Below are positions 1-64,000 of a DNA stretch of 64,000 nucleotides, piece after piece. Below the pieces are notes generated by a model. It saw only the letters and a list, made by a program, of their open reading frames with translations, ran no database searches and had not been told where the DNA came from. Each line of letters begins with the position of its first letter. The first letter of the stretch is position 1. Source of the DNA: Phoronis australis (taxonomy: Eukaryota; Animalia; Phoronida); the NCBI GenBank assembly GCA_002633005.1, contig NMRA01000012.1, forward strand, positions 886,564 through 950,563. The letters are read 5' to 3'. The translations under genes and the position numbers were made by a program.

Positions 1-639
1 GACTAATTCAGTGCCACTGAGATTTCCCTAAGCCCAAAACTGATGAAGTACACTACGGATAAACTGAGACCAGTTTTACAACCCGCTCAAGTGATTTAAA
101 TGCGCCCCGAAAAGCTGAGACTGAATCAAGATCTGTGACCAGTGTTCATGGGTGGATCCAGGATTTTGAGTCGGGGGGGGGGGNNNNNNNNNNNNNNNNN
201 NNNNNNNNNNNNNNNNNNNNNNNNNNNNNNNNNNNNNNNNNNNNNNNNNNNNNNNNNNNNNNNNNNNNNNNNNNNNNNNNNNNNNNNNNNNNNNNNNNNN
301 NNNNNNNNNNNNNNNNNNNNNNNNNNNNNNNNNNNNNNNNNNNNNNNNNNNNNNNNNTATGTCTATACAAAGAATGACCAAGGGGGCACCCACATTGACA
401 AAGTGACCGCATTCGCGAACAGTGTACAGTACCAGAAATTGCGGGGAGGCTGTATTTTCATAGCAAAAGTCTTGCGGTACTCGTGCACTGTTCAATAGGC
501 CTCCTAAGGAGTCCTAGTTCCGACCTCAACACATACCATCTTTCTACCTGCAATAAGCACCACTGCCGTCTTCTATACTGGGAATTTCCGCAGAAAGGCC
601 CACCCGATGAAACGCTCATGCCCATGGGCATTTATTTGA

Positions 640-1025
640 TGTTAGTACTTCGGGTTTCAAGCGTTCAGACACTGGGGCGATTATTCCGAAATTGCAAGAG
701 ATGCAAATAGGTCCTGGGATACATCGTCTAGGTTTGAAGTAGTTCATGATGAACTTACGGATCAAATTTAGTTGCGCATGGAAGTCTTTTGAATGGACTT
801 GGCAACCTCAGGGGGCTTAGTGCCAATTGAGCTGCGAAACGAGATGCTGACATTGTAGAGGCTTACAAGCTCATTGACACAGCAGTTGACGAAGTGCAAG
901 CGTTGGGAACAAACATCGAAGATGTCTGGGTAGAATGGTTCCAAGACAAGCAAACCATTGGATCCGATATACAGATTCCTCGGCAGTCAAGACAAGGACT
1001 AACGTTCCTGGAGAAACACCCACGT
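640..1025 (+). pseudogene. degraded hAT-family transposase fragment
   Basis: Manual translation with frameshifts and stops gives ...WDTSSR...LRGLSAN*AAKRDADIVEAYKLIDTAVDEVQALGTNIEDVWVEWFQD...IQIPRQ..RTNVPGETP. This resembles the 'LKGLSxKLQ..DIV.AY..I...R.N.P..TP' region of ZMYM1/P52rIPK-like hAT transposases, recognised from memory. Confidence 0.55.
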
Positions 1026-1485
1026 AATAAGTTATAATTTTACACATTTTGTACATAATGTCGGTTTTTTATGCTTGTGTACAATGAAAACGAAATAAGA
1101 AATTATTTTTGGTCATGCCAAATTTACCCAGTACAGCAGAGGGTCTACGAGCGCACAGAAACTGATTCTGGTTTGTATTTCCACTTGACTCTATCTGCTT
1201 CATATCCAAAATCTATTTCACGTAGTGCGTAGTTAAATTTGTACTCTGTCTCAATACTTGTTTCTTCCAGTGAGTACAACAGAACGGTGCGAAAACCCTT
1301 CCTAGACAACCTCTCGCAGCAGTTGACGACCAGATGTATAAAATACACGTATGAGCAACCACTGGGCATTAAAAAGTGTCTAGAGAAAAGTTTCCAATTC
1401 AAAATTTTTTGCATAGTACACGTTAGGTCTCGCGACGGACCAGGCCAGCTTGATTTGTGTAGATATTGAGTTTCAGTGTACTTCT

Positions 1486-1887
1486 GGGCCCGGTCTGTAA
1501 TCTTTGTACTCGAAACGAACTCGAAACTATTTTTGGCAATTTCTCTGCTCATTTTGTGTGAACTTAAGATAATTGGTTATCAGAATGTGCTCGAATACAT
1601 TATAGTTTATGCATAGGAGTTTCTAGTTCAAGTTTGCCCTTGAAGACCCTTATATTCGTGCTACAAACTCGAGTAAAAATTCGAAATTTCGAGTTCAAAC
1701 TCGAACTTATTGCTTTAATATTGGGTTTACAAACTGTGAACTAAGGGCAATAAATTATCTACGTAAGTTATTGTGTATTCGAGCATAGAATAATAGACAA
1801 TTATCTTGATTTCGCCCAAAAGTAGAGTAGAAAATGCCAAACCAAATTTTGAGTTCCATTTCGAGTAAAAATATTGGAGACCGGTCC
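1486..1887. mobile_element. putative MITE with GGCCCGGTCT(C/G)(C/T)AAT-type terminal inverted repeats
   Basis: GGCCCGGTCTGTAAT at about 1487 and ATTGGAGACCGGTCC at about 1872-1886 are imperfect inverted repeats. The interior is rich in ACTCGA/TCGAGT motifs, and a similar end (GGCCCGGTCTCCAAT followed by TACTC repeats) occurs at about 62602. Confidence 0.4.
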
Positions 1888-4800
1888 CTGGTCCCTGGGT
1901 GAACTAGTCTTGTGATGTTTTTTTTTTTACCAAAGTTTGATTTGTAAACTTATTTATCTCAGCCAGTACTTTCGTCCCGCGAGAGACCGACTACTTTTAT
2001 TGGTATAATAAGCACAGGTGTACTTTTGGTATCGTGACGGACCAGGCCAGCCTTTTTGTGTACTCTCAGTGTACATGTGGTCCCTCTGTGAACTGGTCCT
2101 GTATATCTTTTCACCACGATGTACAGAATGTTTTGGTTTCGTGAAACTGTTTTCAGATGATTTGTTTCCTGAAACATTTGACGTTTTTCAATTGTTGTCA
2201 ACGTGATTCATCTTAGTAAAGTGATACTTAATTGTTTATTGTCGCTATTAATGATAAACTATGAGCTGAGAGCACCATCGTTCGCCAGTTTTTCTCGTAA
2301 CGAGACAGAACACATGTTTATTTCCGGACTAACAGTACAGGTCTTCGTTCTTAAACAACTTGAGGCTGCTGTTACGCGATCTTCTGATATTCAATTTTTT
2401 ACGCCCCGTCGGTGTTCCTTATGCTCTTGAATATTTGGTAGTTGTCTAAACCCCCCCACACACCACACTTTTTCATATACGACTTTTCGTTTGCTAAAAA
2501 GGTGTGTGTAAGCAGATGTTTCAACAAAATTTTTTGCTGGTGGCGTGACTCATACCCAGACGTGCACAAATATGTTTTCGCGAAGGCTTATGAGCCACGC
2601 TCATGTGACGAAATCGAGAAGGGTTTTAAATTATCTTAAGAAAAACTCAAGAGACATGTTAAGTGCCAGAAACTTACCTGGATGCATGGAAATTTCACTA
2701 TTTGGCTACAAAAACACAAAAATTGTCTTACACGGGAGGGGGAAATCCCCCTCCCGACCTCCCCACGCTCGGCGCCACGGCGCCTCGGATTCCACAGTTG
2801 CGGGAATCCTTACTGAAAACGTAGATTTTCTACTGAAACTATCTTGGTATGTATACGGCATTCATGATTTGAACTTATATGTACATGTATGTGTCATGAC
2901 ATCAACATTTCAAATTGACTCTAGCAGTTTTTCTCCCATTCTGAGAGAAATATTTCAATATTAATTGGCAGCTGCTGTGTGCTTTCAACTAACACTGTTG
3001 CTTTAAATTGGATCCCTTTCATTAAATAGGGAGATGGAAGAAAAGGTGTACTTTAAATCAAAACAAATTGTTCTGTTCTGTGAGCGATATTGTGAGCAGT
3101 GGGCATGGTGATCAAAATTCGCGTTGGTCATGTCGATTATGGACTCAAGTTACGCAAGAACGTATTTTTCATGTTCCACTGGTATATGTACACCTTAGTG
3201 TTCATGACCTCATCATTGATAGACCAATGGCGGAGAACCAGATGTCAATTATGTTCACCAAAAACTGACCTAATGATGGGGTGAGTTGTCACAAGTGGGG
3301 TAAGTTCAGTGCACTAGTAGTTCAGTTAGTAGCGTCCACATAGCCCTTAAACCTAGCTGCTCACGCAACTCGTACCCGGAGTAACTTGTTCTTGGGTAAG
3401 TCTGTGCGTGGACAGTACTCAGTGTCGGATTTAGGGGGGGGGGGGGCAAGGGGGCNGACCCGGCCCCTAAAATTCACCCAGATACCATTTGGCAGTTCGG
3501 GGTAAGAATTGCTGACTAGCATATGCGCACACCCAAGGGGGTTCGGGAAGCGAATGCACAATGCATAGGCCTTGAACAAACCCCGTGTACCGTTTTTTTT
3601 AGTAACAAGGTCTCAAACCAAAAAATTCGAGACCCCTGCATCCCTACAGTTTAGGCTGGGCGCGCGCAGTTCTGGTTATCCCTGTGTCCTGGCCCCCACC
3701 CCAACTCAAAATCCTGGATCCGCCCCTGGGTTTAATTTTTTGTATACCTTCACAGACAAATCAGATCGTTGCTTAGTACCGTAAAGGCAAATCAGAGACC
3801 AAATCGTTTTCGAGTTGATCATCAGTCTGTATTTGCTAAAGGTCTGAGGCTAGATGCAAGACAACCGGTCCATTGTCTTTCTTTCCAGCCGCCATCAGCA
3901 TCCGAACTACTTGAAAACGAGGCCAAAGTGACCAACGAAGAACCAAACTGACCAATGGAGGGATGGACTCATCAACTCAAATATGGAACTATTATTGAAG
4001 AAGTTCACCCAAAGCCACTCTGGCCACATGAGTACGCTGCAAAGGAACGTAAGACCAAAGACCGCATCGATTAGTCTTTGCATAGGACTATAGATTAGAA
4101 TGCCAAGTTCATATTCGCCCGGCTATGGTTGTGCCACCCATGCGTTGGATTCTTTGCATTCGTCTGTTCCGGTGTTGTTTCTTGCTATGGAACATAAGGT
4201 TTAGGGTAGAATGTTAGTACAGTACAAACGAAGTAAGTTTACAACTGTTATCACCGAAAACTTCCTCACAAAAAATTTCATTTTCACTTTGGAATATTGT
4301 ACTATCTAATGGCTCCAAACATTGTCAAACAGATATGGTCACCTCTTTGCAAGCCGGGCGTGGGTACAACTGCTGTCTAGCTAGTAGACGTGCAAAGACA
4401 TCTAGACGTATTACAATGATTTCTAAATTTTACAAATTTCTTAATATACACCCAGTTGACAAAGTACCAACTAAGCTCTAATACGATATAAAATAATGTA
4501 CTTAGGGCAAATAATATAACAAATACATATTTTAAAACTACATAATAGGTTGATAAGAAAAATGTCTCCATCTTTACCGTCATTAAGCCTTTCGCACTTC
4601 CGCCGTTTATTCACCCAAGCTGCATTAGAGTTAGAATGTTATTAGAATGTCCTTATTCAGCTCTTGATGGTGTATAATTGTATCATAAGCAAAAGGTAAA
4701 TATTTAACAAATAATTATCATTTTGCATACGTGGTAGGTTTAATCCTTTTTTAATTCTAGAAAGCAAATGTGTTACCAAAATGGCAAAAATTACGTAGTG

Positions 4801-7800
4801 TAATAATGAAACCCTTCATCTACTAATTGATTGATTAGTTCTAACTAGTCAACTAATTAAGTGTAATGTCAATTGATTTAGGGCGTAATAGTAACATAAG
4901 AAGAAAATGAACCACATAAATTATGTAAATGACTAATTAATCCAGCAGAAAAATAGTTTCAATGATTCAAAAGATTGCTGCCTTATGAGGACAAGGATTT
5001 TAGACCATGGATCCCTCACAGTTGCTGTGAAGATGAATTTAGTCAGGCATTCTTCCAAAACTACACATCTTTATACATTTATTGGACCTTTGATACCGTT
5101 TGATACAATTATATTGATCATTAAAAACTCAGGATGCAGTGACATTTACATTTAAACTACTCCAACTACCTAATGACCGAAATTAGCAGATACGGTTTTT
5201 TGATAGATAAAATTGGCGAACACCTCTTGTGTAGCTTTGAACTATACTCATCACTACATTGGTTACAATGGAGGACTTTATGTGGAAATCAACTCTTTCT
5301 TCAGAAAGTAAAATTAGTGATAGTGATAAATGTGTATTACACATTTTTTAAGATTACTATATTAAGAATGTGGACTCTGGAAAATAACACTATTCATAAC
5401 ACAGAGGCAATGTTATTTTGAACAATTTGCTGAAATGTTCGACGCCCTAACAAGCAAAAAGTTTTAACGTCCCGACAGCGTTTTTTGTCGAACGGGAGAT
5501 GTAACACCCAAAAGCACTCGGAGGCATTTTTTGTGTTTTGAGTCGAGGGGAAAATATCGGGTGACGAAAAACCCATGAAATGTGCCGTTTTTTCTTTTTA
5601 GACGAAAGGAAAATAGGGCTATGTCGTGTGGGAAATCGCAATAGTGATGTCAATTTTGTGGTGTGTCAAAAAGCGGAACCGGCCCGGCTTTGATGATGTG
5701 GCGAGTGTCAGGATATTTTCAAAAATGGGGCAGTCCATCAAGAGCGGGGCAATTGGCAAGTGCAATATGCACTATCAGTAACACGAACTATTGGATTGGA
5801 TTAGTTTACAAGGTAAACTTTTCATTTTTCAAATTTTATTTCACGGGTGTAGGTAAATACTACACTGAGATAAGTGTATCCATAAATACTATAGATTGCA
5901 TTACTGCTGAGAAATCGAATTACCATTATATCTGGGCAACAGGTTGCGAAACATTGCACAAAGAATTAGAAAAAAAACAATAAAGTATTCATGCATATAA
6001 ACACACTTTAGTAGCTACGCAACTAAATACGCCTGTTATACCAAGACCTAAACTTTCTTTTTTAATTTCAGAACAAACACTCAAAAACCAAATGTCACTT
6101 CTTTCCGTAATGATAGTGTAACATAATTTACTATTCAGAAATGTCTGGTTGAGAATCTCCTAACAGTTGCTTGACTAGAACTAAAAAGACATCAGAGGCC
6201 AAACTCGTTCCCGGAGTGCAGCTAGTGCCACAAGTCGGTGCATGTAAACAATGACCCGTGTTAACTAAGTTTGCCGAGAAATCGCTGGTTGTCTGTAACC
6301 GTACCTCAAGATTATCACTTGGTGATTCCATTATGAATAAAAATGACAGCATCAAAATGAGGGCTTCATTTGTCAACTCAACAATCGATCAAAACTCAGT
6401 CGAGCAGACGCAAGCTCTAACTAACACCAAAACGCCAGAGTTGGCATTCTAGTTCTACGGTTCTATGGTTTTGGTAAGACCATATTGACGTAAATTTAAT
6501 ACTAGAGCACTATGACTTAGACACGGGGATACTGTACGTGAATTTGGAATCCTGCTCTCAAGATCACCTATGCGTGAACTTGGAACTGAATATTATTTAA
6601 GGCAAAAAGGTGAATTTTTTGTTCGGTGAAAAGAATTTTTGTAATTATTGGCCTCGTGATCAACCATTTTCTCCTTTACCGTAACTTGTGTCGCTGAACC
6701 TGAGGAATGTGTGAATGGTTCAGTAAATCGGGTGAAACTGATCGCCCGTAGTTGAAAAGGTTGGTTAAAATTGACATTATTTTATTCAAATGTAACTTGA
6801 TTTAGTGCAGTGCAAATTTTTATGAACACGAACGTGATTATTTGAGTAAACTTGTCAAATTGCCTCGCGTATTCCAAGTTCACGCAACACTCACTTCTCA
6901 CAAAGAACAGCTCTTTCGTGGCAGAGCCATGAGATTTTTTAAAATAGACAGCACATATCGTAACCGTGAACGAGGTCACGCTGGTCAAATGCAAGCATGA
7001 GTTAGACCTTGGTTAGACGTCGCGGCCACTCAGTGTTGTGCTGATGCGGATTATGTAAGTCTATCCGGCCCTGGTAAGTTATGTTGTCACAATGGCTGAC
7101 CGTTTTAAAACGATTACAGTACCGGGTTGTTCCACTAAGAGGAATTTGGGACTATAGAAGTTACGAGTATGACCTTTGAATCAAACTTTAGTAAGTTGTT
7201 GACTCGCCTTGCTGCCAGGTTCATGAAATCTGTTGGACGAGACTACTCCGCGTACGTGCTGGCTATATAATTGGCCAGCTTGTCTACTTCTTCTCACGAA
7301 TTATTATTTTCCACGGCAGATCAATGACAGATTTTTCTGGTTAGTCTCGACTCCCGGCCATATTGGCATTGTGTTTTCACCTAGCTGAGAAGCATACGTA
7401 AGCCTGCTCGTGGACTCTGAGAAAAACGAATAATGTAATTATATCATCCTAGAACGGCGCGATGCGGTGACTGACTTATGTTTGGAAAACCTGACGTCTG
7501 ATAGCGCCAATTTCTCCTAAAGGCCGGTTTGTGATTCATTGGAAAGTTTCACGCGTGGGATACGAACCCAGTGTAAATCGTTTTTATGGACTCCGTCAGG
7601 AGGAACTTGCCTGATTATCTGTTTGTGTGGTACCTAGATTTGTTATTTATTCGATGTAAACGTTTTCTTGCATTGCCGTATCGGTCCGATCGCAAGCGTG
7701 AGTCGGGTATACGTATCTTCAACTATACGTTGCCTTCCTTCAGTTAAACCAGCTTATGATCCAGGCCACACTTGCTACAAACTCACCTAACCTAAGCTGT

Positions 7801-8166
7801 TCCTTACGAGGATCAGTTAGTGTTTCTGAACATGCACTGGAGTGTTCTGCAATGTCTGGTGTCTGTTGAGACCTTCATGCACGCATAAACTGATCCGCCA
7901 GTACAATCAACTGAGCCTGAATCAATGACTAATTCAGTGCCACTGAGATTTCCCTAAGCCCAAAACTGATGAAGTACACTACGGATAAACTGAGACCAGT
8001 TTTACAACCCGCTCAAGTGATTTAAATGCGCCCCGAAAAGCTGAGACTGAATCAAGATCTGTGACCAGTGTTCATGGGTGGATCCAGGATTTTGAGTCGG
8101 GGGGGGGGGNNNNNNNNNNNNNNNNNNNNNNNNNNNNNNNNNNNNNNNNNNNNNNNNNNNNNNNNN

Positions 8167-8337
8167 GGACAGGCATGCTGGTGAACAAGAGGGACGTGGG
8201 ACAGGCATGGTGGTGAACAGGAGGGACGTGGGACAAGCATGGTGGTGAACAGGAGGGACGTGGGACAGGCATGGCGGTGAACAGGAGGGACGTGGGGCAG
8301 GCATGGTGGTGAACAGGAGTGACGTGGGACAGGCATG
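8167..8337. repeat. 32-bp minisatellite
   Basis: About 5.3 copies of GGACAGGCATGGTGGTGAACAGGAGGGACGTG next to an N gap; the true array may be longer. Confidence 0.9.
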
Positions 8338-10424
8338 AGCAAATATAATAATATCACAAATAAACAGTGGATGTTATTGTTTTACAACTTTGATCAAAAC
8401 TAACAAATTTTAAAGACATCCAATCCTGCAGTAATCCTCAAAAAGTGTTTTCAGCCATTACAATATAAACCATGGAACCAGAACACGGCTCAAAACTAAT
8501 TGCATACATTAGATTTCATAATTCAATAAAACCAATGCTCCATGGAAGTAGACATAATTACCAAAGAGCCCCCCGATGTAGGGCCCAATATGCGTTAAAA
8601 AGAAATTTAGTTAATACGTGCAATTTTCACATGAGTGGTTCCTGATCCTACCGTCTGATTATCATTCTCTGCTCAATTTGTACTTCGAAAATAGCAGGTG
8701 CCCCATTGAACTACCGTACAGGACCCATGTTAATTAACGGCCCTTCTGCCTGCCCTCCATGACTTAACTCGTAACTAATCATCGCTCGCTTGAGCATCAT
8801 GACGTTACAAACCCTGCTTACTTTTCCCCACGTGCCTTGTGCAGCTCTTCAAAAAAGTAAGGACAAAACACAAAAACAAGACACTTTGGTACAAAGTGAT
8901 GCTATGGAATTTTTTCTTTTATTTTAGTTAGTGTACTATGATATTGTGTGAACGTAGTTTCTGCTTTTCTGTGTTCGAGTAATCTACAGCTTATATGGAT
9001 GGTGGCGTTGTCTTGGGCTTTCACTTAATGAACTCTGACTTTGGAAGTATTACTTGAAATTTCTTCTTCTACTCTAGGGGTGATCAATTGTGAATGTGTA
9101 CTAGACACCCGTCAGTATAAACCATAACATAATCGAGCAGAGAAAAACAAACACTTATCTTGAGTTCACGCAAAATTAGAACTGAAAATTTCAAAAATAA
9201 TTCCAAGTTCGAGTTCAAAGATTTGACTCCAAGACGAGGAATCTGTTTCAAGACTTAAGATTTTTAAGAACAGGAATTTAGTCTTGCGTTACCATTTCAC
9301 AATCGCGGAAAAAATATCGAGCCAAATAATTTTGAGTGCATTGCAGTTAAAAATAATTTAAATAAATTATCCCAAAAAACTACCATTTGTACACATAATT
9401 TCGCAGAGTCTTTGAACTTTTGCACATTCGAAGGGGTCTTATTTCGTCGGTAATTTTGTTCTCACTTCACTGTTGCATCGAAGCACAAAAAGAAGTCCAA
9501 GAGAGATTCCTAGAAATGGTAGATTGCAAGAAATGGTTAAGTTGAAGCTGCAGTGATTCTTATATCGTTGGGGAAGAATGATGTACCACTTACAGGAGAT
9601 TGTTGTGGTCTGGGTTACGATAACGGCAGAAAAGTGAGTGGTGCGTGTAAAGACAGCCACATCCTCACCCTGTGCTTGTCGCAGTATTAACACGAGTCCA
9701 TGCTGCTGAAAGTTGTTTACATGGTATCGCATTTTTTGCGGCCACATATTTATGTTTGAGCGCATTGTGTCGTCATCCCTATCCGTCAGGCGTCCGCTGC
9801 TCTATCCCCAAAACCCTTCCAATTGATGAATGTTGGCATGGAATTTTGCATGTGTTCCTTTCACGGGTGGACGGCATGAGCAAACTTTCGGACGGATCCG
9901 ACTACCGGTCCCCCCAGTGACAGTTTCATTTTTTGTATTTACCTCTGTATCTTTGACAGTCCTCAACAGATTTTCATAAAATGTGGCAGATAGGCTTCTA
10001 TTTGTGAGATGACGCTACCATTTCGTTTTCCTATTTCTTCGAGATATTTTGCGCCAGTACCTTGTGGCTATTTTTTACTGTTTTCGAGTCTGGTTTTCCG
10101 CGTCCGTCCCTCTTCCAACCCCACTTTAAGGATGATTGTGAAGATTGGCATAATATGTTCCTACTTTGAAGAAGACGGCTGACTGATTTTCCGGCGTTTT
10201 CGACTACTGTAGCGCTTCCTAGTGGCAGTTTTTGCGCCCATGGGTGTACCTCCTAAACCGTCTGCAGGATCTTTTGTTACATTTAGCAAGTGTATTTATA
10301 TGAAGTTGCCAACGGATGACTACGACTTTCTCACGGATCTGACGAACGCTGTGTCTCCTAGTGGCAATTTTTTCGTTGTCCTCTGTATCGTTAAAATTTC
10401 ATGTCAGATTTTTATGAAACTTAA

Positions 10425-12173
10425 AGGAGAATGCCACCCGATTTAATATTTCTTTTTACCCTCTTAATCTGTCTACATGTACATCCACATCACCGCGTAT
10501 ATGGTCGATCTTGCCTCGCCGAGAGGTGTCGCGTTAACTTGTGAGGAAGGTGAGAAACGACGCAGCGACGTCAGTGATTCTTTTGCAGAATGAGTGCCGC
10601 TATGGTGTGGTGTATCGTTCCCGCTTATGCGAACTATAAAGCTACGAGGAAAGCGGGTATATCGTTTTTTCGATTTCCTCGAGAGCCCATAATATGTCGG
10701 AAGTGGCTCGCGGTAGTGAAGAATGAAAAGTACGCCGTTAATACCATGTATGAGGCAGTGAAACTTCTCCGTGTCTGTCAATGGCCTGCATTTCGTCGGA
10801 TCGGTTGTTGATCAGTTTTTGATTTTGGGGACTTATAGTTGGCCATGAAAACATAAACAATTACAAGGCGTGAGAACGTAACGTTTTATATATTATTAAC
10901 CTGTTTGATGACTGACTCGTTCGTGAGGCTTCTGTTTGGACCTCTGGGTTTAGGATGTTTTCGCCAGTTGTTTTTCTCAGCCCTAAAAAACGTCGGAAGC
11001 ACACCTCTGTTAAGATGTGGTGCCAAAATCAGGGTGGTCCGTGAGACACATCTACACTTCTCTTCACTTGCGGTTAGAACTGATAGACTGTGAAACCTAA
11101 CGATCGATCATTGAAGTCTTCCTCGGCTAAGTCGGGATTGCGAGTGGCCACGTTGACGTTCATTATTATGTCTGCGATCTGTTTCAAAATGAATTATTCT
11201 CACCCTAACCAATGCTTAAAACTGAAACAAAGTCTGTCTCATTAGATACACTTTGTAATGCCTTTGAGTGTTCTTGAGTGCAAATGTTTTGAGAAGCCAG
11301 CACTGAATAAATCACTGCGTTACCGGCTTTAGATGTCATAAACTAATCGACCGGGCACCGAAGCCGTGTGAGCGCATGCTAATTTAGTGTTGGCTAACAG
11401 AAAGCTGTTGTGAAACAATAACTCGACTTGATATCCTGCGGTCAGATGTTAGGGGAATCTCTAATTAGATATTCATATACATTATTCGAATCATTGTAAT
11501 ACTGTACAACTTTTGCCCTAACGGTTCTGTGGAAGGGTAACCTGACTTCGCGGCCCCCGACGAGCCACTGAGTAGATTTGTAGTTTCGCGGCTAATTCAC
11601 CAAAATAGCCACAAGCAAATTTTTTCTTTGGCTCACTTAATAGTGTTTTCGTGACTGGAAATTTAGTTTCCAACTTTGGCTGGTTTATGTTCGTGATGTA
11701 TTCAGTCTGGCCGCGATGGACCTGATCGATTTATTCCGAGCCACTGCTGTATTTCACGGACAAATAATTTGAATTTATCACCCAACAGACCCCAAACTCC
11801 CGCGACCGACGCGACCTTGGTAAATTGGCCTACCGAACTTTGTAGGCTGCGGTACGTTCAAATACCTAAAAATCTGTAACAGCGAAATAAAATAACACGT
11901 TTACTCCAGAACTCTAAATATTTGTAAGGATTTTACATCGGAATTTGATGATTTATTGGTGTGAAACGATAAATTCAAGTGATAAGCTGACACCAGTATG
12001 CGTGTCGTGAACTGCTGAACAGACTGCATTTGAACCCCTGACGTCATTGGCTAATTTCAACACCTCCTTCTGCCGTCAGGTGTCAGGTAAAAGAGCTGTA
12101 CTTGCTGTTATCGAGTGGAACTACTCGATCAAAATTGATACAAGCTAGGTTGTCTTTTGGGTGGCATTCTCAT
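10425..12173 (+). mobile_element. non-autonomous Kolobok-like DNA transposon, family A, copy 1
   Basis: TTAA|AGGAGAATGCCACCC ... GGGTGGCATTCTCAT|TTAA. Degenerate THAP domain at 10590-10811 (CIVPAYAN...FFRFPREP...RKWL...RVC). Confidence 0.85.
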
Positions 12174-13580
12174 TTAATAGTTTTCTATTAAAAAGTCGAC
12201 AGATTCCCATTTTTAGGATAGGTTCGACGTATAGCGGCCGTTTTTATTATCATGAAATTTTAGAAATAGCTAGGTTTCCATTAAGTAGACGACGGGCGGA
12301 CTTGGCGTGTTCTGNAATACCTAAAAATGTGTAACAGCGAAATAAAATAACACGTTTACTCCAGAACTCTAAATATTTGTAAGGATTTTACATCGGAATT
12401 TGATGATTTATTGGTGTGAAACGATAAATTCAAGTGATAAGCTGACACCAGTATGCGTGTCGTGAACTGCTGAACAGACTGCATTTGAACCCCTGACGTC
12501 ATTGGCTAATTTCAACACCTCCTTCTGCCGTCAGGTGTCAGGTAAAAGAGCTGTACTTGCTGTTATCGAGTGGAACTACTCGATCAAAATTGATACAAGC
12601 TAGGTTGTCTTTTGGGTGGCATTCTCATTTAATAGTTTTCTATTAAAAAGTCGACAGATTCCCATTTTTAGGATAGGTTCGACGTATAGCGGCCGTTTTT
12701 ATTATCATGAAATTTTAGAAATAGCTAGGTTTCCATTAAGTAGACGACGGGCGGACTTGGCGTGTTCTGCGCCACTCGACGACTATCTTAAAAAGTTTTG
12801 AGTAAGGTTTTGACATCACCGTCTCCATCCGCCAAACCGCTGGAAGTATCATTATTTACTATTTGAAGATGTTTTCCTGATGAGAAAACTGAGGCCGACG
12901 TTGACTTTCGTACGTGTTCAACTACTCCTTTTGGCAATTTTATCTTTTTTACGTTCACAGGCGTATTTCCTTTACCCTTTTCAAGAACTTTCTGTTATTG
13001 AGAAGTTGTGTTGCAACTTTAACAGAACTTCACCTGTCAATTATGCAGTTAGAGAAGATGTTTGGTGTGTTGTGGAGGTTTCCATCCTAGATTTGAAGCA
13101 TCTAGGAGAATTTATGGATCTGCTGCAAGTACAGCGTTTCATGGGCGCACCCCGGAGGGGGGGGGCTCGACGAATTGGGCAAAAAGGTCCGCCTCAGTGA
13201 AAACAAAATACGAGTAAACGACACAAATGTGCACAAAGGACACAGGATGCAGATGCACAATTCGTAGGCCTGAACCTAGTGGTCCCATGTTTTAGTCCTC
13301 GTTGATTTTGTTTAGTAAAAGGTCCCCATACCGAGAAATTCGAGCCCATCTGTAAGGCTGGGTGCGCGCATGCGTTGACGTGTCGTCCTTGAACACTTGA
13401 GGATGATACATGCACACAGTAAGGGAGGTGCACCGGAGGTACGAGATAATGAAAATGAAGAGCGAGAATAAAGAAAAATTGTGTATTTTTTGTTAATTGT
13501 TATAGTCTGTTAGTCTGCAGTAACAGATATTGACATTGTTTATCTGCACATATATGTATGTATGGGGTTATTGTTGTAAT

Positions 13581-13643
13581 GTTGGTGGCGACAGTAGGAG
13601 TGACATTGGTGGCGACAGTAGGAGTGACATTGGTGGCGACAGG
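13581..13643. repeat. 24-bp tandem repeat (VNTR)
   Basis: TTGGTGGCGACAGTAGGAGTGACA about 2.6 times; the duplicate block at about 14400 has one unit fewer. Confidence 0.75.
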
Positions 13644-13799
13644 GGGAGGGAACTTGGTGGAAACCAGTTGTGGTTATGCTAGTTACGGGATTCCCCTACG
13701 CCTAAATTGGGACAAAGTTATGTCAGATACGCCACACATCTATGACCATTACCCCTAACACCATGTGTCTTTACTTGTTTTTCAGTTGGGACAAAGACT

Positions 13800-14207
13800 A
13801 TGAGTAGTCCAGATTGTTGTGTACTATTTGCTCTGGCTGTGATGATACCGTTTGCAGCAAGTGTGCAGCAGCGAAACGTTCTTGTATTCGGTGGCAACGG
13901 GTTGCTGGGGTCGCAGTGTGTCGAGGACCTTCTAACGTCAGGTTACAGCGTAACTATAGCCAACAGGGGGACTTGGTACTGGGACACGGCGGAGACGATC
14001 AAGAATCGAGTGCGACACATCAAGTTCGATAGATACGATAAACCGTCTTCTGAACTTCTCGACTTCGTGAGCAACAATGCATTAGATGCGATTATCGATT
14101 TCAGTGCATATGTTGGAAGAGTAATAACGAACATCGAGGACATGCTAAAGAAAAACCCACCAAAAATTTACGTTTATATCAGTACCGATTCAGTATACGA
14201 AGTAGTA
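13800..14207 (+). other. partial duplicate of the SDR gene 5' end (likely assembly/haplotype duplicate)
   Basis: Near-identical to 14594-15001 and truncated exactly at the single 'n' at 14208. Confidence 0.8.
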
Positions 14208-14593
14208 NGAACACTTGAGGATGATACATGCAGACAGTAAGGGAGGTGCACCGGAGGTACGAGATGATGAAAATGAAGAGTGAGAATAAAACAATTGTGT
14301 GTATTTTTTGTTAGATGTTTTAGTCTGTTAGTCTGCAGTAACAGATGTTGACATTGTTTATCTGCACATATATGTATGTATGGGGTTATTGTTGTAATGG
14401 TGGTGGCGACAGTAGGAGTGACATTGGTGGCGACAGGGGGAGGGAACTTGGTGGAAACCAGTTGTGGTTATGCTAGTTACGGGATTCCCCTACGCCTAAA
14501 TTCGGACAAAGTTATGTCAGATACGCCACACATCTATGACCATTACCCCTAACACCATGTGTCTTTACTTGTTTTTCAGTTGGGACAAAGACT

Positions 14594-15742
14594 ATGAGTA
14601 GTCCAGATTGTTGTGTACTATTTGCTCTGGCTGTAATGATACCGTTTGCAGCAAGTGTGCAGCAGCGAAACGTTCTTGTATTCGGTGGCAACGGGTTGCT
14701 GGGGTCGCAGTGTGTCGAGGACCTTCTAACGTCAGGTTACAGCGTAACTATAGCCAACAGGGGGACTTGGTACTGGGACACGGCGGAGACGATCAAGAAT
14801 CGAGTGCGACACATCAAGTTCGATAGATACGATAAACCGTCTTCTGAACTTCTCGACTTCGTGAGCAACAATGCATTAGATGCGATTATCGATTTCAGTG
14901 CATATGTTGGAAGAGTAATAACGAACATCGAGGACATGCTAAAGAAAAACCCACCAAAAATTTACGTTTATATCAGTACCGATTCAGTATACGAAGTAGT
15001 AGAAAAGGTAGATTATTCAAAACCATCACGAGAGGAAGACGCCGTGAGACCTTTAGATCCTGTCGTTCGCGAACAGCTGTCAAAACGGGACGGATACGGA
15101 CATGGAAAACTAGAAGTGGAAGAAGTTTTAGCGCACCTCGGAATCCCACATGTGTCGCTTCGTCTGCCTGACGTCATTGGTCCCAGGGATAATACAAAAA
15201 GATGGTGGTTGACATTCCTTTGGATTGCTCTGCCAAAAGGAAAGTACCTTCCATTCCAGGTTCTTGATATGGAGAATACACAGTTGAGCTTTGTATACAC
15301 AAAGGACGTTTCTTCGGCAGTTTTGCAGATTTTGATGAAACCAGAGCCTTTCTTCAACCAAGCAATAAACTTTGCATGGGAAAAAACTTTATCCTCATTA
15401 GAGTTGTACCAAGAAATAGCCAAGCGCTTTCAAGTTGAACTCCACTACGAAATAGCTACCCGCGAATCGGCCGTTCCAATAATATTCCCATCGGTAACTA
15501 GGGGTGCTATTGATGTAACCAAAGCGAACAAATTGGGTTTAATAGCCACTACTGATTGGAAGACCGCTCTAAATGAAACAATCCAGTTCTATCGAAATGC
15601 ATTAAAAGAGACGAAGTTTGAACGTGAGCGACAGGAAGTGTTATCCATCTTGGCTGATATCGTTGGGGAATCTGATGTACAGCGATTGTTATACTCTGTC
15701 TTGGAGCAAGCAAACTTTGGTGATCAGCATGATGAACTATGA
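14594..15742 (+). CDS. NAD(P)-dependent epimerase/dehydratase (extended/atypical SDR), predicted ER-lumenal, 382 aa
   Basis: Open ORF with a hydrophobic N-terminal signal peptide, VLVFGGNGLLG Rossmann motif, YISTDSVY, catalytic YGHGK (YxxxK), LRLPDVIGP and C-terminal HDEL. A splice acceptor (TTTTTCAG, AG at 14578-14579) lies 14 nt before the ATG. Confidence 0.93.
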   Translation: MSSPDCCVLFALAVMIPFAASVQQRNVLVFGGNGLLGSQCVEDLLTSGYSVTIANRGTWYWDTAETIKNRVRHIKFDRYDKPSSELLDFVSNNALDAIIDFSAYVGRVITNIEDMLKKNPPKIYVYISTDSVYEVVEKVDYSKPSREEDAVRPLDPVVREQLSKRDGYGHGKLEVEEVLAHLGIPHVSLRLPDVIGPRDNTKRWWLTFLWIALPKGKYLPFQVLDMENTQLSFVYTKDVSSAVLQILMKPEPFFNQAINFAWEKTLSSLELYQEIAKRFQVELHYEIATRESAVPIIFPSVTRGAIDVTKANKLGLIATTDWKTALNETIQFYRNALKETKFERERQEVLSILADIVGESDVQRLLYSVLEQANFGDQHDEL

Positions 15743-16261
15743 CCAAACACAATGAATCACTATCAACCTGCATACACTGCATGCTGTAACCAAAAAAGTG
15801 TTTACAGGGGGCTAAGCGTGAAGTTGTTGCCGCCTGGGCTGAAAGGAGTGGCAACGTTGGGCACTGCAATAGGAGGGGAAGAGTAAATTGAAATGAACAA
15901 GGGTGGCTAGGGTCCCGCTACATAATTGCCTTTATAGCATCCAATCATCTTGACTAGCCGAGACAGAACAGGACGCGCAGGGAAATAAAATTTTACACAA
16001 AAATGATGTTTTGTTAAAGAGACACAATGGGTTTAGGACCGAGAAAACGTGTTCTTGGGATTTTTGTGTTGGATACACTTCTTGAAGTTATTGGGTCTGA
16101 CCAGAGCTATAAAGCAGCGAAATACGCTATTTCTTCTGATTTTACTTGAAATCGCCGTTCTCAACGTTGGGTTCCAGTCATTCTGTAGAATTAAATGAAA
16201 TCGAGACCATAAACTTTATCAGTTAAACACACATCAGGTAAAGTACACAGCTACTTTCCAC

Positions 16262-16490
16262 ATTGACCTTTAGCTCTAGTGGCAAAGCGTTGTACTTTCA
16301 CCGCTGGGGTGGAGAGTTCGAATCCGTCATCAGTTGGTGTTGATTTCAAGCCACAAAACTCACTAACAATGTTGACTTTAGTCAAGGAGTATTTTTGCCC
16401 TTCATCACTTGCTATCCAGAACCCAGTTACTATCTGGTTAATGCCTTCCATAGTTCGTTCTACTTCGGCTCCACCCACCCCCATTTGGTT
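16262..16490 (+). mobile_element. tRNA-derived SINE remnant
   Basis: A-box-like TAGCTCTAGTGG and B-box GAGTTCGAATCC followed by about 160 bp of body. Most of it is missing at the paralogous site near 52750. Confidence 0.5.
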
Positions 16491-17434
16491 AGTCTTGCCT
16501 ATGAGTCCACCTACTAGATTAAAAAGCTCATTCACTTTTACTTCTCAGGCTCAGGACTGGAGGCCTACTTTCCTGAGAACTAGATAGTTGAGAAAATATC
16601 TCTTGGGGGTGACTCGCTAAGGCTTGTCCACGCCTGTTACAATCTCTTCATAAATTGAAACAAGGGCGTGACGCATTGGTTTCGGTCCGTCCAGTTTTTG
16701 TAATATTTTGAGAAATTTCTAAAACACGTTTGCCAACGTTGCGGAAATGATTGAGGGAAATTGGAATTGCGGATGAAAAGGTTGAACACACGCACCAAGG
16801 AGAGGCTGTGTAGCCTTGGTGCTTCGGCTGGGATTACTGGTGTTACAGTAAACATAAAACAAAAAGAGAAAATAAGGCGTGGGCGCGGGACTGGCTATTT
16901 TGCTTCAAGTTCTTGTTATTTTGCTTCTATATCCCTTTGAAGATGCGACGTGCATGTAAAGGCAGCGACAAAAGGCGCCACAGATCAATCATTTGTCTGT
17001 CTTTTCGTGGTCCAAATGAAACTGATTGACAGCGCTGTGAAGACTGGCACTTCCCACGTAAGATCAGGACTGAGTTCCTGCCGTAAATGCAAGACAGTCG
17101 AGTCACAATGAGAAATTTCTCCCTTAATTAAAAATTCCCTCCTCGCCAACCAATCACTTTATTGGCGTCCAGTTTGGTAGTATACTTGAGAAACACCTGC
17201 CATTCATGCAAGCAATTTTGCGCCGAATCACGGTATTCTGGTACGAAAACTTGCTGTATACCGCAAGATATCACCAATGTCTTGCATGTTTAGATCGCGA
17301 CCAAAATGGCCATCACTCTAGATGTTGTATATGATTGGACAGCTTTGTTAAGATGTTTATTGCTATAGTAACAAAAGGTAGCTAGAGCTTGGAATGTTTG
17401 TGTTGTAACAATTTTTCGTACACTTGCTTTTTAA

Positions 17435-19080
17435 AGGAGCATGCCACCCAAAAAACAACCTAATTTGTATCAATTTAGATCGAGTAGTTGTACTCCATAA
17501 CGACACGTACGGTTGCGTTACCTGACGGCAGACGGAGATGTCGAAATTATCCAATGACGTCATCGGTTTCACACGCAGTCTGTTCAGCAGTTCACAACCC
17601 GGGTTACTGATGTCAGCTTATCGCTTGAAGTCATCGTTTAACACCAATAAATCATCAAACTTCGATGTAAAACCCTTGAAAATACACCGAGTTCTTATAA
17701 AAACGTGTTGTTTCATTTCGCTCTTACGGATTTATTGGTATTTGAACACACCGTAGCCTACAACTAAGTTCGGCAGGCCAATAAGGTCCGTAGCAGGAGT
17801 TTGGGGTCTGTTCGGAGATAATTTCGAAGTATTTTCCGTGAGATACAGATAGGAGAACCTAGATCTGTGTTGTTTAGACTGATTTTTTTAGTTCTAAACA
17901 CAAAACGCTTGTTATCCTGGCCAGTGGGTCGGAGCCCGATCAGGCCCGTAGCGGCCGGCCGGAGTCGATTCCGCCGTTATCCCGGCCAGTGCCGTGCATA
18001 AACCAGCCAAAGTTCAGTGGAAACTAAACTTTCAGTCAAGAAAATACTATACGCGTGAGCCAAAGTAATGTGCACGTGATTATGTTGGTGAATTAGCCAG
18101 GAAACTGCAAATCTACTTACTCGTCGGGGGCCGCGAATTCAGGTTCCGCTTTGGCCACAGCACCGTCAGGGCAGAAGTTGTACATTGGCAATCATTATTT
18201 GAGTAATGTAAATGTAAATAAAGATTCCCCAAACACCTGGCCGTGGGATGGAAATCGAGTTGTTTCACAACATTTTCTGCCAGCAAACACTAAATTAGCA
18301 TGAGCTCACACGGCCTCGGTGTCCCGTCAATTAGTTTTATTGCACCTAAAGCCGGTAACGCAGTGATTTATTCATTGCTGGCTTCTCAAATCATTTGCAC
18401 TCACGAACACTCCAAAGGCATTACAAATTGCATCTAATGAGACAGACTTTGTTTCAGTTTTATATAAGTATTGGTTAGAGTGAGAATAATTCATTTTGAA
18501 ACAGAACGCTCAGTAAACGCCAACACGGCAACTTGCAATCCCGACTTAGGACGAGCTAGAGCTCATCAGTCCCGACTTCGCAAGTGGATCGTTACGTTTT
18601 ACAGGCAATCAATACGAACAGGAATACAGTGATGAAGAAATACTAGAGAGGCGCCGTGAACAAACGGAACGTATGTAGTTATTTGGTAAGCCAGCATTCG
18701 TCAGGCACTGTCGACGTGTGCAGGCCACGTACAGACACGGAGATGTTTCACGGCCTCATACTTGCTATTTACAGCATACATTTCATTCTTCACTACCACG
18801 AGCCACTTCCTAAGCATTTCGGACTCTCGAGGAAGTAAAAAAAACGATATACCCGCTTTCCTCGCAGCTGCTTAGTTCGGTCAAGCGGGAACGATGCACC
18901 GCAACGCAGCGGCATTCACTCTGCATATGAACCACTGACGTCGCTAGCGTCGTTTCTCACCTCCTTCACAGGTTAACGCGACACCTCTTGGCAAGGTAAG
19001 GACGACCGTATGCGAGACGATGTAGATATTGACTGATTAAGACGGCAAAAAAGACTAATTAAATCGAGTGGCATTCTCCT
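17435..19080 (-). mobile_element. Kolobok-like family A, copy 2, inserted in the last exon of the ECI pseudogene
   Basis: TTAA|AGGAGCATGCCACCC ... GAGTGGCATTCTCCT|TTAA. The paralogous empty site CACTTGCTTTTTAATTGTTCCC at about 53671-53692 has a single TTAA, which demonstrates the 4-bp TSD. Confidence 0.92.
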
Positions 19081-19520
19081 TTAATTGTTCCCATTGTATT
19101 GCGGTCAAATGCTTTGCTGATGATGTCCACTGCCGTGACCATTATACTAGCTTTGTTATATCACAGTGTGCCTGGACGATGCCATCTTTGTATGCCTTTT
19201 CTCCTGTGTACCGCCTTCCAAGGATAACAGCTTCGGACATAGCCGCCCCAGGTGGTATTTTTAATCTACAAAATGTAACTCTGTTGAACCCACGAACTCG
19301 GTGACAAGCCCGCGTTGCCGTCAAAGAAACGAATTTTTGATTTAGATCGACAACTGGTTGTAAAACTGATCTGAAGTGGCTACTTACTGGGATTAAGGAA
19401 TTTATGGTCTTTGAAAGAACTCAAGACAATTCGTTGTTGTTGAGATCATAATGCTCGCCGGCCAGTAAAATCATGCAGCCGCATGAATAGCTGACTTGTT
19501 GAGCCTGGCCTTGTCTCACA

Positions 19521-19676
19521 CAGTGTTGTAGTGGTAAAATTAGAGGTAAGTAGGCGCCCAAAGCCCACCGTATCAACTTGAGCACTGAATGTAACTTACG
19601 GTGTGTAGGTGTTTCTTTCAAAAGCCGAAAGGTGGTTGGCTGCGCCTACGTGCGCCTACGCTCCACTACGGCACTG
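19521..19676. mobile_element. hAT-type MITE (156 bp) with 8-bp TSD
   Basis: TIRs CAGTGTTGTAGTGG / CCACTACGGCACTG, flanked by GTCTCACA and GTCTCACT. Absent at the paralogous site near 54105. Confidence 0.8.
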
Positions 19677-21470
19677 GTCTCACTACGCTCGCGTAGTAAT
19701 TATCTGACAATTATTTCCAAGCCAAGAAACCACCTCCAGTTTGAATACGGAACAAATCGAGAACAGTTTCATACTAACTCGAAGTGGTCGAAATGAAAAT
19801 TTAGTTTCTTTTCCATTGGCGGATTTACTAACAGCTTCATTTATTTACAGCTGCAAACTTTCGGGTGAGTCAAATTCCTGAGGGTCTACAAAATTTAGGA
19901 GGCATTCATTGTTTAACAAAGGCTAATTTTATCAGAAATGAAAACTTATTTTCAACAGAAAAATGGTGTAAATGTCCGTTATTATGTTTCTGACTAAAAA
20001 TTACAATATTCAGTGAATCATTATTTAGTATAATCACCGATATAAAATCGTTTCACAGACGCGTAGCTACGTTTGGGCGCAAGAAAATAAACGTAAAGCC
20101 AAGACGACAATAAAGTGAGTTTCTTTAGGTTTGTTTCTGCCAAATATCACTGATACCGTGTTCCGTCGGATACCCCAAGATGTTCAAATAATACCAGACT
20201 GTCCACGACACCTTGGCAAGGGTTTGGTGTGTGGCGAAAATTTATAGACAAAGTTAAATGATACACTTGGCTTATTGCAACTGGTGTTCCGATATACCGC
20301 CACAAAATGACCACAAATGGCCCACTCGGCGTATCGGACAAAAAACAGGCCTAAAGTGATAATTGCACGTGTTTTTCTGACCGTATTTTTGTAGTCTATA
20401 TTCAAAGGATAGCAAACACTATACACGCTTTCACAGTTGCTACGAAAGGTAGCATTGTGGAATGTTGTTTATCATGGCTTCTCATCGGTTAAAGTAATGA
20501 AACCGACGTCATAACATTCAGTTGTTCCCATTGGTTGAAATCTAGGAAACTCTCTCAGTTTACTGTTGCGTAGTATGGCGACCACCTTTGACTTGAATTT
20601 TTATTAAAACGGGCAATAATCGAAGTAAATAAAATTAAGGAAACCCAGATCCAGTAACTAAGCCCGAACAAGTATAATGCATAGAAGGCGTGTGAAAGTG
20701 ATGGCGATGCGATCGATACAATTCCGACGAAGCGTGTGCATTGATTCCCATACACAGAATTCTGTGTGTCGTTTGTTCATGGTGTTTCCATTGGGCCACT
20801 TCTCAATATAGGTGGCGCGGTTTCAGAGGGTATACCAAACACTTCATCGAAAGGGAATTTCTATCCAAGTTACAACATTATATATATACGGATGCAAAAT
20901 CGATCAGTCAACGATTTCACAGAGTATTACTACGGAAGTTGTTAGAAAACCTCTCCCGATGTAATATCACTTGGTACATACCTAAGGAATTCCATCAAGA
21001 AGACATTGAAAGGAAGTCGCACGTGCACCTCGTTAAAGCAGAGCCAGCCTCTCGTGTTACTCATGGCGGAGTAGTCATGAGCCAAAGCTAGGAATGCGCC
21101 AGCCGCGAATGCGTTACCTAGAAATAACCAAGGGAAAGCACGGTGGACGTGTCGATGAAATCGACTTCTAAAAGTTTAGAAAATATACTGTGGCCGTGAT
21201 CTGGTAATACCGGTAAATCCTGCACGGTAGAGTCACCAAATAATTTATGCAGTTGCCGAGTACTCCGATATTCTCACTGGCGTTACTTGGATTATTATCG
21301 CCTATAGGGCGAATAGTAATGCTGCACCCTCCCTCCGGTCGCCACCAATTTCTCTTCTTGGGAATGCTCACGTGAGAGTTATTTACTTTGAATATTGCAA
21401 GAACGTTTGGAAAAAAAATCGCCTTGACACAAGGTTGACAATCTTCCGGATTCGAGGCCCACACGGGTCA

Positions 21471-22027
21471 CAGTGACGGATCTAGGATATCACAAGGGGG
21501 GCCAACATTTCGTCTGTAAGCATTTAAGCAAACCACGACTGTAGATGCGCATAGCACCGAATGGGGGGAGGTCGGGAAGGGGGTTTGCCCGCCAAGGAAA
21601 TTTTTCTGTTTTTTCCTCTAAAAATCAAGCATTTTCCTTGATTCCTGAAGTATTATCCAATAAAAAAGGCAAAAAAAAAACAGAGAACGTGTCAAACAGG
21701 GAAAACTACTACACCACTACGATTTATCTCCTAACTAGTTACTAAGAGACCTACTTATTTATGATCCACAGCGTTTGCGCGCGAAACCTACTTCGTTTTG
21801 TAATGCTTATTACACGTTTTATGTTTTGTGCAATCGGTTCGTAACAAATGTGTTGTATTTAAAATAGTCTTCAATTGCCCAAAAGACCAAATCCGTTTTT
21901 CGTATTGGCAATAATGATGGGATTGTTTTGGAAATCGTCTTAAGTTAAGGTTTGACAAAGAGAGAATTTTGAGTTTCTGAGTGATTCACTAAGGCTTCAA
22001 TTAAAATTGAGATCTTACCAGCAGCTT
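21471..22027 (+). mobile_element. interspersed repeat with CAGTG(A/G)CGGATCTAGG terminus (hAT-like non-autonomous element)
   Basis: Homologous over about 560 bp to the reverse complement of 41730-42343. Absent from the paralogous intron near 55700. Confidence 0.75.
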
Positions 22028-22875
22028 GTTTTTTCATTATCACTCAGGTTCCATTCTCTTTAAAAAATGAAGTGGAGCAGACGACGGAAACGGAGTTGTA
22101 GTGCGCAGCGCCACTGCCGGTCGCCTGGGATATCGCGAGAGATACTATACTTAGCCATAGTTCCGTTACGATTGCGTAGTGTTCCGAATGTGACAACTCC
22201 TCCCCCCCCATCCCCCCTCCCCCACCCCTCAACACTAAAACTGCACACATTTAAATCTTGTTTCATCCGNTTCATTTGCTAAATATTTTATCGTCTGCAA
22301 CTCAGGCACCGATTCCTCGGTAGCTACAATACCAAATATTGTTGTTATTTAACTAATTTCAGGAGAAGTTACAAGTTTAATGAAAAGTTACCCTTGTTTT
22401 CATTTTTGTTATCTCTTTTCAAGTAATAAAAACTCACATTTAAAATGTTTCTTTACTAGAGAAAACTTCCATCCTAATGCGCAAGTACATACATATAGGA
22501 TGTGATCCGCCACGTGAACAGTCTGAGTGAAGTATTTATAAGATGTGCGGGAAAAAATGAAAAAAATCTTAGGAATTCGAAGCATATGGGATAAATACAA
22601 AACGCACCTCTATTGACGTACATGAAGTAATATCCCACGAGAAATTATTTCGCGTATCGACCGAGGGGATATTACTTTATGTGTGCCACACTCGGTACGT
22701 TTTGTGTATGTATTCGTAAGGACATGAGAAAATGCGGCAGCTCATGAGATTTTTTATTAACGAGAAACCCGGGATGAGAACCCCCATACGCTCCTAAGGT
22801 AGGAAGAATCTATTCTGGTAAACGCATGCAATTGGGGATGGACAGAACGGACAGAAACTCGAACCAAGTGACGAG

Positions 22876-23015
22876 CACGGCCGGCGTACCATAAGGGGCT
22901 TGGGGGGGGGGCTATAACTGGGGGGTCTATTACCCCCACTTATTTCAGTGCTGCGCACCCTTTAGGGGACTGAGGGGCTGTAGCCCCCACTTCCAGTGCT
23001 GCGCCGGCGCCCATG
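22876..23015. mobile_element. short MITE family containing GGGGGCTATAGCCCCC / CAGTGCTGCGC
   Basis: Related copies at about 28609-28750, 38471-38710, 46478-46612 and 58400-58467. This copy is absent from the paralogous intron near 56055. Confidence 0.65.
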
Positions 23016-24781
23016 ACGAGTCATTTGCTGTCTTTTCGCACGTCACTGGTATGTGTTGCGCTACTCGTTTGCTCAGGGCACATGAATTTAATTTCCTAAC
23101 ATTGTGTTCACAATGTTCACCCACTGACTGGATTTAGGCACTACATATACCGCGATAGCTCAGGAGCTGTTTCTCGAAGTTTATTGGCCAAACATTTTGT
23201 CTATTTCGTGGCTTTGGGTTTTACTGTGCTTCCGAGCCCACTACGTATTTCTGTCTTTTGGCTTCGAGTTGTGGACTGATTAACTGACTTTTAGCCTTGA
23301 CCTGATTTCGTGAAACAGTTTAAGCCATTCGTAGATTGATTTGTAGAAGCCAAAAGTAGAGACTCTTCATGAAGCTCTCCCCCCAGGTGGCATTGGTTCG
23401 ATATCGGGATTTAGGGTACTGACTGGGCCGATGGCAAGCGTTTCCACTATAGCAATCAGGTTGCCGTTGTATTAAAATAATGTTTTGTATTATAGTGAAG
23501 GTGAAAGTGTGAATTGTCTAAACGATACTATAGATATAGATCCCCAGTTGATGAACGATTTTAGTAGAACTGTCAAGCTGCGAAAAACCGCCAGTCACGG
23601 TCCACAAATAGATGTAACATTTGTCATTTTTTAATTGATGACTTTGATGATTAAAAACTACAGACACGAGATAGCAACCCGGTTGAGCTGCGTAGACGCA
23701 AGAAACTCGAGGCAAGATCAGGATAGATATTGTCATGCATTGCAAGTGAAGCACGTGATCACCTAGCTCTAGTCGTGAAATTCTTTTGGGCGTCTCCGGA
23801 ACCAAGACGGAACGCAAGCCCGGTCTATACTACTATCACCGTTGAATTTCCGTTTGAAGACAGCGATGTGTAGAAGTCATACCGTTTACCGCGGCTATTG
23901 TAGAAAATGACAACACCATAATCCGCAATAACGTTCTACACAGCTCGTCAGAGAACCTGTTTCTTTCTCGAGTCCACTTGATAACGTTTTAATGAATTCA
24001 AGATTAATGCCGTTACTGAAAAAATTGCCAGTCGCTGTCGTAATCATTCCCTTTATGTTGTTCATCCTGGAAAATGAATTTCGTAATGTCACGCACTTAC
24101 GCATACGTGTATATTTAAAGCCACAAACCACTAAGGGATATGCTCTATCTAGCGTTTAGGAATGAAACCAGTATGTTCTTAAATTTTACTGGTTAGCTGG
24201 CACATGAAGTTGGAGCTCAAAAAGAAACGCCTAGTGATTTTTAACGCTTTTATTCAGATTTTCAACATCTAAAGGGACGTTATGAGGGCGTGGTTAAATA
24301 TAATAATCAGTTATTACGATGGTACGTTTTCTGTAGACTCACAGCGAAAATAACAAATTATGCACCAGGTGACGCAACCACGTAAAGCGTGTCAAAAGCC
24401 GAGTCACGATGATCAACTCCTCAAAAGTAAGTACCCGCATTATTTTTCATTGTGAAGTCTGCATGCTACTGGTGTGTAGCATGTCGAGTGGTAAAATTGT
24501 ATTTACTGTAACGCCACAGACTGACTGAACATAAATCATAAGTTAGGGAATAAGATGTCTTTTGAAAGAAAGGTAGTTCCTTATTTGGTGATAAACGATG
24601 TTCACCATTCTTTAAAAGAATCATTATAAGGAATAGGGCTAGTCTTACAACACCTGCGCGTTAATTCACTGATTCCAGAATTAGCAGCATGTTTTCATTA
24701 GATTTAAAAAAATTTAATTAAAGAATGGCATGCAGTATTAACTTGCTATAGCCTGGGTGCTAAAAGAGGCATTCCGTTTAA

Positions 24782-26462
24782 AGGATCATGACACCCAAAA
24801 AACAACCTTATTTGTATCAATTAAGATCAAGTAGTTCTACTCGATAACGACACGTACGGTTGCGTTACCTGACACCTTACGGCAGACAGAGGTGTTGAAA
24901 TTATCCAATGACGTCATCGGTTTCACACGCAGTCTGTTCAGCAATTCACAACACTGGTTACTGGTGTCAGCTTATCGCTTGAAGTCATCGTTTAACACCA
25001 ATAAATCATCAAACTTCGATGTAAAACCCTTAAAAATACACCGAGTTCTTATAAAAACGTGTTGTTTCATTTCGCTCTTACGGACTTATTGGTATTTGGA
25101 CCACACCGTGGCCTACAAAGTTCGGCAGGCCAATAAGGTCCGTAGCAGGAGTTTGGGGTCTGTTCGGAGATCATTTCGAAGTATATTCCGTGAGATACAG
25201 ACAGGACAACCTAGATCTGTGTTGTTTAGACTTGTGATTTTTTAAGTTCTAAACACAAAACTCTTGTTATCCTGGCCAGTGGCTCGGAGCCCGATCAGGC
25301 CCGTCGCGGCCGCTCGGATTGACTCGGCGTTATTCCGGCCAGTGGCTCGGAAACTGATCAGAAATCACGAACATAAGCCAGCCAAAGTTCAGTGGAAACT
25401 AAACTTCCAGTCAAGAAAATACTATACTAGTGAGCCAAAGTAATGTGCACGTGATTATGTTGGTGAATTAGCCACGAAACTGCAAATCTACTTACTCGTC
25501 GGGGGCCGCGAATTCAGGTTCCGCTTTGGCCACAGCACCGTCAGAGCAGAAGTTGTACATTGACAATCATTATTTGAGTAACGTAAATGTAAATAAAGAT
25601 TCCCCTAACACCTGGCCGTGGGATGGAAATCGAGTTGTTTCACAACAGTTTCTGCCAGCAAACACTAAATTAGCATGAGCTCACACGGCCTCGGTGTCCC
25701 GTCAATTAGTTTTATTGCACCTAAAGCCGGTAACGCAGTGATTTATTCATTGCTGGCTTCTCAAATCATTTGCACTCACGAACACTCCAAAGGCATTACA
25801 AATTGCATCTAATGAGATAGACTTTGTTTCAGTTTTATATAAGTATTGGTTAGGGTGAGAATAATTCATTTTGAAACAGAACGCTCAGTAATAAACGCCA
25901 ACATGGCAACTCGCAATCCCGACTTAGGACGAGCTAGAGCTCATCAGTCCCGACTTCGCAGGTGGATCGTTAAGTTTTACAGGCTATCAATTCGAACAGG
26001 AATACAGTGATGAAGAAATACTAGAGAGGCGCCGTGAACAAGCTCAGACAAAGTAACGTATTGAGTTATTTAGTAAGCCGGCATTCGTCAGGCACTGTCG
26101 ACGTCTGCAGGCCACAGACATGGAGATGTTTCACGGCCTCATACTTGCTATTTACAGCGTACATATCATTCTTCACTACCATGAGCCACTTCCTAAGCAT
26201 TTAGGACTCTCGAGGAAGTAAAAAAACAATATACCCGCTTTCCTCGCAGCTGCTTTGTTCGGACAAGCGGGAACGATGCACTGCAACACAGCGGCATTCA
26301 CTCTGCATATGAACCATTGACGTCGCTACCGTCGTTTCTCACCTTCCTCACAGGTTAACGCGACACCTCTTGGCAAGGTATGGTCGACCGTATGCGAGGC
26401 GATGTGGATATAGACCGATTAAAACGGCAAAAAAGACTAATTAAATCGGGTGGCATTCTCCT
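24782..26462 (-). mobile_element. Kolobok-like family A, copy 3
   Basis: TTAA|AGGATCATGACACCC ... GGGTGGCATTCTCCT|TTAA, colinear with copy 2. A GYQFEQEYSDEEILERRREQ remnant starts at about 25982 on the + strand. Confidence 0.88.
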
Positions 26463-29080
26463 TTAAGAGGGACATTTTTGAACAAGTGCCGGACATGAAG
26501 GCACGCATATTCTTCGAAGGAATATTTCCTTTTGTAATTATAAGGTCTTTGATACACTGTAGTCGGAACTTTGTAATGTCACCGGCATTTTTATCAACTT
26601 CATCATCTCTACGTGTTGGGTTTTTTAGCAAAATATTTTTCATGAATGTAATTAAACATGGTAACGTAAAGATCAGACATTTGAACACATGAGGAAAAAT
26701 GGGCCTTTCAAAAACCCGACTAGCGTATATTCAGGTTTGCGGCACCTAGGCTGCCGTGACAAGTCCATGCGTTGTAAAGGGGGGCCCCCAGGGCTCTGTC
26801 CTATGACCCCTTTTATTCAACACATTCATGCTTAAAGGACAGCTTTCCGTTTTCTCATAAGTCATTGTAGATTTTTACATGCTGACGGCAATACCCTCAT
26901 GTATGTCCATAACGATATAGGGCGCGGTCGCAGGTTGCCTATTCAATTACCTGTTCACTGTAAATCCCAAAAGTTTTAAATCATTTTCTTCTCCTGAAGT
27001 GACCTGGACGAAACAACTTTTGTCGCGGACAGTTGTAATTTGTGCCCAACTAAGAGATAAGAAAGTGAACTGAGGCAAGTGTTCAATAATTCACTTGCTG
27101 TCACAAGTACTGACGTCAACCCATTTCCCTTGAATCAAACATTTGCCCTACAAAACTTGGCCCACCGCCTATAAGCTATTGTGCAGAACTGTTTCTAATA
27201 TAGGATCGATTTCTACATTTTAAAGACAATTTTGTTCGATTGGTACATTCCTACATCAAATTGCTCATGACGACGCCGCACTCATAACAAACCCGTTGTA
27301 CAGGCCCGTAGCCATTTCGATCGAACCGCCCCATCCAGCGGAAAAGCTCCAGCCCCGACCTATCCGTTAAAGATGGGATATGGAAGGGCAACAAAAACAA
27401 AATTGTTGCAGTTCCTGATACTACTAACTACAATGATAACGAAGTCACTAATAATTTTGAACTTAGTTCACGTAATCATCGGCTCGTACCCGGTCAACTT
27501 CGCCCGAATGATGTTTGATGATAGGATCGTGCAGACGATTAGAGGATGCTTTATGTTATTCATCGGCATTGAACGCGCGTGATGGCTACATTATGATAGG
27601 GTAACATGGGAGTCTAGAAGTAAATGTATATACATAGCTAAGCTACATAGCAGCGAGAGAGCTCCCAAAAAACTGAAGTAGTGCCGTGTGAACGTCTTAA
27701 AATCGACCAAGAAATAAAATAGCAGAAAGTAGGTTTATTTGCTATTTTGATACCGGCAGAGTACGGTAAAGTGCAGACATTTTCACTTTGGTNTCACAAG
27801 TACTGACGTCAACCCATTTCCCTTGAATCAAACATTTGCCCTACAAAACTTGGCCCACCGCCTATAAGCTATTGTGCAGAACTGTTTCTAATATAGGATC
27901 GATTTCTACATTTTAAAGACAATTTTGTTCGATTGGTACATTCCTACATCAAATTGCTCATGACGACGCCGCACTCATAACAAACCCGTTGTACAGGCCC
28001 GTAGCCATTTCGATCGAACCGCCCCATCCCGCGGAAAAGCTCCAGCCCCGACCTATCCGTTAAAGATGGGATATGGATGGGCAACAAAAACAAAATTGTT
28101 GCAGTTCCTGATACTACTAACTACAATGATAACGAAGTCACTAATAATTTTGAACTTAGTTCACGTAATCATCGGCTCGTACCCGGTCAACTTCGCCCGA
28201 ATGGTGCTTGATGATAGGATCGTGCAGACGATTAGAGGATGCTTTATGTTATTCATCGGCATTGAACGCGCGTGATGGCTACAACATGATAGGGTAACAT
28301 TGGAGTCTAGAAGTAAATGTATATACATAGCTAAGCTACATAGCAGCGAGAGAGCTCCCAAAAAACTGAAGTAGTGCCGTGTGAACGTCTTAAAATCGAC
28401 CAAGAAATAAAATAGCAGAAAGTAGGTTTATTTGCTATTTTGATACCGGCAGAGTACGGTAAAGTGCAGACATTTTCACTTTGGTGTATGACATGCATGC
28501 GTGTATACGTGTGCGCGTTTCCATTCTTTTAAATTCAGTACAGGCCCACGATAATTAAATTCACTATAGGCAGTCCTCCGTCGTTGCTCAAAAATCAGAC
28601 ATTTAAATACATGGGCGGCGCACCATAGAGGGTTGGGGGCTATAGTCCCCGCTATTTTCAGTGCTTCGCCGTCCATGGTCTATGCCGGGGGGGCGGTGCA
28701 CCACAGGGGGCTATAGCCCCTCACTTTTTTCAGTGCTGCATACTCCCATGAACTACTGTATTTTCTTGCACTAAGAACTACCCCGACAAGCATGTTCATA
28801 TCATTAGAGAAAAGTAGATCTAAACCTAATAAAAACTTTGGTCAATGAAGAAAGTCTTCTCTTGTCAATCAGTACCGATGACGCACAGCCTCGCAGGCGT
28901 CATACGAGCAAAAACTTGATTTCCAAGGTTACATGTCACTATTCCGAAGGTTCATCACTCCAAAATTCCACCACTCCGAAGTTACTGCGAAAGTTCGCTA
29001 CCTTCGAAAGTTCATTGTTTCGCTACTATTATTAAAATTTCTTGGTCTATTTACACCGACCTCTAGTCTATATACACTGT

Positions 29081-29122
29081 CACGACGTTTCGGTCGGTCT
29101 CTTCTCCGGCCATCGTCAGGTG
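29081..29122 (-). ncRNA. minimal type I hammerhead ribozyme motif (Penelope pLTR type)
   Basis: The minus strand reads CAC-CTGACGA-T-GGCCGG-AGAAGAGA-CCGACC-GAA-ACGT-C-GTG: core boxes, helix II with 5 of 6 pairs, palindromic ACGT in place of helix III, and CAC/GTG as helix I. Confidence 0.6.
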
Positions 29123-29175
29123 TTCCCTCATTCTTAGAAGAACGAGCACGGATACGTGGTACACTCATTGTGGAT

Positions 29176-29255
29176 GACTCCGTGGTGTAGTGGTTAAGGT
29201 TCTAGACTCGAAGTATCTGTAGTTTCAGAAGTCGTGGGTTCAAATCCTGCCTCGC
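29176..29255 (+). ncRNA. tRNA-derived (Arg-TCG-like) Pol III cassette; not a functional tRNA
   Basis: A box TGGTGTAGTGG (29183-29193), GACTCGAA anticodon-loop remnant and B box GGTTCAAATCC (29237-29247). The acceptor stem does not pair. Confidence 0.65.
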
Positions 29256-29300
29256 ACAAAAAATCACGTATCCGTGCTCGTTGTTCTAAGAACGCGGGAA

Positions 29301-29342
29301 CACCTGACGATGGCCGGAGAAGAGACTGAACGAAACGTCGTG
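29301..29342 (+). ncRNA. minimal hammerhead ribozyme motif, second copy (weaker helix II)
   Basis: CAC-CTGACGA-T-GGCCGG-AGAAGAGA-CTGAAC-GAA-ACGT-C-GTG. Confidence 0.5.
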
Positions 29343-31296
29343 ACAGTGTATATAGACTAGAGGTCGGTGTAAATAGATCAAGAGATTTTAATAATACTTG
29401 TAATCCGCCACCACCTCAGAGCTTCGAATGTCCGCAATTCCGAAACCAGAACTCTGATTGTCTGCTATCGAGTCGGAACTGTCGTGAGAAAGGTATTATA
29501 TTTGTACCCATTTAGTAACTATTTAAAGGGTTTACAAAAATTGAATAATTCTAAAACATTGATTACATTGTTTACAAATGAGCTCAGTTCCAATCACTGC
29601 CAATCGTGAATCTTCAATCTAACTAAAGACTCATTAAGTCTCAAGCAGGAACTGCAACATCGAGTCAGGACTTCAGCGACCAATAGCGGCGGTTTTAAAT
29701 TTAAGAAGACTGAATGGGACTCTCCGACTTCGTGAAGACTGGCAGGGACAGGGTAGCCTACTAACTACATTTAGTTTTGACCCGGCCATGCCCTTGGTTC
29801 CGCAGCAGCCCTAAACTACATGTACTAGCTCAGTCACGCTGTGAAATGATGCGACCATGCATGAATTTGATGAATGTACCGTGCTTGATAATTCATCGAT
29901 ATTCCTAGTCTTATTTCATAATCTTTTAAAAATTCAAGTACGTACTCATTTTCCGTATTCGAAAGACATGCGGGCAATTTCGCATGCGCATGAAATCCGG
30001 GCGTTGTTTGAGCATAGGTACACCACTTAGTGCATCTAATAACCGAAGTGTCGTTTATTTTTGCAGGTAAAAGGGGATATCTAATACACCCAAGTCCGAA
30101 ATTTTAGATCTTTTCTGAGTAATGAACCTTCGGAATAGTGAATCTCTAGAGTAGGGAACCATTGGAATACTGGGCTGTTCCCATTTCCAGCGATGTAAGC
30201 AAGTTAAGTAACACGCAAAATACAACCAGATCAAAATATTCAAGTCCATCATGCTCCGATTAAATAAATTTCCGTTCGAGTATGTAATGAGGTGTAATCA
30301 CCCATTTAAGCACCCCCGGTTTGAAAGTAACGCGGAAACATTCTCTTTCTGGACCACATTACAGGCGAATTTGGGTCCCGTTCTTTGTGAGCAACCGTCA
30401 GGGCATCCTCATTTCTGGTATTACGAATTTCGTCTGATCTTGGGAACTTAGAGCTGAGAGTCGTTGTTGTGTATATAGATTTCCCTTCCCCCTAATTAAG
30501 GGCCTTACCGAAAACTCTAATGTGTCGACGTTTGCAAAATATCAAAGGTCACCGTACAAAAAATTAGAACCACACACCCGCGCAATGCTTGCTAGGGGCC
30601 TGATTGTACAGGTCCACCTTGATTTTAAGCATTCTGCGGAATGGACAATATCGACAGCTGCCAGGGGAAATATAGGTCAACTAATTGGCCAATCACAAAA
30701 GGGTCATTCCATCCTTGGAAAGCGGACTTTAAAAAGACGGCGACGTGCCGAGACTTCCAATTAATCCATGGTAGCCGTTCACCGAGGTTCAAGGGTAACA
30801 ACTTAAGGGTGGCATATGTGTCGGACTCATCTGCAGTAAGTCACAACGAAGCTGTCCGATTTAGTTGCTCGTGGAACCTGTCGGGCTACGATCGGGCGAC
30901 ACCTTCAAGGCGAAGGCAACCTTTTTCCATGTCACTTTGAGCTAAAATAAGGTTGGTTGGTTATCCTAGACATATTTTCCACTTAATTACAGCTTTTCGT
31001 AATTTTATAAATTACTCGTCCGATACTCCGGAAGTGACGTTTTAGGAGGCAAGCGTTTCCCGCCACTTGGTTTTGCGTTGACTTTACCGTGCGAATCTGT
31101 TCTATTCTACTTTTGTTTTGTGCTGTTTTTTAACAATTTTCGCCTCCACTTTCCATCGGCGAGTATTCTGCGGCAAGATAGGTTAGTAGAGAACTCAACT
31201 ATACGTTGGATTTAGGGANTGTGATTGAAATATTCTCTCCAACGGTTCAAATCACCTGTGACCACAGGGGTGACAATTTGAAAAAGTACAAAATCA

Positions 31297-31588
31297 CAGG
31301 CGGATTTAGGGGGAGGGCCGCAAGCAAAATAAACTAGCAATAAAACGTGAAGCGGGAGGAAACTAGCTTGTACTGAGTTCGAGCTAGGACCGGTAGCGGA
31401 CGAGGGGGGAAAACACGTTCTCTTTTATTTTTTTAGTCCAACGGTAGATTTCCTGAGCAGAAGGTATACATCCTCGACGCCCGCAACTTCCGGACCGCCT
31501 GCCTGCATACAATCGCGCTTTGCCCGCTTTTCCGAGGATGTCGGGCCCCCCTTCACTAGACCTATATGGTATCCTAGATCAGCCACTG
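31297..31588. mobile_element. hAT-like MITE (GGCGGATTT ... GATCAGCCACTG)
   Basis: Homologous to 51765-52043 (GCCGCAAGCAAAATAAAC...GGACCGGTAGCGGA...CATACAATCGCGCTTTGCCC...TAGATCCGCCACTG). Confidence 0.6.
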
Positions 31589-33026
31589 AAAATGGTACTT
31601 GAGACAGAGCTATGAGACCTTGCAAAAGGGTGGGGTGCTATTGATGGTGATCGGGAGGTCAGTAGAGTTTTCACTGACCCGTCACTCGGCGAAACGTCCC
31701 TCACTCAGAAGGCCGCACACACACGAGGCACCTTTCCCCTCGGATATGAACGAGGCCTCTGAAGAAATATGATAACTATGCTTGTTCCAGGGAGATCCAG
31801 GACTTTGAGTTAGGGGGGTGGGCAAGGCAGAGTATTAGCCAGGATTTTGCCAGACAGAAATTCGCGTTCCTGAACTGCCAAATGGAATGTGGGAGAATTT
31901 TAGGGGGAGGGGTGCTGGGGCATAGCCCCTTTGCTCCCCTCTAAATCTGCCACTGTGTTCTGTCCAGTTAACTGAAATTGAGCTCTAATACGAGGTTATG
32001 CTTTGGACGAAAGAATTAGGTGTTTTAATTTTAAAATTCAATTTGGTCGAGACTGATAGTTGAAAAATATAACACATGAAATAGACGTAATTATTAAAAC
32101 CAAGAAAGAAGAATTGATGGTCATGTAATTTTTATTTTCAATTGCAAGCCTAGTTTTTTATCGTAATCAAAATAGATATTTAATAACATCAAGTATTATT
32201 TCAGATCAATGACAAATCAACTGTTAGTCCCGGTAGTGCTTACCTCACCAGGACCTAGGCTATGCTTGAAGCTAATTGGCCTACTCTTGATCAACAAATT
32301 AAACCAGCTGAGACTAATTGCACATGACAGCAAAATGCTATGAGCCACCACTGTCAAATATATCTTCAACTCGTCAACAATACGACCAGATGACCTGGTT
32401 TGTGTAGAAAGCATTTTTATCAAGAATTTATTAGAAGAAAAGTAACCCTGCATTCAGCATGATACCTAATCCGTAACACTACGATCGCCGCAATTTGGTC
32501 ATGTTTACTTTTCATGTTTCGAACATAGTTTTCCGGAAAAAAACCTATATCCTTTCGTCAGACAACTCTTTGGTGCATTGATTTGTTCTTTAACCGTATT
32601 TTTCTACGTCTCTGTGGTTAATTATTGACACATTTTTAAGATTTAATATTCAGGTTGGACTCCAAAGACCGACCATTTAACTCACGCAATGTAAATTTCC
32701 GCTTTGTTTATCGCAGTGAGCCTCGCTTTGGATTTTAATGTCCGCCGCGTGAATAGAGTCTATATCGACAGCTGCCAGGGGAAATATAGGTCAACTAATT
32801 GGCCAATCACAAAAGGGTCATTCCATCCTTGGAAAGCGGACTTTAAAAAGACGGCGACGTGCCGAGACTTCCATTTAATCCATGGTAGCCGTTCACCGAG
32901 CAGAGGTTCAAGGGTAACAACTTAAGGGTGGCATATGTGTCGGTCTCATCTGCAGTAAGTCACAACGAAGCTGTCCAATTTAGTTGCTCGTGGAACCTGT
33001 CGGGCTACGATCGGGCGACACCTTCA

Positions 33027-34342
33027 AGGCGAAGGCAACCTTTTTCCATGTCACTTTGAGCTAAAATAAGGTTGGTTGGTTATCCTAGACATATTTTCCA
33101 CTTAATTACAGCTTTTCGTAATTTTATAAATTACTCGTCCGCTACTCCGGAAGTGACGTTTTAGGAGGCAAGCGTTTCNNNNNNNNNNNNNNNNNNNNNN
33201 NNNNNNNNNNNNNNNNNNNNNNNNNNNNNNNNNNNNNNNNNNNNNNNNNNNNNNNNNNNNNNNNNNNNNNNNNNNNNNNNNNNNNNNNNNNNNNNNNNNN
33301 NNNNNNNNNNNNNNNNNNNNNNNNNNNNNNNNNNNNNNNNNNNNNNNNNNNNNNNNNNNNNNNNNNNNNNNNNNNNNNNNNNNNNNNNNNNNNNNNNNNN
33401 NNNNNNNNNNNNNNNNNNNNNNNNNNNNNNNNNNNNNNNNNNNNNNNNNNNNNNNNNNNNNNNNNNNNNNNNNNNNNNNNNNNNNNNNNNNNNNNNNNNN
33501 NNNNNNNNNNNNNNNNNNNNNNNNNNNNNNNNNNNNNNNNNNNNNNNNNNNNNNNNNNNNNNNNNNNNNNNNNNNNNNNNNNNNNNNNNNNNNNNNNNNN
33601 NNNNNNNNNNNNNNNNNNNNNNNNNNNNNNNNNNNNNNNNNNNNNNNNNNNNNNNNNNNNNNNNNNNNNNNNNNNNNNNNNNNNNNNNNNNNNNNNNNNN
33701 NNNNNNNNNNNNNNNNNNNNNNNNNNNNNNNNNNNNNNNNNNNNNNNNNNNNNNNNNNNNNNNNNNNNNNNNNNNNNNNNNNNNNNNNNNNNNNNNNNNN
33801 NNNNNNNNNNNNNNNNNNNNNNNNNNNNNNNNNNTTGTTTCGCAGGGACCTTCATCAGTTCAGCGTACAAATCCCTTTCGTAATCGGACGGCAGAAAGTG
33901 CTTGCCACACACACGGTAATTCTCCACTGCTTTGTACGTTGCGTGGACGGGTAACGCTGCGTTCTTCACACGAACGAGCCAAGTATGGCGAAGTGTGTCA
34001 TCCATCGGAAAGCGATGCAAAGGTACTCCCAAAGCGCAAGTGAGCCGATAATTAGTACATCCTGGTACGCAGCAACAGTGTGGCATGTTGACTGACTAGT
34101 AAATGAAAGCAAACGACGACGGAACTTAACACAACCGAGGTAGAACAATGACTGACACGGCAGCTCTCACAGTCAGACTATATGAAAAGAAATTGGCGCG
34201 AAATGCTTGCCTCCTAAAACGTCACTTCCAGACGAGTAATTAATAAAATTACCAAAAGCTATAATTAAGTGGAAAATATGTCTAGGATAACCAACCAACC
34301 TTATTTTGGCTCAAAATGACATGGAAAAGGTTGCCTTCGCCT
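33027..34342 (-). mobile_element. Kolobok-like family B element with ~150-bp TIRs, gapped interior
   Basis: TTCA|AGGCGAAGGCAACC...GGAAGTGACGTTTTAGGAGGCAAGC at the left and its reverse complement at 34200-34342, followed by TTCA. Contains a THAP ORF. The left end is repeated at 30908-31060. Confidence 0.82.
33835..34086 (-). CDS. THAP (C2CH zinc finger) N-terminus of a putative transposase, running into an N gap
   Basis: MPHCCCVPGCTN...LHRFPMDDTLRHTWL...YRVCGKHFLPSDY contains the C-x4-C, FP, W and C-x2-HF THAP signature. Confidence 0.85.
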
Positions 34343-34542
34343 TTCAGCTATCTTTTTCCTATACGCAACAAACGATCGTAATATCGATCCTTAATTGTTG
34401 GCGCATGTTAGTATAAAACTGAACTGTGAAAAATAACAATAAAACAAAGTGCTGGTTAGTGCCAAGATAAAACAGGTCTTATTAATTACTGTGTAAAATT
34501 GATGTTGAGGATGTGACTTGTGAATATTTCTGTTGTTTCTAA

Positions 34543-34885
34543 TTAGATGACGAATTGTGGGAGTCTATTACAGAGTAAAATGCTAGATGGAAAGAAAGTT
34601 AGAGTTTGCATAGTATGCAGTGCGGATGTATGATCTCTCAAAGGTATGAGAGTGGGGGTTTCGTGATCTGGAGGTATGCAGGAGTGGAAAGTATGAGTGA
34701 GGAATAGCAACCAGGTTATGTACACTCTTGTACAGAAGGGATAGTATGTTCTGAGCTGATCGTCTTTCCAGGAGGGTGGGCCAATTGAGAGTTCTGAGCA
34801 TGGATGGAACGGAGGAGTACCTTGAGTAGTATTTAAAAGGAACCTGGCTGCTTTACGCTGTATTTTTTCTATCTTTTCAATATAT
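34543..34885 (-). mobile_element. 5'-truncated LINE (CR1/L2 group) ORF2 C-terminal fragment
   Basis: IEKIQRKAARF...YSSVPSMLRTLNWPTLLERR...LLYKSVHNLVAI...YYANSFFPSSILL.NRLP matches the typical C-terminal tail of these reverse transcriptases. Duplicated at 35871-36205. Confidence 0.8.
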
Positions 34886-37208
34886 AGTGTGTCGCTCCGT
34901 ATAAGGGTTAGGGCCTTCGGTTTCAGGGTTAGGCACGGTAGGCTAAGTGAGACTATTCAAATTTCTTGCGCCTTACTCCGTTTCGTAGGCATTGACGTTT
35001 GTTTTCAAAGAGAGCTCGTGGTTGTGGCTAGATGCTCTCTCCGCGAGACAGATTTATTTGAGCCTGGCCCACTGCTTTCGATAACGTCTTAAAGTGGAAC
35101 TTGCACCCCAATTCTTTATCTCTGATTTCATGATCAAATTAGAAACACAACATATAGTGACGATGTGCCTAACGTGGTACCCCAAATGTTTTAAGAACGA
35201 GTTTTGACGCGAAAGTGATATAGCCTCGATCACCGTATCCACTCAGTTGTATCATGTTGGGGAATAACACTGCATATGGGACTATGTGAGCCCACGGGAG
35301 CGTTTCTCTAACAAACCTGTTTTAACTGAACTTCTGAGCTCTTGTATGGGCAACATCCTGATCGATTTACTGGGTGTACCCCCACCCCGTTTGAGTGCAA
35401 TTATCACCGTACTTTGCTTGATGCATATACTGACGTGGTAGGGTCAACGACTCACCTGAGGTAATACCTGTGAGTCAAAATTCTGTGCTTGAATTTGAAA
35501 TTCTGCTTTATCTCAAGATCGCATATGCCTCAGATACCCTAGCCAGCCACTGAGCTAGCGGTATGAAGACTATTGTATTTAGTATACAGCTTCGCGCCAA
35601 GGCTACAGATACCCACTTCCTGGTTGGCGGGTAAGTGGTGCCCGGCCTTCACCCATTTTGTGGCTACCTCATTCTGGTGACATCCAGACTTGTTCTTCTG
35701 TGAACTGAACTGGTTATGTATTTGTAGCTNATAAAACTGGAGTGTACGTAACTGTGAAAAATAACAATAAAACAAAGTGCTGGTTAGTGCCAAGATAAAA
35801 CAGGTCTTATTAATTACTGTGTAAAATTGATGTTGAGGATGTGATTTGTGAATATTTCTATTGTTTCTAATTAGATGACTAATTGTGGGAGTCTATTATA
35901 GAGTAAAATGCTAGATGGAAAGAAAGAGTTTGCATAGTATGCAGTGCGGATGCATGATCTCTCAAAGGTATGAGAGTGGGGGTTTCGTGATCTGGAGGTA
36001 TGCAGGAGTGGAAAGTATGAGTGAGGAATAGCAACCAGGTTATGTACAGTCTTGTGCAGAAGGGATAGTTTGTTCTGAGCTGATCGTCTTTTCAGGAGGG
36101 TGGGCCAATTGAGAGTTCTGAGCATGGATGGAACGGAGGAGTACCTTGAGTAGTATTTAAAAGGAAACTGGCTGCTTTATGCTGTCTTTTTCTATCTTTT
36201 CAATATATAGTGTGTCGCTCCGTATAGGGGTTAGGGCCTTCGGTTTCAGGGTTAGGCACGGTAGGCTAAGTGAGACTACTCAAATTTCTTGCACCTTACT
36301 CCGTTTCGTAGGCATTGACGTTTGTTTTCAAAGAGAGCTCGTGGTTGTGGCTAGATGCTCTCTCAGCGAGACAGATTTATTTGAGCCTGGCCCACTGCTT
36401 TCGATAACGTCTTAAAGTGGAACTTGCACCCCAATTCTTTATCTCTGATTTCATGATCAAATTAGAAACACAACATATAGCGACGATGTGCCTAACGTGG
36501 TACCCCAAATGTTTTAAGAACGAGTTTTGACGCGAAAGTGATATAGTCTCGATCACCGTATTCAGTTGTATCATGACGTGGTGTTGGGGAATAACACTGC
36601 ATATGGGACTATGTGAGCCCACGGGAGCGTTTCTCTAACAAACCTGTTTTAACTGAACTTCTGAGCTCTTGTATGGGCAACATCCTGATCGATTTACTGG
36701 GTGTACCCCCACCCCGTTTGAGTGCAATTATCACCGTACTTTGCTTGATGCATATACTGACGTGGTAGGGTCAACGACTCACCTGAGGTAATACCTGTGA
36801 GTCAAAATTCTGTGCTTGAATTTGAAATTCTGCTTTATCTCAAGATCGCATATGCCTCAGATACCCTAGCCAGCCACTGAGCTAGCGGTATGAAGACTAT
36901 TGTATTTAGTATACAGCTTCGCGCCAAGGCTACAGATACCCACTTCCTGGTTGGCGGGTAAGTGGTGCCCGGCCTTCACCCATTTTGTGGCTACCTCATT
37001 CTGGTGACATCCAGACTTGTTCTTCTGTGAACTGAACTGGTTATGTATTTGTAGCTTTGGCTTTATTTTTAGAAACTAATTCAGCAGTTACACCAGAAAA
37101 TTAATTTCTTTGGTCAGATAGTTGAATATTTGTCCTGTCAAAATATTGTCTACTTGAAATCAGTCGATCTGTATTGCTATACTTATTTCGTTTCAGGATT
37201 GATCAATC

Positions 37209-37855
37209 ATGGAACTTATGTACAAAGATCTGTATTGTCGCCTACGTAAGAGGGCCCATCAACTGGGAATTACGGATGAAGATTTACTAAAACATGGTGT
37301 TATTGAAGATTTGAGGGCCCCCCACTGGCGCTGGGGTCATGTCATTGGTTTCATTCTCATCATATTCATTGTCATGTTCGCTACTGTTCTCTCGAGTTAC
37401 TTAGTCAGTTGGCCACTTCCCAGGAGAACTGTGCTGACGTTTGTCACAGACAACATTTTAGATGCAGATTTAGAAGAGGTGCAATGTATTGTGTCCCATA
37501 AAGAGTATGTGTTTTACTTTATTCGGCCGCCTGTTAATTGTAATATGTGCAAGAACCTGTCATCTGTGGATCGAGTAGCAAACATGACACCTATGGAGTT
37601 TGAGAAGAAATATGCATACACCAGACGTCCAGTTGTGATTGAAGGTGGACAGAAAGACTGGTCGGCTGCTAAAACATTTTCATTTGCCTTTTTCAAGAGT
37701 GTGTATGCTAACGACAGTCCTGCACTTGATAGTGACGATCAGAACTGTCAATTCTTTCCTTACAAGACCAAGTTTCATACCCTTCGTGAGGTCTTCAATA
37801 TGAGTCACAACAGAGCACATTTAAAAGATGGATCGGACCCTTGGTACATTGGGTG
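37209..37855 (+). CDS. membrane-anchored JmjC/cupin-domain protein, coding exon 1 of 4 (335 aa total)
   Basis: Acceptor TTTCAG 12 nt before the ATG. Transmembrane segment VIGFILIIFIVMFATVLSSYLV, CNMC, FEKKYAYTRRPVVIEGGQKDW, ending WYIG-TG|GTAAG. Confidence 0.9.
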
Positions 37856-38758
37856 GTAAGTGAACCCTGATGGTTCAGTCTTATGGGTAGATCTCTTGTG
37901 CAAAATACAAAGCAACGTGGAGTTTTGTCCCATTTCTCTTGACGTCATAGCGCTTTAACGTAAACTGTCCAGCGAGAATCTGCCTGAGGTGTGTAAGACC
38001 TCTTGCTGTTTTTGCAGGTTCCAGGCTACATACCTGCCTATGTTACTTGTGTACTCAGTTTGAAACCTGAGAGTGTAATATTACTTTATTTATATGTCTC
38101 AATAGATAAAATCTATATCATGCGAAAGTAATTTTAAAAATTTCTATTTGAAAGGGTTGTTCCACTTTTAGCTTCAAATAGTCACATTTTACCAAATATA
38201 ATAGTCATATTTCAAGTACAAACAATAACCAATTAACTTTGTTTGATGCATTTTTACTTTATAGTTGATTTTCTTAAATTTCATGTTTTGTATTTCGGTC
38301 TTTGTTGCTACAAATCTGCAAAGATGTGGCTATCACCATATATAATATTCCCCGATTCCTTTTCTAAAGTAAATTGTACTAAACTAGTGTACAAAAAGTA
38401 CAAAGCTTAGTCTAGTCAGAAAAAAATGTTTTCATTTTTGTCTAAAGCCTCATGCAGTGTCATCTTTGTCACATGGGTGGTGCAGCACTGAAAACAGTGG
38501 CGCGTGGCTAAAGTCCCCCAGCCCCCCTGTGGTGTACCGTCCATAGATCATGAGCGGCGCAGCACTGAAAACAGAAGCGCGTGGCTAAAGTCCCCCAGCC
38601 CCCCTGTGGTATATCGCCCAAAGATCATGGGTGGCGAAGCACTTAAAAAAGTGGAGGCTATGGCTCCCCCTCAGCCCCCTATGGTGTGCCGCTCGTGTTT
38701 CAGTACCATGTTTGAAAACATTGTCTGGTTTGTATTCTGGAAAGTGACACTTTGTTTT

Positions 38759-38789
<31 letters not shown>

Positions 38790-39040
38790 AATTCATCGAG
38801 ATGCATTCCTTATTACGCTCGATAAAAGAATAGCCTGAATGGAGTTCACTGATTGGTTCAATTGGGAGATTCGCTGCCACTAACTTGACGTGTTCCAGTA
38901 TGAAATTTGAAATTTCTGTTTAACCTAATTAGTGTTAATAGTAACAAAATGGTAAGCCACTTTCGTTACTGTGTACCAAACAAGTGATGACGTGCCGAAA
39001 ACATTCTAGTCGTTTTTCTAATAACCTCGGTATTTTACAG

Positions 39041-39176
39041 GAGTAACTGTGATGGTACGGCAGCTGAAAAGTTACGACAACACTACAAACGACCGTACTT
39101 CCTTCCTAATGTGTCCGAATCAAGTAGGACGGACTGGATCTTTATGGGGAGTCCTGGTCATGGGGCACACATGCAT
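39041..39176 (+). CDS. JmjC protein coding exon 2
   Basis: TTTTACAG|G AGT AAC... gives (W)SNCDGTAAEKLRQHYKRPYFLPNVSESSRTDWIFMGSPGHGAHMH|GTGAGT, in phase with exon 1. A near-identical duplicate lies at 40252-40387. Confidence 0.9.
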
Positions 39177-41729
39177 GTGAGTAGTATGAATGTAGCAAAG
39201 CTTCTGTGGAAATAATCTTTTTTAAAAATTCGCCTATTTAGGACATAATATGACAGACTAGCGAAATTTTACTTTGTCATTTTCCTCACAAAAGATGTAT
39301 TGCAGCACCATGTTGGTGCTTTTTAATTTTTAAGTTCTATACCCAGAAATAGGTTTTAGACGCCTTAAAATTGTGTCGCAATCGTGCTTTGTTTTCTGTT
39401 GTACTCAGACTCTAACTCATTGGCGAGGAAGATCACCAGATCAAAACTAATGTGAGTAAGCAAAACAACAAACTTAGAAACACATGAACATATTGTGAAT
39501 GAACAGATCCCAATTAGGGATTTATGTGTTTGGTCAAATGGAAATGTAGTGATCCGTTTACCCCAACCACTTGTCGTATCACACACTTGAAATGCTCCAC
39601 CCTCTCCCCTTTTAAAAATCAAGCCCACGTAAGACATAAAATCTAATTGCAAAGATTTTCAGTTGTACAGAACACTGAACTATCACTAATTTAGGACACA
39701 ACATAGCAGAAGTGGGAAAAATAATTGTTATCTTTTTGATAAAACAAGGGTAACAGCAAATATAACGCTTTAATTGGTAATCATTTTGATTTATTGTGGG
39801 CAATCACATCAATGTTAGTGACTTTGATAAATGAAAAGAATCAAATTTTGACTATTATTTTTGTCTGAAATATGTGAGCCCATGTGTTTTGGGTGTTATC
39901 GAACCTAAGAATCAATATAAACCAATCTAAGAAATGCATAGCATAGGAACTTAGTACTCATTTTAGCCAATTCAAAGATTGTATCTGTCAGGCGTCTATT
40001 AAACTGACATGTTTCAGATGTGTACGATGTCATATGCAGGGACATACTGAGCCGCTCGCCCAGTCGCCAAAGCGAGTAAAAATGGTGCTNCTAACTTGAC
40101 TTGTTCCAGTATGAAATTTGAAATTTCTGTTTAACCTAATTAGTGTTAATAGTAACAAAATGGTAAGCCACTTTCGTTACTGTGTACCAAACAAGTGATG
40201 ATGTGCCGAAAACATTCTAGTCGTTTTTCTAATAACCTCGGTATTTTACAGGAGTAACTGTGATGGTACGGCAGCTGAAAAGTTACGACAACACTACAAA
40301 CGACCGTACTTCCTTCCTAATGTGTCCGAATCAAGTAGGACGGACTGGATATTTATGGGGAGTCCAGGTCATGGGGCACACATGCATGTGAGTAGTATGA
40401 ATGTAGCAAAGCTTCTGTGGAAATAATCTTTTTTAAAAATTCGCCTATTTAGGACATAATATGACAGACTAGCGAAATTTTATTTTGTCATTTTCCTCAC
40501 AAAAGATGTATTGTAGCACCATGTTGGTGCTTTTTAATTTTTAAGTTCTATACCCAGAAATAGGTTTTAGACGCCTTAAAATTGTGTCGCAATCGTGCTT
40601 TGTTTTGTGTTGTACTCAGACTCTAACTCATTGGCGAGGAAGATCACCAGATCAAAACTAATGTGAGTAAGCAAAACAACAAACTTAGAAACATATGAAC
40701 ATATTGTGAATGAACAGATCCCAATTAGGGATTTATGTGTTTGGTCAAATGGAAATGTAGTGATCCGTTTACCCCAACCACTTGTCGTATCACACACTTG
40801 AAATGCTCCACCCTCTCCCCTTTTAAAAATCAAGCCCACGTAAGACATAAAATCTAATTGCAAAGATTTTCAGTTGTACAGAACACTGAACTATCACTAA
40901 TTTAGGACACAACATAGCAGAAGTGGGAAAAATAATTGTTATCTTTTTGATAAAACAAGGGTAACAGCAAATATAACGCTTTAATTGGTAATCATTTTGA
41001 TTTATTGTGGGCAATCACATCAATGTTAGTGACTTTGATAAATGAAAAGAATCAAATTTTGACTATTATTTTTGTCTGAAATATGTGAGCCCATGTGTTT
41101 TGGGTGTTATCGAACCTAAGAATCAATATAAACCAATCTAAGAAATGCATAGCATAGGAACTTAGTACTCATTTTAGCGAATTCAAAGATTGTATCTGTC
41201 AGGCGTCTATTAAACTGACATGTTTCAGATGTGTACGATGTCATATGCAGGGACATACTGAGCCGCTCGCCCAGTCGCCAAAGCGAGTAAAAATGGTGCT
41301 AGGCGAGTAGAAGTTGACTTGTCGGTCGCCCAGGTGGCGAGCGAATTTTTTGTGCGCAAAAGCGCTATATCGTTTCCCAGATGAAAATGAATAAATTTCT
41401 CCTCCTCGTGCTGTTTTTATCATTAATTTAAGATTCAGTTTGGTCAACGTCTCGATGCTCCGGCTGTAAAAAACATCGGCGCTGTGCAATCCTACCGACT
41501 CAGTTGATGTCACCCATTACGCGATTCTCCTAGACTAAAGATCACGTTGTGTGGTCGTGCACAAAGGAGTTTGTGGACTAGTCCGAAAGGAAGAAAAGAA
41601 GAAAAGGGGGTAAAGGCGGAAGACCGGTCCAAGTGAAGTACCATATTTCCAGGAACTGATTTCTTATTGTAATGTACAATGTCATTTTAACCAAAATCAT
41701 TTTATAAATAATAACATTCGTCCTAATTA

Positions 41730-42343
41730 AGCTGCTGGTAAGATGTGAATTTTAATCGAAGCCTTAGTGAATCACTCAGAAACTCTTTAATTCTCTCTTT
41801 GCCAAACCCTAACTTAAGACTATTTCCAAAGCAATCCCGTCATTATTGCCAACACGAAAAACGGATTTGGTCTTTTGAGCATTTGAAGACTACTTTAAAT
41901 ACAACAAATTTGTTAACAACCGATTGCACAAAATATAAAACGTTTAATAAGCATTACATAAAGAAGTAGGTTTCGCGCGCAAACGCTGTGGACCATAAAG
42001 AAGTAGGTCTCTTAGTTAAAGGTCATTAGTGAAGTCGTGGTGGTGTAGTGGTAAAGCACGCGCGTCCTAACAGCCAGTTCTTGAGTTCGACTCTGTGAGT
42101 TCGAGTCTGTGGAACTCGCAGTTTTTCCTATGTGCCTTTTTTCTTGGATTATACATCAGAAATCAAGGAAAATGCTTGATTTTTAGAGGAAAAAACAGAA
42201 AAATTTTCTGGGCGGGGGGGCAAACCCCCCTCCCGACCTCCCCCCATTCGGTGCTATGCGCATCTACAATCGTGCTTTGCGCAAATGCTTACAGCCGGAC
42301 AAAATGTTGGGCCCCCCCTTGTGATATCCTAGATCCGCCACTG
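41730..42343 (-). mobile_element. second copy of the 21471-22027 repeat, containing a tRNA-like A/B-box cassette
   Basis: Reverse-complement homology. A box TGGTGTAGTGG at 42041-42051, two B-box-like motifs at 42083-42093 and 42097-42107, and a T-run at 42122. Confidence 0.75.
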
Positions 42344-42953
42344 TAGCACGCGCTCATACGTCCTCGGTGCCCGGTCAATTACCTTTATTTCACCTGAAGC
42401 CGGTAACACAGTGGTTTATTCATTGTTGGATTCTCAAAACATTTGCACTTACGAATGCTTCAAAGGTATTATAAATTGTATCTAATGAGACAGACTTTGT
42501 TCCAGTTTTATATAAGCATTGGCTAGGGTGAGAATAATTAATTTTGAAACAGAACGCAGAATAATAAACGTCAACATGGCAACTCGCATTCCCGACTGAG
42601 ACGAGAGCTCATGTGACCAAGACTTCGCAGGTGGATCGTTAAATTTCACAGGCTATCACTTTGAACCGGAATAGGCAAAAAATCATGACTACAGAGGCAC
42701 CGTGAAGATGCACAGGCGACGGAACGTATTGATAGTTCTTTGGTGAGCCGGCATTCGTCAGACTCACTGTCGACGACTGCTGGCCAGAGGAGATTTTTCA
42801 CTACTGCGAGCCACTTCCTAAGCATTTCGGGCTCTCGAGTGAGTCGAAAAAACGATATACCCGCTTTTCTCGCAGCTGCATAGGTTGGACAAGCAGGAAC
42901 GATGCACCGCAACATAGCGGCATTCACTCTGCAAATGAACCACTGACGTCGCT
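42344..42953 (-). mobile_element. internal fragment of Kolobok-like family A
   Basis: Colinear with 18297-18945. THAP remnant MLRCIVPACPTY...FFRLTREPEMLRKWL; termini are missing. Confidence 0.8.
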
Positions 42954-44712
42954 GGATTAATACAGAGTAAAATTATTTAGGACTTACATGTACGAGATTT
43001 GTTGATTGTGTTTAAAAAATTTTGATTGTTATCATATAAAAAGCCACTGGTGCTAGCGCATGCGTTGTACGTTACTGACTGTGTAGTGTCAGTGTTTGCC
43101 AATAGGGGCAACATAACTTTCCAATATTCATGAATCCTTTGGAGACACATCCGTTTGTAGAAATAGTCTCCTGTATTTTTTCCTGAAGTAATTCTGGGAT
43201 ATCGAAATACATGGCAGGGCTGAACCTAAGTGAGCAAATGCTTGGAAAAAGTGGAAGAAGTAAAATACAACTAGAAAATTGACCTCACTTGTGCGGGCGC
43301 GGAGCAGACCGGCATTGGCGTTTTTTGCCGACGTTGACCCTCCTTTTATGGTCATTGCAGTTCATTGCCAGCAACCACATCTCTGGCTCTAGACCTGGCG
43401 ATCAATGTTCTCCATGACCTGTTATTTTAAGAAATCATGTGTCCTCATTAAATACCATTTAAACATTCGAACAGCCTGAGTGTGGAAACTTAATCGTTGA
43501 GACGGAGTGTCGCCCTCGTTACCCATGACCTTTTAAAGTGAAGCATACAGACTGGAAGTTTAAAGGATTTCCTGCTACCATGCGAACGTTAAATCGGAAC
43601 TTTTTAACCAACATGTGCATTCGAGTAGCCAAGTACGCAATTTGAAATAGGAGAAAATACACGATAAATAACTAGCTACCAAAATTCTGGGACCGACTTG
43701 GTCAAACTTAATTACAACTTGAACCATCAAGAAACTTCGTTGTCAAAATACTTCTGCTAGGCGTTGTATGCCGAATGACGTATTGATGTGCGAGAATGAT
43801 TCAGTGCAAATTTCGCAGTCATGATGGCATTTCACGGCTTTGCATTGCTCTTGTTTAGTGATTGCTCATAGTCAGTATGTCGACATATTGTGAGCCATGT
43901 GTTGTGCTGCATTGGACGAGACCACCTGAGTCTCTTTGGGATGTTGTCTTGTATTTACATGAGTATCACTTCACTTGTAAATGAGTGCACCTCTGCACTT
44001 TGTGTTGCTGGTGAGATAATTAGAGTAATTTATTGTACTTTTGTGTTGTGCTGCGTGCACAGAATTTTGATTAAATGTAGTTAGCTTCTTTTTTGCACAA
44101 AATTTAGTCAATTGTCTTCCCTTGGATGCCAGTGAGTGCAAAACGAGGTACTAAAATGTTTGAATATTTTTGGCAACGAAAGTGGGTTTTGGAAAAATAA
44201 AAAGAAGGTAATTTCAGCAGTTAGTTTGAAAAAATTAAGTAGTTGCTACTATTTCGGGCTGTATTGAATAAAGTCGTTGTTTTCTGAATTGGACGAGACC
44301 ACCTGAGTCTCTGTAGGATGTTATCTTGTATTTACAAGGGTATCACTTTAGCTCTAAAAATTTCACTTGTGAGTGCACCTCTGTGCTTTGTGTTGCTGGT
44401 GAGATAATTTGTTATACTTTGGGCCAACTCCCACATTGTATAAACACCAATGAAATAAAACTTGAAATTGGTGTACTGTGGTCTGAATGTCGTGATTGAC
44501 TGCAAAATAAAGGAAGAGACAGTTCACTTTTTGTGAACTGGAACAATAATCTTTTACAGAGATTTTGGATTCTGAAAACTACTTTGACTTTGTTAATCAG
44601 TAGAGAAAACTGGTTCTCAGATTGCGGGTCCCCTGTATGAGACTATTAATTATCAGCATGCCATTCTAGTTTAAAAAAGGGCGGATGCGTCAACTGTCTT
44701 CTTAAATTTCAG

Positions 44713-44851
44713 ATTGATCTTCTTATGAATCCCTCGTGGCAGGCGCAAATCACGGGACGGAAAATGTGGATCCTGGAACCACCGTCTGAATGTTATTTTG
44801 AGTGTCAGTCTGCCAGTCATATGGAGACAGTACTGTTGCCAGGTGATATTA
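44713..44851 (+). CDS. JmjC protein coding exon 3
   Basis: TTTCAG|IDLLMNPSWQAQITGRKMWILEPPSECYFECQSASHMETVLLPGDI-A|GTAAGT. Completes the H-I-D metal-binding motif across the junction. Confidence 0.9.
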
Positions 44852-46321
44852 GTAAGTACAGGCCTTTGTAATAGTAAATATGGTGACAACAATTCTAAAA
44901 GAATGACAGTATTACCAAGATCAGGTAATATAATGTAATTGGTTCTGGTCTGTTTTCTTTGAATATTGATGCTGCAGTGATGCAGTACATTTTTACCTGT
45001 CTTTATTAATAAAGAAAAAGTCATGTGATGCCACCTGAAATGAGTCGGGATACTTTTTGTCCCAGCTTCATCTAATGCCAGCTGAATTGGGTTGGGATCC
45101 TTTTTAATCAACGAGGTTCTGGTTTTAAGAAGAGTTTTTGTCCTAATGCACACTGTAATAAAATTCTCACAAAGCGAAAATAGAAAGATCGGATTAAAAA
45201 TCATTTGAAATAATAATTGTAATGTGAATTTGAAAGAACTAACTTTAGAGGGAACAACACAGTGTTGAAATGAGAAGTGGAGTACCAAATTTTTTTATTA
45301 AAAATTTTGGATGTCGGCAGTTGCGTATGTTATTTGACTCTGTTGTCTCCGGTTTGCTTTGATTAAATTTAGGACAGTTCAGTCCAAAATGCTTGTGAAT
45401 GAACTGACGTATGAAGTTGGTTGTTTTGACTTGACCTTAAAACTGTTGTATTATGCATCAGCTGTACTCCTTATGCTATGGTACGTTGTTGTCCCCCGCC
45501 GCACGTTAACTAGAGCGAAACGTGGGACACAGTATTCTCGTTCGTAGCACAATGTTGACACGATATCCAGTTTTTATTCATATTTTGTACTGAAGTGTAG
45601 GTGGGACATCTCCAGGTTGCAGTCAGTTATGGTGACCTTGGCATCATTCCCAAGATCACAGTGAAAAAATCAAGTTCTTACCTAGAAAAATATCTCCTGA
45701 AAGAAGTTGTAGTTTTGTTCATATATTTTGCCAAAGCGACCTTGACATCATTTTCATGGTCACCATGGGAAAATAAAGCTTTTATATAAGAAAATGTTCT
45801 AGGTGTAATATCTGTAGAAATAAGGTGAGCACTTCTTTACATTGTGTGTTGGTGGGATGTCTCCAGTTGCCAATGGATTTTGGAAACATTGAGCTCATTT
45901 TCAAAGTCACTGTGAGATATGAATCAAGTTTACGTTCTTAGTGCGACATCTCCAGAAAGATGCTGAGGTCTTTCTTTCTTTTATGCAGATGTATAGCCGT
46001 CAGTCAGTTTTGGTGACCTTGATTTGATTTTCAAGGTCACAGTGAGAAAAGTAAGTTTGTACGTGAAAAATGTTGGCGCAGTATCCCGAGAAGGAAGCTT
46101 TGGACTTTGTGGTCATATCTTGTACTGATGTATTGGCTGATCATTTGGAGGCGCTAATCGATTTTGGTGACCTTGACATGATTTTCAAAGTCACAACACG
46201 AAAATAATTTTTTATGTGGAAAATGTGGTCTTGATATCTCAAGAAGGAAGCTGTAGGTGTTGCATTTGTGGTTGTGGAGAACAATTTAGTCGCTCTGTGA
46301 CAAATGCTTGTTCTGTTTTAG

Positions 46322-46407
46322 TTGTGGTAGCTACTAATGTCTGGGTACACGGGACGAGAGTGCTTGGAGATGACATCAGCATCAGCATTGGGTCTGAATT
46401 TGACTGA
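46322..46407 (+). CDS. JmjC protein coding exon 4 (terminal)
   Basis: TTTTAG|(I)VVATNVWVHGTRVLGDDISISIGSEFD*, with the distal His in WVH. The four exons sum to 1008 nt, in frame. Confidence 0.88.
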
Positions 46408-47069
46408 GCTGCTCCTGGTGAAAGGATGTATCTTCAGTTGTGGTCACTCTCATTGAATTTCTACCATTTCAGTGTTACATGGGCGGCGCAGGATAGGGGG
46501 CTGGGAGCTATAGCCCCCACTTTTTTCAGTGCTCCGGCGCACATGGTCTATGGGCAGTGTACCACAGGGGGGCTGGGGGGCTATAGCCCCCACTTTTTTC
46601 AGTGCTGCGCCTCAAATGTGTTACGTATTTTCAAGCTGAAATCACGAACTTCAAACCGGTACAAAATCAAGTTTGCAAGTAATCCTGTTATGCAACCTAT
46701 GATCTCTATTCGACACATTGTGTCATCATGTTTAATTAAGAACAACAATTTATTGTATTTATCAACCAAAACAAAGGGTTCCAATGATAAAGAACAAAAA
46801 CATTGTTTTTCAAAGATGTTGTTACATGGTGCTTTAAACAATTATTTTCAAATAGTTATTTTTATTGAACATATTTTCATTTTTCCATTTACGAAATGAT
46901 CCGTATTTGTTCATAAAATAAATATTCTAATTTCCAAAACTTTTAATTTGTTTCTAATCAGGGAGGAAATGTATACTGAATTTCTTGGAAAAATGATTTC
47001 TGTTGTACAGATTTTAGACATGTTCTGCTATATCATTCCAGTAGCAAATAGTTTGGGTTTTGGTATTAA

Positions 47070-48980
47070 AGGAAAATGCCACCCGATTTAACACGTCTTT
47101 TTTACCGTATTAATCGGTCTATATCCACATCACCTCGTATACGGTCGATCTTACCTTGCCGAGAGGTGTCGTGATGAAGGTGAGAAACGATGCAGCGTCG
47201 TCATTGGTTCTTCAGCAGAGTGAGTGCCGCTATGGTGTGGTGTAAGGTTTCCGCTTGTTTGAACTATGAAGCTGTGAGGAAAGCGGTATATCGTTTTTCC
47301 GATTTCCTCGAGAGCCCATCATGCTTCGGAAGTGGCTCGCAGTAGTGAAGAATGAAAAGTACTCCGTTAATGCCAAGTATGAGGCCGTGAATCTTCTCCG
47401 TGTCTGCCAGTGGCCTGCATTTCGTCGGATCGGTTGTTGATCAGTTTTTGAGAATTGTAGTAGGCCATGAAAACATAAACAATTAAATTAATTCAAGGCG
47501 TGAGAACATAATGTTTTATGTAACCTGTTCGTGAGGCTTCTGTTTGATCTTTCGGGTGTAGGATGTTTTTTCTAGTTCTTTTTTCAGCCTTAAAAAATCT
47601 TGTAAGCACACCTTTCTTAGATGCGGTGTAAAATCAGGATCGTCCGTGAGACACATCTGCGCTTCTCCAAGAAGGCGTTTCTCTTGCGGAATTTCGTGGC
47701 AGCAAAGGCAAACGTCAGTCGTTTCCATTATCGTACAGGTAGCTCACTGACAGTACCATGACAAGTTTAAACGGTTTTCGGAACTATCCATATGTTCCCT
47801 TGTCTGTGCACGTTTACGGCGCCTCTCTATTATTTCTTGATCAGTGTATTCCTGTGAAACCTAACAGTCGCCCTGTGAAGACTTCGTCGGATTAGCACTC
47901 GTCTTGGTCGGGATTGCGAGATGCCACGTTGACGTTTGTATTGTGCTTCTGTTTCAAAATGAATTATTTTTACCCTAACCAATGCTTATATAAAACTAAA
48001 ACAAAGTCTCATTAGATACAATTTACAATGCCTTGGAGTGCTCGTGAGTGCAAATGTTTTTAGAAGCCAGCAGTGAATGAATCACTGTGTTACCGGCTTT
48101 AGATGCAATAAACTAATTGTCCGGGCACGAGGCCGAGTGAGCGCATGCTAATTCAGTGTTTGCTGACACGAAGCTGTTGTGAATAACTCGATTTTATATT
48201 CTATGGTCAGATGTTAGGGGATCGAATCGCTGTGTACTGTATAGGTTTTGCCCTGACGGTTCTGTAGAATGGCAACCTGACTTCGCGGCTCCCGTCGAGC
48301 TAATAGATTTGCAGTTTCGCTGCTAATTCACGAAAATAATGAAGTGCACATTTTTTTGGCTCACTAGTATAGTCTTTTCATGACTAGAAGTTTAGTTGCC
48401 AATTTTGGGTGGTTTATGTTCGTGATGTCTTCAGTCCGGCAGCGATGGGCCTGCATTGGGCTCCGACTGAGCCAGTGGCCGTGATAACAACCGTTATGTG
48501 TGTTTAGAACTGAAAATCCCAAGCCTAAAATTACAACACGCAGCTGTGTTCTCCTGTCTGTATTTCACGGACGAATAATTTGAATTTATCACCGAGCAGA
48601 CCCCAAACTCCCGCGACCGACCTTGGCCGTTAAATTGGGCTACCTTACTTTGTAGGCTACAACCGTTCAAATACTAAAGTCCGTAACTACGAAATAAAAT
48701 AACAAGTTTGCTCAATAACTCGATGTATTTGTAAAGGTTTTACATCGAATTTTGATGATTTATTGGTGTAAAACAATGAATTCAAGCGAGAAGCTGACAC
48801 CAGTATGCGTGTTGTGTACTGCTGAACAGACTGCATTCGAACCTCTGACGTTATTGCTTAATTTTAACACCTCCGTCTGCCGTCAGGTTTCAGGTAAAAG
48901 GGCTGTACTTGCTCTTATCGAGTGGAACTACTGGATCAAAATTGAAACAAAATAGGCTGTTTGATGGGCGGCATTCTCCT
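47070..48980 (+). mobile_element. Kolobok-like family A, copy 4 (longest), with THAP and KolX/P2X7-C-terminal-like remnants
   Basis: TTAA|AGGAAAATGCCACCC ... GGGCGGCATTCTCCT|TTAA. The minus strand 47791-47520 reads RLNLSWYCQ*ATCTIMETTDVCLCCHEIP...CLTDDPDF. Confidence 0.9.
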
Positions 48981-49842
48981 TTAAACGTATTTCATGTAGT
49001 GATGAACGTAACTGTAGCCATTTATGTTCTCAAATATTCAAATATTTTGTGCCATAGATTAGTGAAACTAAAGTAGTATTCACATCACTGTTGCCTAAAA
49101 TTTTGTAGCAACGTCTCTGTATAGGTTCATCAAGTAGAAACCACTAATGTACTTTGTGTGCTCATGTGGTTAAATAGTTGATAACTTAATATTGTACCTA
49201 TTTTAGTAACAAAATTGTTTTAACAAAATAAGTATTTAAATTGAGATAAGTTTCCAACTTATGAATCGTCCTGAGATGTTTATTTGTTCAATAGCTCAAT
49301 AATTAAGTCATGCGTTAAACGTTTTTCAATATCCATGAAGTTTGAAATGGACAGAAAATTTTATTTCATGTGGATTGTGATGTTTTTGTTTTTGCATTGT
49401 ACGGTATTAATCTAACTAGGCTTCTCTTTGTAACCACTCTCTATGTCAGAGGCCCGGGGTCTGAGGTCGTGATCTTTTAGAAAAGCCGAGCTATTTATTG
49501 TCAAATAATGCTTTTACTCAAAACCAATTGAAAATTTAAACAAAATGGAAAGAAAGTGAATCTATAAATGAAGGTTTAGCAACTATTATAGCTTACTACA
49601 CATTTTATCACGCGAAGCTTCGATCGAGAAAACATCGTCTGCTAAAGTAGGTTAACACTGGTAACTGAGTATAATGCTCAAGTCGAAGGATCCCGACGAC
49701 ACGATACCCAAATAAAATTGGAGTACGGTGATTTACAAGTGAGAGAAAATGAGGAATAAATTTCATTGAATTAAAATATCGTTTTTATGAAAATTATGCG
49801 TCTTATTTTTCATAGCGTATTGATGTCGGTTCGATGACGTCA

Positions 49843-49915
49843 GCCGCTGAATGGTGCAGTGGTAAAAAGTCGACGACTCGAAACTCTTGCGGACCGGGGT
49901 CGAAACCGGCCTTCA
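49843..49915 (+). ncRNA. tRNA-derived head (degenerate)
   Basis: A box TGGTGCAGTGG at 49852-49862, GACTCGAA, and B-box-like GGGTCGAAACC at 49897-49907. Confidence 0.45.
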
Positions 49916-50461
49916 TTCCCGCCAAATGTAACTCACTCGTGAGATAACTAAATGGGTTATTACACGGTTGTATTGGCCATTCGAGACTGATATTGTGGTA
50001 AAATATTTACTACGAACAGGAAACACAATTAATGAAAAATTTGCAAATGCTGTTGGTATTCATAAGTGGGGCACTGTTGTTGCAAGATGAGTATTGCACC
50101 AAAATACATTCGATGAGCGATAGGCCTAACTGTATGGTGTTATGTATTTAGTGTCTTCAGGAAATGCTCAACACAATTAAGTACCGTTTCTTAAATATGA
50201 CACAATCCTCTTCTCTCCATCCGGGCTTTCCTAGATGTTTCCAAGTTATCACAAATTTATCCCTCTTGTCATTCAACCATTTTAAGCCCGGACAAGTTCC
50301 CCTGTCCAACTGTTCTTCTAGCCATGGTCGCAGTAACTGTGTTGCAAACAGTCAATTGTTTCAGATATATTAGTATTATCATTAAATAATAAAACAAAAT
50401 AAAGTGACTCATCAGCGCTTATTATAAGGGTTTGTCGGAGATGTGAACCATGCAGGCGCGC

Positions 50462-50598
50462 GTTCCGTAGACGCGAGAACTTCAACGCAAGATTACCAAA
50501 GACGGTCTCTTATGTCTCACAAGACTTCGCGAGATATCGCCATACATCGCAAGAGAAGCACTACCGTATAAATTTCGGGATTCCTGAGTCTACGGAAC
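50462..50598. mobile_element. small MITE with GTTCCGTAGAC/GTCTACGGAAC TIRs
   Basis: 11-bp perfect inverted termini; related copies at about 56712-56828 and 23688-23802. Confidence 0.55.
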
Positions 50599-50663
50599 TG
50601 TGTATTGAGACTTGCTGCATGAAGGCTGGCGTCAAGATACAGCTGGGAATCGAATTGTGTTAA

Positions 50664-51330
50664 AGGCGAAGGCAACCCTTTTTCATGTCATTTTTAGCAA
50701 AAATAAGGTTCGTTGATGATCCCAGACATATTTTTCACTTAATAACTGCTTTTCGTTATTTAATTAATTATTCGTTCTCTACTGCGAAAGTGACATTTTT
50801 GGAGGCAAGAATTTCGCGCCAATTTCTTTTCATATAGTCTGACCGTCAGAGAGCTGTCGAGTCAGTCATTGTTCTACCTCGGTTGTGATAAGTTCGGTCG
50901 TCGTTTGCTGTTGTTTACATGTCAGTCAACAAGCCACACTGTTGCTGCATACCGGGATGTACTCATTACCGCTCACAGCCTGTAAGCAGCCCTGCTGAGA
51001 TGTTGCGCAGTGGGAGTGAATACAGGCCCAGCTCGACCCCCAGTGAACAGGACAGTTTGTCGTTCAATGAACAGATCGGTAAGCCAAACTTTGATAAGTT
51101 TATTGTGGACTTGTCTAAAGTGTTGGGTCTATTTAGAAGGTGCCAGGTGTGTGGAAAGGAGTCACACGGCGGGATGTAAGCAGTTTGTATACTCAGGTCG
51201 CTATCCAGTGGGATTGTGTCGTGGGACGCTCGGGCAAGTGGGACAGTTGTTCCTCTGTCCGTGAGACGATAATGAGTACATCCCGGTACGCAGCAACAGT
51301 GTGGCATGTTGACTGACTCGTAAACAAAAG
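50664..51330 (+). mobile_element. Kolobok-like family B fold-back deletion derivative (runs into a gap)
   Basis: TTAA|AGGCGAAGGCAACC terminus. The THAP start (PHCCCIPGCTHYR) occurs on + at about 50935 and again inverted at 51260-51328. The interior encodes KFIVDLSKVLGLFRRCQVCG. Confidence 0.8.
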
Positions 51331-52043
51331 NNNNNNNNNNNNNNNNNNNNNNNNNNNNNNNNNNNNNNNNNNNNNNNNNNNNNNNNNNNNNNNNNNNNNN
51401 NNNNNNNNNNNNNNNNNNNNNNNNNNNNNNNNNNNNNNNNNNNNNNNNNNNNNNNNNNNNNNNNNNNNNNNNNNNNNNNNNNNNNNNNNNNNNNNNNNNN
51501 NNNNNNNNNNNNNNNNNNNNNNNNNNNNNNNNNNNNNNNNNNNNNNNNNNNNNNNNNNNNNNNNNNNNNNNNNNNNNNNNNNNNNNNNNNNNNNNNNNNN
51601 NNNNNNNNNNNNNNNNNNNNNNNNNNNNNNNNNNNNNNNNNNNNNNNNNNNNNNNNNNNNNNNNNNNNNNNNNNNNNNNNNNNNNNNNNNNNNNNNNNNN
51701 NNNNNNNNNNNNNNNNNNNNNNNNNNNNNNNNNNNNNNNNNNNNNNNNNNNNNNNNNNNNNNNNGGCTGCCGCAAGCAAAATAAAACAGCAACAGCGTGA
51801 GGATTGAGGAAATATTGAGTTCAGCAAGTAGGACCGGTAGCGGAGAAAGGTTGCCTCAGACCCCAGAACGCGGCAGGATTGCGTTTTCGTTTTTTTTTTC
51901 TTTTTTTAGTTCACCGATAGTCTTCCGAACAAAATGTTCACATTCCCGGCCCCCGCAACTTTCGGGCCGCCTGCCCACATACAATCGCGCTTTGCCCATT
52001 ACCCTGAGGCTGGCCCCCCTTATGGTATCATAGATCCGCCACT

Positions 52044-52217
52044 GCGAATACAAGAACGCTTCGCTGCACATCAGATTCCGTGACGATATCAGCCAAGATG
52101 GATAGCACTTCCTGTCGCTCACGTTCAAACATCGTCTCGTATGATGTGCAGCGACTGTTAAACTCTGTCCTCATAGTGGATCAGTCAAACTTTGGTGATC
52201 AGCGTGATGAACTATGA
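52044..52217. pseudogene. rearranged remnant of the SDR/epimerase gene
   Basis: 52142-52217 (+) encodes DVQRLLNSVL..DQSNFGDQRDEL*. 52044-52140 matches SDR sequence on the minus strand. Confidence 0.85.
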
Positions 52218-53631
52218 CTAAACACTATGAATCACTATCTACCAGCATACACTGCATGCCCTAACCAAAAAGTGTTTAACTGGGGGCCGAGCAACGTGAA
52301 GTTGTTGCCGCTTGGGCTGAAAGGAGTGGCAACGTGAGACACTTTGCAATAGGAGGGGTGGAGTAAATTGAAATGAACAAGGGTGGCCAGGGTCCCGTTG
52401 TGCCCCACTCGTCGCTACATCATTCCCTTTATAGCATCCAATCATCTTGACTAGCCGAGACAGAAAAGGACGCGTAGGGAAATAAAATTTTACACAAAAA
52501 TGACATTATTTTGTTTAGGACCGAAAAAACGTGTTCTTTTGATTATTGTGTAGGATATACTTCTTGAAGTTATTGAGTCTGACCAGAGCTATAAAGCAGC
52601 AAAATACGTCATTTTTCTGATTTTACTTGAAATCGCCGTTCTCGACGTTGGCTTGCAGTCATTCTTTAAAATTACTGAAATCGAGACCAGAGATTTTATC
52701 AATTAAACACACATCAAGTACACAGCTACTTTCCACATTGACTTTAGCTCTAGTGGACGGTTCAAATCAGTCTTGCCTAAGAGTCCACCTACTCTGTTAA
52801 AAATCTTATTCCCTCTTACCTCTCAAGCTCAGGAGGCCTACTTTCCTGAGAACTAGATAGTTGAGAAAATATCTCTTGGGGGTGACTCGCTAAGTCTTGA
52901 GCACGTATGTAACAATCTCTTCAAAAACTTGAAAAAGAGCGAGGCGCATTGCTTTTGGTCCGTCCAAAGATTTTGATAAATTTCTAAAACACATTTGCCA
53001 ACGTTGCGGAAATGATGGAGGGAAATTGGAATTGTGGATGAAAAGGTTGAACACACGCACCTAGGAGAGGCTGTGTAGCCTTGGTGCTTCGGCTGGGATT
53101 ACTGGTGTTCCAGCAAATATGAAGTAAAAAGACAAAATAAGGCGTGGGCGCGGGACTGGCTATTTTGCTTTAAGTTCTCGTTATTTTACTTCTACATCCC
53201 TCTGAAGACGCGACGTGCATGTAAAGACAGCTACAATGAGCCACAGATCAATCATTTTTCTGTCTTTTCTTGGTTCAAATGAAACTGATTTTCAGTCCCT
53301 TCTGACAGTGCTATGAAGACTGGTATTTCCCAGGTAATATCAGGACTGGGTTCCGGCTGTTAATGGAAGACAGTCGAGATAAAATGAAAAATTACCAATC
53401 ACTTCTTTGGCGACCAGTTTGGTAGTATACTTGCGAAACTCCTGCCATTCATTAGCGCCGAATCACGGTTCTCTGGTAAAACAAATGCTGTATTTTGCAT
53501 GTTTAGATCGCGACCAAAATGGCCATCACTGTAGAGGTTGTATGTGATTGGACAGCTTTGCCAAGACCTTTATTGCTAGTAAGGTAGACACAGGTGATTG
53601 AACGCACCCGCCATTTGAAGTAGCCGTGTAG

Positions 53632-53875
53632 TTAGAGCTTAGAATGTTCGTGTTGTAACAATTTTTCGTACACTTGCTTTTTAATTGTTCCCATTGTATC
53701 GCGGTCAAAGTACTGGTGAACAAATGCTTTGCTGATGATGTCCACTGTCGTGTCCATTAGCTTTGTTATATCACAGTGTGCCTGGACGATGCCATCTTTG
53801 TATGCCTTTTCTGCTGTGTACCGCCTTCCAAGAATAACAGCTTCGGTCATAGCCGCCCCAGGTGGTATTTTTAAT
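53632..53875 (-). CDS. peroxisomal enoyl-CoA delta-isomerase/hydratase (crotonase fold), exon 4 (terminal)
   Basis: TGTAG|(R)LKIPPGAAMTEAVILGRRYTAEKAYKDGIV...HEHSKL*; the C-terminal SKL is a PTS1. Confidence 0.92.
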
Positions 53876-54976
53876 CTACAAAAAATAACTCTGCTGACAA
53901 ACCCGCGTTGGCGTCAAAGAAACGAATTTTTGATTTAGACCACTGGTTGCAATAAAACTGATCTGAAGTGGTTATGTACTTACTGGGAAGAAGGAATTGA
54001 TGGTCTTTGAAAGAACTCAAGACAATTCGTTATTGTTTGAGATCATAATGCTGGTCGGCCAGTAAAACCAGCCGCGTGAAAAACTGACTTGTTGAGCCTG
54101 GCCTTGTCTCACTCCACTCGCGTAATAAATACCTGACAGTTATTTCCAAGCCCAGACACCACCTCTAATTTGAAAAAGGAACAACTCGAGAACAGTTTCA
54201 TAACTCGAAGTGGTCGAAATGAAATGTTAGTTTCTTTTCCAATGGCGGATTTACAGCGCCTGTTTATTTACAGCTGCAAAATTCCGGGTGAGTTAAATTC
54301 CTGAAAGTACAAAATTAAGGAGACCTTTATTGTTTAACAAAGGCTAATTTCCTCAGAAATGAATTTTTCACTAGAAAAATGGTGTAAATGTCCGTTATTA
54401 AGTTTTGAAAATAATTGTTTCTGACTAGAAATTACAATATTCAGTGAATCATTATTTAATATAAGCACCGAAAAAATCGTTTCACAGACGCGTATCTACG
54501 TGTGGGCGCAAGAAAGTAAACGTTAAAGCAAATTAAGGCGACAAGAGCGTAAGTTGCTTTCTGTTTGTTTCTATATACCAAATATCAGTGATAGCGTGTT
54601 CCGTCGGATACCCCAAGAAATTGGCAAGGTGCTGGTGTGTACATGTCGAACATTTCTAGGCTAAGTTACATGTACACTCGGCTTAAATTTAGAACTTATT
54701 GCAACTAGTGTTCCGGTATGCCGCCACAAAATAACCACAATGCCCTACTCGGCATATCGGACAAAAAACAGTAGGCCTACAGTGATAATTACACGTGTTT
54801 TTCTGACCATTTTTGTAGTCTATATTCAAGGGATACCAAACACTTCGTCGCTGGAGAATTTCTTACCAAGTTACCACATATATACGGATGCAAAATAGTT
54901 CAGTCAACGATTTTACTGATGGTTACGACGGAAGTTGTTAGGAAAACTCTCCCGAAGTCAATATCACCTAGCATAC

Positions 54977-55112
54977 CTAAGGAATTCCATCAAGAAGGCA
55001 TTGAAAGGAAGTCGCACGTGCACCTCGTTAAAGCAGAGCCAGCCTCTCGTGTTACTCATGACGCAGTAGTCATGAGCCAAAGCTAGGAATGCGCCAGCCG
55101 CGAATGCGTGAC
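54977..55112 (-). CDS. enoyl-CoA isomerase exon 3
   Basis: TTTCTAG|(G)HAFAAGAFLALAHDYCVMSNTRGWLCFNEVHVRLPFNAFLMEFL-AG|GTATG. Confidence 0.92.
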
Positions 55113-56897
55113 CTAGAAATAACCAAGGGAAAGCACGGTGGACGAACACTCGTAAAAATATGTTAACCTGATAGCGAAGAATCTACTATTTGGGATTGCT
55201 AACGTGAGAGTTATTTACTTTGAATAATGCAAGGATGTTTAGAAAAAGTCGTCAGATTTTGATACACATACGAAATATGAACTTTCGTACCAATACAACT
55301 TTCAAATTCTCCGCCCCTAGTATATATGCGCGCATGCGCTCAAAGAATTACCCAGTAAACATTTCTCAAATGCATAGTCGTCATTATTTTGTTTACATCA
55401 ATGGTCAAAGGTCAATTTTTCCAAAAGGAAAATGGGCTACATCTATGTGCTGCCATATCAAATAAGGAGACATGCTTTGCCTTGTGGAGGAAAATCGACG
55501 AAGTGACGAGCAGTAGACAGGAAAAACGCTTTGACGTCAACAGCAATTCAAAATCTTCACGAACAAACTGTAAAAATACCTGGTGAAGAATCAGACTTCT
55601 GTTTCGGATGCAGAGAACCACGTTGAATAATGCAATTTAGTGTCTTTGCGCTCTACGCCATTCTAAACAGGTTTGACAATCTTCCACATTCGAGGCCCAC
55701 ACGGGACACATTACAGCGTACTTTTCTCATTAACTCAGCTCTTTTCTTACGAGCTGTAGTTTTTTTAAGCAATCATAAATAAGTTCTTATCTCATTTGCC
55801 AATTTTCATTTCGAGAGTGCCGTACAGAAGGCACGAGCACGGGCAGCATGTGCTTGAGAACATCAGGTTGGTGAGAAAAGAATTGTAATCGTAAGGACAT
55901 GAGGGAATAAGATTTTTTATTAATGAGAAAATAACGATATTAATGAGAAACCCGGGATGAGAACCCCCTTACGCTCCTAAGGTAAGAAGAATCTGTTCTG
56001 GTAAACGCATGCAATTGGGGATGGACAGAACGGACAGAAACTCAAACCACGTGACAGGTCATTTGCTACCATTTCGCACATCACTTGCGCGTACATGTTT
56101 GGTTACGGCACACGGCTTTAATTTCCTGACGTTGTGTTTACAATCTTCACCTACTGACTGGGTTTAGGCACTACATATAACGCGATAGTTCAGGAGCCTT
56201 ATTTTGAAGAGTCTATTGGCCAAAAATTTTGTCTTTTTAGTGGCTCTGGCTTTTACTGTGCTTCCGAGCCCTCTACGTATTTTTGTCTTTGGCCTTAGAG
56301 TTGTGGACATACTATCTGACTTTCAGCCTTGGCCTGATTTCGTGAAACCTGCTAAGCCATCCGTAGATTGATTTTTAGCCAAAAGTCAAGACTCTTCATG
56401 AAACATTCCCCCCAGGTGGCGCTGGTTCGATATTGGGAATTAGGGTATTGACTGAGCCGATGGCAAACGTTTCCACTGTAGCAATCAGATTGCCGTTGTA
56501 TTATAATAGTGTTTTGTATTATAGTGATGATGAAGGTGTGAATTGTCTAAACGACACTATAGATATAGTTCCCCGACTGATGAACAATTTTAGTAAAAAT
56601 GTCAATCTGCGAAAACCGCCAGCCACGGTCCACAAATAACATTTGTTATTTTTTTAAAATTGATGACTTTGATGATTGAAAACTACAGACACGAGATAGC
56701 AACCCAGTTGAGCTCCGTAGACGCAAGAAACTCGAGGCAAGATCAGGCTAGATATCGTCATGCATTGCCAGTGAAGCACGTGATCGCCCTAGCTCTACTC
56801 GTGAAATTCTTCTGTGCGTCTACGGAACGCTGGCCCGGTCTAACCAACTATCACCGTTGAATTTCCGTTTGAAGACAGCGATGCGTAGAAATCATAC

Positions 56898-57076
56898 CGT
56901 TAACGGCGGCTATTGTAGGAAATGGCAGCACCATAATCCGCAATAACGTTCTATGCAGCTCGCCAAAGAACCTGTTTCTGTCTCCACTTGACAATGAATT
57001 AATGAATTCAAGATCAATGCCGTTACTGAAAAATTTGCCAGTCGCTGTCGTGATCATTCCCTTTATGTTGTTCATC
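56898..57076 (-). CDS. enoyl-CoA isomerase exon 2
   Basis: TTTTCCAG|(R)MNNIKGMITTATGKFFSNGIDL...LPFPTIAAVN-G|GTATG; contains the crotonase motifs FSNGxDL and PTIAAVNG. Confidence 0.92.
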
Positions 57077-58934
57077 CTGGAAAATAAATTCCGTTAAGTC
57101 ACGCACTCACGCCTATGTGTAGATTTAAAGCCACAAAACACTAAGGGATATGCTCTAGCTAGCGTTGGTACGAAACCAGCATGTTCTTAAATTTTACTGG
57201 TTAATTAGATGTTACATGAAGTTGCAGCTCAAAAAGAAACGCCAAGTGGTTTTTAGCTTTTTTATTCAGATTTGCAACATCTAAAAGGACGTTTTGGGGG
57301 CGTGAGAATATAATAATCAGTTATTACGATGTTTCCGAATGGACATTCTAGTCAAGGTAAGTTTTTTTGCTTCCTCACTGTGAAAATAACAAATCATGCA
57401 CCATTTCGTCATTTTCATTTCAGTTGGGAGGAAATGTCTTTTTGAATTTTACTAAATCTTGCAGAAGCACCGATATTTGAGATTTGTGTGCGTGTGTGTG
57501 AGTGTGAGTGCATCTAAGTTACTGTTTTTTTTATTTTAGAAAATATAACATCAAAACGTTAACTTTTCCCTAAAACAACAAAAGGTAAAGGAAGATCGAC
57601 ATAAGAGGAACGCAGTTTTCACCATCTGGTTGTACCACGAGATAGGCTTCACCGCTGCCAACCACATAAGCCTTGCAGAAGCACAAATACAGTCATCGAT
57701 TTATATTTGGGAATGATGGCATTGTAAAATTTGCACAGGAAACATTCATTAGTCCTGCTTTGACTAAATTTGCCAACTGTGACAATAGATCTATAGTTAT
57801 CACTGTAGCTATGAGCTAATCGACAGAAACTTGTAACCACTAATTTTAGCTATATCCGAAAAAGCGATATAACCTAACATTCAAACAAAAACCCTTGGCC
57901 TTAGAGTTGGGAAAGAATATTGGACAGTATAGGCCAAAACTCTAGTCTGGGATCAGTTTCTTTGCAAAGAAGGCTCAGTCGCAATCTACAGCGCTCTGCC
58001 GACGGAGCAAAACCCCCACTCAATAAATGGCATAATATTTTTAATGTATTTAACTTGTAACACCACTCTGATTTCTGGCATTGATTACAGCAAAAAGTAG
58101 GCAACGGAGAGAACTGGCGATTTGTAGTTACATCATAAAAACACATGGATTTTCGTGTTTTCATGGCTCAAGTCAAAGCTAATAGCTTCCATCGCACAAT
58201 TGTTTTCCAGATCTAATCTCAAAAATGTGTTTTTCGGTTGTAAAACCGACAGTCTTCCTTTAATGTTCCCAGAATATGCATTGAACATTTCGTCTAAAAG
58301 GCCATGGCCTTAAATTCGCTTGTGCACCTATTCCCACTCTATTCGCATAAAAGAACTGATTAAAGGAACAGCTTGTCCGTTGACTGCTAATGCATTGACG
58401 ACGCAGCACTGAAAACAGTGTGGGGGGGCGGCTATAGCCCCCAGCCCCCTATGGTGCGCAGCCCATGTAATGCGCAAATAAGCGTATGCTTGGCATATCT
58501 GGAGTGACAGAGCAACAAAGGCACGATGCAAACTGGCCGAGCAGTACGCGATGACGAGTTATTAAGCGAGGCAGATGTCAAGCACGGTGTTTCTTTTCAA
58601 TTCTAATTTTCCCAAAAGCTGTCGCACTGGCACGGCATTGGCGGTACTAGTGTGCCTTGGCTACTCCGAGTGAGCCTTGGTGCCTTTTATCGTGTGTTTC
58701 GAACGTTCTCCATTAAAAGATGTGCGCGTAAGACAATGATAGAATAATGTAATGGAAATGTCCTAAGTAACCTGATTCGCCGTGGCCTTTAGTTTTAATA
58801 GACTATAGTCTACTGCACATGCTAAGCAAGAAATTTTTCCACTGGCCCCCGGACTCCCGGCGGCGATCCCCTACACTGTCGTGCAGACTTTTTCACTCTC
58901 TTACCTTCGTTAGGTAATACACTCTGTTCCTTAC

Positions 58935-59056
58935 CTCAAAACCAGATCCAGGGCTTCGTTCAGTCTGGACAAGAATTCAAATGTAAACTTATTTTGCTCC
59001 ACGCTTGGGCCCAGATTTACAACGGCGAAATTAGATGCGGTGGTCGTGACTTCCAT
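58935..59056 (-). CDS. enoyl-CoA isomerase exon 1
   Basis: ATG...MEVTTTASNFAVVNLGPSVEQNKFTFEFLSRLNEALDLVL-AG|GTAAGG, in phase with exon 2. The four exons sum to 681 nt (226 aa). Confidence 0.85.
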
Positions 59057-62040
59057 CTTATTCTAACCGGCTCTCCTGGAAATTAAGAATTTCTCTTTAG
59101 GTTCAAAGTCCCGATCTGTAGGCCCGTGATAAACCTTATGTAGCATGTGAAACTCATGTGTAACTGAATCTGCAGTAAGACTAGTAGTGACTAACCGTGA
59201 CCCACGGTATCTTATAAAAGGTCACCCGAGTTATCATTCACATACTCATACCTCATCTTAGTACCGTTTAGATTACTTTTGATTGGCCAAAACGACTGCA
59301 AACTAAATATAACCCACTATTTGTATTAGTCTCCTGCACAGACCCTCGAGGTTGGTTGGCATTCGCAAGCAATCCGTGACGTCACTTGTGAGGCCCGGGA
59401 ACCAGGTTATGTTTGTATTTGTGTATGTTAATGCACTATGCTTGACGCTGGTGGTAGCACTGATGCTCGAGTTATTGACATCAGTTTTGACTGGGCTCAG
59501 TGCCCCGCATTCTGTTACAATTGCAAAAGGTGCCATTCAAGACAAAAAAACAGACGAGATTGCAACTCAGTTTTATTTAGCGCCCGTTGGCCGAAGTTAA
59601 GCAATCACAATGCGTCGATGAAAAATTCTAAGCGTTAATGGCACGTGGTCCTCAAATTTCCCGTTGGTGCACGCGAAGCCTATATGTGGAGAAAACACGA
59701 ACAGAACCATTTTTCGAAAAATAAAACGACGAATTTCTTATCGATGGCCCCCATGGAAAGCAGTGAAAACTGATGGGATTGCCCTTATTGTAAATATCAC
59801 AATAAATCAAAATTAAATTAAGTACATTTTTTGACATAGCCGATAACTATTATCAGACCGTCAGTGCCAATTTTCGAATTTTATCTTTGAGCCATGGTAC
59901 AGTACTATTTTGAGATTCATTACTTGATGATACTGAAATGAGATTTCTTTTTTAAAAAAAATATTCTATCCGCCATTATAAAGAACATCACTTCGGCCTA
60001 CTTTTTTCGAAAACCAACGCTTCAGTAAACGGTTACAGCAATCACCAAAACAAGGCGCGTTCTAGATGCGTTTTGACCACTTAGTCGAAATGTAAAACCT
60101 TTCCGCCCTGAAGTGACGTTAAAATTTCCCAGGTGATGGAAGTTTTATCGGTCAAAAGACAGAAAAGAACTGAGAGCTGAAATGGGAAGCGTGACGGTCT
60201 CCAAAAAGCCGTGTCAACGGTAAATCGACCACAAAGCAGCATACCGTTGAAGAAGCGTACTTTTAGTTTAGTAGATCACAGCCATAAAATTGGTCTCAAT
60301 TTCCTTGTTCAGATGAAAAGTGATTTCTGGGTCTGCACATACAGACAATTCGTTCGCCGACGTTCGGCGCATAACTTGACACGTGACAAGGCGGAGTTTG
60401 ATCTCATCCAATTGAAATCATCTCGGATTTAAAAGCTAAAACCCTGTTTTGAGGATTTCCACCAGTCTTCATTATTTCACCTGCTAATGCATCATTGGCG
60501 TCAATCTTCCTAGTCAAAGGCAGGAATCAACTAAAAACTCATACTCCATATGTCACAGATTGGACATTATGTTCCTTAGTGGGTCGTCTTTTCCCACAGT
60601 TGCCGTGTAATTCGCTTAAAGCGTAGGTCACGCTTGCCCGTTTATGAGACTTTGAAAAGAGTTTTCAAATTTTCCTCCAAACTTATTTTGAAGGTTGTCG
60701 AGAGTTACAGAGCATTACTTTGTTTCAGACAACTCGATGGGAAAGTGGTTCTTAGTATCTGTTAATAGGCCAAAACTGGGTTTGGTGTCCATTTAACTAA
60801 GGAACAGATTGTGATCAATTTATTAACTGTAAGTGATCTAAATCACCGTTTGTTATAGCTTGAGGAGTCAGCGAAGTAATTCCCATGACTAAATGAAGTC
60901 TTCTGAGCAGTGTATGGAACTATTTACAGGCCACTTAGTCTTACAATTAAATCAAAAGAAAATTTCCTCATACCCACAATACAACCTCAACGACCAACAG
61001 TTCGCAATACAAGGCACTGTTTTCTGCATTGTCCACGAAAACACTGCTTGGAATTTCTTTGAAAATGTTCCACTTTAGCACGAGGGGCTACTAAAGAAAG
61101 ATATTTATGATTCTGTCCGCTGGAAATTTGACATACTTTCTCCGTTTTCATTGGTTAGTTTCAGTCTGCTTTTGATGATGGACATCTCACAATACATTGT
61201 AACATGATGAATTGGTCTACTTGTGAAAAGGTCAATGACTGAACAACAGGACCTGTGACTAACGACATTGTCCCATCACATTGCATGAAATTTGAAAGCC
61301 AGCTCGATAAGTGACATGGAACTGGACAATTTTAAGTCCACTCTAAAGTGAAGTTTGGCGTCCACTGGCCCACACATCACCCTAAACTACCGACCACGTA
61401 ACATCTGTCTTGAAAAATGGTCCGTGAAGCAACTGCAATGTTGACTTATCACAGATTATTTTTGCAAGTTGTGGCGGTGAAGTTTCACTACCAGTTTCCA
61501 AGTTCATAGCCATACCCTTACTCCAATGGGTTAAGAAGAACAAGTCCAACAGAGAAGACCTCTACATAAACCTGTGTACAAACGATCTCATCCATCTTGT
61601 CTATGCTACGCTATGAAATGATTCTCATAAATTTTTTTGAAATCGCAAAAAAATCCATCAACAAGAAAAAAACCTAGCTCCACTGTGTTTTAGGTAACCC
61701 TTAGAGTGCATCTCGTGATGTTAGACAACATGCTGTGATGAGTGCTCAAAAAGGAAGCTATTCGACTTTCAGTGATGATCTCCCCTGGGATGACTAATTT
61801 AATGTAATGTGAACTCACACAAGTTGAACACCTACGAGTGAGATCTCAAAACTTAACACAAAGCTCCGCAGTAAAATTGTTCTAATTCAAGCATGTGGCC
61901 AATCACATGTCGGATTTTGCCTCACTCAAATATAATTGCGGATTCAGTTCAGTCAATCCTGCATGAGTTTCACCGTATCTATGAGCACTTGTGAATGCCT
62001 TGCTGACGTATGATGACAAGATTCACAGAGTCATCTATTA

Positions 62041-62168
62041 TCACGACTTTCTTGCCAGTTGCTCCCTAGCTTTCTTCAAAATGTTTCTTTTCCAATCTTC
62101 ATAATCATCAACCTGGGTTTTTTCTTCATCTTTAACTTTTAATAATTTCACTGGTATGCTATTTGTGT
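62041..62168 (-). CDS. ORC6: terminal exon, probably origin recognition complex subunit 6
   Basis: ATTTCAG|AC then TNSIPVKLLKVKDEEKTQVDDYEDWKRNILKKAREQLARKS*. DYEDWKRNIL matches the conserved metazoan ORC6 C-terminal helix (human DYEEWKRKIL). Upstream exons were not found in the window. Confidence 0.7.
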
Positions 62169-64000
62169 CTGAAATAATGACAAAAAATGTTAGAACAAAA
62201 CCACTGACAGAAACGAAAGAGTCAGTAAGACGTCGTTTACAGTGAATCTTTATAGCAAAACAATTTTGTAAAACAGGGTACAGTCAAAGATACTATAGTT
62301 TTCAAAAACACATCAAAAAATAAACGATACTTCCACAAAACTGATATTGTGTTGTATCACTGAGCTTACAAAAGGATCTGAAAACCTTCGTTATTCAATT
62401 GAAAGGAGTTGAAACACTTTTAACAGCAAGATTTGTCTTACAACTGACTGAGTATCAGTAAATTACGGTAAATTATTATTAATATCATTTTTGCAAAAAC
62501 CCTTCAAAAATATCAACGATATTTCTTCAAAATTGATTCATCTGAAAAATAGTTGAATTTTATTCAAGTTAATTACAAGTTACATCCTAGTCTAAGACCT
62601 GGGCCCGGTCTCCAATCTCCGTACTCAGACTCATACTCATACTCGAGATTTCATACTCAAAATCGTGCTCACTGGAGTCGTACTCAAAAAAGCGTATCTA
62701 ATGTCGGATTTCGAGTAGACTCCAAACGTACTCAAATCTGACACTCATACTCGAGTTGTTATGGAACTCTTTATGATATGAAATGCAAAATCACGCAAAG
62801 CCGCGCTNTGAGTGACTACGCACATTACACTGTGAGTGACATCTTGTGGTTAACTTTATCTTTGCTACAGTCACAATTATCTAACATTGTGCAATCTATA
62901 AACTCATGAAGATGTCAGATTCAACGTCATGACCACAAAAACCTTGAGACAGACTTTCCAATTTTCCAGATTGTCTAGACAAACTGAGGCACTTGTTATA
63001 ACATATTTGTCATAATGGTTACCATCTAAGCGGTCCTGTAATGTACTGAGGTATGGCTGTGGATTCATACTGTTTTCAGGAAGATTGGTATCTGAAAACA
63101 TAAATCCACCATTATAACTCAAGTATTAAACATACATGTATGATTCACTGATCACTCACATTCTGCAAAGAAAAGTTTGTAATCAAATCATAGCTCTGTT
63201 CACTACCCAAGGAGAACTACACGGTCTCACAATAGAGGTCTGAGTTTGTATCATGTGCTGGCTGGCATATAACGACAAATAACCATATCGGAAATGCATC
63301 TTTCCCCTTTTGTGGTAGGGACTCCAACACACTTCAGAGTCGGACATTAAGTGATTGAACGATTGCTCACAACTCGCTTTCAAATTTTAGATGTCTGCAT
63401 TGTAGCTCACTATACGACAGCAAAACTTTGTTGGCATCAAAACGACGAATGGCAAACTAATCTTTAAGTGGAACTTGCAGGCTATTCTCTGTGGTTTCTT
63501 GGCCAAATTAGTTAGAAACACAGCATATAGCGACGATGTGAATATGAAGTAGGCTGAAAATTGCCAAATGTTTTCAAGATTACGAGTTTTGTCTCAAAAA
63601 TAATCTGCCGCAAATCAATAAACCGTGTCCAGTAAGTATTGCGATGCGGTGGTGGGGAATGACATTGCATGATGCGGGGTACGTGAGCCCGCCAGGTACA
63701 TCAATTATGCAAATGGTCACCTATTTACAGAATTTTTTGTTTAGCGTAGATTATGTTAAAACAGTATTGTTGTTTTGTTCCATTAGCATAGTTAGGAGCA
63801 TGCAAATACATCTTTAATGCAAATAATGATTGGCATGGCAGTAGTGGACAACTGTGGGGCAAAAAAGTACCAAGGAGAGGTATAGCATATGGTGGGTAAA
63901 CACTGCAGAGCCACCATAGAGGACGATGTGGTATTGCTGGAAGTGGCTATTTATAATCATTACCTGAATTTAGTCTTTACTTGACCACATGAACGACAAT

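Follow-up and report, generated by a model that had tools for sequence, protein, structure and literature searches.

A tRNA-headed repeat family with Penelope-type hammerhead arms and a Penelope insertion pattern

SINEs are described as LINE-dependent. Classical tRNA SINEs carry a tRNA head, with A and B boxes ~10–15 nt from the 5′ end, and a tail borrowed from an autonomous element. The TRIMp3 elements Helenus, Ajax and Cassandra hold a small-RNA-derived Pol III promoter within a retroelement terminal repeat and rely on LTR machinery, with a PBS, a PPT and TSDs (PMC10886601).

Endonuclease-bearing Penelope-like elements (PLEs) of the Penelope/Poseidon and Neptune groups – among them Adineta Pen2/Pen2a (PMC3846280) and Anolis PAc (PMC11167929) – carry a minimal hammerhead in their end repeat (see also PMC8557442). 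According to the available excerpts of these papers, PLE insertions show an inverted, 5′-truncated copy at the 5′ end and a 30–40-bp tail (PMC8557442; PMC3846280), the tail being one-sided, TSDs optional and the junctions marked by microhomology, and the promoter motifs described are TATA/Inr-like. In PAc, reverse transcription has two internal starts, both strands are extended, RNA beyond the starts is needed and the hammerhead is dispensable in vitro (PMC11167929). Opposite-strand hammerhead pairs 100–700 bp apart have also been reported (PMC4209133).

Two further systems pair hammerheads with short non-autonomous repeats. The schistosome Sm-alpha/Sj-alpha SINE-like elements are short, high-copy repeats that combine a Pol III-type promoter with a type I hammerhead (as related at second hand in PMC6765202, PMC2770079 and PMC8490949); they are tandem and excised from multimers, and their hammerheads are classed as canonical (PMC4209133). 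Metazoan non-LTR retrozymes are non-coding, hammerhead-bearing and proposed to be moved by PLEs, and their defining features are tandem units plus circular RNA (PMC7229834; bioRxiv 10.64898/2026.07.22.740005). A term search of the available text of these two papers returned no mention of a tRNA head or Pol III promoter.

Here we describe an insert within a 64 kb window (the whole stretch of DNA analysed) that shares traits with each of these systems. Unlike PLEs, it has no ORF and carries a tRNA-derived head with A and B boxes directly upstream of its arm. It lacks the LINE tail, terminal poly(A) and TSD of classical tRNA SINEs and adds an inverted second arm; compared with TRIMp3 it is a Penelope counterpart, and compared with Sm-alpha/Sj-alpha it has a minimal ribozyme, a fold-out pair and PLE-tailed ends. 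Each part is known separately and the surprise is the combination; we found no description in the literature of a tRNA head joined to a Penelope hammerhead arm. Our preferred explanation, offered tentatively and with slightly less than even confidence, is that the insert represents a decayed member of a high-copy repeat family composed of a tRNA-derived A/B-box head, an A-rich linker and a Penelope-type hammerhead end repeat, likely copied by a Penelope RT-endonuclease, rather than by the LINE enzymes that serve ordinary SINEs, from a non-coding RNA that probably starts at the head, with a longer Penelope-type unit as its most likely source. More broadly, we lean towards the view that Penelope retroelements have short, tRNA-headed elements driven by Pol III as a class of their own (true SINEs or end-repeat tRNA promoters), which arose separately in at least two invertebrate lineages, as the Penelope counterpart of LINE-dependent SINEs and TRIMp3. 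An element with a tRNA head that lands as Penelope does would extend the strategy of Pol III promoter capture to the third retroelement class. It would also offer a natural substrate of ~270 nt, its ends known, for open Penelope questions – how the inverted arm and tail form, and what role the minimal hammerhead plays.

Anatomy of the insert and its copy family

Read-defined boundaries place the insert at 29015–29422, wider than the 29027..29396 first assigned to it (Table 1). Host-repeat contigs depart from the window at 29014 and resume matching from 29422 onward, and arm contigs start at 29025, leaving the filler between them; seven X2 contigs that run from 29014 straight into sequence matching 29422 onward represent the empty site. 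The two 132-bp inverted arms reported in the initial annotation (29027–29158 and 29265–29396; 95% complementary, 7 mismatches, 106 nt apart) were borne out, both carrying CAC-CTGACGA-T-helix II-GAAACGTC-GTG. The left arm in fact extends from 29025 to 29173, as judged from loose ends before 29265 and contigs spanning 29025–29172, and joins the head over a TGG overlap at 29171–29173. Read contigs carry the right arm on to 29422.

Table 1. Features of the insert and its target, in window coordinates
Feature	Position	Strand	Basis or remark
Host repeat, left part (insertion target; resumes at 29422/29423)	28936..29014		7 X2 contigs
Filler, 10 nt, at left junction	29015..29024		Neither host repeat nor arm; resembles host ~20 nt upstream
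Inverted, 5′-truncated arm without tail; 3′ end outward-facing	29025..29173	-	Inverted repeat and read contigs
Minimal type I hammerhead motif, left arm	29081..29122	-	Predicted cut between 29084 and 29083
tRNA-derived head	29171..29258	+	Box pattern, read contigs, Rfam tRNA comparison
A box	29183..29193	+	Pattern match; fits SINE promoter consensus of PMC8969392
B box	29237..29247	+	Pattern match
A-rich linker	29258..29267	+	Loose ends before 29265 in 8 (X1) and 14 (X2) contigs; read joints
Right arm: Penelope-type end repeat, collinear with head	29265..29398	+	Inverted repeat and loose ends
Minimal hammerhead motif, right arm	29301..29342	+	Predicted cut after 29339
T4 run, A-flanked, within arm	29386..29389	+	Family 3′ ends lie beyond
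Portion of one-sided, AC-rich tail (family tail ~40 nt)	29399..29422	+	Loose-end matches

The tRNA-type boxes claimed for the spacer (A box at 29183, B box at 29237) were confirmed as the sole strict A-box plus B-box match in the window (29183–29247), a pattern that occurred in none of 300 order-2 Markov simulations. They lie near the 5′ end of a head that starts at ~29171–29175. The head neither folds nor scores as a tRNA: ARAGORN found no tRNA gene, the Rfam tRNA model gave 12.4 bits (E 4.2; gathering score 29) and the fold z-score was -0.15. Both boxes are nonetheless intact although the cloverleaf is lost, and among the variant positions listed for the head only 1 of 13 falls within a box, at a consensus-permitted position (p 0.09). 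In the linker, the window copy lacks ~16–19 nt of the family arm start, lost between two CAC triplets.

Sequencing runs (X1, X2, X3, X5, X6 and X7 below) show that the element belongs to a high-copy family, many members of which have the 3′ end of the head fused to the arm. The 29166/29264 head-to-arm joint occurs in one X3 contig at depth 182, against 2.4–7.7 for the eight single contigs listed, and again in two X2 contigs, 15 X5 reads and 6 X7 reads; 7 of the 15 joints listed run from head end to arm. We therefore rejected a single-copy capture of the head beside the arm, which the initial annotation had raised, since the junction recurs in X2, X3, X5 and X7. Summed depth in X2 – which does not equal copy number, the runs containing only 0.19–0.28 of words – climbs from 4,126 at the head 5′ end to 42,051 at the hammerhead and 118,071 at the arm 3′ end, as 5′ truncation predicts. 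Some heads end without an arm (three X3 contigs at 29254), and one truncation lies at 29212.

The landing pattern is that of a Penelope insertion and not of a MITE. An inverted, 5′-truncated copy with a variable breakpoint sits at the 5′ end of the window copy and in seven other contigs, all from X2 (six at depth 46–80, one at 29), where the inverted arm meets the head at seven different breakpoints; because these differ between copies, the palindrome is remade at each insertion. The tail is on one end only: the left arm stops at 29025 (equivalent to 29398) and the right arm reaches 29422. Loose ends before 29025 match the tail at 29399..29422, and those past 29422 have ~16 further letters in common in all four runs. 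The 3′ end is PLE-type; we found neither a LINE-type 3′ end nor a single duplicated target-site letter at the 29015/29422 boundaries. A DNA-transposon MITE whose terminal inverted repeats hold hammerhead-like words by chance would also present a 132-bp inverted repeat flanking a short spacer. We rejected it as next to impossible: inner arm breakpoints vary among copies, outer ends are unequal, the TSD proposed alongside such repeats is absent and depth forms a 5′-to-3′ gradient.

Hammerhead motifs in the arms

Both arms contain CUGANGA and GAAA boxes, an NUH site and type I topology, together with an extra nucleotide T before helix II, a G10.1-C11.1 pair and a palindromic 15.2-16.2 ACGU, all traits given for PLE minimal hammerheads (PMC4209133). 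They are the only matches to this topology in the window, where 0.03 were expected from 300 order-2 Markov simulations. The left-arm motif has a 3-bp helix I, 5 of 6 helix II pairs (-4.1 kcal/mol) and the palindrome ACGU as helix III; the plus-strand, right-arm motif is decayed, with 4 of 6 helix II pairs (-0.6 kcal/mol) and damage from copy-specific changes at 29327 and 29330. PLE minimal hammerheads are given a helix II of 7–8 bp and a helix I of 4–5 bp (PMC4209133). A 3-bp helix I also occurs in 11 of 39 distinct metagenome cores, among which the left-arm energy is mid-range; L005, a high-GC, bacterial-looking chance match, is excluded from these helix counts and retained in the 56 loci and 61 matches used below.

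An Rfam scan of 28500–30000 detected no hammerhead family, its one match being at chance level. Unconstrained folds did not yield the hammerhead, and the constrained left-arm fold was 5.6 kcal/mol worse. Of the 20 variant positions listed, none lies within the 21 nt of the core (p 0.038 in a post hoc comparison of unaligned copies), and no compensatory helix changes are visible among them; the core thus leans, weakly, towards being more conserved than its flanks. The frame opened by an ATG within the hammerhead closes after 16 codons in the window copy, unlike in Anolis PAc.

The two hammerheads sit on opposite strands, so no dimer can form within one transcript, and we rejected an intramolecular hammerhead dimer. 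We also rejected derivation of the arms from ribozyme-cut RNA; none of the seven arm breakpoints lies at the cut site 29083/29084, and RNA ends do not pile up there. The same observations bear on a tandem retrozyme or Sm-alpha-like satellite, in which ribozyme-cut monomers would be circularised and reverse transcribed. Although coupling a Pol III promoter to a hammerhead is how Sm-alpha is built (review PMC6765202) and the sequence that some copies have in common upstream of the head could be a preceding tandem unit, the ribozyme belongs to the minimal type, whose activity is low, and the window holds no tandem head-to-tail hammerhead units. We regard this origin as very improbable, and the ‘retrozyme’ label does not fit the window copy.

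Transcript, source and insertion mechanism

The initial annotation proposed a non-autonomous retroelement combining a SINE promoter with a Penelope tail. That proposal stands insofar as the element is multi-copy and non-coding, connects its head with a hammerhead arm of PLE type and lands as PLEs do; one part that fails is the template. The first plus-strand T4 after the head does lie at 29386–29389 as claimed. However, family 3′ ends are of two kinds, at ~29398 and ~40 nt further, both beyond this T4, and a ~210-nt transcript ending at 29386 therefore cannot be the template; any template RNA has to run past the T4.

Short Pol III RNAs are poorly sampled by standard RNA-seq, the type of data in X5, X6 and X7. 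Within these runs RNA starts and ends do not accumulate at either the head or the hammerhead cut; reads fall on both strands, 76–87% continue into unlike sequence, and upstream sequence accompanies roughly half of the RNA depth at the head 5′ end. Such reads would suit a tRNA pseudogene captured beside a Penelope end repeat and amplified as passive cargo from read-through or Penelope-promoter (Pol II) transcripts, its A and B boxes idle, and PLE end repeats are known to mobilise captured unrelated sequence in trans (PMC3846280). We consider this unlikely given that both boxes have outlasted the cloverleaf with so little variation, and the poor sampling of Pol III RNAs weakens the argument from missing starts.

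A possible but rather doubtful alternative, the model of the initial annotation given a longer RNA, is a separate tRNA SINE, in which a tRNA-derived gene with an A-rich end fused once to a headless Penelope end repeat and the chimera is propagated in trans by Pol III master copies of its own. Head and arm meet at an A-run, as happens when SINEs arise, and headless arms with different upstream sequence, a candidate parent, are common (32 reads in X5, 27 in X7). Three of the seven inverted-arm joints, and the window copy, enter the head at 29170–29175, 8–13 nt before the A box (p 0.008); this clustering at the head start is weak, falling to 1 of 5 (p 0.29) when one joint of unknown spacing is dropped and two with a common arm breakpoint are merged. 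In addition, none of the 61 matches of the same hammerhead subtype in metagenome loci has an upstream B box. Against a separate SINE, copies stop at the reverse transcription start sites and so would be without the downstream RNA that PAc needs (PMC11167929), and no TSD is present. Some heads also have upstream sequence in common that would be missing from a Pol III transcript (17 + 24 reads in X5, 16 in X6 and 34 in X7, agreement 0.79–0.87; 11 X2 contigs give a comparable consensus, agreement 0.55).

We slightly favour placing the head in the end repeat of a longer Penelope-type unit over a separate SINE, because the template must pass the tail and a subset of heads has common upstream sequence. 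Under this preferred explanation, Pol III would initiate near 29171–29175 and pass the A-flanked T4, and a Penelope protein would nick both target strands. Reverse transcription would begin inside the RNA at the two sites matching the family 3′ ends; one cDNA would extend to the head and the other halt early, and a brief overlap would join the two head-to-head. Insertion probably does not need the hammerhead, and the short copies may be mostly dead-end products that behave like a SINE. The headless arm class fits a separate headless parent and counts against the longer-unit reading. Heads without an arm, the weak breakpoint clustering, the early-closing ATG frame of the hammerhead, the absent RNA start pile-up and the lack of a PLE ORF in the window (tblastn with eight PLE-type ORFs) likewise count against our explanation.

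A protein search assigned the host no more narrowly than to the invertebrate animals, with best hits ~40% identical. Outside the window, the hammerhead pattern had no matches in viral contigs, and a blastn comparison of the element with the 56 metagenome loci gave none at E 0.01 among the hits listed. PLE-type ORFs share a strand with this hammerhead subtype in 13 of these 56 loci; of the eight such ORFs scanned, two carry both RVT_1 and GIY-YIG and two more carry one of the two domains.

Structure of the element and its ribozyme

Repeat and pattern searches reproduced the positions that the initial annotation had given for two arms, their hammerhead motifs, and the A and B boxes between them. 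The arms are inverted Penelope-type end repeats; the left one is the inverted copy, and the right one lies in line with the tRNA-derived head. The 64-kb window contains exactly two minimal-topology matches, namely these hammerheads, against an expected 0.03; the strict A+B box pattern occurs once in the window and in none of 300 simulations. The head is a degenerate tRNA – ARAGORN called no tRNA gene at the head, and the Rfam tRNA model scored it at 12.4 bits, under threshold. Its closest counterpart is presumably tRNA-Ser(CGA).

The hammerhead motif bears features listed for minimal hammerheads of Penelope-like elements (PLEs) in PMC4209133, and its sequence marks the ribozyme motif as PLE-type; the same text notes opposite-strand PLE hammerhead pairs 100-700 bp apart. 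Plus-strand helix II is weakened in the window copy (-0.6 versus -4.1 kcal/mol for the left arm), with damage in the right arm at 29327 and 29330 that is missing from most family copies. A C-A mismatch in helix II is seemingly fixed across the family. Among the variants listed, 0/20 fall in the hammerhead core (p 0.038) and 1/13 in the A/B boxes (p 0.09), both being post hoc and weak comparisons. In addition, 7 nt in the 3' part of each arm are perfectly complementary to the helix II 3' strand (left-arm form) and could form a fold competing with helix II.

A metagenome scan for the same hammerhead subtype returned 61 matches in 56 loci. PLE-type ORF matches were found in 13/56 loci, all on the hammerhead's strand, and a nearby inverted repeat in 10; because the tblastn queries were eight ORFs from these loci, 8 of the 13 match by construction. 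A domain scan of the eight ORFs found RVT_1 with GIY-YIG in two, RVT_1 alone in one, GIY-YIG alone in one, and neither in four. No B box lies within 400 nt upstream of any of the 61 hammerheads (59 have at least 150 nt of upstream sequence), so the head is special to the window element's family. Four loci (L007, L017, L024, L046) carry two different minimal hammerheads on opposite strands, back to back and ~84 nt apart. In five PLE-like loci (L002, L016, L026, L033, L036), a long first ORF separates the hammerhead from the RT ORF – a two-ORF layout.

Linkage of head and arm across copies

By protein search, the window's source is an invertebrate animal that has no close relatives in the collection searched. 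Copy evidence came from sequencing runs of DNA (X1, X2, X3) and RNA (X5, X6, X7). Four DNA runs from one study, in which X1 and X2 are a single sample, contained 0.19-0.28 of the sampled words. An X1 contig nearly matches 29422-29569 (two differences, one gap), so the X1/X2 organism is either the window's species or one closely related to it. In the runs examined, no contig spans the whole element.

With a reference made up of the head and the left arm, we found joints in X2, X3, X5, and X7, bearing out the proposal that the head is linked to the arm in multiple copies. Among the joints listed, 7/15 connect the head 3' end to the arm 5' part. The best of those listed, 29166/29264, is represented by one X3 contig of depth 182 (comparison depths in X3: 2.4-7.7 for single contigs, 417 for the final bin of the head), by two X2 contigs, and by 15 reads in X5 and 6 in X7. 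Loose ends before 29265 define the family junction as an A-run followed by 16-19 nt, which the window copy has lost from its right arm and retained in its left. The left arm therefore reaches 29173, overlapping the head by TGG.

Some copies lack this link. Arms of a second class, with a different sequence upstream, are represented by 32 X5 reads, 27 X7 reads, and part of six X3 contigs; 12 X2 contigs contain arms that start at the A-run without a recognised head, and in a few cases a head ends with no arm attached. Summed X2 depth is 4,126-19,182 for the head, ~42,000 for the hammerhead, and 118,071 for the arm 3' end, compared with 23-57 for the single contigs listed, where summed contig depth does not equal copy number. 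The family comprises roughly hundreds of heads, with arms more numerous.

Insertion pattern and proposed copying

Seven X2 contigs join the inverted arm to the head, and none of the seven joints breaks at the ribozyme cut, 29083/29084. The palindrome is a product of insertion. Its outer ends are unequal: the left arm ends at the position corresponding to 29398, and the right arm continues to 29422. Some 16 letters past 29422 agree in four runs, giving a one-sided tail of ~40 nt. Seven host-repeat contigs from X2 run from 29014 into sequence that matches the window from 29422 on, which places the insert at 29015-29422. The left junction contains 10 nt of filler, ~3 nt of target are lost relative to other host-repeat copies, and X2 contigs and comparison within the window revealed no target duplication at the boundaries 29015/29422. 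Described hallmarks of PLEs include a 5'-truncated copy in inverted orientation and a tail of 30-40 bp at one end only (PMC8557442), and Adineta PLEs occur with or without target-site duplications and have end repeats that mobilise unrelated sequence in trans (PMC3846280).

The PLE protein of Anolis, PAc, nicks and extends both strands, begins reverse transcription at two internal sites bracketing the tail, requires RNA past both start sites, and can dispense with hammerhead cleavage in vitro (PMC11167929). Two such start sites would account for the unequal ends of the window insert: a first cDNA would start at the tail and extend as far as the head, a second would start at the inner site and stop in the linker, and the two would then be joined. 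The template RNA would have to read through the T4 at 29386; T4 runs flanked by A are poor terminators. The palindrome may alternatively have arisen by a fold-back route, discussed in PMC3846280. It is very likely that a PLE copied the element and that the head belongs to the family.

The intact boxes, together with joints entering the head at 29170-29175, suggest Pol III initiation at the head. Three of the seven inverted-arm joints enter there (p 0.008), or 1/5 by a strict count (p 0.29). Reads from X5, X6, and X7 represent both strands and have no discrete RNA start or end. On balance, the head probably serves as a promoter. Upstream of a subset of heads, ~30 nt of AT-rich sequence is common to three RNA samples and X2 contigs. 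This shared sequence and the requirement for RNA past the tail tip the balance slightly towards a longer Penelope-type unit whose end repeat contains the head, rather than an independent SINE.

Nearest known elements and other features of the window

The element is a real feature and a variation on known kinds. Its closest parallels in the literature covered are schistosome Sm-alpha/Sj-alpha, compared through secondary accounts (PMC6765202, PMC2770079, PMC8490949), retrozymes as non-autonomous PLEs (PMC7761336, PMC7229834; bioRxiv 10.64898/2026.07.22.740005), and TRIMp3 (PMC10886601). We found no description of a tRNA-headed element with a PLE insertion pattern in that literature, a scope that excludes most subscription papers, Repbase, and Dfam; the accessible parts of PMC8969392 and PMC13282606 contain no earlier case. 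Elsewhere, the window holds nested repeats, a second tRNA-like stretch, further ORFs, and tandem duplicates that are probably haplotype overlaps in the assembly.

Coordinates of the element, its joints, and other features of the window
Feature	Position	Detail
Arms (inverted repeat)	29027-29158 / 29265-29396	132 nt, 7 mismatches
Head	29171-29258	plus strand
Complement of helix II 3' strand	29363-29369, 29054-29060	7 nt
Inverted arm>head joints (X2)	29055>29197, 29063>29170, 29074>29216, 29091>29206	read contigs
Inverted arm>head joints (X2), remaining	29092>29171, 29092>29175, 29114>29185	read contigs
Inverted repeat flanking host region	28936-28965 / 30112-30141	30 bp; host region consists of nested repeats
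Second tRNA-like stretch	42032-42125	same A box, B-box-like word doubled, then T runs
Other copy of the repeat holding that stretch	21470-21756	shorter at that part
Near-identical tandem duplicates	13391-15742, 27095-28400, 34594-36900, 38875-40400	meet at single Ns
Intronless ORF	14594-15742	NAD-dependent epimerase family
Second long ORF	37203-37859	
THAP-like ORF starts	~34095, 51820	minus strand, by eye
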